DNA of 64,000 nt from an uncultured bacterium (GTDB lineage: Bacteria > Desulfobacterota_D > UBA1144 > Nemesobacterales > UBA2774), in NCBI GenBank assembly GCA_963825135.1, contig CAWGRW010000009.1, forward strand, positions 1,184,001 to 1,248,000, in the 5' to 3' direction. Within the stretch, counting starts at the first letter, position 1; each line of letters starts with the position of its first letter. A program made the position numbers and the translations under genes. The notes beneath the pieces are model-generated. The model searched no databases. It was not told the DNA's origin and saw only the letters and a list, made by a program, of their open reading frames with translations. This document shows, in pieces, positions 1-64,000 of this stretch.

Positions 1-409
1 TTCCGCGAGAGGGGCGGTGGCCTCGGTGCTGGGCGTTCAGGTGGGTTCCCTCGCAATAGGGGCCGCGGTCGTATCCGCTTTTTCGTCGCTGCTTGTCGAT
101 ATCACCGGTATCCTGGCGACCGTCGCCGTTATGGCGACTGCATTTGCCATTCTCCCCAAAAAGAGGAGGGACGCCGTGAAGGAATTCAGCGGCAAGGTCG
201 ACGCGCTCATTGAAGAGATGATATCGGGGGTGAGCTCCCAGCTGGAGAGAGACTTCAGCGGGATTAAAATTCAGGTGAACGACTCCCTTTCGCCGCTAAG
301 GAATTTCTATAAGATGGAGAAGCAAAAGTTGTCCGAGTCCAGCATCAGGGTAAATGAGATCAAGTCTAAATTCAGCGAAATAAACGAGAAGGCGATATTG
401 AAGAGTTAG
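1..409 (+). CDS. C-terminal part of a probable dynamin-like (DLP/mitofusin-like) GTPase, truncated by window edge
   Basis: Paired hydrophobic hairpin (SLAIGAAVVSAF...LVDITGILATVAVMATAFAILP) followed by KKRR and a helical/coiled-coil tail, as in the C-termini of bacterial dynamin-family proteins. Confidence 0.5.
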   Translation, partial: SARGAVASVLGVQVGSLAIGAAVVSAFSSLLVDITGILATVAVMATAFAILPKKRRDAVKEFSGKVDALIEEMISGVSSQLERDFSGIKIQVNDSLSPLRNFYKMEKQKLSESSIRVNEIKSKFSEINEKAILKS

Positions 410-437
410 ATCGCCCATGCCGTATCGACTAGCGGAA

Positions 438-857
438 TCATGATCCGAAATCGCTCGTCCCGGAGATAGCTGAATAGATTTCGTTGATTTCTTCCCTTCG
501 GCCGGAAACTTCGATCCCCATATACCATTTCTCGGAATTCGAGTGATAGAGCCACCTGATGGTACCCTCGAACCTTATTGTCTTCTCTCCGGCGAATAGG
601 ATCCCCTCTATTTTAAAATTAGGGGGGAAACCCTTAGTCCCTTCCATTCCGATACCGTGCTCTGAAATGTTAAAGGTGACGCCTTGAAAAAACAGGTTCT
701 CATCTCCCCTCCCGGTTTTTCCGTTCAGGAGTCCGTACTTAAGTTTTTGATAGTACGGGAGCCTCGTCGAGCGCCTCAATACACTTGTCGAGGCCTCGGG
801 ACCTGCTGTAAGCTCGCCCAGCTTGATTACCTTGTTATGGGAATGACCGTTTTCCAC
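438..857 (-). CDS. PilZ domain protein
   Basis: RxxxR (RRSTR) and NxSxxG (NISEHG) c-di-GMP binding motifs. Confidence 0.8.
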   Translation of the reverse strand: MENGHSHNKVIKLGELTAGPEASTSVLRRSTRLPYYQKLKYGLLNGKTGRGDENLFFQGVTFNISEHGIGMEGTKGFPPNFKIEGILFAGEKTIRFEGTIRWLYHSNSEKWYMGIEVSGRREEINEIYSAISGTSDFGS

Positions 858-1062
858 CTGTAAATGTTAAATGGGACCCGGTCATATTACAATTAGACTT
901 TAGTTAGTAATTGACATAAGACTTTCGTCCGGTTCGGGCAGTGAGAGTATATAGCTGACCTCTCATAAAATAATACGTAGCGGGGTATGATATGTCTTAA
1001 TCGAACTTATGTCCCCCATCCTGCCGTCATTCTAATCGTTAATTCCTTTCGCCGAAACGATA

Positions 1063-1092
1063 AGGGCGCTCGAGACTTTCTCCGAGCGCCCT
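1063..1092 (-). terminator. Probable intrinsic terminator of the fasciclin gene
   Basis: 10-bp stem AGGGCGCTCG/CGAGCGCCCT with 10-nt loop about 20 nt past the stop; U tract is weak. Confidence 0.6.
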
Positions 1093-1113
1093 GTTATTTA
1101 TGACGGTATCGGT

Positions 1114-1683
1114 TTAGTTTGGCAGTAGAACCGTATCTATAACCTGGATAACACCGTTTGACTGAATTACATCATAAGTGGATATGTCTGCTACATCGCC
1201 CTTTTCGTCCTTAATAACGATATTGTGGGGACCGTTCATCCATACCGTCAGCGTGTCTCCGCTTACGGTCTTGAGCTCGGCCTTTCCGTTGCCTGCGTTA
1301 ATCTTCTCGACGAGCGCATCGAACGTGAGGCGTCCCGGTACGACGTGGTAGGTGAGGACTTTCGTCAGCGCGTCCTTGTTCTCCGGCTTGAGCAGCGTCT
1401 CAACAGTTCCGTCCGGAAGATCCTTGAACGCGTCATTCGTAGGAGCGAACACCGTGAACGGGCCCGGTCCTTTAAGAGTCTCTACTAACCCCGCAGCCTT
1501 TACCGCAGCTACGAGCGTCGTGTGGTCGGGTGAATTGACCGCGTTGTCTACTATATCCTTCGTGGGATACATGTCCTCTCCGCCGACCATAACAGTCGTG
1601 TCGGCAGTCGCAGTTAATCCGGCTACAGTAATAACCGCCACCGTTATCGGCAGCATGAAAAGCTTTTTGAATGTCTTGTGCAT
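1114..1683 (-). CDS. Secreted fasciclin (FAS1) domain protein
   Basis: Signal peptide; TLVAAVKAAGLVETL, FTVFAPTNDAF, LTYHVV, NGVIQVIDTVLLP motifs; AGGAGG RBS. Confidence 0.95.
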   Translation of the reverse strand: MHKTFKKLFMLPITVAVITVAGLTATADTTVMVGGEDMYPTKDIVDNAVNSPDHTTLVAAVKAAGLVETLKGPGPFTVFAPTNDAFKDLPDGTVETLLKPENKDALTKVLTYHVVPGRLTFDALVEKINAGNGKAELKTVSGDTLTVWMNGPHNIVIKDEKGDVADISTYDVIQSNGVIQVIDTVLLPN

Positions 1684-1721
1684 TTCTGCACCTCCTTAAA
1701 ATTTGTGAATTTGAATATTTA

Positions 1722-1746
1722 TACGGGGGACAATATTTTTTGGATC
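1722..1746 (-). promoter_or_regulatory. ECF sigma promoter (GATCC-N16-CGTA, RpoE/ChrR-type), proximal to the fasciclin gene
   Basis: Minus strand GATCC (1746-1742), 16-nt spacer, CGTA (1725-1722). Confidence 0.6.
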
Positions 1747-1941
1747 TCGTTATCAGGAAATTATTTCGAATCGACGAATAAATATTGCAGCGTAACGCAG
1801 CATAGATATATATAATATATTGATTATATATAATGCCAAGCCGTGATTCGCTGTCGGGGACGTAATGAGACGCCCGAGCGGGAGGGTTTGCCTTAAAAAG
1901 TATCAGGCGTTGTTCGGGTTAGAACTGCGTCTTACTGGTTA

Positions 1942-1966
1942 TACGTAAAAAACCGTCATCCGGATC
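1942..1966 (-). promoter_or_regulatory. Second ECF sigma promoter (GATCC-N16-CGTA)
   Basis: Minus strand GATCC (1966-1962), 16-nt spacer, CGTA (1945-1942), followed by TA as in the proximal copy. Confidence 0.55.
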
Positions 1967-2287
1967 GCATCTATTTGGTTATAGAGGAGCAAATTTCGCA
2001 GGCGGCGTTAGAAGGTCGATCGCAGGCAATAGATCTCAGAGCCGTGCTAATAAAGGGCATGCGCGATGCGGAGCGCGGCGTTGAATAAACCGCCCGGCAT
2101 GGTTAAATTAATTAAAAGGGTTAGCGGCTGACTGTTTTAAATTCCGGTAAAAGCTAGAATTGAGCAACTCTCTTTCGGGACGGCGGATTTTCCGGATTTC
2201 CTGCATATCTCTCACGGTAGTGTATATTTAACATCTGCATTTATATATGAATATTCGTTAAGTACTGAGGAGACTGAATAAATCTAT

Positions 2288-4117
2288 ATGAGAAACGAAA
2301 ATATCAGAAATATTGCGATCATAGCACACGTCGATCACGGTAAAACGACCCTCGTCGATGCCATGCTCAGGCAGAGCGGCGTATTCCGCGAGAATCAGGT
2401 CGTTGCGGAAAGGGTTATGGATTCTATGGACCTGGAGAAGGAGCGCGGTATTACAATTATGGCTAAAAACACCGCGGTCCTCTATCAAGGCATAAAAATC
2501 AATATAGTGGACACCCCCGGGCACGCCGATTTCGGCGGCGAGGTTGAGAGGAGCCTCAACATGGTTGACGGCGCGCTTCTTCTCGTCGATGCAAGCGAAG
2601 GTCCGCTCCCCCAGACGCGTTTCGTCGTAAAGAAGGCGCTTCAGAAGAAGCTCCCCATAATACTTGTCATAAACAAAATAGACAGGAGCGACGCCCGCCC
2701 CGCCGAGGTAATTAACGAGGTGTACGACCTCTTTATAGAGCTCGACGCGGACGAGAAGCAGATCGAATTCCCGATTATTTACACCAACGCCAAGATAGGC
2801 TCCGCCCGGCATAACCTGGGGGAGGATTCTACTAACCTGCTCCCGCTCTTCGATACTATAATTTCAGCGATACCAGGCCCCGAGATCGGGGACGGCACCG
2901 TTACGCAATTCCTGGTTACGAACCTCGATTACGACAATTACGTGGGAAGGATAGCGATAGGGAGGCTCATGAACGGGTTGCTGGAGTCCAACAAAAGCTA
3001 TACCCTCTGCGGCGAAGCGGGAGTTAACACCCCAATCAAGATTTCAGTCCTGTACACATTCAGCGGTCTCCAGAAAACGCAGGTGGAGCGGGTCGAAGCT
3101 GGCGATATTGCGTCCATAGCGGGCGAGGATGACGTCAAGATCGGCGATACGATATCCGACCTCGAGAACCCCGTACCGCTCGAGCGCATAAAGGTTGACG
3201 AGCCCACCATATCGATGATCTTCTACGTCAATAACAGCCCTTTCGCGGGCAAGGAGGGGAAATTCCTCACCTCCCGCCACTTGCGGGACAGGCTCCTCAG
3301 GGAGAAGCTCGGGAACGTCGCCATCGAAGTCAAGGAGACGGAGAGGGCCGACGCGTTTGAAGTATCGGGGCGCGGAGAGCTTCAGATGGTTGTCCTTATA
3401 GAAATGATGAGACGGGAAGGGTATGAATTCATGGTCTCAAAGCCCCGGGTGCTGACAAGGATGGAGAACGGAAAGGTTACAGAGCCCGTCGAACGTATAT
3501 TCGTCGACGTGCCCGAGGCGTTCGTTGGAGCCATTACCGAAGCAATCTCGTCGAGGAAGGGGCGCATGGAAAACCTCCGCAACAACGGGAACGGAAGGGT
3601 GGATATAGAGTTCCTTATTCCGTCCAGAGGGCTCATAGGTTTCAGGAGCCAGTTCCAGATACTTACAAAGGGCTCGGGCGTCATCAATACGCTCTTTGAA
3701 GGGTACGAGCCGTGGTATGGCCCCATCCCCCAGAGGTCTACGGGCGCGCTCGTGTCCGACAGAAGCGGCAAGGTAACCACCTACGCGTGCCTCTCGATGG
3801 CCGACAGGGGAGAGTTATTCGTCGATATCGGGACCGACGTCTATGAGGGTATGACCGTAGGCGAAAGGAACCGCAGCGGAGACCTGAACGTGAACATAAC
3901 GAAAGAGAAGAAGCTCACCAACATGAGGAGCTCCACGGCAGAGACGACCGTGGTTCTGAGGCCCCCGAGACCGCTGTCCCTCGATCAGGCGATAGAGTTT
4001 ATCGCAGAGGACGAGCTCGTCGAGATCACACCCCTGAGCCAGAGGCTCCGTAAATTCGAGCTCTCCGCTACGAAAAGAGAGATCGAGCAAAAGCGTGAGA
4101 AGAAATACAGTCAGTGA
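2288..4117 (+). CDS. typA: Translational GTPase TypA/BipA
   Basis: [37 protein letters not shown], and BipA C-terminal KKLTNMRSS motifs. Confidence 0.98.
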
Positions 4118-4154
4118 TTTTTACCCGGTACGCGCTGGTAAGTTGTAAGCTCCG

Positions 4155-4751
4155 ATGGAAAAGCCCTTCAGCCAGTCCTGCGAAAACAATAAAGAGCCCA
4201 TACTCCGTGTATTAAAGGGAGCGTTCAGCGGGGCCGCGCTCGTATTGGAGATCGGGAGCGGGACCGGCCAGCACGCCGTACACTTCGCGCGCAACCTCCC
4301 CCATCTGATATGGCAGCCATCCGACCTTCCTGATAACATACCGGGCATGAAGCTCTGGTTCGACGAGGCGAAGCTCCCTAATATAAAGGAGCCTGTCGCG
4401 CTGAACGTCTCCGACGCGATGTGGCCCGTCGGGGAAGCGGACGCAATTTTTACCGCGAACACGCTTCACATAATGGCCGGGTCCAAGGTCGAGTGCATGT
4501 TCGACGGCATGGAGCCCGTGCTTAAGGCTGGCGGGACACTCTGCATATACGGGCCCTTCAATTACGGCGGGAAATACACGAGCGAGAGCAATGAGAAATT
4601 CGACGCCTGGCTCCGCGGGCAAAACCCCCAGAGCGCCATACGCGATTTCGACTGGGTGAATTCACTTGCGGAAAAAATAGGCCTTAAGCTCGTAAAAGAC
4701 CACGAGATGCCCGCTAATAACCGGCTGCTCGAGTGGCGGAAATCCGCCTGA
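4155..4751 (+). CDS. DUF938 family SAM-dependent methyltransferase
   Basis: VLEIGSGTGQHA, WQPSD, YGPF, SNxxFD, MPANN motifs. Confidence 0.9.
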   Translation: MEKPFSQSCENNKEPILRVLKGAFSGAALVLEIGSGTGQHAVHFARNLPHLIWQPSDLPDNIPGMKLWFDEAKLPNIKEPVALNVSDAMWPVGEADAIFTANTLHIMAGSKVECMFDGMEPVLKAGGTLCIYGPFNYGGKYTSESNEKFDAWLRGQNPQSAIRDFDWVNSLAEKIGLKLVKDHEMPANNRLLEWRKSA

Positions 4752-4836
4752 TTCCGCCCGCCTTTATTTTTGAACGAACTGCGTTAATATTCTTACGTCG
4801 GCCCGGCTGACTATATGCCGTCCCACGAATTTTGAC

Positions 4837-5352
4837 ATGGCTAGAGACATTATCACCCTCGTCGTCGGGAATTATTTCCTGACCCTCCTTATCATAGGTC
4901 TGATTGCCGGATTCCTGTCGATCATAAATAAACCCAAGCCCCGTTCTATGAACTTGATCGCCGAGGCACTGCTCTCTTATTACATGCTTTTCGCGATAGG
5001 GATAAACAACCTGGTCAATTTCGTATTTCACGTTTTTTTCGGAGAGATGGCCGCGAGCTTTATCGGCTGGGCCGACAGCCCGTTTCAGGCGGAGGTGGGT
5101 TTTGCGAGTCTCGGCATCGGTATCGTCGGCGTGCTGGCGTTCCGGGCGGGATTACCCTTCCGTGTAGCCGCGTACATCCCTCCGGCCGTCTTTTCGCTCG
5201 GCGCTGCGGGGGGCCATATCTATCAAATGATAGCCGCGCATAATTACTCGCCCGGCAATGTTGGGCTTGTCCTGCCGACAGACATCATACTCCCCGCCGT
5301 CGGTTTCGTATTGTTATGGCTATCTTATATGCACCCGAAGCCCAATCGGTGA
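4837..5352 (+). CDS. Membrane protein (DUF6790-like)
   Basis: Multiple TM helices; IGWADSPFQAEVGFASLG and HNYSPGNVG motifs. Confidence 0.7.
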   Translation: MARDIITLVVGNYFLTLLIIGLIAGFLSIINKPKPRSMNLIAEALLSYYMLFAIGINNLVNFVFHVFFGEMAASFIGWADSPFQAEVGFASLGIGIVGVLAFRAGLPFRVAAYIPPAVFSLGAAGGHIYQMIAAHNYSPGNVGLVLPTDIILPAVGFVLLWLSYMHPKPNR

Positions 5353-5573
5353 ATTGAAGGGGTATACACCCTCACGGCGAGAATGAACTTAACTTTCCTC
5401 AATAACGAGAAATGTTTACTAGCCAACGGCCTCTCAAATATAGAAAATAAAATCAGCAGCCAACGCCGCGCACACCAAAACAGCGCCGCATTTTCAAAGT
5501 TTATTACTTTCTTCGTTATGTTATATTTCAGAAAACTTTGTTACTTGCCGGTCTCAAATTGGGAGATGAAACG

Positions 5574-6809
5574 ATGGGAAAGGTGAAGAAATCGGACGCC
5601 TCAACGCCCGAACCGTTCGTGCCGGACAAGGTCTTCTCGGCCGAAGCAAGCGTGAATAAAATCATTCCAAATGTTTTGAATTCCCCGCAAAAGTACATCC
5701 AGGGAGACGGTGTTCTGAACGATCTCGGACTATACCTCGGGCTAATCCACAGCAAGCACGCCGCCGTTCTGATCTCGGGAGGAGGGGAAAAAAGGTTCGG
5801 CGAGATGATAACACAAAGCTTAAAACGCTCGGGCATTGCCGGGACCCTCGTCACATTTTCCGGGGAGTGTTCTTTCGAGGAAATCGAGCGTGTGACTGAG
5901 TTATTGAGGAAAGTGAAAACGCCGGTCGATTCGGTTGTCGCGATCGGCGGAGGAAAGTGCCTCGATACGGGGAGGGGCGTGGCTCACCGCCTGTCCGTGC
6001 CCGCCGTCGTATGTCCGACGACCGCATCGACGGACGCCCCGTGCGCGGGCTTGTCGGCGATATATTTTTCTGACGGTAAATTTCGGGGCGTCGAGCTCTA
6101 TCCGCTCAACCCGGCCCTCGTGGTTGTCGACACGAGAATCGCCGCTCAGGCTCCCGTGCGTTTCATCGTATCCGGCATGGGCGATGCGATGGCTACATGG
6201 TATGAAGCGCGCACCTGTTACCAGAACCCGAAGGGCAAAGCTATACTGGGCACGCGCCCCACTATAGCCTCTGTCGCAATAGCCGAGCTATGTGCAACTA
6301 CTCTCTATGACCGCGGCGTTAAGGCTGTCGAAGCCGTAAGGGATTCGCAGGTAAATGAATCTGTCGAGCGTATTGTCGAGGCTAACACACTCATGAGCGG
6401 AATAGGATTCGAAAGCTGCGGTGTGGCCGCAGCACACTGTATCGCTCAGGGCCTTACGGTAATTCCCTCCCTTCACAAAAACTACCTCCACGGCGAAATG
6501 GTTGCGATCGGGCTGATGACGCATCTCGTTCTCGAGGGAAAAGACGACGAGGCCCATAAAGTCGGCGCTTTCTTTTCCAGTGTGGGCCTGCCGGCGCATC
6601 TGGGTCAGATGTCGTTAGACCCGGCGCAGGATATGGAGACACTCCGCAATATCGCCCGCGCCTCTGTTGACTTACCGTTCATTCACAACGAACCCTTCGA
6701 TGTTTCTGAAGACTCGCTGCTTGACGCCATGTTGAAGGCGCACAAGCTCGGCCTTGAAATTACCGAGTCATTCGGGGACGCCGCGTACTTATCCCTGCAC
6801 GGCAAGTAA
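5574..6809 (+). CDS. gldA: Glycerol dehydrogenase (iron-containing ADH family)
   Basis: SPQKYIQG, IGGGKCLD, PTTASTDAP, GMGDAMATWYEA, AAAH, HGEMVAIG; ATG at 5574 after GGGAG. Confidence 0.88.
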   Translation: MGKVKKSDASTPEPFVPDKVFSAEASVNKIIPNVLNSPQKYIQGDGVLNDLGLYLGLIHSKHAAVLISGGGEKRFGEMITQSLKRSGIAGTLVTFSGECSFEEIERVTELLRKVKTPVDSVVAIGGGKCLDTGRGVAHRLSVPAVVCPTTASTDAPCAGLSAIYFSDGKFRGVELYPLNPALVVVDTRIAAQAPVRFIVSGMGDAMATWYEARTCYQNPKGKAILGTRPTIASVAIAELCATTLYDRGVKAVEAVRDSQVNESVERIVEANTLMSGIGFESCGVAAAHCIAQGLTVIPSLHKNYLHGEMVAIGLMTHLVLEGKDDEAHKVGAFFSSVGLPAHLGQMSLDPAQDMETLRNIARASVDLPFIHNEPFDVSEDSLLDAMLKAHKLGLEITESFGDAAYLSLHGK

Positions 6810-6926
6810 TTGCAATCGCCTTTCTTACCCCAGGCTCAAGTGAATTTCTCAGAGATTCTATATCTTAAGCGTCGTATCGGCCCACTTTGCAACCCTTTCA
6901 TAACCATGGTAATGTAAACCTTATCA

Positions 6927-7313
6927 ATGGCCAGTGATCTGAAATTTGCACACCCTAAATACCTCCTTGTCCCCGTCATTGCTATATTTTTTATACTCTT
7001 TTCAGTCTCCCGGGACGAATCTCCCAACGTTGAATTCGTGAATGTCCCCTGCTCGAGCGCCGTCGTAGTGGCTCATGGCTTCGGGACGTCCTCGCTTTCT
7101 ACGGGACCGAGCGCGCCCGGAAATCAGTCTATGTTGAGTCTCGGTCAGACCGCCATTTTCAGCAAAAGCAGTCAGCTAGTCGGTCTTAACAGTCATAATC
7201 TTTTTTCATACAACGCCGATATGGACTTCCTTCGTATTTATGAGCGGGAAGTAAAATACGATTTAGTTATCTCAAGCAACACCGGCCGTTCCCCTCCTTT
7301 CTCAATTTCTTAA
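6927..7313 (+). CDS. Putative leader/arrest-peptide protein with N-terminal hydrophobic segment and C-terminal GRSPP motif
   Basis: ORF ends ...SSNTGRSPPFSIS directly upstream of the copper operon; architecture resembles DUF2946 (CruR/CutF) leaders but there is no CXXC. Confidence 0.55.
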   Translation: MASDLKFAHPKYLLVPVIAIFFILFSVSRDESPNVEFVNVPCSSAVVVAHGFGTSSLSTGPSAPGNQSMLSLGQTAIFSKSSQLVGLNSHNLFSYNADMDFLRIYEREVKYDLVISSNTGRSPPFSIS

Positions 7314-7404
7314 TCTCATTTTTTTCATCTCAAATAATAAGAAGTTGGCTGCGGAGAGATAGATTATTTCACCGCCGCGAATTATTGCGTAGAGGAGGAG
7401 TCCT

Positions 7405-8304
7405 ATGTTGCATATTAAATACAAATTACATCTGCTATGCGGAATCGCTTTTGTGCTGGTTTTAGTTTCAATGCCGGCGTCGTCCTGGCCTCACGGGTAT
7501 GCGGGCAAGCGTTTTTTCCCCACCACGCTATCGGTGGAAGACCCGTTCGTGTCAGACGAGTTTTCGTTTCTATTCGGGTATCTCAAAGAGGAGGAGGGCG
7601 AACAGAACTACGATCTCTCGGTCGAGTATTCCAAACGCATTACGCCGCACCTGGGTTTTGCGATTGAAGATTCGTACGAGTTTATAAAGGCTAAAGGAGA
7701 AAAAACACAGCACGGGTTTTCAAACCTTGGGCTGGGTCTTAAGTATCAGTTCCTAACGAACGCCCCGCACGAGGCCATCATGTCGATCGGTCTGGATGCC
7801 GAGATCGGGCACACGGGTGACAGCTCCGTTGACGCGGATGATTTCACGACGCTCGCCCCCGGATTATTCTTCGGGAAGGGGTTCGGCGACCTGCCGGAGA
7901 CGCTGAAATTCCTGAGGCCGCTCGCGATCACCGGAGTGATCGGCCCCGCGTTTACGATCGACAGCGAGGAGCCCGACGTGTTCGAATACGGGTTCACCCT
8001 CCAGTACAGTTTTCAGTACCTAGAGTCTTTCGTGAAGGATGTCGGACTCCCCGTGCCTTTGAACCGTATGATTCTGGTCGTTGAGTTCCCGTTCGAAACA
8101 GCACTGAACGAGGGCAGCGGCGGGGAGACGGAGGGCTTCATCAACCCCGGTATAATATGGTTCGGTAAATATATTCAGCTCGGGGTCGAGGCGCAGATTC
8201 CGGTCAACGACAACTCGGGCGACGGGGTCGGGGTCCTGGCCATTTTCCACGTATTCATCGATGACCTCTTCCCGAACAGTTTGGGGAGGCCTATTTTCAG
8301 ATAG
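7405..8304 (+). CDS. Outer-membrane beta-barrel/transporter protein associated with copCD
   Basis: Signal peptide then HGYAGKRFFPTTL; alternating beta-strand pattern; C-terminal DDLFPNSLGRPIF; strong RBS. Confidence 0.7.
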   Translation: MLHIKYKLHLLCGIAFVLVLVSMPASSWPHGYAGKRFFPTTLSVEDPFVSDEFSFLFGYLKEEEGEQNYDLSVEYSKRITPHLGFAIEDSYEFIKAKGEKTQHGFSNLGLGLKYQFLTNAPHEAIMSIGLDAEIGHTGDSSVDADDFTTLAPGLFFGKGFGDLPETLKFLRPLAITGVIGPAFTIDSEEPDVFEYGFTLQYSFQYLESFVKDVGLPVPLNRMILVVEFPFETALNEGSGGETEGFINPGIIWFGKYIQLGVEAQIPVNDNSGDGVGVLAIFHVFIDDLFPNSLGRPIFR

Positions 8305-8317
8305 GGGATCAGGAGCC

Positions 8318-8683
8318 ATGAAGAAGGTGTTAAACGTCATTATCCTGTCGTGTCTCGTGTACCTGGGCGTACAGACTGCGGCCCGGGGGCATGCGTTTCC
8401 CGATCATTCGGAACCCAGGGTAGGATCGACGGTAAGCGCTTCCCCGCCCGTGGCGCGTGTCTGGTTCGACAGCGAGCTCGAGGGCGAATTCAGCGAGATT
8501 CGGGTCGAGAACGCCGATTCGGAGCGGGTCGATAAGGGAGACGGGCACGTTGACGAATCCGATTCGAAGCTGCTCGAGGTCGACTTGCCGCCGCTAAAGC
8601 CCGGCACTTACCGTGTGACCTGGGCCGCCGTGTCGAGGGACGGTCACCGTACCGAGGGGAGTTATACGTTCACGGTCAAATGA
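8318..8683 (+). CDS. copC: Copper resistance/uptake periplasmic protein CopC
   Basis: Mature N-terminal HAFPDHSEP, GTYRVTW, DGHRTEGSYTFTV; AGGAG RBS before ATG 8318. Confidence 0.93.
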   Translation: MKKVLNVIILSCLVYLGVQTAARGHAFPDHSEPRVGSTVSASPPVARVWFDSELEGEFSEIRVENADSERVDKGDGHVDESDSKLLEVDLPPLKPGTYRVTWAAVSRDGHRTEGSYTFTVK

Positions 8684-8692
8684 GATGATACG

Positions 8693-9682
8693 ATGATACT
8701 GAATAAACTCGTCCACAGCGCGCCGACATTGTTCGACCTGTTCGCGCTGACCATCTGCATCGGCGCTCTTTCCTGCAGACTATGGGTGCTGCGTGTGACC
8801 GGCAATGTGCCGCACGATCGGGACGAGGGGCTGCTCCTGGCTAATGTGTGGAAGCTGCTTGGCGTCCTGGCCGCGATGCTTGTTTTAAGCAGCTCGATAC
8901 TTCTTCTTACGCGTACGGCCGAGATGAGCGGACTCCCTCTGACGGCCGGTTTCTCGGCCGTACCGAGGGTCTTGCTCAAGTCACATTACGGCCGGGTGTG
9001 GCTGTTACGCGTATCAGCCGTTGCCGTATTATGCACAGCATGGTTAATCGGCAGGGGAGATCTGTATGCGCGCCGGTATCCGATATGCATGTTTATTGCC
9101 GCTGCGGTTATAGCGGCAACCCGCAGCGCTTCGGGACACGCGGCGGACGCGGGGGATTTCAGCATGCCCGAGATTTCTGACTGGCTCCATCTGATGGCCG
9201 CGTCGATATGGGGAGGCGGTCTCATCGCGCTTTCTATCGCCGTTTTACCGATAGTATGGAGGGCGTCCGGAGAACGTCGAAAAAATATTGCGGACATCGC
9301 CGTCCGGTTCTCAGGCCTTGCCGGTATTGCGCTTGTCGCGATTGTAATAACCGCCGGATACAACGGATGGACCGAGGTGGGGAGTTTACGCGCCCTTTCG
9401 GAGACCGACTACGGAAAGATTATTATGGTCAAGATAATTCTCCTCGCCGCGCTCGTTATAGTCGCCGCGTCGAACCGCTACATCAGCATCCCGCGCATCA
9501 TGGGACAATCGGAATCTCGTCGTGGGAACGGCGGCGCGATCGCGTGGTTTATACGTAAGGTCGGGGCGGAAGCCGTTCTTATTCTGGCGCTTCTGGTGTG
9601 CACGGCGCTTCTTCTCCACAATATGCCGGCGAAACATCTTTCTCACGCCGGGCATGAGCACGTGCATGGTATCAAGAAATAA
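8693..9682 (+). CDS. copD: CopD family inner-membrane copper transporter
   Basis: SGHAA, WLHLMAASIWGGG, RFS, TDYG motifs; His-rich C-terminus. Confidence 0.9.
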   Translation: MILNKLVHSAPTLFDLFALTICIGALSCRLWVLRVTGNVPHDRDEGLLLANVWKLLGVLAAMLVLSSSILLLTRTAEMSGLPLTAGFSAVPRVLLKSHYGRVWLLRVSAVAVLCTAWLIGRGDLYARRYPICMFIAAAVIAATRSASGHAADAGDFSMPEISDWLHLMAASIWGGGLIALSIAVLPIVWRASGERRKNIADIAVRFSGLAGIALVAIVITAGYNGWTEVGSLRALSETDYGKIIMVKIILLAALVIVAASNRYISIPRIMGQSESRRGNGGAIAWFIRKVGAEAVLILALLVCTALLLHNMPAKHLSHAGHEHVHGIKK

Positions 9683-9780
9683 AAGACGATGGAGATGCGG
9701 ATGCCGTGACGAATACCGCTCTAAAATGGCAAGTGTTGGATTTGCAAAAAACAAACAAATTCTGGATAAAGGAGAGTAAA

Positions 9781-10215
9781 ATGAAAAAGTATCTATTGTC
9801 ACTTGCGGTTCTATTTGTTTTGACGGGTCTTTCCTTCGCGCAGAGCAAGGTCGTCGTTGAAGACGCATGGGTGGGGGAAGTGCCCCCTTCCTCTCCGGTT
9901 GCCGCGGCTTACATGACCATCAAGAATGAAGGCAATGCCGACGACAAGCTGCTCAGCGTTACGAGCAGTATTTCGGGAAGCTCTATGATACATCAGACCG
10001 TGATCGACGAGCAGAGCGTCGCGAAAATGGAGATGGTCGATGCGCTCGTTATCCCGGCGGGCAAGAGCGTCGTGCTCAAGCCGGGCGGCACCCATGTAAT
10101 GCTCATGGACCTGAAAGAACCGGTCACAGGTAAAGAGAAGATAGAGCTCGACCTCAAGTTCGAAAACGCCGGGGATATTAAGGTCGAAGCGCCGGTCAAG
10201 AGTCTCAGCAACTGA
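9781..10215 (+). CDS. Periplasmic copper chaperone PCu(A)C
   Basis: Signal peptide; AAYMTIxN, HxT...M, LKPGGTHVMLM motif. Confidence 0.92.
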   Translation: MKKYLLSLAVLFVLTGLSFAQSKVVVEDAWVGEVPPSSPVAAAYMTIKNEGNADDKLLSVTSSISGSSMIHQTVIDEQSVAKMEMVDALVIPAGKSVVLKPGGTHVMLMDLKEPVTGKEKIELDLKFENAGDIKVEAPVKSLSN

Positions 10216-10405
10216 GAGGTTCTGTATACGAAAGCCCCGATGGAATCTTTACCGCCTGAGGATAAAGACGGCTTAAGCATGGGATAGACGTATCGGGTTC
10301 GGATGAGGATTTCTGCCTGATAAGCGCGGCGTTGGCCTCCCCTGATGCCGCTGTGTTGTGCTATACTGCATATCAATCCGTATATGCATATAAAGGAGGT
10401 CTACT

Positions 10406-11354
10406 ATGGCGTCATCAGGCCGTTCAAAGAGCAGCGTAAATACCGAGGCATGGCCGAGCCTACCGCTCGATGAGTGGAAGGAAACATATGCGACCCTCCA
10501 CATGTGGACTCAGGTAGTCGGCAAGATCAGGTTCGCTCAGACCCCCTGGGTCAACCACTCGTGGCACGTGACGCTCTACGTGACGAGCCGCGGGCTCACG
10601 ACCTCGCCAATCCCCTACGGCGAGAAAACATTCGAGATCGATTTCGATTTTATAGACCACAGGCTCGTTATTGAGACGAGCGCCGGCGACGTCAGACATA
10701 TAGAGCTCCGCCCGCGCACGGTCGCCGATTTTTACGGGGAGGTCATGTCCACTCTGCGTGACCTCGGTCTCGACATACGCATTCATACACTGCCGAACGA
10801 GGTCGCCGATCCCGTCCCGTTCGAGAAAGACCTGCAGCACGCTTTCTATGATCCTGACTACGCCAACCGTTTCTGGCGCATATTAGTCCAAACGGACCGT
10901 GTGTTCAAGGAGTTCCGCGCGCGATTCATCGGCAAGTGCAGCCCCGTGCATTTCTTCTGGGGGAGCTTCGACATGGCGGTGACGCGCTTCTCCGGGCGGA
11001 CCGCTCCCCCGCATCCCGGAGGCGTGCCGCACCTCCCCGACGTGGTCGCGCGGGAAGCATACTCGCACGAGGTGAGCAGCTGCGGGTTCTGGCCGGGCGG
11101 CGGCCCCGTGCCCTATCCTGTTTTCTATTCGTACGCGTACCCGGCGCCCGAAGGGTTCAAGGATGCCGCCGTGAAACCGCCTGCCGCTTTCTACAGCGCA
11201 GACCTCGGGGAGTTCCTCCTTCCCTACGACGAGGTGAGAACGGTCCAAACGGCCCGACGACGTGCTCCTCGATTTCCTCCAGAGCACCTATGAGGCTGCA
11301 GCGGATCTCGCGAAGTGGGACCGCCCTGCGCTTGAGCGCGACAAGCTCCCGTAA
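10406..11354 (+). CDS. DUF5996 (Ava_C0101-like) protein, one frameshift near 11242
   Basis: TLHMWTQVVGK, VHFFWGSFD, REAYSHE; the expected C-terminus PDDVLLDFLQSTYEAAADLAKWDRPALER continues in another frame to TAA at 11354. Confidence 0.85.
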
Positions 11355-12606
11355 CGATTAAGAGAGACGACGAAGGCTGAGGGGTTTCAGCTTTTAATGG
11401 CGAAAGAAGCTCATGCCTTTTCTCCACGGAGGGTTTCCACAGCATCGGCAGAAATACGATCGCAAAAATAAGGAAAGACAGAATCCACAGGATTTGCGAA
11501 ACGGCGATCCAGAGCCCGTAATTGCCGCCGTCTATTAGCGGGAAGAACACCCTCACGATAGCCCCGGCGAGCAAGACCGTAAAAATCCAGAACACTATCC
11601 GGGGCGGCGCGAATACGTTCCTTCCGGTATGCCCCAGGATCACGCGGGACATGAAGCCGACCGTCATGATTCCGATCCCGCCGTATGTGAAGCTGTGAAG
11701 CGCGGGAAGCTCCGGGATATTGAAATAGAGGGAGAGGAATTTAAGGCCGAACCCTATCGCGATCCAGGCATAAGCGACGAACAGGACCCAGAGCATGGGT
11801 TTGTCCCATATCCCTTTTGAGTACCACCCGTATAACCTGACCGAATAGATCAGAGCGAGTATTCCCGAGATTATCGAAACGAATTTTCCGCTCGTAAAAA
11901 CGAGCTCCGGGAAGAAAAACAAAACGAAGAAGAAAACGCTCAGCATGTCGATGACTCTCCAGTTCCTGGGCTCGAATTTGAACCCGAAACCGTTCCTGAT
12001 AAAGAGGGGTATCATCATCCGGCCCATGAGCAGGATAATGGATATGACAAGGAATAGGGCCGAATATACGCCCCAGCGCTGGCCGTCCGTCAGTACCCCA
12101 AACACGCCGAGATAAAATATAACGTTGCTAACGGCTATCAGCCCAAGGTGAGCGGCGAGCGCCGTTTTCTCCCGGTCCATACCCCTTATTACCGGATACA
12201 ATGTTCTGATAGCGAGAATCAGAACAAACAGGCAATCGAGAATCGCCCCGGCCATCCAGGATATGTCCGTAATCAGGGTTAACGAGATAAACACCCTCGC
12301 GAGTATCCAGAGGGCAATCAATATAACGAGCGCGGATTTTTTACTTATCAGGGCCCCGAATCTGTACTTCTCAATCGTTAGCAGAAAACCGGCTATTACC
12401 GCTATTGTATAGCCGAACAGCATCTCGTGGGCATGCCACATAGTCGGGGAAATATTCTCGAAATTCAGCCTGAGCTTGAAGGTATAGAAGGCTGTCCACA
12501 ACGTCATATAGAACAACGATGACACCGTTGCCAGTATAAAAAACGGCCTGTAGGCGGATTCGAACATCGAGAAATTCCGGTCGCTGCTCGTTATTATTCG
12601 TTTCAA
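11224..12606 (-). CDS. nnrS: NnrS family haem-copper membrane protein
   Basis: YRPFF, WHAHEMLFGY, AGFLLT, RVILGHTGR motifs; start uncertain (12567-12702); 3' read-through past ~11400 may be an indel artefact. Confidence 0.88.
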   Translation of the reverse strand: MKRIITSSDRNFSMFESAYRPFFILATVSSLFYMTLWTAFYTFKLRLNFENISPTMWHAHEMLFGYTIAVIAGFLLTIEKYRFGALISKKSALVILIALWILARVFISLTLITDISWMAGAILDCLFVLILAIRTLYPVIRGMDREKTALAAHLGLIAVSNVIFYLGVFGVLTDGQRWGVYSALFLVISIILLMGRMMIPLFIRNGFGFKFEPRNWRVIDMLSVFFFVLFFFPELVFTSGKFVSIISGILALIYSVRLYGWYSKGIWDKPMLWVLFVAYAWIAIGFGLKFLSLYFNIPELPALHSFTYGGIGIMTVGFMSRVILGHTGRNVFAPPRIVFWIFTVLLAGAIVRVFFPLIDGGNYGLWIAVSQILWILSFLIFAIVFLPMLWKPSVEKRHELLSPLKAETPQPSSSLLIVTGACRAQAQGGPTSRDPLQPHRCSGGNRGARRRAVWTVLTSS

Positions 12607-12817
12607 CTTAAACCCCGTGTTCGTAGCAAGTGAGCACTCACTCAATATCTTACGTGCCCGGCTTCGCCTGTAAAGTCTCATGTGTGATTCTCGGCCAATC
12701 ATCGTTAGTCGGCCGATAAGCTGCCGCCGGTGCGGGAATCTCGGGCGTCAACTGGTATACTAGAAATATAAACTTTAAGAAGCTCACCCACAAAATACTC
12801 TCAATGCAGGAGGAACA

Positions 12818-13243
12818 ATGAAAAGAAACGGTTCTGCGGTATGGAAAGGAGACCTCAAAAGCGGTCAGGGTACGGTATCGACAGAGAGCGGCGTGCTCTC
12901 CGACACTCAGTATTCGTTCAAGACCCGTTTTGAAGACGGGAAGGGCACTAATCCCGAAGAGCTGATCGCCGCGGCACACGCGGGCTGTTTCTCTATGGCG
13001 CTCTCCTCAGAGCTGGGCAAGCTCGGTGCGACCGCCGAGAGTATCAGGACGACGGCTACGCTCTCTTTCGAAAAAACGGACGCGGGGTTTACGATTACGG
13101 CCATTCATCTGAATACGAAGGCCAAGGTGCCCGGGGCGGATAAAGCGACGTTCGATAAGGCCGCTGATAACGCGAAGAAGGGCTGCCCCGTTTCCCGTGT
13201 CCTCAACGCCCAGATCACACTCGACGCGACGCTCGAGAGCTGA
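12818..13243 (+). CDS. osmC: OsmC family peroxiredoxin
   Basis: [20 protein letters not shown] and CPVSR catalytic cysteines. Confidence 0.96.
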
Positions 13244-13303
13244 GAGTAACAGCCCGGCGCTATTGCCGTGATATTTTGATATATACGGTAAGGTCGGAAA
13301 GGA

Positions 13304-13337
13304 CACTTTGACTCCCCTGTGTAGCGGAGTCAAAGTG
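13304..13337. terminator. Hairpin between convergent genes (possible bidirectional terminator)
   Basis: 12-bp perfect stem CACTTTGACTCC/GGAGTCAAAGTG with 10-nt loop. Confidence 0.55.
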
Positions 13338-13357
13338 CGTTTTATAATTCCCGGGAT

Positions 13358-13732
13358 TTACCAAAGCCCTTGTATCGCTACACCGTTGTGCGCCGTCACA
13401 ACCTTGCACTTCCCCGCCCATTCTACCAATGCGCCTATGTCTGTCCACTCTTTCGGTGCCCTCTTCCAATGATCGTCGAGGCCAGCCTGTTTCTCGTACA
13501 ACTCGTCCAAAACGAACATAGTGTTGCCCGTCGGCGCCGAGGTCGGATCCAAAGGATTCGCCAGTTCCGGCCCTTTGATGATGTTATAACGAAGCATCGC
13601 TAATTCGCCCGTCCTGTGATGCGTCGCCTCCATCCATTTAGCGTGGCTTGCGAAAATTCTCTCTCCCTCGGCTACATGCTCCTTGGGGCATATAAACGTA
13701 ATGGTAATCTGTGTTTTGCCTATAGTAGACAT
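13358..13732 (-). CDS. Hypothetical protein (possible dimeric alpha/beta barrel)
   Basis: AGGAGG RBS before ATG 13732; FVLDELYE...GLDDHW pattern reminiscent of ABM-like proteins. Confidence 0.6.
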   Translation of the reverse strand: MSTIGKTQITITFICPKEHVAEGERIFASHAKWMEATHHRTGELAMLRYNIIKGPELANPLDPTSAPTGNTMFVLDELYEKQAGLDDHWKRAPKEWTDIGALVEWAGKCKVVTAHNGVAIQGLW

Positions 13733-13987
13733 ATACACACCTCCTTAATAGGTTTTTTGATTATTCTTATATATACGTCGAGCAAAGTAATACGGTTTGC
13801 CCGAATCATACCGGTATATATGTACATACAACACAAATTGAGCTTATTTGTCAATGAGCAGCCTGTAGGAATCGTGAAGCGAAATCATTACAATCGGTTG
13901 GTCGAAATTTTAGAGAGTTGATTATTGTGAATACCGGTAAGCTTAAACCGGTCAAAATCATCTCCGGAATAGCGGGCCCGTGAAGAA

Positions 13988-15532
13988 TTAATCCTCTCTT
14001 AAGAACAGATACAAGGTTATTTGATTGTTAGTGTCATCCCTTCTTGGCTTACCGTGCTTACGCGTATCGGGAAATTCTTTTTTCTCTATGATTCGGTAAG
14101 GCGCATATCCGGAGTTCAATAAGAATTCGCGGAATTCTTCCGGCAGAGGATATGGCTTTTCTCTAACGACTACCCATATCCGATTATTATCTGACACACA
14201 TCCGTCCAGTTCGTTTTTGATCTCCTCAGCATCAGTAAGGCGTTTTTTTATGAGGCACGGCTTCAGATTGCCCCGGTAGTACCAGTTAAAATCGTCGTAG
14301 ACCTGGCCGCTGGTATCATCCGGAAATACGATTGCGTCGTTTGTCTTCCCCTGATTCCCGACATAGGCCGCGACCTCTCTCCACTGCTCGCGGACGGGCT
14401 CTACGTAGAATTGATGGAGGCCCGGAACAATGAGGATAAGATAGGCTGCGAAGGTTATTCCCAATGGCACGACTTTCCCCATCTTTACCAAGACGAGCGC
14501 GATCAGGATGTAAAAAGCCGGCGATGAACAGCTCACATATCTATGAAGGTACATCGGCTTTATAAATTCAGATAACAGGAAAGGCGTTAATATTGGGAAT
14601 ATCAGCCAAACGGCTACCAGCAGCGTTTCACGTTTATGGCCGTTCAGGTTCATTAAATTCTCCGGGAGGGATTTGAGCGAGGCGAGCCACCGCTCGGCTC
14701 CGACATACCGTGCAAAAAGAAAGGTGGCTAGAACGAAGAAGAGGAGAGCGGCCGCAATTGTCATCGGGGAGGGGTAATCGAGCCCTGATCCGACATACTG
14801 CATAAGAGTCATTAACGGCATCCACGGTGGGGGCGCCGGTATCCAATTCGGGCCGATGCCCCCGGCGGCGGCGTCGTGTAAACTGGATAGAATGGAGGGA
14901 AGTATCCCCGCCAGGATAATTGCCTGGCTGAGGAACCACCGCGGGATAAGTCCCTTCATGGATCTGACGCATACGACAAAATAAATGCCCTGCGCGGCAA
15001 TTATAAGCAACCCGAAATCGTGCGTGTAATAGAGGAGTACCGTGGATAATGAATACAATAAGAAATAGAGGAGCCTTCTTTTTCCAAGTGCATTGATATA
15101 AAAATAGAAACTAAGAAGTGTCAACAATACGAAGAGACTGTAGTAACGCAGATCTTGAGAATAATATATTTGATATTGGGAAACGGCCATCAGGAGGGCG
15201 CTCACGAGGCCTATTTTTTCATCGAACAGCGCTTTCCCGACACAATAAATTAAAGGTATGGATATCGTTCCGAGAAGCGCGGGCAGCATCCTTGTCGCGG
15301 CCTCGGAGGTCCCGAAGAGAGCTATCCAGAAGTGAGCGAGTATCACGAATAACGGCGGTCTGCCGCCCAATAATATGGAACCGAGGTCTCCCCGGGCGAC
15401 CCGGAGCATAATAATTTCATCGTGCCAGTAGCTCTCGCCGCTAAGGTCATAAATCCTCAGTACTGCTGACAGGACAACGATGAGAAGTAATAAGTAATAG
15501 CCGCTATATTTTGCTTTACAAACAGTATTCAT
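13988..15532 (-). CDS. GT-C fold glycosyltransferase (family 39/PMT_2, ArnT-like)
   Basis: LRIYDLSGESYWHDE, PPLF, YSQDLRYYSL; many TM helices. Confidence 0.88.
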   Translation of the reverse strand: MNTVCKAKYSGYYLLLLIVVLSAVLRIYDLSGESYWHDEIIMLRVARGDLGSILLGGRPPLFVILAHFWIALFGTSEAATRMLPALLGTISIPLIYCVGKALFDEKIGLVSALLMAVSQYQIYYSQDLRYYSLFVLLTLLSFYFYINALGKRRLLYFLLYSLSTVLLYYTHDFGLLIIAAQGIYFVVCVRSMKGLIPRWFLSQAIILAGILPSILSSLHDAAAGGIGPNWIPAPPPWMPLMTLMQYVGSGLDYPSPMTIAAALLFFVLATFLFARYVGAERWLASLKSLPENLMNLNGHKRETLLVAVWLIFPILTPFLLSEFIKPMYLHRYVSCSSPAFYILIALVLVKMGKVVPLGITFAAYLILIVPGLHQFYVEPVREQWREVAAYVGNQGKTNDAIVFPDDTSGQVYDDFNWYYRGNLKPCLIKKRLTDAEEIKNELDGCVSDNNRIWVVVREKPYPLPEEFREFLLNSGYAPYRIIEKKEFPDTRKHGKPRRDDTNNQITLYLFLRED

Positions 15533-15592
15533 AACCTCTAAAGACCCCTGCTTTGTACGCTTCGAATAAATATCCCAATATTTATTCGGGAT

Positions 15593-16570
15593 TCATATTA
15601 AACCGTTTGCTTCGTACCATTCATATGTTTTTTTCAGCCCTGTCCTTAAATCTGTCTTGGGTTGGAAACCCAGCTCCCTTTTCGCTTTTGATATATCAAA
15701 AGCCCTGTTACTTCTGAAGAATTCAATCCTCCTTGGATATATGGGCGGATTTATATTCAGCGGTTTAAACGCCCATTCGCAAGTTTTAGCAAGGTAGTAA
15801 ACCGGGAGAAATGGCAAACGGAAACCTGGAATATTTACACCAAGAATATTTGAAATAATTGATACAAGCGCGTTGAGCTTCACAAATTCATCAGATCCAA
15901 GAATATATATATTCCCTGCTGCTTCCTCCCTCTTTCCGCATAGAAGAATGCCTTCTATCAGATCATCGATATAAATCATATGATATTGCACATCGCCGGA
16001 GCCTAACATTACGAAATAACGTTTTTTTATCGCCCGGAAAAGCTTCAAAAATCTGAGATCTCCGGGGCCATAAATACCGCAAGGCCGAAAAATTACTATG
16101 GGCAATTTATTTTCTCTTGAGTACCCGGAAACTATTCGCTCGCCTTCGACTTTGGAAAGTTGGTAATCATCCTTAGGCGAGAAGTGGGAATTCTCATCGG
16201 CAGAGGCCGTTAAAACAGACCCATGAACCCCTACGGTGCTGCAATGAACAAATCTCTTAACCCCTTCCTCAAAAGCGGCTTTCAGTATATTCTTGGTACC
16301 GGTTACATTAGTTTCGAATAGATCCTTTTTATTCAGGTTATCACGCCAGGCCGCAGCGAGATTAAAAACAATATCAATCCCGATCATAGCTCTTTGAAGG
16401 GAGTAGAAATCCCTTAGATCCCCGATCGCCGTTTCGAAGCCTTTCGTTTTGAGTTGCTCTGCTTTTTGCGGATTTCTGACAAGGGCTCTAACGGTATAGC
16501 CATCGTATTGCAGGCGTTCGCAAAGATTACTGCCTAAAAAACCCGTGGCGCCGGTAACTAACACTTTCAT
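15593..16570 (-). CDS. NAD-dependent epimerase/dehydratase
   Basis: VTGATGFLG, YxxSK (YQLSK), RPCGIYGPGD. Confidence 0.92.
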   Translation of the reverse strand: MKVLVTGATGFLGSNLCERLQYDGYTVRALVRNPQKAEQLKTKGFETAIGDLRDFYSLQRAMIGIDIVFNLAAAWRDNLNKKDLFETNVTGTKNILKAAFEEGVKRFVHCSTVGVHGSVLTASADENSHFSPKDDYQLSKVEGERIVSGYSRENKLPIVIFRPCGIYGPGDLRFLKLFRAIKKRYFVMLGSGDVQYHMIYIDDLIEGILLCGKREEAAGNIYILGSDEFVKLNALVSIISNILGVNIPGFRLPFLPVYYLAKTCEWAFKPLNINPPIYPRRIEFFRSNRAFDISKAKRELGFQPKTDLRTGLKKTYEWYEANGLI

Positions 16571-16633
16571 ATTTTCAGGCCTAGTGTAAACCAATTTTAT
16601 CTGAAAATCTTTAATCCCGTTTTAGCGCTGTGC

Positions 16634-17584
16634 CTAAGATGTCTGAATTGTTTTTCTCGCTTCAAATAACCCTCCGACCATGCCTGGAATGACGTTGATA
16701 ATTGCAAATACGATTATCGAATACGCGAATGCATCGTTATTGTTAACCCCAAAAGCACCCAATAGGAGAATGAAAGAGCTCTCTCTCAAACCCAGTCCCG
16801 ATATCGAAATGGGGATCATAGTCACCAGCACTACCACGGACCTTATCCATCCCAAAGCGACGAAGGGAACATTTGCATCTATCGATAGTAGAATCAGGTA
16901 ATAAATAATGAGGCTGATCAGCTGTGAGATTACAGAAACTATTACCATTATGGCGACTGATGAAAACGGGACTTTTCCGAGAGTAGACAGGTTCTTGATG
17001 GACTTATTTAATCTGGGCGATTCGTACACCCTATTCGCAAGCTCGAGGAGTTTTCCTATTGCTCTATGGTCTCTATCAAAGAATATCAAAAAACATAAAG
17101 CCGCAAGCCCTGCCAGTATTGAAACCATTACAAGGACCAGCAAATAGGAATCCTTAGGAAAGCTCATAACCCAAAAGAGCAGGCCGACTGCGCAGAGCGC
17201 GATAGTCGCGAATACCCGGTCTAACGCTAAAGCAACCAGAGCTTCCGATAGTTTATTGTCCTTGCCGGAGAGCTTGTAGAATTTTATCGCACCCCCCGTC
17301 AGATTCCCGCCGGGAAGGAAAAGGCCGTAAAACACAGTGCTGAGGTTAATCTCGAATGCCTGAAATGTGGTTATGTTCAGGCCCTGACGAGCTGAGAAGA
17401 ACTTGAGTCTATACGAAGCAATAAGCCATACAACAAAATCTAAAACGAGGGCGAATATCAAATAAACATGGTTTGCGGACAGGATCGAGCTTTTTACGTC
17501 GGAAAGATTGATTTTAGACAAAAGGTATAAAATAATTGCGAACGCAACGGCAAATCTAAGGATAATCCATATTCTTTTTTTCAT
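16634..17584 (-). CDS. Lysylphosphatidylglycerol synthase TM-domain / flippase-like membrane protein
   Basis: FLPGGNLTGG, DRVF, PISISGLGLRE motifs. Confidence 0.85.
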   Translation of the reverse strand: MKKRIWIILRFAVAFAIILYLLSKINLSDVKSSILSANHVYLIFALVLDFVVWLIASYRLKFFSARQGLNITTFQAFEINLSTVFYGLFLPGGNLTGGAIKFYKLSGKDNKLSEALVALALDRVFATIALCAVGLLFWVMSFPKDSYLLVLVMVSILAGLAALCFLIFFDRDHRAIGKLLELANRVYESPRLNKSIKNLSTLGKVPFSSVAIMVIVSVISQLISLIIYYLILLSIDANVPFVALGWIRSVVVLVTMIPISISGLGLRESSFILLLGAFGVNNNDAFAYSIIVFAIINVIPGMVGGLFEARKTIQTS

Positions 17585-17702
17585 GTATCGATACGCAGCC
17601 GCCCTGAGAACCGGATAGATACGCTATGTCCTCATCTGCAATAAGACTACTTGCTCGACAGGGAAAGCCTCGATTAATTTAGCCTTACCTTACCTTGTTA
17701 CT

Positions 17703-18917
17703 TTAATTGTGGAAAGCGCACTTCCCCTTTAAGTATGACGGTCGTTCACACCCGAGCAGGTCAAGCACCGTCGGAGCGAAATCTATAGTCTCGATCTCTT
17801 TTTTATCGGCTTTATACCTGTCGTCCGTGAGGATTAACAAACCCTTTTCGGATTCGTTTTCCGGCAGGTAACCGTGATACCCTCTGTATACCGGGTCGTT
17901 GAGCCTTTTCCTCTGCTGCCCGTTTGTGACTCCGAGATATAAATTTCCTAACGGCTGATAGAAATCGTTCGGGAAGAAAATATAGCCGGGATTCAATATA
18001 AGATAGTATTCGCCGCACCTGTCGTTTTCGAACCTAACATTATATTTGTGTAAATCGTCGTACCTCATAAGATTTCCGTTTTGGATCCCAGAAAGATAAT
18101 GCAGGAGCTTTTCCCGTGCGGTGTCCGTATGGAACCAGAACCTCGCCTTGGACGCTTCTATATAATAGGTGATTTCATGATTTTTTATCCCGAGCTCTTC
18201 CATTTTTTCGATCAAATTGAACGTACCTTTGACGGCTTCCTGACCATGGTCTGACAGGATAAGCAGAGTCGCACCGTTCTTAATGCACAGGGAGTGAAGC
18301 TTTCTCATAAAGTCATCGAGCTTTTTAAAGATCTGGTTGATTTTTTCATTATCGTCTAGGTTCCAGTGCTCGAGTGTATCGATAGCGTGTGTTTGTATCA
18401 TTTCCAGTCTCTTGGAATGATTGAAGAGGCGGGACAGTACCTCTTCCAGACGGTCGAGCCTGCTGTTGAAAAAGTAAGTGCAATTATCCTCTCCAATCAT
18501 GCCGAGGAACGTATCATGATCGTTGAGTTTTTGATAATGTTTTAAATCTTGTTTCATGTACTTAGTCTTAAAAATTTCAAACCGTTTCCTCCGCCAGGGC
18601 GGTATAGATGCCAGATCGTAAGAACCTGTCACCATGTGGGCGAAACACTGCGCAGTTGTTGTGGCTATGTCGGGCAGATATTCATATGGCGCTTTATTAT
18701 CGAGGTTAATATCCGACTTTAGTCTGACCTGCCATATCTCATGCTCATGAGGATATAGACCGGTGTAAAGACTCGGTATGAGATCGACCTCGGGGAACGT
18801 ATTAATTCTCGTCCACGGATATTTATCAATGAGACCGGTCATGTAGGGCGTATTTGCATGATCCAATCTTCTTAGGTCGAGCGCAGTTGCATAAAAAACC
18901 ATTAATTTGTCGATCAT
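17703..18917 (-). CDS. Alkaline phosphatase superfamily (nucleotide pyrophosphatase/phosphodiesterase) protein
   Basis: SLYTGLYPHEH, ILSDHG, GYHGYLP, IDFAPTVL. Confidence 0.85.
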   Translation of the reverse strand: MIDKLMVFYATALDLRRLDHANTPYMTGLIDKYPWTRINTFPEVDLIPSLYTGLYPHEHEIWQVRLKSDINLDNKAPYEYLPDIATTTAQCFAHMVTGSYDLASIPPWRRKRFEIFKTKYMKQDLKHYQKLNDHDTFLGMIGEDNCTYFFNSRLDRLEEVLSRLFNHSKRLEMIQTHAIDTLEHWNLDDNEKINQIFKKLDDFMRKLHSLCIKNGATLLILSDHGQEAVKGTFNLIEKMEELGIKNHEITYYIEASKARFWFHTDTAREKLLHYLSGIQNGNLMRYDDLHKYNVRFENDRCGEYYLILNPGYIFFPNDFYQPLGNLYLGVTNGQQRKRLNDPVYRGYHGYLPENESEKGLLILTDDRYKADKKEIETIDFAPTVLDLLGCERPSYLKGKCAFHN

Positions 18918-18986
18918 CTTGCCTGTCCTCTTCGTCCGTTGATTTATACCATTTATTCCTTATATTCGATTAAAGTAGAGCCTCGA

Positions 18987-19712
18987 CTATACATTCTTCA
19001 CAGCCTTCATTACTATCGGGTTACCAAATAGATTTGTAATATGCAGGATTCTGAATATTTCTTCAATTTTGATTGATATTGCCGGGCGATTAACCCAGCG
19101 GTGAAAAGCCAGAGGCATAAAAAATTGTTTCTCGGCGTGAATAGCTTGAAACCCGTTTTTCCTTATTTCCTCTGACGCTTCCCTCAGTGAGATAATATTA
19201 TAGACTCTTGTTTCGGGCAAGAACAGCTTAATTAATCTCTTGAGCAGTATGTCCGCGCCGGCAAAACTAAAGATAGACGGAAAGTCTATAACGAATTCCC
19301 CGCCCGAGACTCTGCAAATCTCCCGAACCCCCTTCCTCCAATCGCGGAGGTGCATGAGCATCCTCGAAGAAACGACACAGTCAAAGGCACCGTCTTTAAA
19401 TGAGAGCAGGTACGCATCACAAACTACCGCCTTTATGTTCAATCCCAGCTCATCAGCCTTTACCTTCGCAACCCCGAGCATCTCCGGCGACATATCAGAC
19501 GCTATAACCTCCTTCGATGCGAGGAGTAAAGGGATTGTGAGCTTTCCGGTCCCGGCCCCCAGATCCAAAATAGCAATGTTTACAGGGCCTACTAATGAGA
19601 GAAACGTGGATGCTTCGAGGCCCTCCAGGTAACGTCCAAAACGACTGCCGTACCTGTCCCCGTCGAACCTCCGGGCGACGTTTTCATTCCGGTAATAAGA
19701 GGCTTTATTCAT
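18987..19712 (-). CDS. Class I SAM-dependent methyltransferase
   Basis: ILDLGAGTGK, FDCVVSSRMLMH. Confidence 0.9.
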   Translation of the reverse strand: MNKASYYRNENVARRFDGDRYGSRFGRYLEGLEASTFLSLVGPVNIAILDLGAGTGKLTIPLLLASKEVIASDMSPEMLGVAKVKADELGLNIKAVVCDAYLLSFKDGAFDCVVSSRMLMHLRDWRKGVREICRVSGGEFVIDFPSIFSFAGADILLKRLIKLFLPETRVYNIISLREASEEIRKNGFQAIHAEKQFFMPLAFHRWVNRPAISIKIEEIFRILHITNLFGNPIVMKAVKNV

Positions 19713-21388
19713 ATTGAGTAAGGTGCGAAAAATTTTGAACGAATCTCGTTCTTTTCTTCTTTAACCCTTAATTCGCCCCAGCCGAGCTCCCGTGCCATGA
19801 TTTCGGCGTATTCGTCCAGGTTGCTTTTTATGTTTGCGATGTTTAAGCAAAGATCGGTTCGCCTGAAAACCACGTCGCTCAATTTCCCGGCCATTTCTTC
19901 TTTAATTGCATAAATGATCCGAGCTTTGATCACGGACCGCCCGTCAAACATTTCTGATTCGCGTTCCCGCGCGGGGTCCGCGCATTTTAGGACTTCTCGA
20001 TAAGATGAGCCATATGCATATATGAGCTTCCGGATGAACGACGGGTCTAATCTCGGGTCGTTCTTCATTATCTCCTCATTGATATAATGCTCCGGCTCAC
20101 CGTACCCGGCGCAGCTCAAGACGGTAGATTCGGTTTTTGAAGGACAGTGCGCCTTGCCCATTTTTCTTAATACCGTATCTATGGTTTTTTCGGCGACAAT
20201 CCTGGCGTCGCTAAGTTTGACGCCGATTACCGAGATCAGGCCCTTCATCCCCCGCTCCTGTCCATGGTCGAGGATGCGATTATTATTTTCGATTCTTGCG
20301 CGACCGTTACCGTCGATCCGGGTGGGTATATAACCTCCGTAAACGAACGCGATATTTTCCATCTTCAGGGAAGCGGAAGGAAATGAATCATTGATCTCGT
20401 TTAAGAAAGAGCTTGATTCCTCTTCCGTGATATAAAAATTATCGGGTTCCGATGACGATGTCAGATGTTCGGTCCCTATCAGAGATCTGGTATTCCACGG
20501 CGTTATGAATAAATACCTGGAATTCCGCGAAAGCAAGCCGGCTGTATCCCTGTTTTGAATTCTTCTATAGAGTCCCAGGGCATACCCGGAGGTCAATTGG
20601 CGATCAACGAGCAGGTTAAACGCCCTCGAAATTCCGTATTGCCTGGTGGAGGCGTTATTACCCAAACGGTTAAGCAAGCCTATTAGCCACGGGCCTGACG
20701 CGTTCACTATGAATCTGGCGCGAATCTCGAAATTGTCCCCTGTAAGATTGTCTTTAACCTTGGCTCCCCTTACCCCCGTATCGTCTTTCAGTAATTCAAC
20801 GACCTCGAGGTAATTCGCGAGGTCGGCTCCCTCCTTGGACGCGGAAACCGCAAGCTCCAGGGTAAATCGCTCCGAGTCGGATAACTGGCAGTCGGTGAAG
20901 ACTATCCCTCCTCTGAGGTTATTATGCTCAAGGCCCGGGATAATTTCCATGCACTCTTTTCCCGACAGGGCCCGGTTCTCGAACTTCACGCTGTACATGC
21001 TCCGGGTTCCGGTAAGTCCTGAGCCGAGCAGGTTATAGACTCTGACCGCGGCGGCCAGAGATTCTTTTCTCAGGATATGATTCCCGTAGACGGGGATCAT
21101 TACCGGCATCGGGCGCACCAGGTGCGGAGCCATATTCATGAAAATAGCTTGTTCCCGGATGCATAGTCTGGCGTTCCTGAGATCAAATGAACGGAGGTGC
21201 CTAAATCCTCCGTGTATTATTCTCAGGGAGTTCGAAGAAGTACCGCTTCCGAAGTCCGATTTGTCAGCGAGAGCCACCGACAACCCCCGAAGCGCTGCGT
21301 CCCACGCCAGGAAGAGCCCGAATATCCCGCCCCCGATGACAAGAAGGTCGTACTCTTTTTCGGATAGTCGGTGCAATTCCCTCTTCAT
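19709..21388 (-). CDS. FAD-dependent glycerol-3-phosphate dehydrogenase/oxidase family protein
   Basis: DLLVIGGGIFG, DFGSGTSSNS, IHGG, VNASGPW, DVVFRRT. Confidence 0.88.
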   Translation of the reverse strand: MKRELHRLSEKEYDLLVIGGGIFGLFLAWDAALRGLSVALADKSDFGSGTSSNSLRIIHGGFRHLRSFDLRNARLCIREQAIFMNMAPHLVRPMPVMIPVYGNHILRKESLAAAVRVYNLLGSGLTGTRSMYSVKFENRALSGKECMEIIPGLEHNNLRGGIVFTDCQLSDSERFTLELAVSASKEGADLANYLEVVELLKDDTGVRGAKVKDNLTGDNFEIRARFIVNASGPWLIGLLNRLGNNASTRQYGISRAFNLLVDRQLTSGYALGLYRRIQNRDTAGLLSRNSRYLFITPWNTRSLIGTEHLTSSSEPDNFYITEEESSSFLNEINDSFPSASLKMENIAFVYGGYIPTRIDGNGRARIENNNRILDHGQERGMKGLISVIGVKLSDARIVAEKTIDTVLRKMGKAHCPSKTESTVLSCAGYGEPEHYINEEIMKNDPRLDPSFIRKLIYAYGSSYREVLKCADPARERESEMFDGRSVIKARIIYAIKEEMAGKLSDVVFRRTDLCLNIANIKSNLDEYAEIMARELGWGELRVKEEKNEIRSKFFAPYSI

Positions 21389-21392
21389 CTTC

Positions 21393-22157
21393 TTATTTAA
21401 TTACCTTCGCGATCAGGTGGTGCCCGACACCCTTAACGAGTTTTCTTGGGATTAGATTGAAGGCCGGAACAAAAAGATAGTTGTATAAGTATGAGGTGGC
21501 GCCCCTGTTTAATTTAGTTTTAACCGGATACCGGTCTGTAACAATCTCAAGCCTTGAGAAACAACTCAACAGCCCACGGAGCTGATTTATAGAATACTGT
21601 CTGAAGACTGGGGCGTCGTCTCTCATCAGTCCGATATTAAAAGTCGTGTGGAGAAAGTTCAGCCACGAATCAGAGTGATATACGACAAGACACGCCTCAC
21701 CGCCCGGTTTAAGAACCCGGTGCATTTCCTCTACCATCCTTTTAGGGCTCGGCGTGTAGGAAAGGGGTGAGTGAGAGTAAATCGCATCGAAGCTGTTGTC
21801 TCCAAAATTTAAATCCTCTCCGTTCATTTGAAGAACCTCTCCGGAAATCCTTTCAAGCTCCAAATGTTTTCTCGCCAGCGCTACAGCAAAATCCGTAAGA
21901 TCCACCCCTGTAACTATCGCTCCCCCCTTGGCAAAACTAATAAGATCGGTACCGAAACCACAGCCCACTTCCAATAATTTCTTTCCTTTATAACCGTCAA
22001 AGTCAACGTGCCTTTTCAGGTAATTGAGCTTTTGATAATGATACTTCTCGACGTCGCGAAAGAATTCGACAGTCCCCGGAGGGTCTTTTGACACTTCGAA
22101 CTCGTGCGGTTTCTTAGTCCAGTATTCCCTTACAAGATCTATTTGAGTTTGTTTCAT
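21393..22157 (-). CDS. Class I SAM-dependent methyltransferase
   Basis: LLEVGCGFGTD, FDAIYS, RVLKPGG. Confidence 0.9.
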   Translation of the reverse strand: MKQTQIDLVREYWTKKPHEFEVSKDPPGTVEFFRDVEKYHYQKLNYLKRHVDFDGYKGKKLLEVGCGFGTDLISFAKGGAIVTGVDLTDFAVALARKHLELERISGEVLQMNGEDLNFGDNSFDAIYSHSPLSYTPSPKRMVEEMHRVLKPGGEACLVVYHSDSWLNFLHTTFNIGLMRDDAPVFRQYSINQLRGLLSCFSRLEIVTDRYPVKTKLNRGATSYLYNYLFVPAFNLIPRKLVKGVGHHLIAKVIK

Positions 22158-22215
22158 TTTTTTCGCCCGCGCATGCTGCTGGGTAATATTATTTCAAAAT
22201 TGAAGCGTGATCGAA

Positions 22216-23403
22216 TCATCTCATTATAGGGCTCTCTGATGTGATAAGGTCGAGTATTTGTCTGACCTTTTCTATTTTTTCTTCGGAACTGTAATTAGTT
22301 TCAAAATATCGCTTGGACCTTGTACCCAGTCCTTCAGCATAAGAAGGATCGTCCAGGAGCGAGATTACACCGTACGCAATTGATTCGGGGCGAGGATCGA
22401 CCAAAACGGCTATTTCGTTATTTAGAATTTGAGTGTGCGCTTCAATGTTTGTAGCCACTATCGGCTTTCCCGATTGCATGTAGTTGTAGATTTTCAGGGG
22501 AGGGTTAGTGCCTGTAATCCTCGTGGATATCAGAACATCGGCAATGTTTACAAACGCCGGCAGCGCCTCTACGGGTAACGACCCGGTAAAATGAAAATTA
22601 GATATAATCCCGAGCTGTTCAATGAGCTTACTCAGGCTTTTAATCTGCTGAGGTCTGCCGCCGATTAGAACGAACAGTACGTCATCCCTTTGTTTTGCTA
22701 TCAGATTTGCGGATTCGATGAGAAGCTCCAGTCCCTGATAAACTTCGAACGTCCCCGCGTATAATACTATTTTCCTGCAGGCTATACCAAGCTGGGGAAG
22801 CTCGACAGAAGTCAAACCCAGGTTACTGATATCCGGGGAATCGGGTGTCGGACCGTTCTCTATCATTACACTAGCCACCCTGTCGTTGATTCTCCTGACA
22901 TAATTATCCAGCATCGGGGAGACGGTAATGACGCCATGGCTTGAATTGATTACCCACCTTTCAATTAATTCGAGCATAGATATTATGGGGGAATAGCCGG
23001 AATACCCGAAATTTCTCATAGCCTGCGGAATGGAAGAATGAAAATCATACAGGTGTCTGACTTTGAAAATTTTAGAGAGCGCCACACCGAATATAGAAGC
23101 CTCTTCATGCGAATGCAGAAGGTCGTACCGGTTCTTTATCAAGATGCGGACCGCTTTAATAATAACGAAAGCGTCGAGAAAGATTTTATTTATAGAAGGT
23201 CCCACGGCTACTTCTTTAATAAACGGGAAATTCATTATGCGGTGAATTCTTACGCCGGGAATTATGACGTCCTCTCCCAAATGATATGTTATGACGTCCA
23301 CCTCATGTCCGAGTTCGGAAAAAGCCGCCAGCCTGGATTTGATAGCGATAGGCGTACCGCGCGGAGAAAAAAAGGGCTGTGGCGCTAACATTAATATTTT
23401 CAT
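22216..23403 (-). CDS. Glycosyltransferase family 4
   Basis: MKILMLAPQPFFSPRGTP, YAGTFEVYQG, PLKIYNYMQSGKPIVAT. Confidence 0.92.
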   Translation of the reverse strand: MKILMLAPQPFFSPRGTPIAIKSRLAAFSELGHEVDVITYHLGEDVIIPGVRIHRIMNFPFIKEVAVGPSINKIFLDAFVIIKAVRILIKNRYDLLHSHEEASIFGVALSKIFKVRHLYDFHSSIPQAMRNFGYSGYSPIISMLELIERWVINSSHGVITVSPMLDNYVRRINDRVASVMIENGPTPDSPDISNLGLTSVELPQLGIACRKIVLYAGTFEVYQGLELLIESANLIAKQRDDVLFVLIGGRPQQIKSLSKLIEQLGIISNFHFTGSLPVEALPAFVNIADVLISTRITGTNPPLKIYNYMQSGKPIVATNIEAHTQILNNEIAVLVDPRPESIAYGVISLLDDPSYAEGLGTRSKRYFETNYSSEEKIEKVRQILDLITSESPIMR

Positions 23404-23440
23404 GATTCAGGATTGGATCACCGGGCCCGGGGTTTCCCTC

Positions 23441-24421
23441 TCATTTCCTCGAATTTGTCTCTAAAACTTTCCTTATCATGTAAGTGGGTTTATTTTGGGT
23501 TTCATAGTGACTCCTTACGACGAGTTCACCCAATAATCCCATCGTGCCGAGCTGCACGCCGAATATAATTAAAAGCACCGCCATTAACAGGAGCGGTCTC
23601 TCCGCCAGGGGATGGCCGAAAAATATTTTGAGAAAGGATAGGTATGTAGCTATAACCAATCCCGAGAAGAGCGATGCAATCCCGAGCAAGCCGAAAATCC
23701 TGAGGGGGCTGGTAGAATAGCCTAAAAGAAACTTGACCGTGATCAAATCCAATATGACTCGCGGAGTCCTCATTATCCCGTACTTGGACTTGCCTGAATT
23801 TCTCCGCAGATGTTTTACCTCCACCTCGCCCACACTGACCCCCATCCAGCTTGCTATTGCCGGAATGAATCTGTGCATTTCGCCGTAAAGTTTTAAATTT
23901 TTAACTATCTCGCTTTTGTACGCTTTCAAAGAGCAGCCATAGTCGTGAAGCTCGATCCCCGTGATACGTGAGAGAATGAAATTTGCAATGCGGGAAGGCA
24001 ATTGTCTCGTTAGCGGACCATCGGCTCTGTATTTACGCCAGCCGCTGACGATATCGTACCCCTTCTCCATCTCCGCCAGCAGATTCGGGATGTCCGCCGG
24101 GTCGTTCTGCATGTCGCCGTCCATCGTCACGATAACGGCGCCCCTTGCCCGATCGAAGCCCGCTGTGAAGGCCGGGGTCTGGCCGAAGTTTCGGCGGAGG
24201 CTGATTACTATCAGGCTCGGGTCGCCCGATTGTAGTTTATTCATTATTTCGAAGCTGTTATCGGTGCTCCCGTCATCGACCATGATGATCTCGTAATTTC
24301 TCTTTATCTTATCGAGCGTCTCCTTCAGCTTATTGAATAGCGGAATAATATTCTCCGCTTCGTTAAATACGGGGATAACTATCGATAGCTCAACATCATT
24401 TACAGTCATGGTAGAGACCAT
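23441..24421 (-). CDS. Glycosyltransferase family 2 (polyprenyl-phosphate sugar transferase, ArnC/DPM1-like)
   Basis: SIVIPVFNE, DDGSTD, RRNFGQ, DGDMQNDP; two C-terminal TM helices. Confidence 0.93.
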   Translation of the reverse strand: MVSTMTVNDVELSIVIPVFNEAENIIPLFNKLKETLDKIKRNYEIIMVDDGSTDNSFEIMNKLQSGDPSLIVISLRRNFGQTPAFTAGFDRARGAVIVTMDGDMQNDPADIPNLLAEMEKGYDIVSGWRKYRADGPLTRQLPSRIANFILSRITGIELHDYGCSLKAYKSEIVKNLKLYGEMHRFIPAIASWMGVSVGEVEVKHLRRNSGKSKYGIMRTPRVILDLITVKFLLGYSTSPLRIFGLLGIASLFSGLVIATYLSFLKIFFGHPLAERPLLLMAVLLIIFGVQLGTMGLLGELVVRSHYETQNKPTYMIRKVLETNSRK

Positions 24422-24864
24422 TTTATCTTGATTGCTCCCGATTTGAAAGTGCGGGGGGTCGCGGGGTCGAATTCCGGCATGAGACGATCCCTCTTGAGCT
24501 ATACATGGTAATCACTTGCGGGAAAAGACTCGCGCGGACTTAACTAATGCTGAATATTGAGTGAAACGATGGCGGGCTTGGAGGAACGCAAAACCCTTCC
24601 GAATCGAATCAAACCCGCTGCCCGCATAAGGGGACATACAACTCCGCGCCCGCCCGGAATCGCACCAGGTGTACTCGGCGAATTCCCTACTTACGGGTCA
24701 CAAATCGTAAGGCTCAAGGGACAGGTCAGCTTGCTGATTAATCCGGTGTCTGTTGGCAGAAGTCTCCGGATCGTACGGCCTCTTAGACGTTATGCCGGTC
24801 GTTGTAAACACGCCGGCAGTCGGTTACCTTCACTTTTAAGTAATGCCAAAACTGGAGGTAAATC

Positions 24865-25479
24865 ATGCGCTCTGATATTCGTGAAGGTTTGCGGTTTCCC
24901 GACTATGAACTGCCTGACCACTCAGGCGACACGCGGAAGCTCTCGGACTTGCAGGGGAGCAACCCCTTGGTGCTCCACTTGTCGCGGGGCGGGTTCGACC
25001 CCAAGGAGCACAGATACCTCCGCCGCCTGGTCGACTCGTGGCCCGACTTCAAAGCCGCCTATACGCGAATCGTCGTGATATCGACGGATAACCAGCTCGA
25101 GATTAACGAGTTCCGCGACAGTCTGGGGGCGGAGTTCCCTTTCCTGTCCGACCCGGGTCGAAAGATTCAGAAGGACCTCGATATCCAGGAATACACCGAT
25201 CCGGTGCACGACCCTATGATTCCGCATACTTTCGTTCTCGAGCCCGGTCTGATTATCTCCAGGATTTATAACTGCTACTGGTACTGGGGCCGTCCCACGA
25301 TATCCGAACTGCACATCGACCTGCGGGCCGTATTCCGAAAAGTCCGTCCGGACTTCGACCTCAGCGCTCCCGGCCTGCGAGAGGCGTGGGAACGCGGCGA
25401 CCGGGATCAGTTCCTGGTCGCCCCGATCGAAAAAGCCATCCGCTATACCGAGGGGACATCGATAGGCGTCAAGCGGTGA
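24865..25479 (+). CDS. Redoxin/AhpC-TSA domain protein
   Basis: FPDYELPDH, VVISTD, FPFLSDP, YWYWGRP; GGAGG RBS. Confidence 0.8.
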   Translation: MRSDIREGLRFPDYELPDHSGDTRKLSDLQGSNPLVLHLSRGGFDPKEHRYLRRLVDSWPDFKAAYTRIVVISTDNQLEINEFRDSLGAEFPFLSDPGRKIQKDLDIQEYTDPVHDPMIPHTFVLEPGLIISRIYNCYWYWGRPTISELHIDLRAVFRKVRPDFDLSAPGLREAWERGDRDQFLVAPIEKAIRYTEGTSIGVKR

Positions 25480-25481
25480 GT

Positions 25482-26357
25482 TTAGGCAGCCTTCTTCCCG
25501 GCCGCGGTATTCTTGTCGAGAAATCGTTCGATGTGGCCGGCAATGACATCTACGTGCGATTCGAGCGTAAAGTGTCCGCCGTCGAGTAAATGGACCTCGA
25601 TATTCTTCAAATCCCGCTTGTATGCGGTTCCGCCTTCGTTGGTGAAGAATATGTCATTTGTTCCCCAAGCCACCAGGGTAGGAGGCTGGTGCTTTTTGAA
25701 GTAGGCTTGCAAGCCCGGATACCCTTTCAAGTTGTTTTGATAATCGTAGAGTAACTCGATCTGTATATCGACGCGTCCCGGTAGATTCAAGTAATAGAGA
25801 TCCATATTCCAGGCATCGGGGCTGACCTTTGCGGGGTCGGGCTCTCCGTTTACGTAAAGATACTTCACCGTGTCATGAGTAAGCACTTCCCTCAGGGGCT
25901 TTTCGGTACTTTCGTTCCTGTTTTTCCATAGCTCCCTTACAGGATCGAAGCCTTTTCCGATGCCCTCCTCGTAAGCGTTCGAGTTTTGAATTATCAGGGC
26001 CTCTATCCACTCCGGATGCCTGGCCGCGATACGAAATCCCACGGGGCCGCCGTAGTCCTGGACGAACAGACTGAATGTGCTGAGCCCGATCTTCCGTATG
26101 AACTTCTCCATCACCTCGGAGAGATTATCGAAGCTGTATTCAAACTTGTCCACGGGAGGACTGTCGCTGTTGCCAAAACCGGGATAATCCGGCGCGACGA
26201 GATGGAACTTCCCGGACAAAGCCGTGATCAGGTTCCGGTAATAGTGGGACGACGAGGGAAATCCATGCAGCAATAGAATGGTCGGGGCGTCCTTCGGTCC
26301 CGCCTCCCTGTAAAATATTTCAAGCCCGTCTACTGCAATCGTACGATAATCCGTCAA
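25482..26357 (-). CDS. Alpha/beta hydrolase (epoxide hydrolase/dehalogenase-like)
   Basis: LLHGFPSSS, APDYPGFG, QDYGG nucleophile elbow, GGHF. Confidence 0.93.
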   Translation of the reverse strand: MTDYRTIAVDGLEIFYREAGPKDAPTILLLHGFPSSSHYYRNLITALSGKFHLVAPDYPGFGNSDSPPVDKFEYSFDNLSEVMEKFIRKIGLSTFSLFVQDYGGPVGFRIAARHPEWIEALIIQNSNAYEEGIGKGFDPVRELWKNRNESTEKPLREVLTHDTVKYLYVNGEPDPAKVSPDAWNMDLYYLNLPGRVDIQIELLYDYQNNLKGYPGLQAYFKKHQPPTLVAWGTNDIFFTNEGGTAYKRDLKNIEVHLLDGGHFTLESHVDVIAGHIERFLDKNTAAGKKAA

Positions 26358-26552
26358 TATAGCCTCCGCTGTTCAGTATTTAAAGAGTATTAGACGCAGT
26401 GGTTATGCCGAGGGATCCAGGTTATTTTTTTCCGCTTCATGGAGATGCCCCCCATGAGTAAAATTGAGACTGTCAAAAAAGCAGGTCCTGAATGTATACA
26501 TGCGGATTGTACAATCCCTAATCGTTTCAGAAGTTAACAAAATCCCGCATAC

Positions 26553-26597
26553 GGATTCCTGATCCCGGAGTCGGAGGTTCGAGCCCTCCCGGGGACG
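26553..26597 (+). other. 3' half of a tRNA-Arg(CCT) gene (att-site scar)
   Basis: GGA-TTCCTGA-TCCCG, T arm GGAGG-TTCGAGC-CCTCC, acceptor strand CGGGGAC-G; no D arm or 5' acceptor strand upstream. Confidence 0.75.
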
Positions 26598-26638
26598 CAA
26601 TGGTCTAATGTAGTTACAGCGCCCCGGGAGTGAATGAA

Positions 26639-26740
26639 CACAGGGCACTCGATAACATGACGCCTGAGGAGTATGTGAAAAAGCACGTAAAGACATCAGA
26701 AATCTCTAATTCACACGGTAGAGCTTTTGGGTGAGGCCCA
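26639..26740 (+). mobile_element. IS3-family transposase C-terminal remnant with right end
   Basis: Translates HRALDNMTPEEYVKKH...*, like the HSxLxxxTPxEF end of IS3 OrfB, then CTCTAATTC...GGGTGAGGCCCA resembling IS407-group right ends. Confidence 0.55.
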
Positions 26741-26977
26741 AAATATGTAAAACCTGACTTAAATCATGGACCTCTTACAGGGGAGCAGGACGGAGAACTG
26801 GTCTTGACACGGGGCTCTTTTTTTGAGATAGTAGGACTAGAAAAGGTTCATGCGTAAAATGGATTTATTTTGTTGCGGGCACGAAAGTTAGCATAGTAGT
26901 TTTTGCGGAATCTTTAGTACTTGGCCCGTCCAAATGACTGTCGTTCCGATGACATTAACACAATAAAGGAGAATGCC

Positions 26978-27295
26978 ATGAAGTACATGATCAGCTGGTT
27001 CGAGCGCCCGCAAGGTTCGCCTGCGGAGTACGAGAACGCCCAGAAGCGCATACTCGAAGTGTTCACTCAATGGAAGGCGCCCGACAATTTCAATATCGAA
27101 TTGTTCGTAGTGCGGGTCGGTGAGTGGGGCGGGCATTTGTTGGTGGACTGCGACGATCCCCTGGCTATTCACAAATTTTGTTCGACCTGGCCTGCTTTCG
27201 AATTCCAGGCACGGCCCGTGATTCCCGTGGAGGACGCTGTCCGCGTCGAGCTCGAGGCTATGGCCTGGCGGGATAGTCTGAAGAAAGGCAAATAA
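26978..27295 (+). CDS. DUF3303 family protein
   Basis: MKYMISW...WKAP...GEWGG...PVIPVEDA; AAGGAG RBS before ATG 26978. Confidence 0.8.
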   Translation: MKYMISWFERPQGSPAEYENAQKRILEVFTQWKAPDNFNIELFVVRVGEWGGHLLVDCDDPLAIHKFCSTWPAFEFQARPVIPVEDAVRVELEAMAWRDSLKKGK

Positions 27296-27316
27296 AGCGG
27301 CTATTTCCTTCGGCTG

Positions 27317-27796
27317 TCAATATGGCGTTCCGTCTTTGTGGACGAACTTCCACTTACCCTCCGCTAGCGAAGCCGCGAGATCGTCGTCGGGGTAGTGTCC
27401 TTCATCTCCCGGCGTTCTGTCGCCCACTTCGAGGTACACGACGTCCTCAGCGGTTTCGTTGATCAGATGGTGACCGTTGCCTGTGCCCGCTTTGAAACCT
27501 GCGCACATTCCCGGAGAGAGCACCGTATGACCTTCGTCCGTGTGTAATGTCGGACTACCCCGCAAGACGTAAATGAACTCGTCTTGTTTGGTGTGATAGT
27601 GACGGATAGACGAGATTGCATTGGGCGCCAGGCGTGTGAGGTTGACGCCAAAGTTGGTAAGGCCGAACAAATCTCCTAGCGGCCGTTTCTCCCTGCCCGT
27701 CATCTGTGAAGCGAATGGCTCAGGGTAGTTTGACGGCTTGGTCCGTGCGGGCGCCTCAGCCGCATCGACGGCGACAGGCCTTGTTTCTTGTGACAT
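27317..27796 (-). CDS. Cupin domain protein
   Basis: GLTNFGVN, RHYHTKQDEFIYVL, GHHLIN, YPDDDL; AGGAGG RBS before ATG 27796. Confidence 0.92.
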   Translation of the reverse strand: MSQETRPVAVDAAEAPARTKPSNYPEPFASQMTGREKRPLGDLFGLTNFGVNLTRLAPNAISSIRHYHTKQDEFIYVLRGSPTLHTDEGHTVLSPGMCAGFKAGTGNGHHLINETAEDVVYLEVGDRTPGDEGHYPDDDLAASLAEGKWKFVHKDGTPY

Positions 27797-28022
27797 ATAT
27801 GCCTCCTGATCCTGCATGGTGAGTTTCGGCGTATCCGGTTCCATCTTCATTTTTTGAATCCGGGTTCATCACATATCTGACGTCTGTAATCGGCTAATCG
27901 ATGAACTCTCGAAGCAGACACGTAAATCTTAGCAATAATTATATCCTTTGGTCAAATCGGCCAGGCGGATCGATGCCGGTCGAGTTATTTCCTTTGCTGC
28001 TTTACGGTTACATCGCCTGGTG

Positions 28023-28071
28023 CAATGGCGGGCGATGGGGGACTCGAACCCCCGGCCTCAGGCTTCGGAGG
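28023..28071 (-). repeat. 49-bp direct repeat of the tRNA-Arg(CCG) 3' end (att site)
   Basis: CAATGGCGGGCGATGGGGGACTCGAACCCCCGGCCTCAGGCTTCGGAGG identical to 30281-30329. Confidence 0.95.
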
Positions 28072-28270
28072 ACGCGAGCAAACTAGTAAAGCGTAATATA
28101 CATTCGTATTGAATCTCAGCAATCACAGAATGTTGAGTTGTTTTTCTACGCAACACCAATTTATACAGAATGGTGAATAACGGCACAATATGGACACTTA
28201 TATGGACACTTCCATTTTAATGCGTGGCCGAGCTTATGGTGTACTTACGCCAGATGTCCTTCACCACTCG

Positions 28271-28984
28271 TTATGCTGCGTTGTCGTTTGGTGTAACCAT
28301 GCAAAGAAACGCAACCCTTTTGTAAAAGGCCAAAACCCAAGCACTCATTGTATCGTGGCCTTGAACCCGTTGAAACCAATATGCAAAGACGTTTTCACCG
28401 AACACATTCGGTGAATTTCGTGTCACCTTATCGAAGATGTCAAGGACCCGCACCGTGGCATCGGAGTCGATGTTTGTAAGGCCCGCCGCAGAATAAGCGG
28501 TGACGTGAAAGTATTCGGGAATACGTTTGCCAAATTCGTGGAAATACAAACCGGTTGTGATTCTTGCGGCCACACGATCGAGACGGGAGAGATCGACATC
28601 ATATCCAGGTGCAGTTCCGAGGTAGATTCCACCAGCAGATAAGAGATCAAGATTACCCATGCTATTGAAGAATGCTTGCTGGAATCCCTTCTTCGATGGT
28701 TTTTGTAGGGATCGGTAGATCGAAGGCAGAATTGCTTTGACGGCGGGATGATCACCTGTATCGTGGCGCATGGAAATCACGAGCCGGAAGTATTCGTCGT
28801 CTCTGGATGCACCTTCGTTGCAAGATCGGCAACTGGGAACAGTGATCAGATTCGACGGTCTCGGTTTCGGAAAGAGAGTTTTCGGCGGAATGTGATCGTC
28901 GGTCAACGCTTCCGCACTACCGCAATAAACGCAAAAATAATTCGTAACATTGGGTCCGTCATATGTGTTGACTACCATTTTCAT
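28271..28984 (-). CDS. HNH endonuclease domain protein (Zn-binding)
   Basis: CVYCG...TDDHIPPK...NLITVPSCRSCN motif at the N-terminus. Confidence 0.85.
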   Translation of the reverse strand: MKMVVNTYDGPNVTNYFCVYCGSAEALTDDHIPPKTLFPKPRPSNLITVPSCRSCNEGASRDDEYFRLVISMRHDTGDHPAVKAILPSIYRSLQKPSKKGFQQAFFNSMGNLDLLSAGGIYLGTAPGYDVDLSRLDRVAARITTGLYFHEFGKRIPEYFHVTAYSAAGLTNIDSDATVRVLDIFDKVTRNSPNVFGENVFAYWFQRVQGHDTMSAWVLAFYKRVAFLCMVTPNDNAA

Positions 28985-30011
28985 ACTCTTGATCTATCTC
29001 TCCTAATAGTTCTAAAATATATGAATGTTTGTTAGATAAAAAGCTTGCGAAAATATAAGCATCTTTTTCAGACAAGGTACTCTTCTCGCCGTCTTCAAAG
29101 AAGGATTCAAGCTTTCTAATTGGATAGAGAACGTCGTCTATACCGTGGATAAATACATCGTTTGCGGGATATTCTCCTCTTTCTTTGAGCTTTTCTATTA
29201 GCTTGTTGTAACGATCATGAATAAGCTTCAAGCAAATAGCCCCAATCTTCCTATTTGAAGTTGTAAGAATGCCATCAAATACCTTTTCAAATTCGTAACT
29301 CATACCATGAGGGAGCAAGTTGACCAATTTTTCCATGCGAAACTTCTCCTTGTGTGCTTTCTCTTCCGCTTCCAATCTGCCCGTTAACGTGAACAGAATC
29401 GAGGAAATATATTTTCTTTGCTCGGCTACCCATCTAGGAATGTTGATGTCCCTATGCTCGGAGGTGCCATCGATGTAAAAAGAAAAGATACTAAAGCCGG
29501 CCGGACCCAGCGACGCTCTTGAGATATAATGATAGGAGATAGGCTTCGATTTTGTCTTGGCCCGTTTTGTGGGATGTCCAACAGCATCGTTCCGTATCCT
29601 ACGAATCTCTAATAGTATTGGGTAGTTGTTAATCTTCTCTGAAATTGCAAGCGATTCGCAAAGATTGTCAACTGCATCTTGCTGGACATACATTGCTTGG
29701 AGAAGCCCATAGACCGTAAGGTAGTAAACTGCCGTGCTATCTCCAAACTCCTTTGCCTCGAAAGCGGTAATCGCTTCTTCCGTGTCTCCGATCACATCAA
29801 GCGAACTGCAAAGTTGAGAAAACAACGGTTTGTTCTGTCGTAACTCATAATGCATTCGCGGATCGTTTATATGCTCGCGAATTTGTTTTATCCGGTTTTG
29901 AACTGGATTCACGTTTTCAGCCCTATCTTTGTGAGAGACGTTAAATATTTCTAAGCGCTTTACTTGCTGATTATACGAAATATTTCCATCTAACCAGATT
30001 AAGAATAACAA
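28959..30011 (-). CDS. Helical protein with HEPN-like RxxxxxH motif
   Basis: IRRIRNDAVGHPT motif preceded by LQAMYVQQDA; alternative GTG start at 29912; overlaps the HNH gene by 26 bp. Confidence 0.7.
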   Translation of the reverse strand: MLFLIWLDGNISYNQQVKRLEIFNVSHKDRAENVNPVQNRIKQIREHINDPRMHYELRQNKPLFSQLCSSLDVIGDTEEAITAFEAKEFGDSTAVYYLTVYGLLQAMYVQQDAVDNLCESLAISEKINNYPILLEIRRIRNDAVGHPTKRAKTKSKPISYHYISRASLGPAGFSIFSFYIDGTSEHRDINIPRWVAEQRKYISSILFTLTGRLEAEEKAHKEKFRMEKLVNLLPHGMSYEFEKVFDGILTTSNRKIGAICLKLIHDRYNKLIEKLKERGEYPANDVFIHGIDDVLYPIRKLESFFEDGEKSTLSEKDAYIFASFLSNKHSYILELLGEIDQEYENGSQHI

Positions 30012-30283
30012 AATTTGTAGATTTTATCTAACGTCTGTTATCTCTTTATAAGCTTTTCATGATAAGCCTGTGATAGTAGCGGACATTCCATATGGATGTA
30101 TTGATAGATGACATGGATGGTACGCGCTCAGGCGGTTCTATAAGCCGTCATCATCAATAGTGTGTATCGATAGATATACGACATGTGAATTGTGGACGCC
30201 CTGCGTGGACACTAGTATTAATATCACCACCCTCGTGTAAACAAAATACTCGATGTAATTAACTCTAAGCATTGAAAAAACAA

Positions 30284-30359
30284 TGGCGGGCGATGGGGGA
30301 CTCGAACCCCCGGCCTCAGGCTTCGGAGGCCTGCGCTCTATCCACTGAGCTAATCGCCC
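30284..30359 (-). tRNA. tRNA-Arg(CCG)
   Basis: GGGCGAT-TA-GCTC-AGTGGATA-GAGC-G-CAGGC-CTCCGAA-GCCTG-AGGCC-GGGGG-TTCGAGT-CCCCC-ATCGCCC-G-CCA; complete 76-nt cloverleaf. Confidence 0.97.
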
Positions 30360-31152
30360 GGTTTTGAGATTCCAAGCTCCTTCATCACTACCTGCATATC
30401 TTCCCAGAGCGGCTTCTTGAAATTCGGGTTCCTGAGAAGGGCCGCAGGATGATAAGTTACCATAAGTTTCGCCCTTCCGTATTGATGGAACTTCCCCCGG
30501 AGGCTCCCGAGGCTCTGCTTCGTTTTAAGTATGGACTGCGCGGCCGTGCTCCCTAGGCACACTACGACCCCGGGCTCTATCGACCTTATCTGCTTGAATA
30601 GGAACTGCTCGCAGGTCGCCATCTCGTCGGGCTCTGGAGTCCTGTTCTCGGGCGGGCGGCACTTCACCACGTTGCATATATATACGTCCTCTCTCTTTAG
30701 CCCCATCGCCTCTATTATCTTGGTGAGGAGCTGTCCCGACCTCCCCACGAACGGCGTCCCTGCAGGTCCTCGTCCCTCCCCGGCCCTTCCCCCACGAATA
30801 CGAGCCTCGCCTTCGGGTTCCCTTCCCCGAACACCAGATTCGTCCTCCCCTCGTGGAGCTTGCACCGGGTGCAGTCCCCTATCTCCGCCCTTATCTCTTC
30901 GAGCGTCATCTTTTTAGCGGAGGCGTCGAATATGCCGATCTGCTCTTCTATTCTTATAACGTCGTCCTTTTTTTCGGGTGATGTCTGAGCTTTTGGTTGC
31001 GTCCTCACGGGTTCTTTCCCGGGCGCCTTCGGGATGGTCTCTTCCTTGGCCTTTTTTTCCACCGGCGCCCTCGCGACTCCCATGGATTTCTCAAATTCGA
31101 GACGCCTCTTCAAGTCCTCGATGATCCCTTTCAGCTCTGATTCACGGCTCAT
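30350..31152 (-). CDS. Uracil-DNA glycosylase family 4, one frameshift near 30759
   Basis: CTRCKLH, FVGEGPGRDED in one frame; PFVGRSG, NVVKCRPPENR, TYHPAALL in the next; G-run indel. Confidence 0.92.
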
Positions 31153-31176
31153 ATCAGAATCCTTCTTTCTCTAACT

Positions 31177-31301
31177 TCCCTCTCCCCTCTGTGGAACGGC
31201 TGCAAGCGAGCGCGCAGTCGGACGCCCTATAACAAAGGCTCTGAAGCACCTTAACTCCCGGCTCAATGCTGCCCAAACCAAAGAGGGTCAGGGTGAGGGG
31301 G
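31177..31301. repeat. REP-like extragenic element
   Basis: Ends CCCTCTCCCCT ... GAGGGTCAGGGTGAGGGG resemble the widespread CCCTCTCCC..GGGTGAGGG intergenic repeats; single copy in window. Confidence 0.35.
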
Positions 31302-31436
31302 TACATTAATATAATAAAACACGGTTTATGCCGAAAAATCCATATCCCGGAAATATACGTATTCTTTGTCCTATGCCTCCGGTTATGGTAAATATTTCTA
31401 TCCTTATTATAAACGGCCGGAGCCTGAGAGCACGCG

Positions 31437-33928
31437 ATGAAAGAGAGTTATAAACCGGAAGAAATAGAAAAAAAGTGGCGGGACATATGGGACGAGAGGA
31501 AGCTGTACGAGGTCCGGGCGGAGAAGGGACCGTGAGAAGTACTACGTGCTCGAGATGTTCCCTTACCCCTCGGGCCGCATACACATGGGCCACGTCAGGA
31601 ACTACACCATCGGGGACGTCGTCGCCCGGTATAAGCGCACGCGCGGGTATAACGTGCTCCATCCTATCGGGTGGGACGCGTTCGGGCTCCCTGCGGAGAA
31701 CGCTGCTATCGCCCGGGGCGTGCACCCCGCCGTGTGGACCTACGACAACATCGCGCAGATGAAGGCGCAGTTAAAACAGCTCGGGTTCAGCTACGACTGG
31801 ACGAGAGAGATCGCCACCTGCGACCCGTCCTATTATAAATGGGAGCAGATGGTATTCACCCGTATGTACGCGAAGGGGCTCGCCTACCGGAGATCGACGA
31901 CCGTCAACTGGTGCCCGTCGTGCGAGACCGTGCTCGCGAACGAGCAGGTGGAGGACGGGCTCTGCTGGCGCTGCGGTTCCACAGTGGAATTAAAGGTGAT
32001 GGACGGGTGGTTTTTCAAGACGACTGAATATACCGAGGAGCTCCTCGAATGGACCGAAAAGCTGAAAGAAGGCTGGCCCGAAAGGGTCCTCGCCATGCAG
32101 AAGAACTGGATCGGGAAGAGCACCGGAGCCGAAATAGATTTTCCGCTCGAAGAAACCGTTGGCGGTGAGAGCGGTCTCAGCATATTCACGACGCGCCCCG
32201 ACACCGTATTCGGCGTCACGTATATGAGCATCGCGCCCGAGCACCCGCTCGCGGCTGAGTTGATAAAAGGGAAGTCTCAGGAAAAGGAAGCGCTCAAGTT
32301 CATAAAACGAGTCACGAAACAGAGCAGCCTCGAACGGATAGCGGAAGGAGCGAAGAAAGAAGGCGTCTTCACGGGAGCTTTCGCCATAAACCCTTTCAAC
32401 GGTCTGCGCGTCCCGATATACATAGCCAACTTCGTGCTCGTCGAGTACGGGACCGGAATAATCATGTGCGTCCCCGCTCACGACCAGAGGGACTTCGAGT
32501 TCGCAAGGGAGTACGGGCTTCCTATCGTTCCCGTGATAGAACCCGAAGGGACTAAGCTCCGTGCGGAAGATATGACCGGAGGCATACGAAGACCCCGGAG
32601 TTATGACGAATTCAGGGCAGTTCACCGGCCTCCCTTCGGAAGAAGGGCAAGGAGAAGGTAATAGAATATATAGAGGAAAAGGGTATAGGCAAAAGAAGGG
32701 TCAATTACAGGCTCAGGGACTGGGGCATTTCGCGCCAACGTTACTGGGGCGCGCCAATTCCGATCGTCTATTGCGATAAGTGCGGCGTCGTTCCCGTTCC
32801 CGACGAAGACCTCCCCGTAGAGCTTCCGCTCGACATAAAATTCACGGGGAAGGGCGGGTCGCCGTTGGCTAAGGCCAAGAGCTTCGTCAACACCGTCTGC
32901 CCCAAGTGCGGCGGCAAGGCGAAGCGCGAGACAGACACCATGGACACGTTCGTCGAGTCCTCCTGGTACTTCCTCAGGTACGCGTCCCCTCATTACGGCG
33001 AAGGCATGTTCGATAAAAAGGAGGTCGGGTACTGGCTCCCCGTGGACAGGTACATCGGCGGTATCGAGCACGCGATACTGCATCTGCTCTACGCGAGGTT
33101 CTACACGAAGGTGCTCCGGGACTTGGGCATGTGCGCTCTCGACGAGCCCTTCACTAACCTCCTCACGCAGGGGATGGTCATAAAGGACGGGGCCAAGATG
33201 TCGAAGTCCGTCGGCAACATCGTAGACCCGGACGACATGATAAAGAAATACGGGGCCGACACGGTGAGGCTCTTCATGCTCTTCGCCGCCCCCGTGCAGA
33301 AGGACCTCGACTGGAGCGACGAGGGGATAGAAGGGGCGTTCAGGTTTTTAAACAGGCTCTGGCGCCTCGTCTCCGACAGGTTCCCTGCAATCGAAAGCCT
33401 CAAGGGCAAAGCCCCGGACGCGAGTAAGATATCCGTCTCCGGCAGGGACCTTCTGACCAAGGTGCATAAGACTATAAAGAAGGTTACGGACGACCTCGAA
33501 AAATTTCAGTTCAATACTGCTATCGCCGCCGTCATGGAGCTTCTTAACGATACGTCCCGCATCGACACCCGCCGGAGACGAGGACGTAAAGGTGGTGAGG
33601 GAGTCGGTCGAGGCCATGGTGAGGCTCCTTTACCCGATAGCTCCCGCACGTGTCGGAGGAGCTCTGGAATGAGCTCGGATATGAGGGGTTGCTCGTCGAT
33701 GAGCCCTGGCTCGAGTGGAATAGAGAGCTCGTGGCCGGAGCCGCGATCACCGTGGTCGTTCAGGTGAACGGGAAGGTGAGGGCCCAGCTCTCGATGGACG
33801 CGGACGTAAGCGACGAAGCGATGAAAGAGGCCGCGTTCGCCGACGAAAAGGTCAGGGGCTATCTCGCCGGAAAAGAGCCCAGGAAGGTGTTCGTAGTCCC
33901 CAAAAAGATTGTAAATATAGTAGTTTAG
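31437..33928 (+). CDS. leuS: Leucine--tRNA ligase, five apparent single-base frameshifts
   Basis: [64 protein letters not shown]; frame breaks near 31530, 32578, 32646, 33570, 33643. Confidence 0.96.
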
Positions 33929-33943
33929 GTAGTCTCTCGGAAG

Positions 33944-34591
33944 TTAATCTCTCTTTTTCAAATATCTATCAGCGATTGAGGCAAGCTCCCGTGCGGCCAT
34001 CTCCGGATCTCCCGAGCCGAAAACGGCGGTGATGACAGCGATGCCGTCGACGCCCGTTTCGAAGACCGAATCGGCGTTTTCCGGCGTAATTCCACCTATC
34101 GCGAATACCGGAATGCTCTTTATCCTTGAAACCGCCTCCCTCAGGACATCGAACGAAGTGGGGGTTCTTTCGGGCTTCGTCGGTGTGAAGAACGGGGTCC
34201 CGAAGGCGACGTAATCAGCCCCGTCCCGCTCGGCGTCGAGCCCCCTTTCGAGCCTCCCGTAGCAGGAGACTCCTATAATCTTGCCCTCCCCGAGCGCTTC
34301 CCTAGCGTGACGAACATCCGAATCATCCTCACCGAGATGCACCCCGTCGGCCCCTATCTCCATTGCCAACTCTACCGAATCATTGATTATTAACGGGACT
34401 CCGTATTTTCCGGTCACCTTGAGGAGCGCCTTGCCGAGACTCACGATCTCGTCCCCAGGCGTGTCTTTTTCCCTGAGCTGAACGACACTCGCCCCCCCTC
34501 GAACGGCTTTTTCCACAGCCGCCACGAAGATGTCCCGTGAAATGAGCTTCTTATCCGTTATCACATAGAGCCCTCTCAGCATCCGCTTCAT
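33944..34591 (-). CDS. thiE: Thiamine-phosphate synthase
   Basis: VQLREK, LIIND, ADGVHLG, GADYVAFG, TPTK, AIGGI. Confidence 0.95.
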   Translation of the reverse strand: MKRMLRGLYVITDKKLISRDIFVAAVEKAVRGGASVVQLREKDTPGDEIVSLGKALLKVTGKYGVPLIINDSVELAMEIGADGVHLGEDDSDVRHAREALGEGKIIGVSCYGRLERGLDAERDGADYVAFGTPFFTPTKPERTPTSFDVLREAVSRIKSIPVFAIGGITPENADSVFETGVDGIAVITAVFGSGDPEMAARELASIADRYLKKRD

Positions 34592-34760
34592 GGTTTTAGA
34601 AACTTATCGGGGCTTTTTAATTAGCGCAAATTCAGCGAAGGCGGCTACTCATACTCAATGCCACGTGATTCCATCCCCTGCGCCTCGGACATCGAGCCAA
34701 TTTGTAATATTCCCCCTCTCATAATAAAATCTTATCCAATCAAGAGGAGGCAAGGGTTAG

Positions 34761-35635
34761 ATGAGGGCGAATAAGATATTTTTCATTCCTTTAATCATAT
34801 TCTTAGCCGTGTTTTCTATAGTAATAGCGCCTTTGAACAATGCGGGCGCCGCGGGCGGAAGCGTCCCGTACTCGTTTTTCCTCGAACATCCTTACAGCTA
34901 CACGGGCTGAGCGGCAACCTCGAGATCGCCCCCGTGGATGGCGGCGGGGCGCTCATCATGAACAGGTTTCGGGCGGACCTCAATCTGGGCCAGAACATAT
35001 TCGGCATCTATGCGAAATTTCCCTTCGCGGGCGTGACGAGCGGTGTATTCGGGAGCGGGGATTACGATTTCGGAAACATTGGGCTAGGCACAAAATACGC
35101 TCTCCTCAGCTCGAACAACGCGGCGCTCACATTCGGTTTCGAGGCGATTCTACCCACTACGGGAAATAACTTGGGGGCGCTCGGAGCGCGCTCGTACTTC
35201 CGCGATTTCGCATATTTTACGGACCATGCATATACATTCGTTCCTTACGGAGTGTTCGCAATCGGGGGAGACGTCCTCGCTTTCCAGGCGAACCTGGATT
35301 TCGATATTATGACGAACGCCAAGAAAGCGGACAAGAGCCCGTTCGACACGGGCGGCGACAGCACGGAGCTGATTATCAAATACGGCGCGGCCGCGAGCGT
35401 GACGCCTCGGTTCAACCTGCCGTTCTCCACTTCTTTTCTCCTCGAGCTGCTGCTCGCATCGTCTACATCGTTCGATAAGAACGTCACGGGTGTGTATGTG
35501 ACGCCGGGAGTAAGGTTTGGCGGCATCAAGTACAGCTTCGGGGCAGGGGTACAGGTGCCTTTCGGGAGCGACGAGATAAGCGATTTCGCCAACATCGATT
35601 TCGTGATGGATATGAAAATAAGGTTTGGCGGCTGA
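34761..35635 (+). CDS. Secreted/outer-membrane beta-barrel protein, frameshift near 34905
   Basis: GAGGAGG RBS, signal peptide MRANKIFFIPLIIFLAVFSIVIAPLNNAGA, continues in the 34934 frame with beta-strand pattern (GNIGLGTKY, C-terminal IRF). Confidence 0.65.
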
Positions 35636-35694
35636 TCTAAAAGAGTTTTCGGATTATAAGTGCCCAGGGGCAATAGCGTTACGCGACACCCTGA

Positions 35695-37068
<1,374 letters not shown>

Positions 37069-37288
37069 TCAAACCAGGGGGCTTTGCGCCGTCTTTATTC
37101 GGAGCTATAACACCTCAAATAATTGAATCTTGACCGCACTGGTATTTTTTACAATAATGTTGTAGTGTGTATAATTAAAGGAAATTCTAAATGTTCTATC
37201 ATAAGTATTCCGGGATTTGTAATATTTAAAGTCGGTGCCGCCATATAATAGACGCGAAACAGGCGTTTTGGCGCTCTGAGCCCGCGTA

Positions 37289-37564
37289 ATGTCAAAAAGT
37301 AGAGTGCACATTAAGATTCAGGGGAGAGTTCAGGGCGTGTTCTTCCGGGCGTCCACTTTGGATAAAGCGACCGAACTCGGGCTTAAAGGCTGGGTCAGAA
37401 ACAATCCTGACGGCTCGGTTGAGGTCGTTGCGGAAGGATCCAGGGAAAAAATCGAAAAGCTCATAACCTGGTCTCATGACGGTCCGAGACACGCGGTTGT
37501 AAATGATGTCGAAGTGGAATGGACGGACTGTCTGGACGAATATACGGATTTTACGATCGAATAA
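37289..37564 (+). CDS. acyP: Acylphosphatase
   Basis: GRVQGVFFR, GWVRNNPDGSVE. Confidence 0.95.
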   Translation: MSKSRVHIKIQGRVQGVFFRASTLDKATELGLKGWVRNNPDGSVEVVAEGSREKIEKLITWSHDGPRHAVVNDVEVEWTDCLDEYTDFTIE

Positions 37565-37589
37565 CCAAAATGGAGAAGCGGTATTCAAT

Positions 37590-38234
37590 ATGATAATTAA
37601 ATGCATACCCGGCGGAATGTTCCTCACAAACTGCTACATTATCGGGGACGAAGAGACTAACAAGGCCATACTCATTGATCCGGGTGAGCAGATCGAGGAA
37701 ATCCTGACGGAGGTGGAGAGATCGGGGCTCGATATTACGAAGATCGTGAACACGCATACTCATATAGATCATGTAGCAGGCGCGGTGGAGGCGATAAATG
37801 CCCTGGGTGTCGGATTTTATATACATCCTGAGGAAGAGCCGGTTCTTCAGGCGCTTCCCGAGTCCGCAATGAGGTTCCCTCAGTTCGGCGACGTCAGCGC
37901 TCCCCGGATCGAGGGTTATATAGAGGAGGGAGACGAGGTAGAGATCGGCAACCTCAGGGCGAAGGTGCTGCACACCCCCGGACATACCTGGGGGAGTGTT
38001 TGTCTTGTTATCGGGGATCAGGTCATATCGGGAGATACACTTTTCGCCGGGAGTGTGGGAAGGGTAGACCTCACGGGGGGCACGTCCATGAGGGAGCTGG
38101 TACGCTCGATAAAGACGAAGCTCATGGTTCTTCCGGACTCCTTCGTTGTGCATCCGGGACACGGCCCCTCAACAACCATAGGAATAGAAAGGAGATCGAA
38201 TCCGTTTTTAACCGGCGATTTGATAATGCTATAA
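37590..38234 (+). CDS. MBL-fold metallo-hydrolase (glyoxalase II-like)
   Basis: THTHIDH, HTPGHT, GDTLF, PGHG. Confidence 0.92.
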   Translation: MIIKCIPGGMFLTNCYIIGDEETNKAILIDPGEQIEEILTEVERSGLDITKIVNTHTHIDHVAGAVEAINALGVGFYIHPEEEPVLQALPESAMRFPQFGDVSAPRIEGYIEEGDEVEIGNLRAKVLHTPGHTWGSVCLVIGDQVISGDTLFAGSVGRVDLTGGTSMRELVRSIKTKLMVLPDSFVVHPGHGPSTTIGIERRSNPFLTGDLIML

Positions 38235-38235
38235 A

Positions 38236-38505
38236 TTGGAAAGGCTAATATTCAGGGTGATCCTGATACTCGCTATAGTCTCGTTTCTTGTTTACCTGTT
38301 CGCCAGGGAAATATCCCAGGTTTATGCCCTCCAGAAAGAGAACGACAAAGTTAAGCTTGAGGGGAAAGAACTGGAAATGGCCAATGACGATCTGAGGAAG
38401 AGAACAGAGTTGATTAAGACGGACAAGGTTTATATGGAAAAAGTATTGAGAGAAGAGCTGGGGATGATAAAAACAGGTGAAAAAATATACAGATTTAAAG
38501 AATAA
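38236..38505 (+). CDS. ftsB: Septum formation initiator (FtsB/DivIC family)
   Basis: N-terminal TM, coiled coil, EKVLREELGMIKTGE. Confidence 0.8.
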   Translation: MERLIFRVILILAIVSFLVYLFAREISQVYALQKENDKVKLEGKELEMANDDLRKRTELIKTDKVYMEKVLREELGMIKTGEKIYRFKE

Positions 38506-40612
38506 AATCACATTTTCGAATTTCTTACTCGGAAAGGTATTCGCAGTGTTACTTTCCGCGCTTATATTCGTACTCATTTATAAAAATAGCTTTCATTCGT
38601 TTAATTTTTACTCCCTGCTGGCGACCTTGTTTTTGTTTGCCGCTGCCGGTTACAGGACCCTTCTATATCTAAAATCAGGCACTCGGAACATTTCGTTATT
38701 GGACAGGCTCGAATTCGCGCTTCTCTACACGCTCGTGTTTGAGATCTTTTTACAGATTTTCGGGAACGATCTGTTCCCGGCGTCATTTTTGCTGGCGCCC
38801 GTAATAATTTACTGTTTCGGATGGGCCGGAGGGTGCTTCTCATTATTAATCATTTCGTTTCTTCAGGTCACTCTCCACATGGGATTGGGCGCTGTAACGC
38901 AGGTCTCGCTGCTCGCGATAACTACCATGGTGATAGGGTTTTTATTCAAGGGTAATAAAGAGCTCCTGGGTTCGTATGTTTTTCAAAGGAACAGAGGGAA
39001 GAACATAATTCTGCCGACCCTTATATCGGGTGCGGTCGAGAAAGATGAAAAGACGGATACCCTCAGCGTCATAGAGCTAAAGAACGAGATAAGGAACTCT
39101 CTCAGAATTCTCTGCGAACTCGTTCCCAATCACAGTGTAGTGCTGTACATGAAAATGGACGACGGGCTTTACGCCATAGCGGATTGCGTATCCAAGAGTA
39201 AGGATTATATAGACAGGGGGCAGAGGCTCAATTTCAGGGGTGGATACCTGGGATGGGTTTTAAAGACGAAGACTCAGGTGCTCATTACGAGTATAAAGAA
39301 TGTCAGGAAAAATCTCATATATTATAATAAAAATATTCCCGTCAAATCCCTCCTCGCGACTCCTCTGTTTTTCAAAGGCGAAAGAAATGCTTCTGAAGGG
39401 GATGAAAGCATATTCGGCATGCTCGTGGTGGATAGTCTTCAGCAGGACGCGTTCGGAGACAAGGAAAAATTGATAGTATCCCTCATTTCGGACAGGGTAG
39501 TGGAAATTATCGACAGGTTCCAGCTGTCCGAGAAGGTCAATCTCAGCTCGCAGGAGCTCAATTCATTTTATGACTTTACTCAGAAGCTGAACTCTACGAG
39601 CGACATCGACGTCATCCTCGATCACGTTATCGACACATTGGTCAGGATATTCGAGGCCGATTTCGTGGGCATCTCGCTTGTAGACAAAGAGAGGGGAAAC
39701 AGCAGTCTCAAAAGAGCGAGCGAGGGGATGATGGATCATCTTGTGGACAAGGAGATCCCTCACGGCGATACGCTGATCGGACTTGTCGCTATGAGCGGCA
39801 ACCATTTTCACTTCGACGATATCTCTCAGAGGGCAAAATATAAAAGCGTTTTCGGAAAAGAAATTGACTTCGCTCTCGGCATAAAGAATATTAAGTCGAT
39901 ACTTATCTATCCTTTCCACGAGACTTTTCAGGACGTTGAAAACAAGGATGAGGACGTCATCGGCTGTGTGGTTATCGGGAGGAGGGCGAAGAACCCGTTT
40001 AACGAGGGCGAGATAAGTCTTGCGAAAATTATTTGCCGTGAGTCCGCTAAATCCATGACATCGTCACTTAATTTTCAGAAGGTGAAGGAGCTCGCTATCA
40101 GGGACGGGCTTACGGGATTATTCAATCACAGGCATTTTCAGGAGATGCTTTCGTACACGCTCATTCATTCGGACAGGTTCTCGACCCAGGCTTCTCTCCT
40201 GCTGGTCGACATAGACGATTTGAAAATTATTAACGATACGTACGGTCATCTGGCAGGCGACACGGCGCTGTCCTCGATCGGGAATTTATTGCGGGAGTCT
40301 TTAAGGAAGGTGGATATACCGGCCAGGTACGGAGGCGATGAATTCGCGGTCATACTTCCCAACACGAATAAGGCCGGGTCTGTAGCGGTTGCAGAGAAAA
40401 TAAGGAACAAGCTTAAAAGGGTATCGCTCAAATCCGACTCGGGTGATATTGTGGTGTCGGTAAGCATCGGCATTGCTACCTACCCCGAGTGCGCGGTCGA
40501 CAAGGAGTTGTTAATCGAAAAAGCGGACCGGGCGCTCTACGAATCGAAGAATCACGGTAAAAATAAAATCACGCACTATGAGGACATATCGCTTGAGGAG
40601 CTGGGGAGCTGA
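38477..40612 (+). CDS. Membrane-anchored GAF-GAF-GGDEF diguanylate cyclase
   Basis: N-terminal TM helices; DGLTGLFN, RKVD I-site, RYGGDEF, ADRALYESK. Confidence 0.9.
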   Translation: MKKYTDLKNKITFSNFLLGKVFAVLLSALIFVLIYKNSFHSFNFYSLLATLFLFAAAGYRTLLYLKSGTRNISLLDRLEFALLYTLVFEIFLQIFGNDLFPASFLLAPVIIYCFGWAGGCFSLLIISFLQVTLHMGLGAVTQVSLLAITTMVIGFLFKGNKELLGSYVFQRNRGKNIILPTLISGAVEKDEKTDTLSVIELKNEIRNSLRILCELVPNHSVVLYMKMDDGLYAIADCVSKSKDYIDRGQRLNFRGGYLGWVLKTKTQVLITSIKNVRKNLIYYNKNIPVKSLLATPLFFKGERNASEGDESIFGMLVVDSLQQDAFGDKEKLIVSLISDRVVEIIDRFQLSEKVNLSSQELNSFYDFTQKLNSTSDIDVILDHVIDTLVRIFEADFVGISLVDKERGNSSLKRASEGMMDHLVDKEIPHGDTLIGLVAMSGNHFHFDDISQRAKYKSVFGKEIDFALGIKNIKSILIYPFHETFQDVENKDEDVIGCVVIGRRAKNPFNEGEISLAKIICRESAKSMTSSLNFQKVKELAIRDGLTGLFNHRHFQEMLSYTLIHSDRFSTQASLLLVDIDDLKIINDTYGHLAGDTALSSIGNLLRESLRKVDIPARYGGDEFAVILPNTNKAGSVAVAEKIRNKLKRVSLKSDSGDIVVSVSIGIATYPECAVDKELLIEKADRALYESKNHGKNKITHYEDISLEELGS

Positions 40613-40719
40613 AGCCCGGGAATCGGCATAAGTTTAAGGGAGTGTTTGGTTCCGCTTTCTTCATGCGGGCTCCGCAGTTAGTAGTTATACTTCCTGTAAT
40701 ACGCATTTCCCGGTAATAC

Positions 40720-41604
40720 ATGACAGACGGACGAAGAAAAGAGTTTAACCCAAGAGAATTTTTCTACGGCGGAAAAACCTTTCCCAGAAAAAGCCTCGGT
40801 CAGAATTATATAACCGACAGGAGGGTGATCGACCGGATAATCGATACCGCCGGGATCTCAGCGGAAGACGAAGTCCTCGAAATCGGGCCCGGGATGGGAG
40901 CCCTTACTCTCGCGCTCGCCGAGCGGGCGGGGAGAGTCGTGGCGATCGAGAAAGACGAGCGGGTGATCGGCCATTTACGCGAGCTCCTGGACGGCTATCC
41001 CAATGCCGAGATTATTCCGGGCGACTGCCTAAAGCTGGATTACGGGGATTTCTACGAAGGCAGGAAGATGAAAGTGGTCTCGAACCTCCCGTACAGTATA
41101 TCGACCCCTGTCCTTATAAAGCTTCTCAGGGGACGCGATATGTTTTCCGCACTGATCCTTATGCTTCAGTATGAGGTAGGGGAGCGGATAACGGCTAAGC
41201 CCGGGGGAAAAAAATACGGTTCCATCTCCGTGCTGCTTCAGACATATATGGACGTCAGTATGGAGTTCCGCGTTCCTCCTTCCGCATTCTGGCCGAAGCC
41301 GAAAATCGACTCGGCGGTCTTGAAATTTCTCCCCCTCCGCGCGCCTGATGTACGCGTATCGGACGAGGAGATTCACGAGAAGGTGCTGCGGGCCGCCTTC
41401 TCGTCGAGAAGAAAGATGCTCGGGAACTCACTCAGGTCGATACTGCCGAAGGAAGCTGTTGAGGGCTTGCTTTCTTCATGCGGCATAGACAGGTCGAGGC
41501 GGGCCGAGACTCTCACCATAAAGGAATTCGGGATTCTCGCCGATGAAGCGGCGCGCAGTCATAAATCCGAAATAATTCCGTCCCATGCCCCCTTTATTGA
41601 ATGA
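40720..41604 (+). CDS. rsmA: 16S rRNA adenine dimethyltransferase
   Basis: KSLGQNY, LEIGPGMG, SNLPYSIS, RRKML, RAETL. Confidence 0.96.
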   Translation: MTDGRRKEFNPREFFYGGKTFPRKSLGQNYITDRRVIDRIIDTAGISAEDEVLEIGPGMGALTLALAERAGRVVAIEKDERVIGHLRELLDGYPNAEIIPGDCLKLDYGDFYEGRKMKVVSNLPYSISTPVLIKLLRGRDMFSALILMLQYEVGERITAKPGGKKYGSISVLLQTYMDVSMEFRVPPSAFWPKPKIDSAVLKFLPLRAPDVRVSDEEIHEKVLRAAFSSRRKMLGNSLRSILPKEAVEGLLSSCGIDRSRRAETLTIKEFGILADEAARSHKSEIIPSHAPFIE

Positions 41605-41667
41605 ATCGTTCCGCGGCTATATAATTCTCCTCGAGTCATAAATCTTCGATCCCGGAGGATTAATATC

Positions 41668-42237
41668 ATGCGTAATGTAATAATGTCATCGCTCCTCATC
41701 CTTTCGGTTTTATTCTTAACGCCCCGTATGTCATATTCTCAGGATTTCGGCATCAGCGGCGTCTGGTACCACGATAGTATGCAGACCAATATCAGCGTGA
41801 AGGACTTCACGCACGTAGTTCTCACTAACGAAACCGGCGACAAAGCCACCGGGCATTTCATCAATCCTTGGCAGATTAAGGTTCCGGCCTGGAGCGTGGT
41901 CGGTAACATTCAGAACGGGGGGACCCAGATTGCATGGTCGAACAACACCACCTGGACCAGGTTTCCAAGCGGCAAAACCCATATAAGCGGCACCTGGTAT
42001 CACAATAACAGCCCGACTTCCATACAGGTCTATGACAACGGGTGGAGGTTCAGCATCACGAACGAAAACGGCCAGACCAGCAACGGTTATGCGAAGAGCA
42101 GCCGCGAGCTTTACATACAGTCTCTGGGTATAACCGGTATCGTGAATAGCGACGGCACCAGGATCAAGTGGAGTAACGGTACGGTCTGGACAAGGAATCC
42201 GGGCGGCTCAGGGCCCCTTTCCGCTCCTAATGAATGA
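41668..42237 (+). CDS. Secreted protein with two tandem ~72-aa Trp-rich beta repeats
   Basis: Signal peptide; ISGxWYH...TNExG...IxWSNxTxWTR repeated twice; GGAGG RBS. Confidence 0.75.
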   Translation: MRNVIMSSLLILSVLFLTPRMSYSQDFGISGVWYHDSMQTNISVKDFTHVVLTNETGDKATGHFINPWQIKVPAWSVVGNIQNGGTQIAWSNNTTWTRFPSGKTHISGTWYHNNSPTSIQVYDNGWRFSITNENGQTSNGYAKSSRELYIQSLGITGIVNSDGTRIKWSNGTVWTRNPGGSGPLSAPNE

Positions 42238-42309
42238 CCGGTATTCCCTGTGTGAGTGCCTGTCCAGGATGTCGCGGGAGATTTTTTAATGTGGGCAAGT
42301 AATAAAGGC

Positions 42310-42804
42310 TCACTCGGAGGAGACGACAACAAGCACTGTCCCCGATTCGACCGCGTCTCCTTCCTTGACCATTACGTTCTTAACTTTTCCCGCGATCGGG
42401 GACTTGAGTTCGCTTTCCATCTTCATCGCTTCGACGACGATTAGCCCCTCATCGTGCGCGACTTCATCGCCCTCTCCCCTGAGGATTTTCACCACCCTGC
42501 CCGGCATCGGCGATTTTATCTCCTGTATCCCGGACATCGCATGGGAGGTCTTACGCTGCTCCCTTTCGGAAACGGCTTCGAGCTCGTAAAGATCTCCGTC
42601 GATAACGACCTGAATTTTCCTGCCTTTCCTGAATACCCCTATGCTTTTGGATTTCCCGTCGATCAGCACCGAATAGAGGTTTTCCTCGAGCCTCACAAAA
42701 TCTACCGGAATCCTTCTGTCCTCGATTTCCGCCTGCAGTCGGCTTTCGTCTTTTTCCAGGGTGATTTTATAAATCTGGTCTCGTACTTTAAATGTATATG
42801 TCAT
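42310..42804 (-). CDS. Biotin carboxyl carrier subunit of acyl-CoA carboxylase
   Basis: SPMPGRVV, EAMKME biotinylation motif. Confidence 0.93.
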   Translation of the reverse strand: MTYTFKVRDQIYKITLEKDESRLQAEIEDRRIPVDFVRLEENLYSVLIDGKSKSIGVFRKGRKIQVVIDGDLYELEAVSEREQRKTSHAMSGIQEIKSPMPGRVVKILRGEGDEVAHDEGLIVVEAMKMESELKSPIAGKVKNVMVKEGDAVESGTVLVVVSSE

Positions 42805-44294
42805 GCGAACGGGCTCCGGGACACGCCTGATCTCCTGCCGAAGAGCTTCCAGTTCGATGCCGGTTTTTGAGGCTGCTGACCGGCGCTTTCAGAACTGTTC
42901 ATCGAGAGCGCAGCCGCAATCAACGCCGGCTCTATTTCCATTACCGCAGGCTTTAATAGTCCGGGATGTCTTTCTATGAAGCCTGTATCGATCTTTCCCT
43001 TCCGGAATTCGTCGTTGTTCATGACGCGGATGAGAAACCCGATGTTCGTTTTAACGCCGAGCACTATATATTCCCTGAGCGCCGATTCCATCTTCCTTAT
43101 CGCGGCATCCCTGGTATCCGCCCAGACGATCAGCTTTGAGAGCATCGGGTCGTAAAAGGGAGTGATCTCGCAGCCGTTATATATTGAGGAGTCGTCTCTT
43201 ATGCCCGGCCCGCTCGGCGTCCTCAGGTATTCGATTACCCCCGGGGACGGAAGGAAATTCGTTTCCGGGTTCTCGGCATATACCCTGCATTCGAGCGCGT
43301 GCCCCTTCATTGAGATGTTTTTCTGTTTGTACGGGAGCTTCTCGCCCGCAGCGATCCTTATCATCCATTTCACTATATCGAACCCGGTTATCATCTCCGT
43401 CACCGGATGCTCGACCTGGACCCTGGTGTTCATCTCCAGGAAGTAGAAATTCTGGCTCTGGTCCATTATAAACTCTATCGTGCCGGCCCCGCTGTATTTC
43501 ACCGCCTTTGCGATCCTCACCGCCACTTCCCCCATTTTCTTTCTCGTTCTCGCGCTTATGGCCGACGAAGGGGCTTCTTCGATCACTTTCTGGTGTCTTC
43601 TCTGGATTGAGCATTCGCGCTCGAATAAATAGAGGGTGTTTCCTTCATTGTCGGCTATGATCTGTATCTCTATATGCCTCGGGCGCTCGATCAGCCTTTC
43701 TATGAAAACCGAGTCGTCGCCGAATGCGGACCGGGCCTCGCTCCTCGCCATGCGGAGCGAGCTCTCGAAGTCGTCCCTGTTCCTTACGAGTCTCATCCCT
43801 TTCCCGCCTCCTCCGGCTGAGGCTTTTATCATTACCGGATAACCTATTTCGCTTGCTATTACGGAAGCCTCGACGTCGCTTACCGCTCCGTCCGAGCCCG
43901 GCACTAGAGGGACCTTTACGTCGTGGGCGATTTTTCTCGCGGTGATTTTATCCCCCATCAGGCGGATTGCCTCGGGGGAGGGGCCTATGAACACGATCCC
44001 CGACAACCCGCACATTTCCGCGAAGGACTCGTTTTCGGACAAAAAGCCAAACCCGGGATGTATGGCTTCGGCCCCGGATTTCTTAGCGACCTCTATGATC
44101 TTCTCTTTATTCAGATAGCTCTCTGCGGGGGCCGAACCCCCGATGTGATGGGATTCGTCCGCGAGAGCGACGTGGAGGGAGCGCCTGTCCGCGTCCGAAT
44201 ATACGGCGACCGTCAGTACCCCGAGGTCCCTGCACGCCCGTATAATCCTGACCGCGATTTCTCCCCTGTTGGCTATGAGAATTTTTTTGAACAT
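42801..44294 (-). CDS. accC: Biotin carboxylase subunit of acyl-CoA (propionyl-CoA-type) carboxylase
   Basis: ANRGEIA, HPGFGFLSEN, GGGGKGMR, RECSIQRRHQK, EMNTRVQVEH. Confidence 0.93.
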   Translation of the reverse strand: MFKKILIANRGEIAVRIIRACRDLGVLTVAVYSDADRRSLHVALADESHHIGGSAPAESYLNKEKIIEVAKKSGAEAIHPGFGFLSENESFAEMCGLSGIVFIGPSPEAIRLMGDKITARKIAHDVKVPLVPGSDGAVSDVEASVIASEIGYPVMIKASAGGGGKGMRLVRNRDDFESSLRMARSEARSAFGDDSVFIERLIERPRHIEIQIIADNEGNTLYLFERECSIQRRHQKVIEEAPSSAISARTRKKMGEVAVRIAKAVKYSGAGTIEFIMDQSQNFYFLEMNTRVQVEHPVTEMITGFDIVKWMIRIAAGEKLPYKQKNISMKGHALECRVYAENPETNFLPSPGVIEYLRTPSGPGIRDDSSIYNGCEITPFYDPMLSKLIVWADTRDAAIRKMESALREYIVLGVKTNIGFLIRVMNNDEFRKGKIDTGFIERHPGLLKPAVMEIEPALIAAALSMNSSESAGQQPQKPASNWKLFGRRSGVSRSPFA

Positions 44295-44311
44295 TCGATA
44301 ATCCTTTGAAT

Positions 44312-45856
44312 TTATAGTGGTATGTTCCCGTGCTTTTTCGGGGGATTCGTCTGTCTTTTCCCGTCGAGCATCTCAAACGCCGAGATTACCCTCGGCCTCG
44401 TATCCTCGGGCCTAATGACTTCGTCCACGAAGCCGAGGTCTGCGGCCCTGTAGGGGTTCGCGAACTGCTCCTTGTACTCCTCGATCAGCTTCGCGCGCTC
44501 GGCTTCCGGGTCCTCGGCCTGCATGATCTGCGCGCGAGAGATGATATTGACCGCTCCGTCAGAGCCCATCACGGCGATTTCCGCCGTCGGGTACGCCATC
44601 ACTATATCGCCCCTTACGTGCTTGGACGACATAACGTCGTACGCCCCGCCGTACGCTTTCCTCGTAATGACGGTCACTCTGGGAACGGTCGCCTCGCTGT
44701 AGGCGTATAGGAGCTTGGCGCCGTGTTTAATGATGCCGCCCCATTCCTGGGAGGTGCCGGGGAGAAAACCCGGTACGTCTTCGAATGTGAGAATGGGGAT
44801 ATTGAAGCAGTCGCAGAACCTCACGAACCTGCCCGCTTTAACCGACGCGTCTATGTCGAGACACCCGGCGAGTATATTGGGCTGGTTCCCGACTATGCCG
44901 ATTACCCTGCCCGCCATTCTCGCGAATCCTATAACTATATTCTGAGCGTAATGCTCCTGTATTTCGAAAAAGTAACCCTCGTCTACCACGGCGTTAATTA
45001 CGTCTTTTACATCGTAGGGCTTATTGGGGTTTTCGGGGACTATGGCCCGCAGCGCAGTCGCCCTCCTGTCGGAAGGGTCGTCGGTCGACGTTCTCGGCGG
45101 GTCTTCCATATTATTCGAGGGGAGGAAGCTCAGGAGCTCCTTTATAAGAGCTATGCATTCCTTGTCGTCTTCGACCGCGAAATGCGCGACCCCGCTCCTC
45201 GCGTTGTGCACCATCGCTCCGCCCAGTTCCTCGGAGTTCACTTCCTCGTGCGTCACAGCCTTGATTACGTCAGGCCCCGTAATGAACATGTAGCTCGTGT
45301 TCCTGACCATTACCGTAAAATCGGTAATGGCGGGAGAATATACAGCTCCCCCGGCGCAGGGGCCCATAATGGCCGATATTTGAGGCACGACCCCTGAAGC
45401 GAGCACGTTCCTGCAGAATATCTCCCCGTATCCCCCGAGGCTCTCCACTCCTTCCTGTATCCTGGCGCCCCCGGAGTCGTTAAGCCCTACTATCGGGACG
45501 CCTACCTGCATCGCGAGGTCCATAACCTTGCATATCTTCTTTCCGTGCACCATGCCGAGAGATCCGCCGAAGACGGTAAAGTCCTGGGCGTAGACGAAAG
45601 CCTGCCGTCCGTCTATCTTCCCGTATCCGGTGACGACGCCGTCCCCGAGGAACTTTTTACCCTCCATTCCAAAATCATTGCATCTGTGGACGACGAATTT
45701 GTCGAGTTCTACAAAGGTGTTTTTATCGAGCAGGAGGTCGATTCTTTCTCTTGCCGTGAGCTTGCCGATTTCGTGCTGTTTCTGAATCCTGGCTTCACCG
45801 CCGCCAGCTTCGGCCTCTCTTTCCTTTTCTTCGAGTACGGCAATTTTATCCTTCAT
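44312..45856 (-). CDS. pccB: Acyl-CoA (propionyl-CoA) carboxylase carboxyltransferase subunit
   Basis: [40 protein letters not shown] at 45856. Confidence 0.93.
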
Positions 45857-46074
45857 TATCGGCTCCTTCGAAGGTTCTTGAGAATCCAAAAAAATACTAT
45901 GTAAATACCTAATTGGCAAGTTTGCGGGGCGTATGCGGGGTTTGCATATGTGGCCTGAAAATATAAGGATTTTGTCAGACGCTCCGGGGCCGGGTGAGCG
46001 GGAAGGGCGGCCGGGCATAAAGTTTTATATTACAGGTAAGGCCCTAATCGCTCATAATGTGCGCGGCGCCGGTC

Positions 46075-46671
46075 TTAAAAGCCGATCGCCTCCGAGACTG
46101 CTTTTACACGGGCTCGGGTGTCCTCGAGGGACCCCGAATTATCTATTATATATTCTCCGTGCTTAATCTTTTCCCTAGCCGGCATCTGCGCCCTGAGTCT
46201 CGAGACAGCCTCTTCCCTCGTATAACCCTTCCCCTCCATGAGCCTCCTGATCTCCGTCTCTTCGTCCGCTGTCACTACAATGAGGCTGTCTATCAGGTCT
46301 TTCAGCCCGCCCTTTTCCACTATGAGCGTGGCCTCGATCATCACGACAGGTGTATTTTCCTTCTCGTACTCACGGACGAGCCCCCTTATCCTATCCATTA
46401 TCCTCGGGTGCGTGATCTCGTTCAGCCTCTTGCGTTTTGCTTCGTCGCCGAAGACAATAACCGCTAGCTTCTTCCTGTTTATATGGTTGTCGGGTTCCAG
46501 CACTTCTTTCCCGAACTCGCCGACAATCTCCTTCCATGCGGGCTCGCCGGGCTCGACCACGATACGCGCGATCTCGTCGGCGTCGATTAACCTCGCGCCG
46601 CGCCCCTCGAACATACGTGCGACGGTGCTTTTTCCGGAGGCTATGTTCCCCGTGATGCCGATGACCTTCAT
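46075..46671 (-). CDS. coaE: Dephospho-CoA kinase
   Basis: GITGNIASGKST, IDAD, ITHP, IDNSG. Confidence 0.95.
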   Translation of the reverse strand: MKVIGITGNIASGKSTVARMFEGRGARLIDADEIARIVVEPGEPAWKEIVGEFGKEVLEPDNHINRKKLAVIVFGDEAKRKRLNEITHPRIMDRIRGLVREYEKENTPVVMIEATLIVEKGGLKDLIDSLIVVTADEETEIRRLMEGKGYTREEAVSRLRAQMPAREKIKHGEYIIDNSGSLEDTRARVKAVSEAIGF

Positions 46672-46820
46672 CGGGGTATTCTAATTTGGTAATAATGCTC
46701 TTTCAAATCGGCACTCCATAAGCATAGAGGGACCGGTAATACCGGAAACTTGATAAAATAATGAGTTGGGTATAATAAATCCCTAGATTTCGCAATTGCG
46801 AATAGAAAAGGAGGGGTTCC

Positions 46821-47684
46821 ATGTCTAAAAAAGCGGAGGAAATAAAGATAGTAGGCGTCGTAGGGGCGGGAACTATGGGCTCGGGGATCGCCCAGGTAGT
46901 CGCTTCGAGCGGCAGGCAGGTTGTGCTTGTGGACGTAACGGATGCCGCAATCGGCAGGGGAATGAAGGCCATAGAGGGCAGTCTCGGCAGGCTCGTCAAG
47001 AAAGAGACGATAAGCGAAGAAGAGAGTAAATCCATAGTATCGAGAATAAAAACAACCACAAAATATGAGGATTTTAAGGACGTTGACCTCGTCATAGAGG
47101 CCGCATTCGAGGATATGAAGGTAAAAAAGGAAATCTATAAAAAACTCGACCAGTCGACCGGGCCCGACGTGGTGCTGGCTACCAACACCTCGTCCCTGCC
47201 GATCGTTGAGATCGCAGTCGGGACCGGGAGGCCCGACAAGGTAGTCGGTATGCATTTCTTTAATCCCGCGCCCGTGATGAAGCTCGTCGAGATTATCAAG
47301 ACGCTCGCCACATCGGACGAGACCGCGGAATTCGCGTTTGACTTTGCAACTGCTCTCGGAAAGGACCCTGTCAGGACGAAGGACATCCCCGGGTTCATAG
47401 TGAACAGGATACTCATACCGATGCTGAACGAGGCCGTGTTCGCGTATTCGGATGGGGTCGGGACGGCCGAGGACATAGACAAGGCCATGAAGCTCGGCAC
47501 GAACCAGCCGATAGGCCCGCTCGCCCTTATTGACCTCATAGGTCTCGATGTCACGATCGACGTTATGGACGTATTCTATAAGGAGTTCCAGGATTCGAAA
47601 TACAGGGCCGCCCCGCTGCTGAGACAGATGGTCAGGGCCGGGCAGCTCGGGCGGAAATCCGGAAAGGGCTTCTTCCAATACTGA
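46821..47684 (+). CDS. hbd: 3-hydroxybutyryl-CoA dehydrogenase
   Basis: GAGTMGSGIA, TNTSSL, GMHFFNP, GFIVNR, GRKSGKGF. Confidence 0.92.
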   Translation: MSKKAEEIKIVGVVGAGTMGSGIAQVVASSGRQVVLVDVTDAAIGRGMKAIEGSLGRLVKKETISEEESKSIVSRIKTTTKYEDFKDVDLVIEAAFEDMKVKKEIYKKLDQSTGPDVVLATNTSSLPIVEIAVGTGRPDKVVGMHFFNPAPVMKLVEIIKTLATSDETAEFAFDFATALGKDPVRTKDIPGFIVNRILIPMLNEAVFAYSDGVGTAEDIDKAMKLGTNQPIGPLALIDLIGLDVTIDVMDVFYKEFQDSKYRAAPLLRQMVRAGQLGRKSGKGFFQY

Positions 47685-47775
47685 GAAGCGGGTAAGGGGC
47701 GGAGATAATCTTTAGGTGTGGAAGCTGCGGCCGAGAAGCCTCCGTCAATCCGTATTCGTCTAATGTCGAGTCTGA

Positions 47776-49182
47776 TTAAACGGGGTTTCTTGCGGAAATA
47801 TACTCGCCTGCTCTTTTTAGTCTCTTGATCACCTCATCCTTCCCCAGTATCTCCATCACCTCGAAGATGCCCGGACTCACGGTCCCCCCGGTAAGCGCTA
47901 CCCTCACGGGCTGGGCGATCGTTCCGAGCTTAAGTCCCCTCTCCTCCATTATTCCCTCGAACACCTTCTGTATTTCCTCCGCGGTGAACGGCTCCGGAAG
48001 GGAAAGCCTTTCGGTCAGTTCTTTTAAAACATCCGCCATCTCGGGTGTGAGGAATTTGCCCGCCGCCTTCTCGTCGTATTCGATCTCGTCCGCGTAAAAG
48101 TAGCCGAGCGAGTCCGCTATATCCAGAAGCGTTTTAGCCCTCTGACTGAGCTCCTTCACGATCATTACGAGCTTGTTGTCGAGCTCCGCCTCGATGCCTT
48201 TATCGAGGAGAATCGGGAGCACGAGCCCGGCGATCTCCTCGGGCGGCTTGTTACGTATGTACCAGCCGTTTAGCCACTGGAGCTTTTCGGGGTTGAACAC
48301 GGCGGCTGATTTCCCCACGTTATCGAGGGTGAATTTTTCGATGAGCTCCTCTGTCGTAAATATCTCCTGGTCGCCGTAGGACCAACCGAGGCGGGTCAGG
48401 TAGTTGACGAGCGCATCGGGGAGATATCCTTCTTCTCTGTATTCTACGACGGAAGTTGCTCCGTGCCGCTTGCTTAGCCTCTTTCCGTCGGGCCCCAGGA
48501 TCATCGAGACGTGGGCTACCTTCGGTATTTCGAGCGAAAGCCCTTGATATATGAGCGCCTGCCTCGGGGTGTTTATCAGATGGTCGTCCCCTCTGATGAT
48601 ATGGGTTATTTCCATAAGCGCGTCGTCCGCGACGACGGCGAAATTGTATGTCGGGAACCCGTCCGTCTTGAGTATTACGAAATCGTCTATCTCGGAGGCG
48701 TCGAACACCACCTTCCCCCGCAGAAGATCGTGCACTTCGATGGGCCCGTGGTCGGGTGTAAGGAAGCGGACGGCATAGGGCTTATCGGGGCCCGCGTTCC
48801 TGTCCGCCCAGTCGCGTTTGTAATGGAAGATTTCTCCCTTTTCCTGGGCCTCTTTTCGCTTCTCGTCGAGCTCCTCCGCGGTCACATAACACCGGTACGC
48901 GTGTCCGGAGGCGACGAGCTTTTCCGCGAGGTCCTTGTATATACCGAGCCTGTCCGATTGCCTGAAAGGGCCCTCGTCCCAGTCGAGCCCGAGCCATTCC
49001 ATGGCGTCCGTAATTTCCAGTATCGATTCCTCGGTCGAGCGGGTGCGGTCCGTATCCTCGATCCGGAGTATGAATTCCCCGCCGTGATGTCTCGCGAAGA
49101 GCCAGTTGAAAATGGCTGTTCTCGCCCCGCCTATGTGGAGGGACCCTGTGGGGCTCGGTGCGAATCTGGTTCTTACGGTCAT
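47776..49182 (-). CDS. gltX: Glutamate--tRNA ligase
   Basis: RFAPSPTGSLHIGG, RIEDTD, IRGDDH, LSKRHG. Confidence 0.97.
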   Translation of the reverse strand: MTVRTRFAPSPTGSLHIGGARTAIFNWLFARHHGGEFILRIEDTDRTRSTEESILEITDAMEWLGLDWDEGPFRQSDRLGIYKDLAEKLVASGHAYRCYVTAEELDEKRKEAQEKGEIFHYKRDWADRNAGPDKPYAVRFLTPDHGPIEVHDLLRGKVVFDASEIDDFVILKTDGFPTYNFAVVADDALMEITHIIRGDDHLINTPRQALIYQGLSLEIPKVAHVSMILGPDGKRLSKRHGATSVVEYREEGYLPDALVNYLTRLGWSYGDQEIFTTEELIEKFTLDNVGKSAAVFNPEKLQWLNGWYIRNKPPEEIAGLVLPILLDKGIEAELDNKLVMIVKELSQRAKTLLDIADSLGYFYADEIEYDEKAAGKFLTPEMADVLKELTERLSLPEPFTAEEIQKVFEGIMEERGLKLGTIAQPVRVALTGGTVSPGIFEVMEILGKDEVIKRLKRAGEYISARNPV

Positions 49183-49503
49183 GGGGGTTAAATGTTAATT
49201 TAGAGTCCCAGGTGAGTCAAATAAACCCTCCCTCGCCTCTTTCCGGGTTTTATAGGCCGCCTTCGGCCGTTTGCCGTCGCTCCGATTACTGTCCCGTGTT
49301 CACGTTAAAGCGCATTGCCGTTACCTGCGTGTAAAATTAACCCGATCGTTTTAATTCCTGAAAAGAGGGGATAATATTATTTAAGGTTTTAATATGTTTG
49401 GTTTTTTTAGAGATTCGAGTATTATTGAGAACCCGTCGGCACATTGTTAAAACGTGCCCGCCTGAGTCAGGTACGGAAAATCTTGATACAGTTTCGTTAT
49501 CCA

Positions 49504-50046
49504 ATGAATAAAGGCGTATTTATCATATTATCGGCGGCACTATTCCTCGGTTCCTGCTCCCTCACGAAGTTCGTGGGTTATTACGCCTCAGCCGGGTCGG
49601 GCGATAAAGGCAAGCTCGACGGGCAGGTATACACATCCGAGAACACGTCATACAATATCGGCTCACTCCCCGAGGGATGGGAAAGAATTAAGATCGAGGG
49701 CGGAGACCTCGCGTTCTCCAATACCTTTGAGGAATCGACTATCACGGTGAATTCGACCTGCGACGAGCGTAAAATGAAGTACAGTCTGAAAGCGCTTTCG
49801 GAGTCTTTAATAGTCGGTATCAAGGACAAGAAGGCGCAGTCGAGACAGGATGCTCAGATAGACGGACAGCCCGCGCTCATCACGATATATACGGGAAGCC
49901 TGAACAACACTCCCGTGATGATAGAGACCCGCGTATTTAAGAAGAAAGAGTGCGTATATGATTTTACATACGCCTCGTCTCCCGAGAAGTTCGATTCGGA
50001 AGCTCAGGTTTTTAACGAATTTATTTCTCAATTCAGAGTGCTCTGA
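49504..50046 (+). CDS. Hypothetical lipoprotein
   Basis: Lipobox-like FLGSC after hydrophobic signal; stop overlaps mlaE start. Confidence 0.7.
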   Translation: MNKGVFIILSAALFLGSCSLTKFVGYYASAGSGDKGKLDGQVYTSENTSYNIGSLPEGWERIKIEGGDLAFSNTFEESTITVNSTCDERKMKYSLKALSESLIVGIKDKKAQSRQDAQIDGQPALITIYTGSLNNTPVMIETRVFKKKECVYDFTYASSPEKFDSEAQVFNEFISQFRVL

Positions 50047-50825
50047 TGATCAATAACCTTATAGCCGGTTTTGGTTCATACGTCGTTTCATTCGTTGAGA
50101 AGCTGGGTGATATCGGGCTTTTCATCCAGAAATCCGTCTATGCGAGCTTTACCCGCCCTTTTAATTTCAGGCTAGTGCTAGAGCAGATCGACGAGATCGG
50201 GTTTAAGTCGATACCCATAGTGATCGCTTCGGCTATGGCGATAGGAATGGTCATGGTGGTTCAGCTCGCGTGGGGCTTCGCGTGGTTCGGGGCAAAGGGC
50301 GTAGTCGGCCCCGTCGTATCGCTCTCATTCGTCAGGGAGCTCGGCCCCGTCGTAACCTCGCTTCTCGTGGGCGGCAGGGTGGGCTCGGGTATTACCGCCG
50401 AAATAGGGTCTATGAAGGTAACGGAACAAATAGACGCGATAAGCACGCTCGGGGCCGACCCCCTCAGGAAGCTCGTCGTGCCGAGGCTCGTGGCTGCAGT
50501 CATCTGTTTTCCGTTCCTTGCGATAATATCGGACTTCACCGGAATCTTAGGGGCCATGATTATGTCGAACATCGACCTCGACGTAAAGCCGAGGCTCTTT
50601 ATATCGAGCATACTCGAATGGGTGACCATCGACGATTTCATAAGCGGAATATCAAAGACGTTCTTCTTCGGGATTATCGTGGCTATTACGGGATGCTATA
50701 TAGGGATGAGGGCTGAAGGCGGGACGCAGGGCGTCGGAAGAGCCACAACCTCTACCGTCGTGGTGGCGCTCCTTTTGATAATCATCGGGGATTTCTTCCT
50801 GACAAAACTATTTCTTCTATTGTGA
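50046..50825 (+). CDS. mlaE: MlaE family ABC transporter permease
   Basis: RELGPV, GRVGSGITAEIGSMKVTEQIDA, GVGRATT. Confidence 0.93.
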   Translation: MINNLIAGFGSYVVSFVEKLGDIGLFIQKSVYASFTRPFNFRLVLEQIDEIGFKSIPIVIASAMAIGMVMVVQLAWGFAWFGAKGVVGPVVSLSFVRELGPVVTSLLVGGRVGSGITAEIGSMKVTEQIDAISTLGADPLRKLVVPRLVAAVICFPFLAIISDFTGILGAMIMSNIDLDVKPRLFISSILEWVTIDDFISGISKTFFFGIIVAITGCYIGMRAEGGTQGVGRATTSTVVVALLLIIIGDFFLTKLFLLL

Positions 50826-50879
50826 TTCTCCTGTCCCGATATCCCGGGCGGGGCCGGGTATAGATCGAAGGCGCCCGTA

Positions 50880-51374
50880 TTATCTGTTGGCGGAAAGTTT
50901 TATCTCAAGCGCGTTTCTGTAAACCAGATAATTGCGCAGCGCGGACTCCGCGCTTCCCGACCTGCCGGATCTGACTTCGCTATGGTATCTGCCGTTCCAG
51001 TACTCCATGTTTTCAAGGATGGAATTTATGGAGCCGTCCTCGGAAATTCTACGGGCTCTTTCATTGCCGGAGCGCGAAGATGCCGGGTCCGTGTCGTAGC
51101 TCTGTCCCCAAATGGGCTTAACATTGCTGTACTCTTCGACTCCTTCGCTTTCTTCCCGGACTTCGGCGTAATTTACTCTCTCCCTTTCTCTCGGGTGAGA
51201 GACGCCATAGGAATCGTGGTCTTTTTCAGGCTCTCTTGTATCCGACGTGTAGATAACGGGTGTCCGGTCAAGAAACGAAGGCATGATATCCGAATCCACG
51301 AGATAGACCGCAGCAGCCGCGGAACCGAATACCGTGAGGAGAGTAATACTCAGAATCTTTCCGATTGCTTCCAT
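50880..51374 (-). CDS. Hypothetical protein with N-terminal membrane anchor
   Basis: 164-aa ORF filling the gap; hydrophobic N-terminus. Confidence 0.55.
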   Translation of the reverse strand: MEAIGKILSITLLTVFGSAAAAVYLVDSDIMPSFLDRTPVIYTSDTREPEKDHDSYGVSHPRERERVNYAEVREESEGVEEYSNVKPIWGQSYDTDPASSRSGNERARRISEDGSINSILENMEYWNGRYHSEVRSGRSGSAESALRNYLVYRNALEIKLSANR

Positions 51375-51873
51375 CTTTAGCTCTATTGTTCCGCGCTGGA
51401 CGGCGCAAAGGTAATTCGGACGGAAACAGGATTCGGAAGACGGAATTCAAATGGTCTTTATGATTCGAGAGAGCGCGCGTTCCTGTTTCGGCGGCATGGC
51501 TGCCATCGGGGATTTCGCCCCTTTAGGCCCTTTGCTTTGCGTCCCATCCTTTCGAATGGTTTGCCATTTCGTACGGAACATCAAATTAATCAATGTATCT
51601 TTATCCCAAAAACCTCGCTACGACAAAATTTTAAAAGACGCGGCGCAGATTGTCAACTAAATAAATATTACGGCAGCTGATATCCAAAATTGTCACGTTA
51701 GGGACGATAAGAATGATATGAATCTGAAGTCACCTCCCCTAGTCGGCCTGAATTGTTGACTTGGGGATAAAAAAAATCTATACATTAGAGAAGGGGTACT
51801 GGGTTTATTCAGGAGCCGGAAGATAGCCGCGTAGTGATCAAATCCGTGACATGAGAGTGAGTTGCGAATTAAT

Positions 51874-53418
51874 ATGGTCAACAAAATAGCCGAAGGGATT
51901 CTCTATACCGACCAATACCAGCTGACGATGGCTCAGCTATATTACAGGTTCGGGCTCCATGAGACCCATGCGCAGTTCGATCACTTCTTCAGGAATTACC
52001 CCGATTACGGCTCTCATAAGGCCGGTTACTGCGTGAACGCCGGGCTCGAGTGGCTTACCGGCTGGATGAAAGACGCCGCGTTCGGGGACGAGGAGATTAG
52101 CTGTCTCAAAACGCAGACGGGTCAACTGGGCGAGCCTCTCTTCGCGGACGATTTTCTTCTCTGGCTCAGGAAACACGGGAGTTTCGACGGAATAACCATG
52201 CTCTCCATCCCCGAGGGCCGGGTCGTCCATCCGAATGTTCCCGTCACCGTGATTCGGGGACCCCTGCCGATGGCCCAGATACTCGAGTCGGCACTCCTCA
52301 ATAAGCTCAACTACCAGATACTGATAGCGACCAAAGCCGCTCGTATAAGGGAAGCGGGGCGCGGCCAGCCGATCCTCGAATTCGGAATGAGGAGGGGGCC
52401 CGATCTCGGGGTCAATGCCGGCATAAGGGCGGCGTTAATAGGGGGAGCCGATTTCTCCTCGACCGTCGGCATCTCTCATGTGCTCGGTTTTCCCCCCAAA
52501 GGCACTCACGCGCACAGCATGGTGCAGGTGTTCATGGCGCTCGGCGAGGGCGAGTTGGGGGCCTTCAGGGCGTACGCGGAGGTATATCCCGATGACTGCC
52601 TCCTCCTCGTGGATACCATAAACACGCTCGAGAGCGGGGTCCCGAATGCGATAAAGGTGTTCGAAGAGCTCCGGAAGAAGGGGCATAAGCCCCTCGGCAT
52701 CAGGCTCGATTCGGGCGACCTCGCGTACCTGTCCATTCAGTCTGCGAAGATGCTCGACAGCGCGGGCTTCCCCGACACGAGGATCGTGCTCTCCAATCAG
52801 CTCGACGAGCTCGTCGTGTGGCAGGTGATAACACAGATAGAGGAGGAGGCGCCCCGGAACGGGCTCGATCCCGAAAGCCTCATCAAGAGGCTCGTCTACG
52901 GCGTGGGGACGAAACTCATTACCTCCAAAGGCGATTCGGCGCTAGACGGAGTGTATAAGCTCGTCGCCGTAAGGGAGAGGTCGGAGTGGGTGCCCGCGAT
53001 CAAGCTATCGGAAACGCCGACAAAGACGCTTAACCCGGGCAGCAAAATGGCCTGGCGCATATATGATAAAAGGGGTTACGCCACAGCCGACCTTCTGACG
53101 ATTGACGAAGGCGACCCGAACGAATCTCAAATATTAAAGATGCGCCACCCCTCCGACCATACGAAGTACAGGATGATGAGGAATAACGAGATCAGCGGTA
53201 CCGAGAGCCTTCTGGTAAAGGTGCTGGACGAGGGCGGTCTTGTTTACGATTTCCCTTCGATAGAAGAAATAAGGACGAAGAGGATTGAAGATATCGAGAG
53301 GCTGGATTCGGGGGTGAGGAGGATAATGAACCCCCACATCTACCACGTCTCGCTTTCGGAAAAGCTCTGGGCCCTTAAGCAGGACCTTATACGGTCAATG
53401 GAAAAAGAAAGCGCATGA
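51874..53418 (+). CDS. pncB: Nicotinate phosphoribosyltransferase
   Basis: [39 protein letters not shown]. Confidence 0.93.
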
Positions 53419-53465
53419 ATCCGTATGCCGGAGATTAGGCGGATTTCCGGGGATGAATTAATTTG

Positions 53466-54479
53466 TCAGCTGCCGGGCCGCGCTTTTCCCTTCCCGCCCT
53501 CTGATGCCTGTGCGGATTTTTTTTGTTTCCGGTTTTGACCACGGCCGTTTGTCTCCTTTTTCCCGGGATCGTATCCCTTTATCTCGAGGGTCAGTATGTC
53601 GGGCCTCGAAAAATGACCGACGCCGTCGATAACCGCTTTGGAGCGTATTATCATATCCATGTCTATATCCGCGTAGACTATGTCTTCCCTGCCGTACACG
53701 GGTCCAGCCAGGTATTCCCCCCTGGGGCTGATTATTCCGCTTCCGCCGGGGTAGTCCCACATCGTGTGTTTTTTAAGCGGAAAGCTGTCGGGGATCATGT
53801 CCTCCGTAATGTGTCCTGAAGACGCGATGACGAACACCTGTCCCTCAAACGCATACTCGCGGCTCGCGAAATCCATCGTCGGCTTTACGAACCCGTGCCC
53901 TGCCCAGAGCCCGGCGTGTATCTGCTCCCCCTTCATGAACATCGCGTATTTCGCAAGCGTCATGTGGTGCTCGTAGCAGAAGAACCCCCCGACCTTGCCG
54001 ACTTCCGTATCGAACACGCGGAGGTCCTCGGCGCCCCCGTTCCCCCATATGCATTTCTCGCTGTCAATGGACATGAGCTTCCTGTGCTTTCCCAGGACTG
54101 CGCCCTGCTTGTCGATGTATAAGATTGTATTGTAAAGCGTCCCGCCGTCCCTCTCGTTTACCCCGAGGACGACGTACGCGCCCGCCTTCTTCGCGGCCTC
54201 GCACAGCTTGTCGGTATCGGCCCCCGGTATCTCGACCGAGTTTTTATATAGCTCCGTGTACGCGTCGAGCACGAGCTTCCTCCCCTCTCCGGTCCCTATG
54301 TCCTTGGGCCAGTAGGGGTAGCAGGGGATCATAGCCTCGGGGAAAACTATCAGGCTCGCCCCGTTCCCTGCCGCCTCCTCGATCAGGCTCGCGATCTTCC
54401 CGATTGTTTCGACCTTGTTCAGAAACACGGGGGCAGCCTGAACCGCCGCCGCCGTGAACTTCCTGTTTTCGCTGTCCAT
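53466..54479 (-). CDS. Nitrilase / carbon-nitrogen hydrolase
   Basis: FPE, HRKL, CYEH catalytic triad; GHFSRPD. Confidence 0.92.
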   Translation of the reverse strand: MDSENRKFTAAAVQAAPVFLNKVETIGKIASLIEEAAGNGASLIVFPEAMIPCYPYWPKDIGTGEGRKLVLDAYTELYKNSVEIPGADTDKLCEAAKKAGAYVVLGVNERDGGTLYNTILYIDKQGAVLGKHRKLMSIDSEKCIWGNGGAEDLRVFDTEVGKVGGFFCYEHHMTLAKYAMFMKGEQIHAGLWAGHGFVKPTMDFASREYAFEGQVFVIASSGHITEDMIPDSFPLKKHTMWDYPGGSGIISPRGEYLAGPVYGREDIVYADIDMDMIIRSKAVIDGVGHFSRPDILTLEIKGYDPGKKETNGRGQNRKQKKSAQASEGGKGKARPGS

Positions 54480-54585
54480 TTGTGCTTCTCTCCGTCTATG
54501 TGGTTATATCCCGAACCCCATTATCCCACGAACCCGAAGTCCCTGTCAACCGGGCAAAAACGTCACAGGGAACCGCGCGAATCGC

Positions 54586-55461
54586 TCAAAGCCCCGGCCT
54601 GATTTCCCCGGCGAAATCCCTGAGCGTTGTCAGGATTCCTTTATAATCCCCCGCCAGTATATATAGTACAAGGTGCTCGACGCCTGCGTCCCCGTATTCG
54701 CGGATGCCCTTTATTATTTTTTCCCTTCCCCCGCGGAGCGTGTCCTCAGCGCTAAATTCCCTGTCGCCGTTTATCTCGATGTTTCTTCTGAGCGAGAGGA
54801 CAAAGCCTTCTTTCTTCCCGCCCGGGAGGAGGCTTATCAGATTTTCCGCCCTCTCTCGGTACGCCCCGGGCGTGAGCCCGACGGGGTGCCACCCGTCGCC
54901 GTATTTAACCGCTCGCTTCACGGCCCGTGCGCTCTCCCCGCCGATCCATAAGGGCGGATGCGGTTTCCGGACAGGTCTGGGCTCAAACTTTATATCCGAG
55001 AATTCGAGGTACTTTCCTTTGAAACGCGGGTTCTTGCTCGTCCATAGCTCCTTCAGGATTTCTATGTACTCGTCGGTGACGGGGCCGCGCTCCTCAAAAG
55101 AGACGCCCAGCGCGTCGAATTCGTCCTCGAGCCACCCGGCGCCGATGCCCAGGATAACCCTCCCCCCGGAAAGCGTATCGAGCGTGGAGACCATCTTGGC
55201 GAGCACGAGGGGGTTCCTGTAGGGGAGGATGAGCACACTCGTTCCGAGCTCTATACTGTCCGTATTTGCCGCTATATAGGTGAGCGTGATCAGGGGGTCG
55301 AGAAACGTATCGCCGAACACTTTGTGGGAGCCGGGGATAACTACGTGGTCACTTACCCAGAGCGAGTCGTAACCGAGCTCTTCGGCCAGCACAGAGATCT
55401 CAAGTATTTGTTTCCGGTCGGCGTAAGCGCCGAAATTGGGGACCGCTATGCCGAATTTCAT
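54586..55461 (-). CDS. LLM-class (putatively F420-dependent) oxidoreductase
   Basis: SLWVSDH, LGTSVLILPYRNP, GIGAGW, WIGG, DGWHP. Confidence 0.9.
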   Translation of the reverse strand: MKFGIAVPNFGAYADRKQILEISVLAEELGYDSLWVSDHVVIPGSHKVFGDTFLDPLITLTYIAANTDSIELGTSVLILPYRNPLVLAKMVSTLDTLSGGRVILGIGAGWLEDEFDALGVSFEERGPVTDEYIEILKELWTSKNPRFKGKYLEFSDIKFEPRPVRKPHPPLWIGGESARAVKRAVKYGDGWHPVGLTPGAYRERAENLISLLPGGKKEGFVLSLRRNIEINGDREFSAEDTLRGGREKIIKGIREYGDAGVEHLVLYILAGDYKGILTTLRDFAGEIRPGL

Positions 55462-55505
55462 ATACTACATATTACCATCCCTGCGCGGGACAATAATAAG
55501 GACAT

Positions 55506-56253
55506 TCAGGTATTTCGGGCGAGCAGCACGCTCTCTCCCTTGAGATAGCTTTTGAAATTCAGCACCTTTTTCACATATACTGATCGTGTTTTATCCGAGT
55601 TCTGAGTCTTTTCGAAGTTCGCAGGGCCGAAATTATAGGCGTCGAGCGCGCTCTCCGTGGAATCGTACCGTTCCGTAAGCAATGACAGATAATGGATGCC
55701 GAGCTTCACGTTGATGAACGGGTCGTAGAGTGATTTCCTTCCGTTATAATCAATTCCCATTTCCTTGGCCATGAATTCGCCCGTGCCGGGCATTACCTGC
55801 ATGAGTCCGATTGCGCCTTTCTTTGATAATGCTTTGGGCGAGAATTCGCTCTCTACCTGAATGACAGCGAGTACGAGGTAAGGGTCGAGCTTGTCGTAAT
55901 TGCCGCATTCCTCGACGATCAGCTTCGCCAGTTTGCGGGCGTTTGGCGCGTCTATCGAATCCGACAGCCTCATTATGAAGTAGTATATTTCCGCTTCCTG
56001 GAGATTCATGTCTTCAATACCCGGTTCGATCACCCCTATTCCCCCTGGCTCCCCGGTCGGCAATCCCTTCACCAACAATTCACCTCCGCCCGTATTTACG
56101 AGCAAGCCCGCGAATGCGGGGTTGTCGTCCATCGAGAGATATTCCGATTTGCAGAAGAATAATATTGAGAAACAGAAGAAAAGAAGGAATAAAGTCGCCT
56201 TAACAGAGTCCTGCAAAAGAAAACACAAAGAAATCGTAGATATTCTGAATCAT
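55506..56253 (-). CDS. Lytic transglycosylase (SLT domain), probable frameshift near 56220
   Basis: VESEF, GAIGLMQV, AYNFG; strong GAGGAG RBS and ATG at 56253 are one base out of frame across a T run. Confidence 0.88.
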
Positions 56254-56809
56254 GTATTTACTCCTCGCTGTGGGGGATTAAAACAATAAAGACGGTCAGC
56301 GTATTTGGAACGGTTATTTAGGTCGTATTGCTTTTAGAGTGTGTTCAGACCCCGTTTTAAATTAGCTTTCTCGTTCGAAGTACTTAAACGACTCGAAATC
56401 CGCTATGAATGCTTCCTTAACTGTCTTTGCGGCGTCAATCGGCTCGTCGGTATAATCATTTACCTCAAACGGTATATTTTCTTTAAAACGATTCTTTTCA
56501 AGTATTCCCATTTAGTTTTACAATTTCTACAACTTTTTGTTTTCAGGATAGATACTATAAGCCCCGAAAGCCCCTTGTCAAGAATTTCTTTCGCATATGC
56601 GTACTGCGGAGACCCCAGAATCGGGCTTATTTTGGAGTGATGCCACTACGTTATATTGCAATTGCTAACAATTTTGCCCGATTGTGTTATGCCGGACTAC
56701 AGACGCTTATTACGGTCCCCCGGGGGGCAATCTGGAAATAAGCATCGGTTGAGACCGGCCATGATTCCTTGACCGTAAAAACATTTCGTGTTAGGTTTTA
56801 GGGCGCATT

Positions 56810-56959
56810 ATGAAAAGAACTTTTCAACCTCACGAAAAAAAGAGATTACGGGTGCATGGGTTTCGCGAACGGATGAGCACAAAGGGCGGAAGGCGCACTC
56901 TCAAGAGACGGATAGCAAAGGGCAGGCGCAGTCTCACGGTGCAGCGCTGGAAGAAATGA
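56810..56959 (+). CDS. rpmH: 50S ribosomal protein L34 (not in ORF track)
   Basis: [49 protein letters not shown]. Confidence 0.97.
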
Positions 56960-57309
56960 ACTGTGTGGTGAGTTTATCTTTCCCAAAAGAATTAAAAATC
57001 CGTACAAACTCTGAATACGAAGAGATTTTTGGGAAGAGCAAAAGGCTCAGTACAGAGCATTTTAACATACTCTGCGCTCCAAATTCGCTCGGCTATCCCC
57101 GGCTTGGGCTTGTGGTAGGCAAAAAAGCGGTGCCCGGGGCCGTGGAGAGAAACCGCATCAAGAGGGTTCTAAGGGAAGTTTTCAGGCTGAACAAATCCCT
57201 CTTCGGATCGATGGACGTGGTTTTTGTGGCCAGGAAAGGCAGCGAAAAGCTCGATTACTCTCTCGCGAAGACGGAGATCGAGAAAACAGTCGGGTCTAAA
57301 TTATCATGA
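56956..57309 (+). CDS. rnpA: Ribonuclease P protein component
   Basis: [26 protein letters not shown] overlap with rpmH. Confidence 0.95.
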
Positions 57310-57530
57310 TTTCGAATTTATTAGTGTATCTGGCTACCTCGCTGATCAAGGTTTACAAATATGCGATTTCACCTATTTTGCCCTCTTCTTGCAGATTCTA
57401 TCCAAGCTGTTCAGAGTACGCGATAGACGCCCTGAAGAAATACGGACTCTTAAAGGGTTCATGGCTTACTCTTAAAAGGATCGCGAGATGTCACCCGTTG
57501 AGCGCCGGCGGACATGATCCGGTTCGGTAA
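57306..57530 (+). CDS. yidD: Membrane protein insertion efficiency factor
   Basis: [20 protein letters not shown]. Confidence 0.96.
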
Positions 57531-57541
57531 AGGACGAGTGG

Positions 57542-59224
57542 ATGACCGACAACAAAATCAATACTATCCTATTTTTCGTATTATCCATTTTAATTTTTTT
57601 CGGATATACGTATTTCTTTTCCACCCCGGACAAGAAGCAGGTTAAGAAACCGGCGGGTGAGCAGGTATCCGTCGAGGCCTCTCCCGCGCCGGGCTCCGAG
57701 GGCTCGGGAAATGCTGAAGACTTTCAGGATCGGGCCGATTCCGACAACATCCATCTTTCCCCGGAAGGCAGGCTTATTTCCATTGACACCCCTCTGTATC
57801 ACGGCGTTATAGATACGGCCGGCGGAAGGATATACAAGTGGGAACTGAAAAAATTCACCGAAGCCGCCAACAGCAGCGTCCCCGTAAATCTTTTTAAGGA
57901 TGCTCCTCCGGGGTTCAGCACATTATTAAGGATGCAGGGCTACACTGTGCCCGAGCTCATTCCGTTCGAATACGCGGGGCAGGAAAATATTACGGTAACT
58001 GACGGGACCGCGGAGCTTGTGCTTTCCTGGAAATCCGCCGAGGGCGTCAGCGTAAAGAAAATATACGGTATCGATTCCTCGAGCTACGTATTAAAACAAA
58101 GGTTTGAAGTGACCAATCCCGGTACTGCGCCAATACAACAGAAGCTAGATATCAAGTGGTTCGGCAAAGTCGAGGAGCACGGCAGGGGCGGGAATACCAT
58201 GAGCTTCGCCGCGCTCGTTTCAGACGGTGTTAAGATTCTGAATAAGAGACCGAAGGAGCCCCGGAGTTATGACGGAGTAATAGATTGGTTTGGTTACTCC
58301 CAGAAATACTTCATTTCCAGCTTCCTTCCCGAAACGGGGGACACTACGACTATCAAATTGAGCCTGGTCGGGGACAAGAGTCTCGTGAAGGCTGTGTACA
58401 GCTATCCCGGAGACACTGTTCCGGCGGGAAAAACCTCGGTTAAGAACTGGGAGGTTTATCTCGGACCGCTCGAGTACGATACGTTAAAAGCCGTCGGTTC
58501 TAATCTGCAGGAATCGATTAACTACGGCTGGGTGGAGATAATCGCGAAGCCTCTCCTCGATTTTCTCAAGTGGCTCAACAGTTATCTGCACAATTACGGG
58601 ATTTCCATAATCGTAATCACGATTATAATGAGGCTGATTTTCCTTCCCCTCACCATCAAGAGCATGGTTTCCATGAAGCAGGTGCAGATCAAGATGGAAA
58701 AAATCAAGCCCAAGATGGACGCGCTGAAAGAGAAATATAAAGATGATAAAGCCAAGCAGAATTCGGAGCTTATGAAGCTTTATTCGAGTCACGGCGTCAA
58801 CCCCCTGAGCAGCCTCGGGGGCTGTCTCCCGATGCTCATTCAGCTGCCCGTTTTCATAGCTCTATACGACGTGTTCCTTCATTCCATAGACCTCAGACAC
58901 AGCTCCTTCCTCTGGATCACCGACCTGTCGGAACCGGAGCATTTATTCAACCTGCCGGGTATAGGGATTCCTTTCAGGATACTCCCCCTCATCATGGGCG
59001 TCTCGTGGTTCATCTCTCAGAAGATGACGCCGGTGGCGCCGAGCACCGGGAATGAAAATATGCAGATGCAGATGAAAATGATGCAATTTATGCCTATAAT
59101 TTTCACTGTGATGTTTTGGGGATTGCCTTCGGGCTTGATACTATATTGGACGGTTAGCAATATACTTTCGATAGGTCAGCAGATCTACGTCAACCGTCTG
59201 GTAAACACTCCTAAAGGAGGATGA
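57542..59224 (+). CDS. yidC: Membrane protein insertase
   Basis: NYGISII, GGCLPMLIQLPVF, WITDLS, PSGLILYW. Confidence 0.97.
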   Translation: MTDNKINTILFFVLSILIFFGYTYFFSTPDKKQVKKPAGEQVSVEASPAPGSEGSGNAEDFQDRADSDNIHLSPEGRLISIDTPLYHGVIDTAGGRIYKWELKKFTEAANSSVPVNLFKDAPPGFSTLLRMQGYTVPELIPFEYAGQENITVTDGTAELVLSWKSAEGVSVKKIYGIDSSSYVLKQRFEVTNPGTAPIQQKLDIKWFGKVEEHGRGGNTMSFAALVSDGVKILNKRPKEPRSYDGVIDWFGYSQKYFISSFLPETGDTTTIKLSLVGDKSLVKAVYSYPGDTVPAGKTSVKNWEVYLGPLEYDTLKAVGSNLQESINYGWVEIIAKPLLDFLKWLNSYLHNYGISIIVITIIMRLIFLPLTIKSMVSMKQVQIKMEKIKPKMDALKEKYKDDKAKQNSELMKLYSSHGVNPLSSLGGCLPMLIQLPVFIALYDVFLHSIDLRHSSFLWITDLSEPEHLFNLPGIGIPFRILPLIMGVSWFISQKMTPVAPSTGNENMQMQMKMMQFMPIIFTVMFWGLPSGLILYWTVSNILSIGQQIYVNRLVNTPKGG

Positions 59225-59874
59225 TCATGGGAATAGTAATTGAACGTGAGGGGAAGACTGTAACGGATGCGGCCATAAGCGCTTGCGAGGAGCTCGGCGT
59301 TCCCAGGAGCGAAGTCGATATAGAGGTGCTTGAGGAGGGCTCCAAAGGGGTTTTCGGGATAGGGAGCAGGAATGCCAAGATCAGAGTCAAGGTAAAGAAC
59401 GAAAACCTTAGCGAGAAGGGATTAAGGTCGAAAAAAGCCCTGGAAGAAATACTTAACTATCTCGTTCCCACATTTTCAGTCGCCCTCAAAGAGAGCTCTG
59501 AAAAAATCAGGCTCGACATCAAGGATACCAATGACAAGGGCCTACTCATAGGGAAAAGGGGAGAAATGATTAAATCCCTCGAGTACGTTGTGGGAAAGAT
59601 CGCCGGGCGGAACTGTGATGACGGCCGGGATAAAAGGGTTGCGATAGATGTGGACGGTTACAAGAGACGGAGAGAGGACGACATCTCGAAACTCGTGAAG
59701 GAAACGGCAAAGAGAGTGAGGAAGATGAAAAAGCCCGTATCGCTTGATCCGATGTCGGCTTCGGAGAGGAGGATAGCTTATTTAACCCTCAAACGGGAAG
59801 GGGGAGTAAGCTATGAAACCAAAATCGAGCAGGACGAGAAGAGGATAATAATAACGCCGCTGACCAAGGAATAG
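59221..59874 (+). CDS. jag: RNA-binding protein Jag/EloR (Jag_N, KH, R3H-like)
   Basis: GKTVTDAA, EEGSKGVFGIG, LIGKRGE, PMSASERRI; position after yidC. Confidence 0.92.
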   Translation: MIMGIVIEREGKTVTDAAISACEELGVPRSEVDIEVLEEGSKGVFGIGSRNAKIRVKVKNENLSEKGLRSKKALEEILNYLVPTFSVALKESSEKIRLDIKDTNDKGLLIGKRGEMIKSLEYVVGKIAGRNCDDGRDKRVAIDVDGYKRRREDDISKLVKETAKRVRKMKKPVSLDPMSASERRIAYLTLKREGGVSYETKIEQDEKRIIITPLTKE

Positions 59875-59954
59875 GCCGGAAGCCAGGCTCGGACAGGGAT
59901 TTTGTATAATATATCTCTATCTTAATATTCAGCCCCTATCTACAGGAGGAAAAA

Positions 59955-60272
59955 ATGACAAAAGAGAAACCTTCGAAAACAGAAGATGAATATTTTGCCA
60001 GGGAAGAGGCGGAGAAGTCGAAAAGGTTAAAAGAAAAGCTGCACCATGAAACCGAGGAAGAGGAGAGGGAGAGGATCAAGACGACATGCTTCATGAGATG
60101 CCCCAAATGCGGCGGTAATCTCCATGAAGTGACTTTCAGGGGCATCAGTATCGACAGGTGCAGTGGCTGCGGCGGGGTGTGGCTCGACAACGGAGAGCTT
60201 GAGAAGCTGGCCGGCACGGAAGACAAGAGCGCTATATCCGATGTGCTCAGCTTTTTCAGCGGGAAGAAATGA
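59955..60272 (+). CDS. zf-TFIIB zinc-ribbon protein
   Basis: EDEYF, CPKC, IDRCSGCGGVWLDNGELE. Confidence 0.88.
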   Translation: MTKEKPSKTEDEYFAREEAEKSKRLKEKLHHETEEEERERIKTTCFMRCPKCGGNLHEVTFRGISIDRCSGCGGVWLDNGELEKLAGTEDKSAISDVLSFFSGKK

Positions 60273-60283
60273 GCTAACGTTAA

Positions 60284-60746
60284 TTACTTCCTGAGTGTCT
60301 TGAAAAAATCCTTGAGAAGGCTTGAGCATTCTTCCATACAAACGCCCTTCAGTAACTTCAACCGTGTGGTTCAGCCTGCGGTCGCTCCCGATGTCGTAAA
60401 CCGAAAAAACCGCCCCGGCCTTGGGGTCCCTCGCGCCGAACACGAGCCTGCCGATTCTGGCGAGTATTATAGCGCCCAAACACATTAGGCAGGGCTCGAT
60501 CGTAACATATATGGTCATCCCTTCGAGCCTCCAGCTCCCGGATACTTCGCCTGCTTTCTTTACGGCGATTATTTCGGCGTGGGCTGTGGGGTCGTTTGCT
60601 GCTTCGCGGAGGTTATAACCGCTTGAAACGACGTCACCCGATTCATCGGTTACGACGGCGCCTATGGGGACCTCGCCAATGCGCCCGGCTATTTGTGCTT
60701 GTTCAATAGCCAGGCGCATGAGTTTCTCGTCGTCGGTGTATTTCAT
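60284..60746 (-). CDS. tadA: tRNA adenosine(34) deaminase, frameshift near 60346
   Basis: GEVPIGA, HAE, EPCLMC, DPKAGA; expected end GVCMEECSSLLKDFFKTLRK* lies in the adjacent frame (uncorrected ORF runs to 60027). Confidence 0.93.
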
Positions 60747-60781
60747 TTAATGGCGAAGCGGAATAAATATCGGAAAGTTAC

Positions 60782-62509
60782 TTATTTCCGTGCGCTGAAT
60801 TTAAGTCCTGTCTTGCTCCTGTCCCAGGTCTTTTCCGTTATTTCCTTAATCTCCGCGACTTTGATTTTCTGAGTGGCGGTCACGGGGAACCCGTTCTCAT
60901 ACACCTCGATAAACCTCGGGACCATGGCTACCATTACCCTCTCGGCCATCCACTTCGAGAACTCGATCGGGTCGAACTCCTCCCCCTGCCTGATCGTGAC
61001 ATTGAGCTTGATCTCGTCGTCCGATACGTTGGGCAGTCTTATGCCAACCGCTACGGCCTCCTGTATGGCCGGGTACTGTATCGCGAAGTCCTGAACCGCT
61101 ATCGGGTCCACGTTCTCTCCCGATACCCTTATCCTGCTGAATCTCCCGACGAAGTAATACCTTCCGTCTATACCTCTCGCGAACAGGTCGTCGGAGTTGA
61201 AGAAACCGTCGTCGTCGAAGGCCTCCCTCGTCCTCCTTTCGTCCTTGAAGTATTCATTAAGAGTGGTATGCGGCACGAGCGGCTTGACGTACAGCAGTCC
61301 CTTCGCCTCATCGGGCGGTGTCGGGTCTTCATACGGGTTCCAGAAGGGGCGCATTACCTTGCTCTGGTCCTGCGGATCCCTGAGCTCTACATAATACCCC
61401 TCCATAGAGAATCCGGACGAGCCGGGGCGGTGGTCCTCAGGGTCCTTCCAGAGCACCATTCCCATTTCCGTAGAGCCGTATCCGTCGATTACCCTCACCC
61501 CGAACCTCTCCTGAAACTCCTGAAGGTTTCTGGGAGCGGGGGATCCGAGCATGATCCTTACTTTATGCTTTCTGTCCCACTCGCCTGGCTCCGCGGCCCA
61601 CAGATACTCCGCGAGGGCCCCGAGCATGTTAACGCAGTTGGCGCCGCACCCCGCGGCCCATTTCCAGAAGCTCGACGCCGAAAAACGCGGGAAAAACACG
61701 GCCGTCGCGCCCGCGCCCATGGCACTGAACAAACACATGACCTGCGCGTTCGCGTGGCCGAGCGAAAGCACGCTCATGAGAACGTCTTCGCTCCTCACGC
61801 CCTGCTGCTGGAGATAAGCGCGGACCGTCAATACGACTCCCCCGTGGTCTCTCGCGACACCCTTGGGCATCCCTGTTGTGCCGGAGGTGAACATGCACCT
61901 TTCCATATCGTGAGTCGTTACCTTTACCCCGGGATTCTTGGCGGGGAATTTATCGAAGGTTGAAAACGGTAGTGTCTTTATTCCCCCGATATCCGCCGGA
62001 ACCTTCGCCGGGTCGCCGGTTATGAATATGACACGGAGGTTCTTTATATCCTTGGCGATTTCTTCGATGAAAGGCAAGCTCCCGGGATCGAGAATCAGCA
62101 CCACCATCTCGGAATAATTGATGACGTAGGCGAGCCTCTCGCCCTTTTCGTCCTTATTGATCGGGACCTGCACGGCCCCCGTCTTATGAACTGCGATGAT
62201 GGAGGCAACATACTCGGAGCAGTTGATCATATACATTCCGACCTTGTCGCCTTTCTTAACGCCGAATTCGTCTTTGAGGCCGTTTGCTACCCTGTTGGCC
62301 CATTCGTTCGTCTGCTTGTACGAATAACTCTCGACTATCTCCCCCTCGCCGTTGCCTACTCGAAACATGGTTTTATCAGGAAATTGCTCCGCTCCCATTT
62401 CCAGACATTTGGTGACAGGCTTCCATTCCGCGGTATTGTCGAATGTACCGAACGGGAGTGTTCCCTTGCCCAGATATTTTACGTCACGGGGTTTGAATAA
62501 TAAAAGCAT
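60782..62509 (-). CDS. AMP-forming acyl-CoA ligase (CaiC-like)
   Basis: FTSGTTGMPKG, GYGSTE, SGENV, TATQKI. Confidence 0.9.
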   Translation of the reverse strand: MLLLFKPRDVKYLGKGTLPFGTFDNTAEWKPVTKCLEMGAEQFPDKTMFRVGNGEGEIVESYSYKQTNEWANRVANGLKDEFGVKKGDKVGMYMINCSEYVASIIAVHKTGAVQVPINKDEKGERLAYVINYSEMVVLILDPGSLPFIEEIAKDIKNLRVIFITGDPAKVPADIGGIKTLPFSTFDKFPAKNPGVKVTTHDMERCMFTSGTTGMPKGVARDHGGVVLTVRAYLQQQGVRSEDVLMSVLSLGHANAQVMCLFSAMGAGATAVFFPRFSASSFWKWAAGCGANCVNMLGALAEYLWAAEPGEWDRKHKVRIMLGSPAPRNLQEFQERFGVRVIDGYGSTEMGMVLWKDPEDHRPGSSGFSMEGYYVELRDPQDQSKVMRPFWNPYEDPTPPDEAKGLLYVKPLVPHTTLNEYFKDERRTREAFDDDGFFNSDDLFARGIDGRYYFVGRFSRIRVSGENVDPIAVQDFAIQYPAIQEAVAVGIRLPNVSDDEIKLNVTIRQGEEFDPIEFSKWMAERVMVAMVPRFIEVYENGFPVTATQKIKVAEIKEITEKTWDRSKTGLKFSARK

Positions 62510-62755
62510 AATAACCCTCCTTGTGGTGGCTTAATCGATTTCCAAGTGTTTCAGAAATTTAACCTTATTACAATAAGAAAATAGGAGAAATTTGTCAACC
62601 TGATCATCAGGTTGAAACCCGCGCCAAATATAATTAACAATTCAACTAAATGATTATTATCCTCGGGTATGTGCCGAATGCCCGGACCCCAATGATTTTG
62701 ACGGCTCGCGGGTTATGTATCGGCCCGTTCGGGTTAAGAAAGGTGAGGGCAACGA

Positions 62756-64000
62756 TTAACGGACCCGGAACTTGAGCCCCGTCTTATTCCTGTCCCAGGT
62801 GTTGTCGGTTAATTCCTTGATTTCAGCTACTCTGATCTTCTGCGTGGCTGTTACGGGGAACCCGCCTTCATATACCTCTATGAATCTCGGGACCATGAAG
62901 ACGGGCGCTTTTTCGGCCATCCACTTCGAGAACTCCGCGGGGTCGAACGCCTCTCCCTTTTTTAAAGTTATACTCAGCTTTATTTCATCGTCCGATACCT
63001 CGGGGAGCCTGACCCCAACGGCGACCGCCTCCTGGATAGACGGGTACTGGGCGGCTATGTCCTGAACGGCTATGGGGTCGACGTTCTCTCCGGACACCCT
63101 TATCCTGCTGAACCTCCCCTGAAAATAGTATCTTCCGTCGAGCCCCATCGCGAAGAGGTCGTCCGAATTAAAAAAGCCGTCGTCGTCAAACGCCTCCCTC
63201 GTCCGTCTCTCGTCCTTGAAGTACTCGTTAAGGGTGGTGTGCGGTATGAGCGGTTTTATAAAGAGAAGACCTTTGGCCTCGTCTGGCGGCCTAGGGCTTT
63301 CGGACGGGTCCCAGACCGGGCGCATAACCTTTGACGTATCCTGCGGGTCCCTGATCTCCACGTAATAGCCCTCCATCGGCCGGCCGGCTGAGCCGGGACG
63401 CAGGTCTTCGGGGTCGTTCCAGAGCACCATCCCCATCTCCGTCGAGCCGTACCCGTCTATCGCGCGCGTGTTGAAGCGCTCCTGGAATTCCTTGAGGTTT
63501 CGGGGCGCGGGCCCCGAGAGCACGATCCTTACCCCGTGCTTTCCGTCCCATTCGTCAGGCTCGGCCGACCACAGGTACTCGGCTACCGCGCCCAGCATGT
63601 TCACGCAGGTCGCCCCGCATTCGGCGGCCCACTTCCAGAAGCTCGACGCTGAAAACCGCGGGTAGAATACCGCGGTCGCTCCCGCGCCTATAGAGGCGAA
63701 AAGGCACATCACCTGCGAGTTTGCGTGCCCGAGAGTGAGTACGCTCATGAGGACGTCCTCACTCCTCACCCCCTGCTGTTGAATGTATCCCCGCACTGTC
63801 AGTATCACGCCGCCGTGGTTCCTCGATACGCCTTTCGGCATGCCGGTAGTGCCCGAGGTGAACATGCAGCGCTCGACATCCGAGGTCTTGACCTCGACGT
63901 CGGGGTTCTCGGGGGAAAACTCGCCAAAGCTCTTGAACGGAAGGGTCTTAATCCCCCCGGTTTTACCGGGGATATCATCGACTGCGCCTGTGACAAAGAT
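62756..64000 (-). CDS. AMP-forming acyl-CoA ligase paralogue, N-terminus beyond window
   Basis: FTSGTTGMPKG, GYGSTEMG; closely collinear with 60782-62509. Confidence 0.88.
   Translation of the reverse strand: MFVTGAVDDIPGKTGGIKTLPFKSFGEFSPENPDVEVKTSDVERCMFTSGTTGMPKGVSRNHGGVILTVRGYIQQQGVRSEDVLMSVLTLGHANSQVMCLFASIGAGATAVFYPRFSASSFWKWAAECGATCVNMLGAVAEYLWSAEPDEWDGKHGVRIVLSGPAPRNLKEFQERFNTRAIDGYGSTEMGMVLWNDPEDLRPGSAGRPMEGYYVEIRDPQDTSKVMRPVWDPSESPRPPDEAKGLLFIKPLIPHTTLNEYFKDERRTREAFDDDGFFNSDDLFAMGLDGRYYFQGRFSRIRVSGENVDPIAVQDIAAQYPSIQEAVAVGVRLPEVSDDEIKLSITLKKGEAFDPAEFSKWMAEKAPVFMVPRFIEVYEGGFPVTATQKIRVAEIKELTDNTWDRNKTGLKFRVR

Follow-up and report, generated by a model that had tools for sequence, protein, structure and literature searches.

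Insertion of an element into a tRNA gene (tDNA) is generally understood to regenerate the tRNA and to displace its original 3' end. The closest described relatives of the arrangement reported here are the cis-mobilizable elements (CIMEs), exemplified by derivatives of ICESt1/ICESt3 and by streptococcal tRNA-Lys elements, which, in the available part of PMC5704250, retain both attachment sites, attL and attR, at the target gene's 3' end, have lost their integration and transfer genes, lie in tandem with other elements at one site and are expected to move only if a related element supplies the integrase. The tycheposons of Prochlorococcus show tRNA seeds, rows of partial tRNAs, fragmented integrases and material without element genes (available text of bioRxiv 10.1101/2020.12.28.424599), and the tDNA islands catalogued by Islander include a class with an anticodon-centred 'A' attachment subsite (available text of PMC4383910). 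A limited literature search on genomic islands, integrases and tRNAs listed no paper that mentions Dadabacteria, by which we do not claim that none is in print.

The window (the whole stretch of DNA analysed, 64,000 nt) comes from a 3,128,702 bp (3.13 Mb), 94% complete genome, G000, of an uncultured Thermodesulfobacteriota/Dadabacteria-type lineage, from sediment and soil. Its single tRNA detected by ARAGORN is an intact tRNA-Arg(CCG) on the minus strand (30284-30359; Rfam RF00005, 73.3 bits), the target of integration. The 3'-most 46 nt of this tRNA (positions 31-76), together with TTG downstream, make up the 49-nt proximal core copy (attL core, 30281-30329), which recurs as a direct repeat at 100% identity in the distal copy (attR core, 28023-28071), a displaced tRNA 3' fragment. 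The longest of the other direct repeats in 26000-33000 reach 24-25 nt at 72-79% identity. Rfam additionally reports a weak tmRNA/tRNA-clan match at 28037-28054, which is the T-arm of the distal copy. The copies enclose 2.2 kb, in which two ORFs overlap on the minus strand (28271-28984 and 28959-30011) and, 5' of these cargo genes, there is an AT-rich non-coding stretch (29856-30189, GC 0.36-0.38) that we presume to be the promoter region. The earlier note on this DNA had described a 49-bp duplication of the tRNA 3' end bracketing two genes and no recombinase, with arm-like sites retained. The repeat search and ARAGORN bear out the duplication, neither cassette ORF has a recombinase match in Pfam, NCBIfam, PADLOC or PHROGs, tblastn with nine integrases gives no match in the cassette at E≤1, and the arm-like sites are real, being the pairs at 28191/28203 and 30193/30206 described below.

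As in the islands of Islander (PMC4383910, available text), an intact tDNA is accompanied by a displaced 3' fragment in matching orientation and on the correct side downstream, and identity beginning at tRNA position 30/31 fits the anticodon-loop class. The two part company over Islander's filters, an integrase ORF and a minimum length of 2 kb: the window cassette fails the first and barely clears the second, and the sister cassettes of 0.6-1.8 kb fail both.

The P' arm (30190-30280, plus strand) is what remains of an integrase gene, its last ~90 nt: it can be aligned with the 3' ends of integrase genes that are intact in G006 (at tRNA-Gly), G020 (tRNA-Arg(CCG)), G027 (tRNA-Leu) and G034 (tRNA-Pro), and also with a decayed integrase in G040 (five stops) that sits at tRNA-Arg(CCG). 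It contains the tandem sites TGGACGC (30193-30199) and TGGACAC (30206-30212), 69-88 nt from the core. The P arm (28072-28266, plus strand) has TGGACAC at both 28191-28197 and 28203-28209, 120-138 nt from the distal core; its positions 28155-28209 match, at 87% identity, the P arm that adjoins a tRNA-Gly(ccc) core copy (G006:C159), and 28190-28260 are 82% identical to G006:C407. The pattern TGGACRC-N4-7-TGGACRC, a motif first defined from this element, occurs twice in the 3,128,702 bp, once at each cassette end. In other genomes the same pair lies within integrase 3' ends, 55-95 nt from the tRNA (G006, G027, G034 and G040), or 124-137 nt from the distal core (the G010 cassette and G006:C159), and the distances in the window cassette are those of its integrase-bearing relatives. 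From this position and conservation the pairs look like arm-type integrase sites. Among the cassettes tabulated, the window cassette alone has both pairs at canonical distances with only cargo between them, and most of the others have lost one or both. Across 101 genomes of the order, an arm pair adjoins the tRNA-Arg(CCG) 3' end in three, in none of them with an intact integrase beside it.

Remnants of the integrase 3' end are retained in at least seven cassettes of unrelated cargo and end just beyond the arm sites; this shared end may simply mark the limit of detectable DNA similarity to integrase genes. The sole intact integrase found at tRNA-Arg(CCG) is that of G020, a 377-aa protein (Arm-DNA-bind_2 + Int_N + Phage_integrase) within an 8.3-kb island that ends in a 46-nt tRNA copy, has ORFs for the integrase, a DnaB-N/AAA_25 helicase, a UmuDC-like protein and an SRAP protein, and carries a variant arm motif (CGGTCAC twice) rather than TGGACAC. 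No conjugation or relaxase families were found among the scanned ORFs of this island, the single intact parent-type example. Homologues of its integrase sit at other tRNAs (a 70% identical one at tRNA-Gly, a 59% identical one at tRNA-Leu), so predicting integrase specificity from homology had to be rejected; members of the family target at least five different tRNAs. In the window itself there is no PF00589 match among those found genome-wide. The earlier note had proposed searching the genome for a tyrosine integrase that targets tRNA-Arg; G000 contains no close relative of this integrase family, the best match to it having 32% identity and sitting at tRNA-Met, so that the element looks stranded. 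A helper integrase could reside in the unassembled part of this 94% complete genome.

Set against the CIMEs (PMC5704250, available part), the window cassette likewise has an attL and an attR at its target gene's 3' end, here as the 49-nt repeat with its arms, and the same loss of integration and transfer genes, with no recombinase found in either ORF; tandem arrangement with other elements at one site, and movement expected only when a related element provides integrase, are further points of likeness. It differs in being much smaller (2.2 kb, arms and cargo only) and in its host, an uncultured lineage. A CIME derives from an ICE or IME; descent of the window cassette from a family of integrase-bearing elements is supported, and the one intact parent-type island, that of G020, shows no conjugation genes among the ORFs scanned. 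The G020 island resembles an intact tycheposon in layout, with a tyrosine integrase that sits next to the tRNA and faces inward, followed by cargo and a small replication module; its host is not a marine picocyanobacterium. The window cassette lacks the integrase of its own and the hallmark genes by which the available text of 10.1101/2020.12.28.424599 recognises tycheposons. By analogy, the small, mostly promoter-poor units of one or two genes, stacked and devoid of their own recombinase, recall integron cassettes. In contrast to these, the window has no PF00589 match and no adjacent IntI/attI platform, and the repeats are tRNA 3' ends with lambda-type arms.

The tRNA-Arg(CCG) gene is an insertion hot spot. 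Of the 20 loci with a full tRNA-Arg(CCG), 8 have additional copies of the tRNA 3' end (at least 26 nt), and other small att-flanked cassettes occur at this tRNA in the strain contig C7 and in seven relatives, providing the alternative cargo that the earlier note suggested looking for. With 98.0% identity over 4.6 kb, contig C7 has three different cassettes and lacks the window cassette. (An integrase-like 24-aa match in the third of these, at C7:9894-9965, was discarded, as E=3.6e-4 in a tiny search space is too weak.) At tRNA-Arg(CCG), 15 cassettes were tabulated, and a single one has an intact integrase. The window cassette is the tRNA-proximal unit of a 16-kb variable region and thus, by the usual model, the newest; a search of window positions 13943-28022 for more decayed att copies found none longer than 12 nt. 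Elsewhere in G000, partial tRNA copies flank small cassettes at eight further tRNAs, with one integrase among them, at tRNA-Met. Genes at such sites include restriction-modification, TIR and HNH genes, RND efflux operons and sulfatases.

Two cases bear on exchange between genomes. Between C7 and G003, two different species, a single-gene VOC cassette shows 98.6% identity (567 nt) against 84.6% for the adjacent core flanks, from which it follows that cassettes of this sort move; this one is without a P arm, its stop codon lying 8 nt from the core, and its transfer may therefore have bypassed the integrase pathway. A DUF3303 gene adjoins the tRNA-Arg array in G000 and G002, and in G007 it forms, at 91% nucleotide identity, a 1.05-kb cassette running from tRNA-Gly(ccc) to a perfect 46-nt copy.

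What does the cassette carry? Cargo gene 1 (pA, P0001; 28959-29855, minus strand) encodes a mostly helical protein of 298 aa from its called start at 29855, with the frame open back to 30011. It has no family in Pfam, NCBIfam or PADLOC and at most weak matches in PHROGs, and none of its 351 homologues has a Pfam family. A profile search of the PDB gave nothing below E=0.09, and Foldseek against the PDB nothing at E≤0.001 (AF2 model, pLDDT 82.8). The wide VIA-align comparison, in which the N-terminal domain was scarcely covered, found, for residues 158-297, generic four-helix bundles with Z ~11, below the level that is meaningful for helical bundles, and the ESM Atlas returned unnamed clusters alone. 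The invariant motif R88...G93-H94-P95-T96 is R-x5-H-like, and may be HEPN-like. No conserved neighbour of pA emerged, the largest similarity cluster having two members among 144 neighbours at 98 loci.

Cargo gene 2 (28271-28984, minus strand; 235-237 aa) combines an N-terminal HNH (beta-beta-alpha-metal) motif with a C-terminal domain that has no recognised fold. The match to PF01844 scores 21.0 bits against a cut-off of 21.4, the PADLOC (residues 14-60) and PHROG matches cover the HNH motif only, and the C-x2-C...D-H...C-x2-C-N residues (C16/C19, D28-H29, C50/C53-N54) are invariant or nearly so in 25 homologues. The AF2 model is confident (pLDDT 91) and its fold has no PDB match at E≤0.001. 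We predict an HNH-type nuclease. The two genes overlap by about 20-26 nt and would be co-transcribed at this locus, yet they are not a conserved pair, being found together elsewhere at 0 of 80 and 0 of 18 loci. The PADLOC assignment to PDC-M01 or Septu (PtuA-PtuB) was ruled out, since the neighbouring gene, where the partner PDC-M01A or the PtuA ATPase would be expected, has no PADLOC match; a defence role for the cargo is a guess. A viral origin was likewise rejected, as viral contigs contain no relative of pA, no arm+core pattern and three distant relatives of the HNH protein.

We propose that the segment is probably a stranded, non-autonomous, CIME-type derivative, devoid of integrase, of a family of small tRNA-targeting elements whose tyrosine integrase would have an arm-binding N-terminal domain. 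The repeat anatomy and the tDNA model suggest that tRNA-Arg(CCG) underwent recombination with a family element at or close to its anticodon loop, which regenerated the tRNA and moved its original 3' end 2.2 kb away. The integrase gene would then have been lost except for the last ~90 nt, the part revealed by alignment, leaving, in order, a core with its P' arm, the cargo of 1.9 kb, and a P arm with its core. With a tandem arm-type pair retained in both arms, the element looks competent as a substrate for the cognate integrase and encodes none. Excision, or carriage after insertion of a related element beside it, would require a matching integrase and probably an excisionase, while the perfect tRNA-derived flanks could permit swapping between strains by homologous recombination.

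This proposal takes something from each of the two readings offered in the earlier note, a mobilisable mini-cassette borrowing an integrase in trans and a heavily deleted island. In favour of the former, attL and attR look complete with the arm-type sites of the family, which makes the cassette plausibly mobilisable. The latter is right insofar as the cassette is a deletion derivative. G020 does have what the note thought would reduce the cassette to a deletion product, namely a complete island with its integrase at the same tRNA gene, but the cargo of that island is unrelated and the window element is therefore not simply derived from it by deletion. There are points against the further suggestion that the undecayed repeat and the retained arm-like sites favour recent or ongoing mobility: no integrase in the genome exceeds 32% identity to the cognate family, and a perfect repeat is a weak sign of recency, since cross-species cassettes also keep perfect 47-nt copies.

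It is unlikely, in our opinion, that the cassette is instead a dead relic, in which an inserted island was eroded, the arms and repeat survive through recent erosion or by chance, site-specific movement is over, and any later spread would be by homologous recombination or vertical descent. Such a reading would accommodate the missing cognate integrase, the three arm-bearing tRNA-Arg(CCG) loci with no intact integrase beside them, the decayed G040 integrase with its five stops, the loss of arm pairs from most other cassettes and the movement of the VOC cassette despite its missing P arm, but random erosion does not obviously predict that integrase remnants in at least seven cassettes of unrelated cargo should end just past the arm sites, and the window cassette alone keeps both pairs at canonical distances around nothing but cargo. 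We consider very unlikely the opposite idea, namely that the system propagates mainly as cassettes without an integrase, which integrases acting in trans would capture, shuffle and exchange at several tRNAs in a functionally integron-like manner. The rarity of intact integrases, both at tRNA-Arg(CCG) and at the eight further tRNAs, the DUF3303 gene found at two different tRNAs, the VOC cassette that is far closer between species than the core, and the near-common end of the integrase remnants would all agree with it. However, the trans-acting integrase was not found in the genome, complete arms are missing from most cassettes, no cassette was seen in circular form, the common end may only reflect the limit of similarity detection, and accretion with decay gives a similar pattern, as for CIMEs and tycheposon islands in the available texts of PMC5704250 and 10.1101/2020.12.28.424599.

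It is scarcely credible that misassembly, by collapsing or fusing strain variants, created the second copy of the tRNA 3' end. The assembly does mix strain variants (C7 and C9), and C9 has 1-nt indels relative to C7 in the essential genes leuS and UDG, so fine sequence detail is not error-free. Public runs each contain at most 11% of the sampled words of the stretch, and the contigs of four of them that match it are scattered and 151-174 nt long, leave 27704-28444 bare and show no joints, a result neutral on excision; the distal junction lies outside independent cover. Neither an excision product nor a circular form nor an empty site of this haplotype was seen. The proximal junction, on the other hand, is bridged by an independent 158-nt contig of public run X1 (30229-30386) with one difference, a similar architecture is present in seven other genomes and in contig C7, and each cassette end has an arm homologous to element arms of other genomes, which a chimera would not produce.

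The stranded CIME-type derivative that we favour belongs to a kind of element already known, with att sites kept and integrase lost. What the case adds is a base-level picture of a non-autonomous integrative element in minimal form, which runs core, P' arm, cargo, P arm, core. The filters of Islander (integrase, ≥2 kb; PMC4383910, available text) would miss such units, and finders that filter on integrase and length would leave this class of small cassettes unreported. A broader picture can be drawn, in which the flexible genome of the lineage consists of tRNA-anchored cassette arrays with a core of ~46 nt and lambda-type arms, the integrase is shed at a recurrent point past the P' arm sites, and units, of which the window cassette would be the best preserved, are captured, stacked, shuffled between tRNAs and exchanged between species by retargetable integrases acting in trans; we regard this as quite unlikely to be correct as a whole. 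Small cassettes appear to carry much of the strain-variable gene content in the host lineage, the near-identical single-gene cassette in two species indicates that small units are exchanged in nature, and the conserved arm pairs (GTGTCCA) provide a testable handle on one integrase family. If such cassettes are served in trans, tRNA genes would act as gene-capture platforms; if they are not, the locus would be a well-documented case of island decay.

The sole tRNA gene of the window, tRNA-Arg(CCG), lies on the minus strand at 30284-30359 (Rfam 73.3 bits). The 49 nt at 30281-30329, which comprise tRNA positions 31-76 plus TTG, recur downstream of the tRNA at 28023-28071, in the same orientation and with 100% identity; other direct repeats within 26000-33000 are no longer than 24-25 nt and only 72-79% identical. 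Between these two core copies lie 2,212 AT-rich nt (GC 0.43 vs 0.53 for C9, the contig of the source genome G000 that holds the window, at 1184001-1248000) with two overlapping minus-strand ORFs, neither of which matches a recombinase family. A tblastn search of the cassette with nine integrases gave no match at E≤1, and PF00589 has no match in the window. The perfect tRNA-end duplication bracketing two genes and no recombinase, as the earlier note described it, is real, and the reasoning behind it is sound. The proximal junction is spanned, with a single difference, by a 158-nt contig from the public sequencing run X1, and the distal junction is without independent cover.

The "arm-like sites" also mentioned there proved both real and informative, as the non-coding ends of the cassette carry tandem pairs of the arm-type motif TGGACRC, at 28191/28203 and 30193/30206. 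These pairs account for four of the 12 occurrences of the motif in the window, a number that is about chance expectation. The tandem arrangement TGGACRC-N4-7-TGGACRC is found only twice in the 3,128,702-bp genome, at the two cassette ends, a count that is partly post hoc since the motif was defined from the cassette itself; its weight comes from relatives. Among 41 loci from relatives (their genomes are labelled with G numbers) the tandem pair is found at seven distinct places. Three are inside an integrase 3' end, 55-95 nt from the abutting tRNA (G006:C5, tRNA-Gly ccc; G027, tRNA-Leu gag; G034, tRNA-Pro cgg), and one is in a decayed integrase 3' end at the same distance from tRNA-Arg(CCG) in G040. 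Two more, in a G010 cassette and in G006:C159, sit 124-137 nt inside the distal core copy, and the last, on the 1.4-kb contig G006:C407, has no core copy in view. In the G020 integrase at tRNA-Arg(CCG) the same place is taken by a variant of the pair, CGGTCAC twice. Alignment A2 shows homology between window 30190-30280 and the final ~90 nt of those integrase genes, and the similarity does not continue upstream of 30190. At the other end, 28155-28209 matches the sequence next to a tRNA-Gly core copy in G006:C159 at 87% identity, and 28190-28260 matches G006:C407 at 82% (alignment A3). The cassette thus consists of a proximal core (30281-30329), a P' arm (30190-30280) that is the remnant of an integrase 3' end, cargo (about 28267-30189), a P arm (28072-28266) and a distal core (28023-28071); arms aside, its interior is cargo alone. 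Such a remnant is kept at no fewer than seven cassette starts, ending at about position 86-99 from the core, and tblastn found no integrase coding beyond that end at those starts. This shared end may be due to selection for a functional attL, or may mark only how far similarity can be detected.

The same site is occupied differently in C7, a strain-variant contig of G000. Its tRNA-UDG-leuS side is 98.0% identical to the window over 4.6 kb, and the two sequences part precisely where the tRNA ends at its 3' side. C7 has three more tRNA 3' copies, which bracket three cassettes (L014, G000:C7 4568-10015), of 0.6 kb with a 3-dmu-9_3-mt/VOC-type gene, 0.86 kb (GC 0.66) with a TIR-domain gene and 3.8 kb with broken ORFs and an unknown gene of 674 aa, followed by an SDR gene; no integrase was found on C7. 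The final ~25 nt of the VOC gene recur, together with the core, at the distal end of the TIR cassette. In the flank, UDG (family 4; window 30350-31152) and leuS (31546-33928) are split into two and at least three ORFs, and are intact on C7 (264 and 828 aa); relative to C7, leuS on C9 has gained four 1-nt insertions and UDG has a 1-nt deletion, which are probably assembly consensus errors and not pseudogenes. The UDG-leuS intergenic stretch (31176-31312) belongs to a dispersed short repeat family, with 24 BLAST matches in its own genome, itself and the C7 copy included, and further matches in relatives.

Extra tRNA 3' copies of at least 26 nt are present at 8 of the 20 loci holding the full tRNA. 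In relatives, which NCBI names Thermodesulfobacteriota or Deltaproteobacteria, the alternative cargo sought at tRNA-Arg(CCG) was found, for example a NotI-type restriction enzyme plus D12 methylase as well as a pentameric ligand-gated channel (G004), an RND efflux operon (G010 and G002), MMPL/LolA, Memo, radical-SAM, hydrolase and beta-lactamase-family genes (G019) and small unknown ORFs (G009). G020 alone has an intact integrase here, of 377 aa (Arm-DNA-bind_2, Int_N and Phage_integrase), its gene ending 10 nt short of the tRNA. The island to which it belongs measures 8.3 kb, includes UmuDC-like, SRAP and DnaB-N/AAA_25 genes and terminates in a 46-nt copy; behind this island comes an integrase-less 2.5-kb cassette retaining the last 18 integrase codons. 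An intact integrase is present in one of the 15 cassettes tabulated at tRNA-Arg(CCG). The arm pair adjoins the 3' end of this tRNA in three of 101 genomes of the order (G000, G095 and G097), with no intact integrase beside it in any of them.

How would such units move? The suggestion that an integrase is supplied in trans found no backing in G000 (94% complete, 17 contigs, eight PF00589 matches), where the genome search gave no helper. The sole intact tRNA-adjacent integrase, at tRNA-Met, is the best genome match to the G020 enzyme at 32% identity, and homologues of the latter at 59-70% identity adjoin other tRNAs, so similarity is no guide to which tRNA an integrase targets. The cassette looks stranded in G000. 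Exchange of another such unit is recorded: the VOC cassettes of C7 and G003 are 98.6% identical over 567 nt and the adjacent core DNA only 84.6%, therefore an integrase-less single-gene cassette was recently exchanged between species. In G009 the core is 93% identical to C7 and the VOC cassette version 75.6%. The cassette exchanged between C7 and G003 lacks a P arm, its stop codon being 8 nt from the core, so the integrase pathway is not the sole candidate; homologous exchange could also use the tRNA and core copies, which are perfectly conserved, as its arms. As for the window's own cassette, 151-174-nt contigs identical to its interior (nine pieces, 0 differences) came from four runs, each of a different study (freshwater sediment, soil, freshwater). 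Flank pieces differ by several letters each. At a read depth of 2-3.6 and with unlinkable pieces, they show only that unchanged cassette sequence exists elsewhere.

The cassette is the tRNA-proximal unit of a larger region. Synteny places the end of the conserved far flank (NnrS, OsmC) near 13942, and in G003 and G007 this flank lies at most about 1 kb from the last att copy, so window 13943-30283 represents a 16-kb variable region, within which no further att copies survive. Just outside the distal copy is a DUF3303 gene (26793-27315), which in G007 (91% identity) occupies a cassette of 1.05 kb that has tRNA-Gly(ccc) on one side and a perfect 46-nt copy on the other; the counterpart of the cupin gene (27317-27850) in G003 lies 2.3 kb downstream of tRNA-His. 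DUF3303 (26793-27315) and cupin (27310-27968) act as independent single-gene modules (loci L041, L166 and L167), and their order is reversed in G002. Beside the DUF3303 gene, 26644-26789 holds a ~100-140-nt element found in many places in relatives, often at contig ends, with one other copy in its own genome, on contig C10. The older part of the variable region (13988-24421) is devoted to envelope and glycan genes (PMT_2, epimerase, LPG_synthase_TM, phosphodiesterase, two methyltransferases, FAD oxidoreductase, GT4 and GT2); G009 and G004 have a different glycosyltransferase cluster in the equivalent place.

Gene 1 of the cargo (298 aa as called, in an ORF that stays open over 350 aa) is a member of a family whose proteins, about 312 aa long, are scattered across many phyla including archaea, with no Pfam family and with invariant residues including R85, R88 and G93-H94-P95-T96. 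Its AF2 model is helical (pLDDT 82.8) and gave no informative match. Gene 2 (235 aa) combines an HNH motif at the N terminus, in which C-x2-C...D-H...C-x2-C-N is invariant, with a C-terminal domain whose fold is unknown. Gene 2 homologues are absent from gene 1 homologue loci (0 of 80 in genomes, 0 of 18 in metagenomes) and gene 1 has no recurrent neighbour there, therefore the pairing is a local feature of the cassette. The predicted nuclease may plausibly act in defence, given its place in a hot spot that also gathers restriction-modification and TIR genes. Gene 1 homologues lie about 130 nt downstream of tRNA-Glu in a gammaproteobacterial MAG (L142 5741-5815) and about 870 nt downstream of tRNA-Pro in a Myxococcales MAG (L131 5002-5079), which suggests that gene 1 is a frequent passenger of tRNA-linked islands elsewhere.

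The pattern extends across G000, where eight other tRNAs have partial self-copies nearby that bracket small cassettes: tRNA-Asp (gtc), tRNA-Met, tRNA-Leu (taa), tRNA-Glu (ctc; copy 0.65 kb away, a 0.65-kb unit behind the tRNA), tRNA-Phe (three copies, an array with three sulfatase cassettes), tRNA-Pro (cgg), tRNA-Arg (tct) and tRNA-His (two copies). These regions lie on G000:C9 at 135746-152106, 274036-290266, 662168-667894, 974642-975408, 1644393-1654059, 1780612-1787028, 2187971-2203248 and 2220597-2223806. Only the tRNA-Met island has an intact integrase, and the TGGACRC tandem pair is absent from all eight arrays, pointing to other integrase families or decay.

Elements of this kind, with att sites and without an integrase (CIMEs), are already known. 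In the publications cited here, tandem accretion at att sites is the route to arrays (PMC5704250), in tycheposon islands partial tRNAs stand in rows beside tRNA 'seeds', together with fragmented integrases and non-element material (bioRxiv 10.1101/2020.12.28.424599), and the Islander filters drop candidates without an integrase or below 2 kb (PMC4383910), so that integrase-less or short units would go unreported. The cassette is at most a candidate for ongoing mobility. New are the lineage and the clean, minimal layout, whose arm sites were confirmed by comparison with relatives that carry an integrase, together with an indication that small integrase-less tRNA cassettes make up much of the variable genome of this group.

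Follow-up and report, generated by a model that had tools for sequence, protein, structure and literature searches.

A HEPN-like gene and a predicted HNH nuclease gene in a small tRNA-Arg islet: two candidate solo families and an apparent cassette-fusion scar

Two overlapping genes, one for a HEPN-like protein (gene A) and one for a predicted zinc-binding HNH nuclease (gene B), are the only cargo of a small islet at a tRNA gene of an uncultured Desulfobacterota_D bacterium. Do they form one anti-phage system, or have two separate genes come to lie side by side? A sequence-only reading of the window (the whole stretch analysed, 64,000 nucleotides of contig CAWGRW010000009.1, here C9) had proposed a two-gene RNase plus DNase system. 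The islet, the two proteins, their relatives and the junction between the genes were examined.

The islet at the tRNA-Arg(CCG) gene

The islet lies at a tRNA-Arg(CCG) gene on the minus strand (30284-30359; ARAGORN; Rfam tRNA 73 bits), which is its integration target; the Rfam scan matched the tRNA only and no other RNA family. Two 49-bp direct repeats, 100% identical and spaced 2258 bp apart, form its att cores on the minus strand. The tRNA-proximal copy (30281-30329) is the 3′ 49 bp of the tRNA gene region and the distal copy lies at 28023-28071. This 2.26-kb unit has a GC content of 43%, against 56% for the flanking genes, with 41% in gene A and 48% in gene B. As had been read from the sequence, A and B are its sole cargo and the only long minus-strand ORFs between the two repeats. 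Gene A (28959-29912, minus strand, open frame to 30011) encodes a 317-aa protein and gene B (28271-28984, minus strand) a protein of 235-237 aa, depending on whether the in-frame ATG at 28984 or that at 28978 is used. In the ORF listing they overlap by 26 bp at 28959-28984.

Each end of the islet contains a paired GTGTCCAY repeat that is found nowhere else in the 3.13-Mb assembly. The tRNA-proximal pair, GTGTCCAC / GCGTCCAC (30192-30212, minus strand), found by a paired-motif search of the assembly, is degenerate. The distal pair, GTGTCCAT-x4-GTGTCCAT (28190-28209), is part of the distal end of the element (28155-28260, minus strand), which has matches of 76-89% in four relatives (G003, G004, G006 and G007). 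The same pair is found in relatives, where it overlaps tRNA-linked tyrosine integrases at their 3′ end and, in several relatives, lies ~115-135 bp ahead of tRNA 3′ repeats. Because of this placement we infer that the pairs are arm-type sites of an integrase. A duplicated tRNA 3′ end with such putative arm-type repeats at both ends places the islet among tRNA-targeting elements. No integrase ORF or remnant was detected in the islet by tblastn, and none of the five integrase-like loci elsewhere in the genome has the same arm pair. With exact att cores and arm pairs kept at both ends, mobilisation in trans is conceivable. The islet resembles the defective or domesticated tRNA-integrated elements described in the available text of PMC13626063, which have lost integration genes and kept host-useful cargo, but differs from them in retaining exact att cores and both arm pairs in only 2.26 kb.

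The same tRNA gene holds other units. On contig C7 of the same assembly (L001, 4491-10015), a locus which looks like a sister-strain haplotype, three different att-bounded units lie at tRNA-Arg(CCG): a 3-dmu-9_3-mt/VOC-like gene (649 bp), a ThsB-like TIR gene (912 bp) and a fragmented Upx (3.9 kb). The ThsB-like TIR gene and the broken Upx bear out the earlier suggestion that such a tRNA site is a defence hotspot. Twenty of the ~36 relatives with the locus were inspected (G003-G036; L192-L211), chosen partly for visible extra repeats and thus not at random; 12 of the 20 had extra tRNA repeats downstream of tRNA-Arg(CCG). These delimit stacks of small units, 20 in all (0.5-8.4 kb) and each closed by a tRNA 3′ repeat, whose cargo includes genes for restriction-modification, efflux and metabolism. 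Only one of the 20 carries an integrase (G020); the same unit has UmuCD, SRAP and a primase-like gene. In some cases unit ends are common to different genomes.

Further tRNA traces lie nearby in the window. A relic 3′ half of a tRNA-Arg(CCT) at 26553-26600 (plus strand), 83% identical to the gene at C9:368257-368331, probably marks a former att site, and at 24564-24596 there is a weaker tRNA-like fragment. Between a cupin gene and the relic is a 124-aa ORF (26921-27295, minus strand) that has no Pfam match.

Proteins A and B as candidate nucleases

The long ORF of gene A (28959-30011, minus strand) could begin at TTG 30011. GTG 29912 is the most likely start, because it is where homologues begin and because the first 43 residues of the long ORF lack conservation; residues are numbered here on this 317-aa form. 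The monomer model (pLDDT 92) consists of an N-terminal helical domain with a beta insert (1-190) and a C-terminal four-helix bundle (190-312). Its N-terminal part is composed of helices 28-52, 60-87 and 98-110, a loop with H113, the beta insert and helix 158-190.

The R-x5-H motif that had been noticed in the upstream helical protein, IRRIRNDAVGHPT, is present and conserved in homologues. It corresponds to R107-N108-x4-H113 (29574-29594, minus strand), which in the model spans the end of helix 98-110 and the loop behind it. R107 and H113 are invariant in 112 aligned sequences. In 145 further representatives of 50% clusters, R107 is found in 143, N108 in 120 and H113 in 145; position 108 is otherwise H (11), S (5) or T (3). 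The acidic residues D39 (141/145), D43 (143/145) and D79 (131/145) are conserved, and so are Q72, Q77 and Q78. HEPN proteins are described in PMC3710099, as far as its available text goes, as having Rx4-6H where helix 3 ends, with a polar residue behind the R and conserved acidic residues upstream. Protein A has a conserved Rx4-6H followed by a polar residue, and the placement of the motif, at the end of the third long helix and the following loop, fits that description.

Homodimer prediction gave an ipSAE of 0.70 for A, against 0.00 for the best of three controls, with at least 69% of contacts agreeing between runs and pLDDT of at least 85; the mark used is reached by 20 of 30 solved homodimers and by 1 of 23 single chains. 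The predicted interface is wholly N-terminal (residues 28-86 and 111-116) and includes H113; R107 is absent from its listed residues. Protein A is thus predicted to homodimerise via its motif-bearing N-terminal domain, like HEPN RNases.

The full-length model retrieved no HEPN structure in the fold searches (PDB Foldseek, VIA wide, VIA second look and viral), whose lists were filled by generic four-helix bundles aligned to residues ~185-315, and sequence searches against the PDB gave no match. No Pfam, NCBIfam or PADLOC (2023) model reached its cut-off for A. The Pfam model HEPN_AbiU2 matched members of the family at E 0.02-0.04, below cut-off, in 2 of 112 and 2 of 47 proteins. With hhalign the match probability was below 5%, profile support being limited to the motif, and the A profile gave motif-only alignments or none with single AbiU2-, Cthe_2314- and TPR-HEPN-type proteins. 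Support for A as a HEPN protein comes from the motif at the helix end and the predicted homodimer, and the fold searches with the full-length model added none; on these data we think it quite likely that A is a HEPN-type RNase. It shares Rx4-6H where helix 3 ends, and upstream acidic residues, with AbiU2, Cthe_2314, LA2681 and the integron-cassette HEPN 3jrt, as these are described in PMC3710099. In contrast to those families, no tested member of A reached the cut-off of a Pfam HEPN model, and A looks like a family separate from the HEPN families tested.

The A family is large, with 351 matches at 90% clustering and 2566 clusters at 50% identity (E≤1e-3); the ESM Atlas returned unnamed clusters only. 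A few A-family fusions of 445-818 aa exist and none of the five scanned carries HNH. None of the longer or fused forms of 619-2000 aa scored, which counts as weak evidence. Several variants of the architecture were seen. A shorter relative of ~230-250 aa, which consists of the N-terminal domain alone and bears an RNK-I-G-(A/S)-H-S motif, is present in this family (G002, G005, G012, G024, G093 and G094; L219-L225), and Atlas clusters of 186-203 aa suggest the same short form. In G078 (L218) the N-terminal domain of A is fused behind a RecG-C-terminal-like HATPase_c_4 domain, and in P0370 full-length A stands behind DUF7669 in one protein.

In protein B the zinc-binding HNH motif (CVYC..DHIPP..CRSCN) was present as had been read, in ORF 28271-28984 (minus strand), with its residues conserved in homologues. 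The core C18-x2-C21, D30-H31 and C52-x2-C55-N56 maps to 28817-28933 (minus strand). Among 114 sequences D30 is conserved in 112, H31 in 114, N56 in 110 and the four cysteines in 110-113. A DH...N core with CxxC/CxxC zinc ligands, kept at this level, places B among HNH (His-Me finger) proteins and argues for an HNH-type nuclease, as had been suggested. Its score against Pfam HNH, 21.0 bits, is just under the 21.4 cut-off. The model (pLDDT 92) has an uncharacterised alpha/beta C-terminal domain, and fold searches with the full-length model returned no specific match to a solved HNH protein. Metagenomes hold at least 538 relatives, for which library models match the HNH core only. Residues 14-60, the HNH core, match Septu PtuB and PADLOC PDC-M01B (E 5e-7 to 7e-4). 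B differs from both in that the match is to the core only, the C-terminal domain is different and there is no ATPase or fixed partner. Septu is not indicated at this locus: the islet has no ATPase, A has no PADLOC match and no PtuA is present among 120 immediate neighbours of B homologues. By eye, two proteins in the available part of the DefensePredictor supplement, among its predicted novel defence genes, resemble B.

The statement that the two genes match no named system was upheld, as neither protein was matched over its length by PADLOC, Pfam or NCBIfam models. In the openly accessible papers searched, none was found that describes a HEPN and HNH two-gene system of such form.

Separate distribution, attC-like sites and the junction

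The neighbourhoods of both families were compared. For A, the best 80 of 136 relatives in GTDB genomes were taken (27-53% identity, flanks up to 7 kb), a sample that leaves out the closest full-length homologues (70-79%, P0004-P0010); for B, the best 80 of at least 538 metagenomic relatives (34-82% identity). Each set contains a few near-duplicate loci. The B profile matched at none of the 80 A loci at E≤0.01 (68 with at least 1 kb and 57 with at least 3 kb downstream), and a looser search gave four noise-level matches (E 0.04-0.4). The A profile had no match at the 80 B loci, of which 71 extend upstream by at least 300 bp and 47 by at least 1 kb; these 80 include the five closest loci (72-82% identity). 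Clustering of 1256 flanking ORFs revealed no fixed partner for A or for B; the largest clusters reached 7 loci and resemble restriction-modification, integrase or generic genes.

Among 120 genomes of the phylum, A matched in 14 and B in 17 (11 of these at the HNH core only). Besides the host genome, only G067 has both families. There the A and B homologues are distant and divergent, A is truncated and a DUF4238 gene lies between; a comparison of B with the DUF4238 protein gave no match. Among 72,556 plasmids A matched in one and B in 17. The record in common, NC_008738.1, carries a distant B and then A, in the order B..A with two ORFs between. Viral contigs had no A and one B locus, without A. 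An A-B operon is thus present in one of 120 phylum genomes, that of the host, and the fusion is found nowhere else in the 160 loci. A conserved two-gene RNase plus DNase system, as the sequence-only reading had it, is not supported: homologues were adjacent at none of the 80 A and none of the 80 B loci, and the two co-locations elsewhere involve distant homologues in a non-operon arrangement.

The two families instead share an association with attC-like sites. Many attC-like hairpins were seen behind the stop codons. Among loci with enough sequence, our own simple detector, which misses some sites visible by eye, called such a site just downstream of A at 11 of 78 and of B at 13 of 70 (9 of 68 when about four B calls, doubtful duplicates, are set aside). 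The controls gave 14 of 600 own-genome gene ends and 3 of 240 and 4 of 240 in-gene windows (Fisher, p 3e-5 for A and 4e-7 for B). About 80-85% of homologues have no attC by this detector. On NC_008738.1 an attC-like hairpin stands behind each of A and B, one being a detector call and the others read by eye. In such loci A and B are independent attC-bounded units. The region of that record (3000-15963, L291; a plasmid of the cultured Marinobacter nauticus VT8) is an array of attC-bounded hypothetical genes beside a SIR2-family gene, with A and the distant B included.

The window itself has no complete attC, only core remnants, and no attC cluster was found in the own genome. The integron integrase (TIGR02249) is absent from the host genome (G000) and from all 32 family relatives; it is present in 5 of 120 phylum genomes. 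With no integron integrase in the host or its family relatives, an array stage and the fusion would fall in another host, before capture.

The 26-bp overlap was confirmed at 28959-28984; however, analysis of the junction marks it as derived and not as a feature of either family. A GTCAACA core-like site followed by CAT-ATG lies at 28960-28972 (minus strand), as delimited by the end of a DNA match, close B loci and short reads. G050 has a broken copy of A with 88% identity over 313 nt; this similarity stops exactly at GTTAACA in G050 versus GTCAACA in the window. In G050 the TAA of this site is the stop of A, and B is not behind it; in the window a CAA codon stands there and A reads through. 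Close protein homologues of A terminate at about the same point. On the other side, the five closest B loci start 3-4 nt past a GTTRRRY-like core, and in 16 of the 17 closest B proteins a Met stands exactly 10 residues ahead of the first Cys. The window has an ATG at 28962 in this native position, after the core, where it overlaps the new TGA of A (ATGA). Since it is 29 nt, rather than 30 nt, before the Cys codon, it opens a frame of only 19 codons, and the frame of B can be entered only at ATG 28984 or 28978, both inside A.

Downstream of B, a remnant inverse core (GCATAAC-GA; 28268-28276, minus strand) covers the stop codon and the rest of the attC is missing. The DNA match of B to a close locus (L083) ends three bases past the stop, in TAACGA at 28268, which leaves ~8 bp before the element's conserved end; beyond that point L083 has a full attC-like hairpin.

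A short-read contig of run X1 (depth 2-4 pieces) spans 28866-29016 with 0 differences, and the junction is accordingly real DNA. An assembly indel ahead of the first Cys of B had been suspected because C9 has frameshifted housekeeping neighbours that are intact on C7, and was ruled out by this exact match. The neighbours concerned are a uracil-DNA glycosylase-like gene (30350-31152) and leuS (31546-33928), named from their translations; their frameshifts point to indel errors in the contig.

The simplest history that the junction sequence suggests is loss of the attC between adjacent cassettes, read-through of the A stop and a 1-bp deletion, in any order. The overlap thus looks like a fusion scar. 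Cassettes fused by partial or total loss of attC are known from the available text of PMC4670013 to be co-transcribed and to move as one unit. The A-B case is like these in that attC loss would unite two cassettes; those fusions concern resistance genes in class 1 integrons, whereas A-B is reconstructed from its junction, encodes putative nucleases and lies in a tRNA islet.

Origin and possible roles of the two genes

The reading that we consider somewhat better than even is that A and B are unrelated stand-alone cassette-type genes, each probably a single-gene anti-phage nuclease, which were fused and then captured by an integrase-less tRNA-Arg(CCG) element. Their separate distribution, attC-like sites of their own and the lack of a conserved partner argue against one new two-part system. 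A also differs from B in GC content (41% versus 48%), in keeping with separate genes. A and B would have been neighbours in a cassette array of another host, the attC between them would have been lost, and the fused pair would have been taken up by an integrative element which targets tRNA-Arg(CCG) and keeps its att cores and arm sites without an integrase.

Defence genes are enriched around A. Among the 128 immediate neighbours of A, 14 had PADLOC matches (E≤1e-20), compared with 3 of 132 control genes (p 0.005). For B they numbered 9 of 120 against the same 3 of 132, which is not significant (p 0.07). Since the control is the host genome alone and the gene calls are heuristic, the enrichment around A is supportive only. 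In L119 and L125 the gene immediately ahead of the B homologue is a 2TM 'Effector' (PADLOC PDLC00702); other B homologues adjoin Gabija, BREX and type IIG restriction genes.

By analogy, HepS is the best working model for A. HepS, as described in the available text of PMC13043305, and A are both single genes with an Rx4-6H motif and no co-occurring partner or inhibitor; the HepS oligomer joins its motifs, and the predicted dimer of A may do so. HepS is prophage-borne, tetrameric and experimentally tested, whereas A is cassette- or islet-borne and known here from sequence and model. A further differs in its Rx5H, its C-terminal four-helix bundle, the lack of sequence or fold matches to PDB entries and its presence in 0 viral contigs. 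HepS is triggered by a phage tail-tip protein (PMC13043305). A would accordingly be pictured as a HEPN-type RNase dimer, inactive at rest without an antitoxin, with the C-terminal bundle as a sensor or brake. A phage product would switch it on, and active A would cleave RNA, with tRNA the likeliest target by analogy with HepS, so that the infected cell is arrested. B would be a zinc-stabilised HNH DNase in which substrate choice falls to the C-terminal domain. Lacking a methyltransferase partner, it probably depends on modification or is activated by a trigger. A and B would work independently of each other in the host strain, where the out-of-frame native start of B may keep its translation low.

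Solo defences of this type have been described. In the available text of 10.1101/2024.07.02.601686, the Vibrio integron genes Esos (HEPN-like), Taranis (AbiJ-like HEPN), Sirona and Nemetona (both HNH-like) protect against phage, and in that of 10.64898/2026.03.17.712381 the AbiU2-type cassette HNPBCG_15845 is a single-gene phage defence with an attC. Compared by description only, all of these are, like A and B, single-gene HEPN- or HNH-like attC cassettes; unlike the Vibrio cassettes, A and B in this islet are fused and lie outside any integron. A or B may be one of the recently validated solo systems.

It is unlikely that the islet is a decaying relic, that is, a grounded remnant with cargo nearing silence or lacking a defence role. 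Such decay would agree with the loss of the ancestral start of A, whose upstream region is out of frame with the homologue starts, with the frameshifted native start of B (29 nt to the first Cys codon, 19-codon frame), with the degenerate arm sites at one end and no integrase left, with promoter-like sites at chance level (7 versus 4.8 ± 2.4) and with the broken state of the nearby G050 copy of A. Both frames are however intact over their full conserved length with all predicted catalytic residues and in-frame starts present, and the 100% identity of the att cores suggests recent insertion. A module in the making, in which attC loss and stop read-through gave a coupled operon selected here as a unit that expresses RNase and DNase from one promoter, is still less probable. 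It would explain why the stop of A falls exactly on the native ATG of B (ATGA), a classic coupling geometry, and why the pair, both genes intact, is the sole cargo; fused cassettes elsewhere are co-transcribed and move as one unit (PMC4670013, available text). Yet the coupled ATG is 1 bp out of frame in the host strain, as confirmed by independent reads, and the fusion is confined to the own genome among 120 phylum genomes and 160 loci. A conserved two-gene RNase plus DNase system or toxin-antitoxin pair, suggested by overlapping co-directional genes as sole cargo and by families within ~2 kb of each other in G067 and NC_008738.1, is very improbable and largely refuted by the 0/80 and 0/80 neighbourhoods, the divergent G067 arrangement with DUF4238 between and A truncated, the reversed plasmid order with two ORFs between and the attC-like site that each gene has in many loci.

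Were a two-gene module caught at birth, one functional RNase plus DNase unit on a minimal non-autonomous tRNA islet movable by a helper integrase (improbable, as stated for the coupled operon), the tRNA-Arg(CCG) site would be a stack of small integrase-less cargo units in this lineage. On the favoured reading of two unrelated cassette-type genes, what is new here is two undescribed solo candidate families and a cassette-fusion scar, not a new two-gene system. A belongs to a large family of 2566 clusters without a model in the searched libraries, and B has at least 538 relatives with core-only matches; both are cheap single-gene candidates for anti-phage tests. In A, a HEPN-like protein with an unfamiliar C-terminal bundle, the trigger would be mappable. 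In the junction one can follow, base by base, the way in which unrelated cassettes can give rise to an overlapping 'operon', which is a caution for guilt-by-association mining and a possible route to multi-gene systems.
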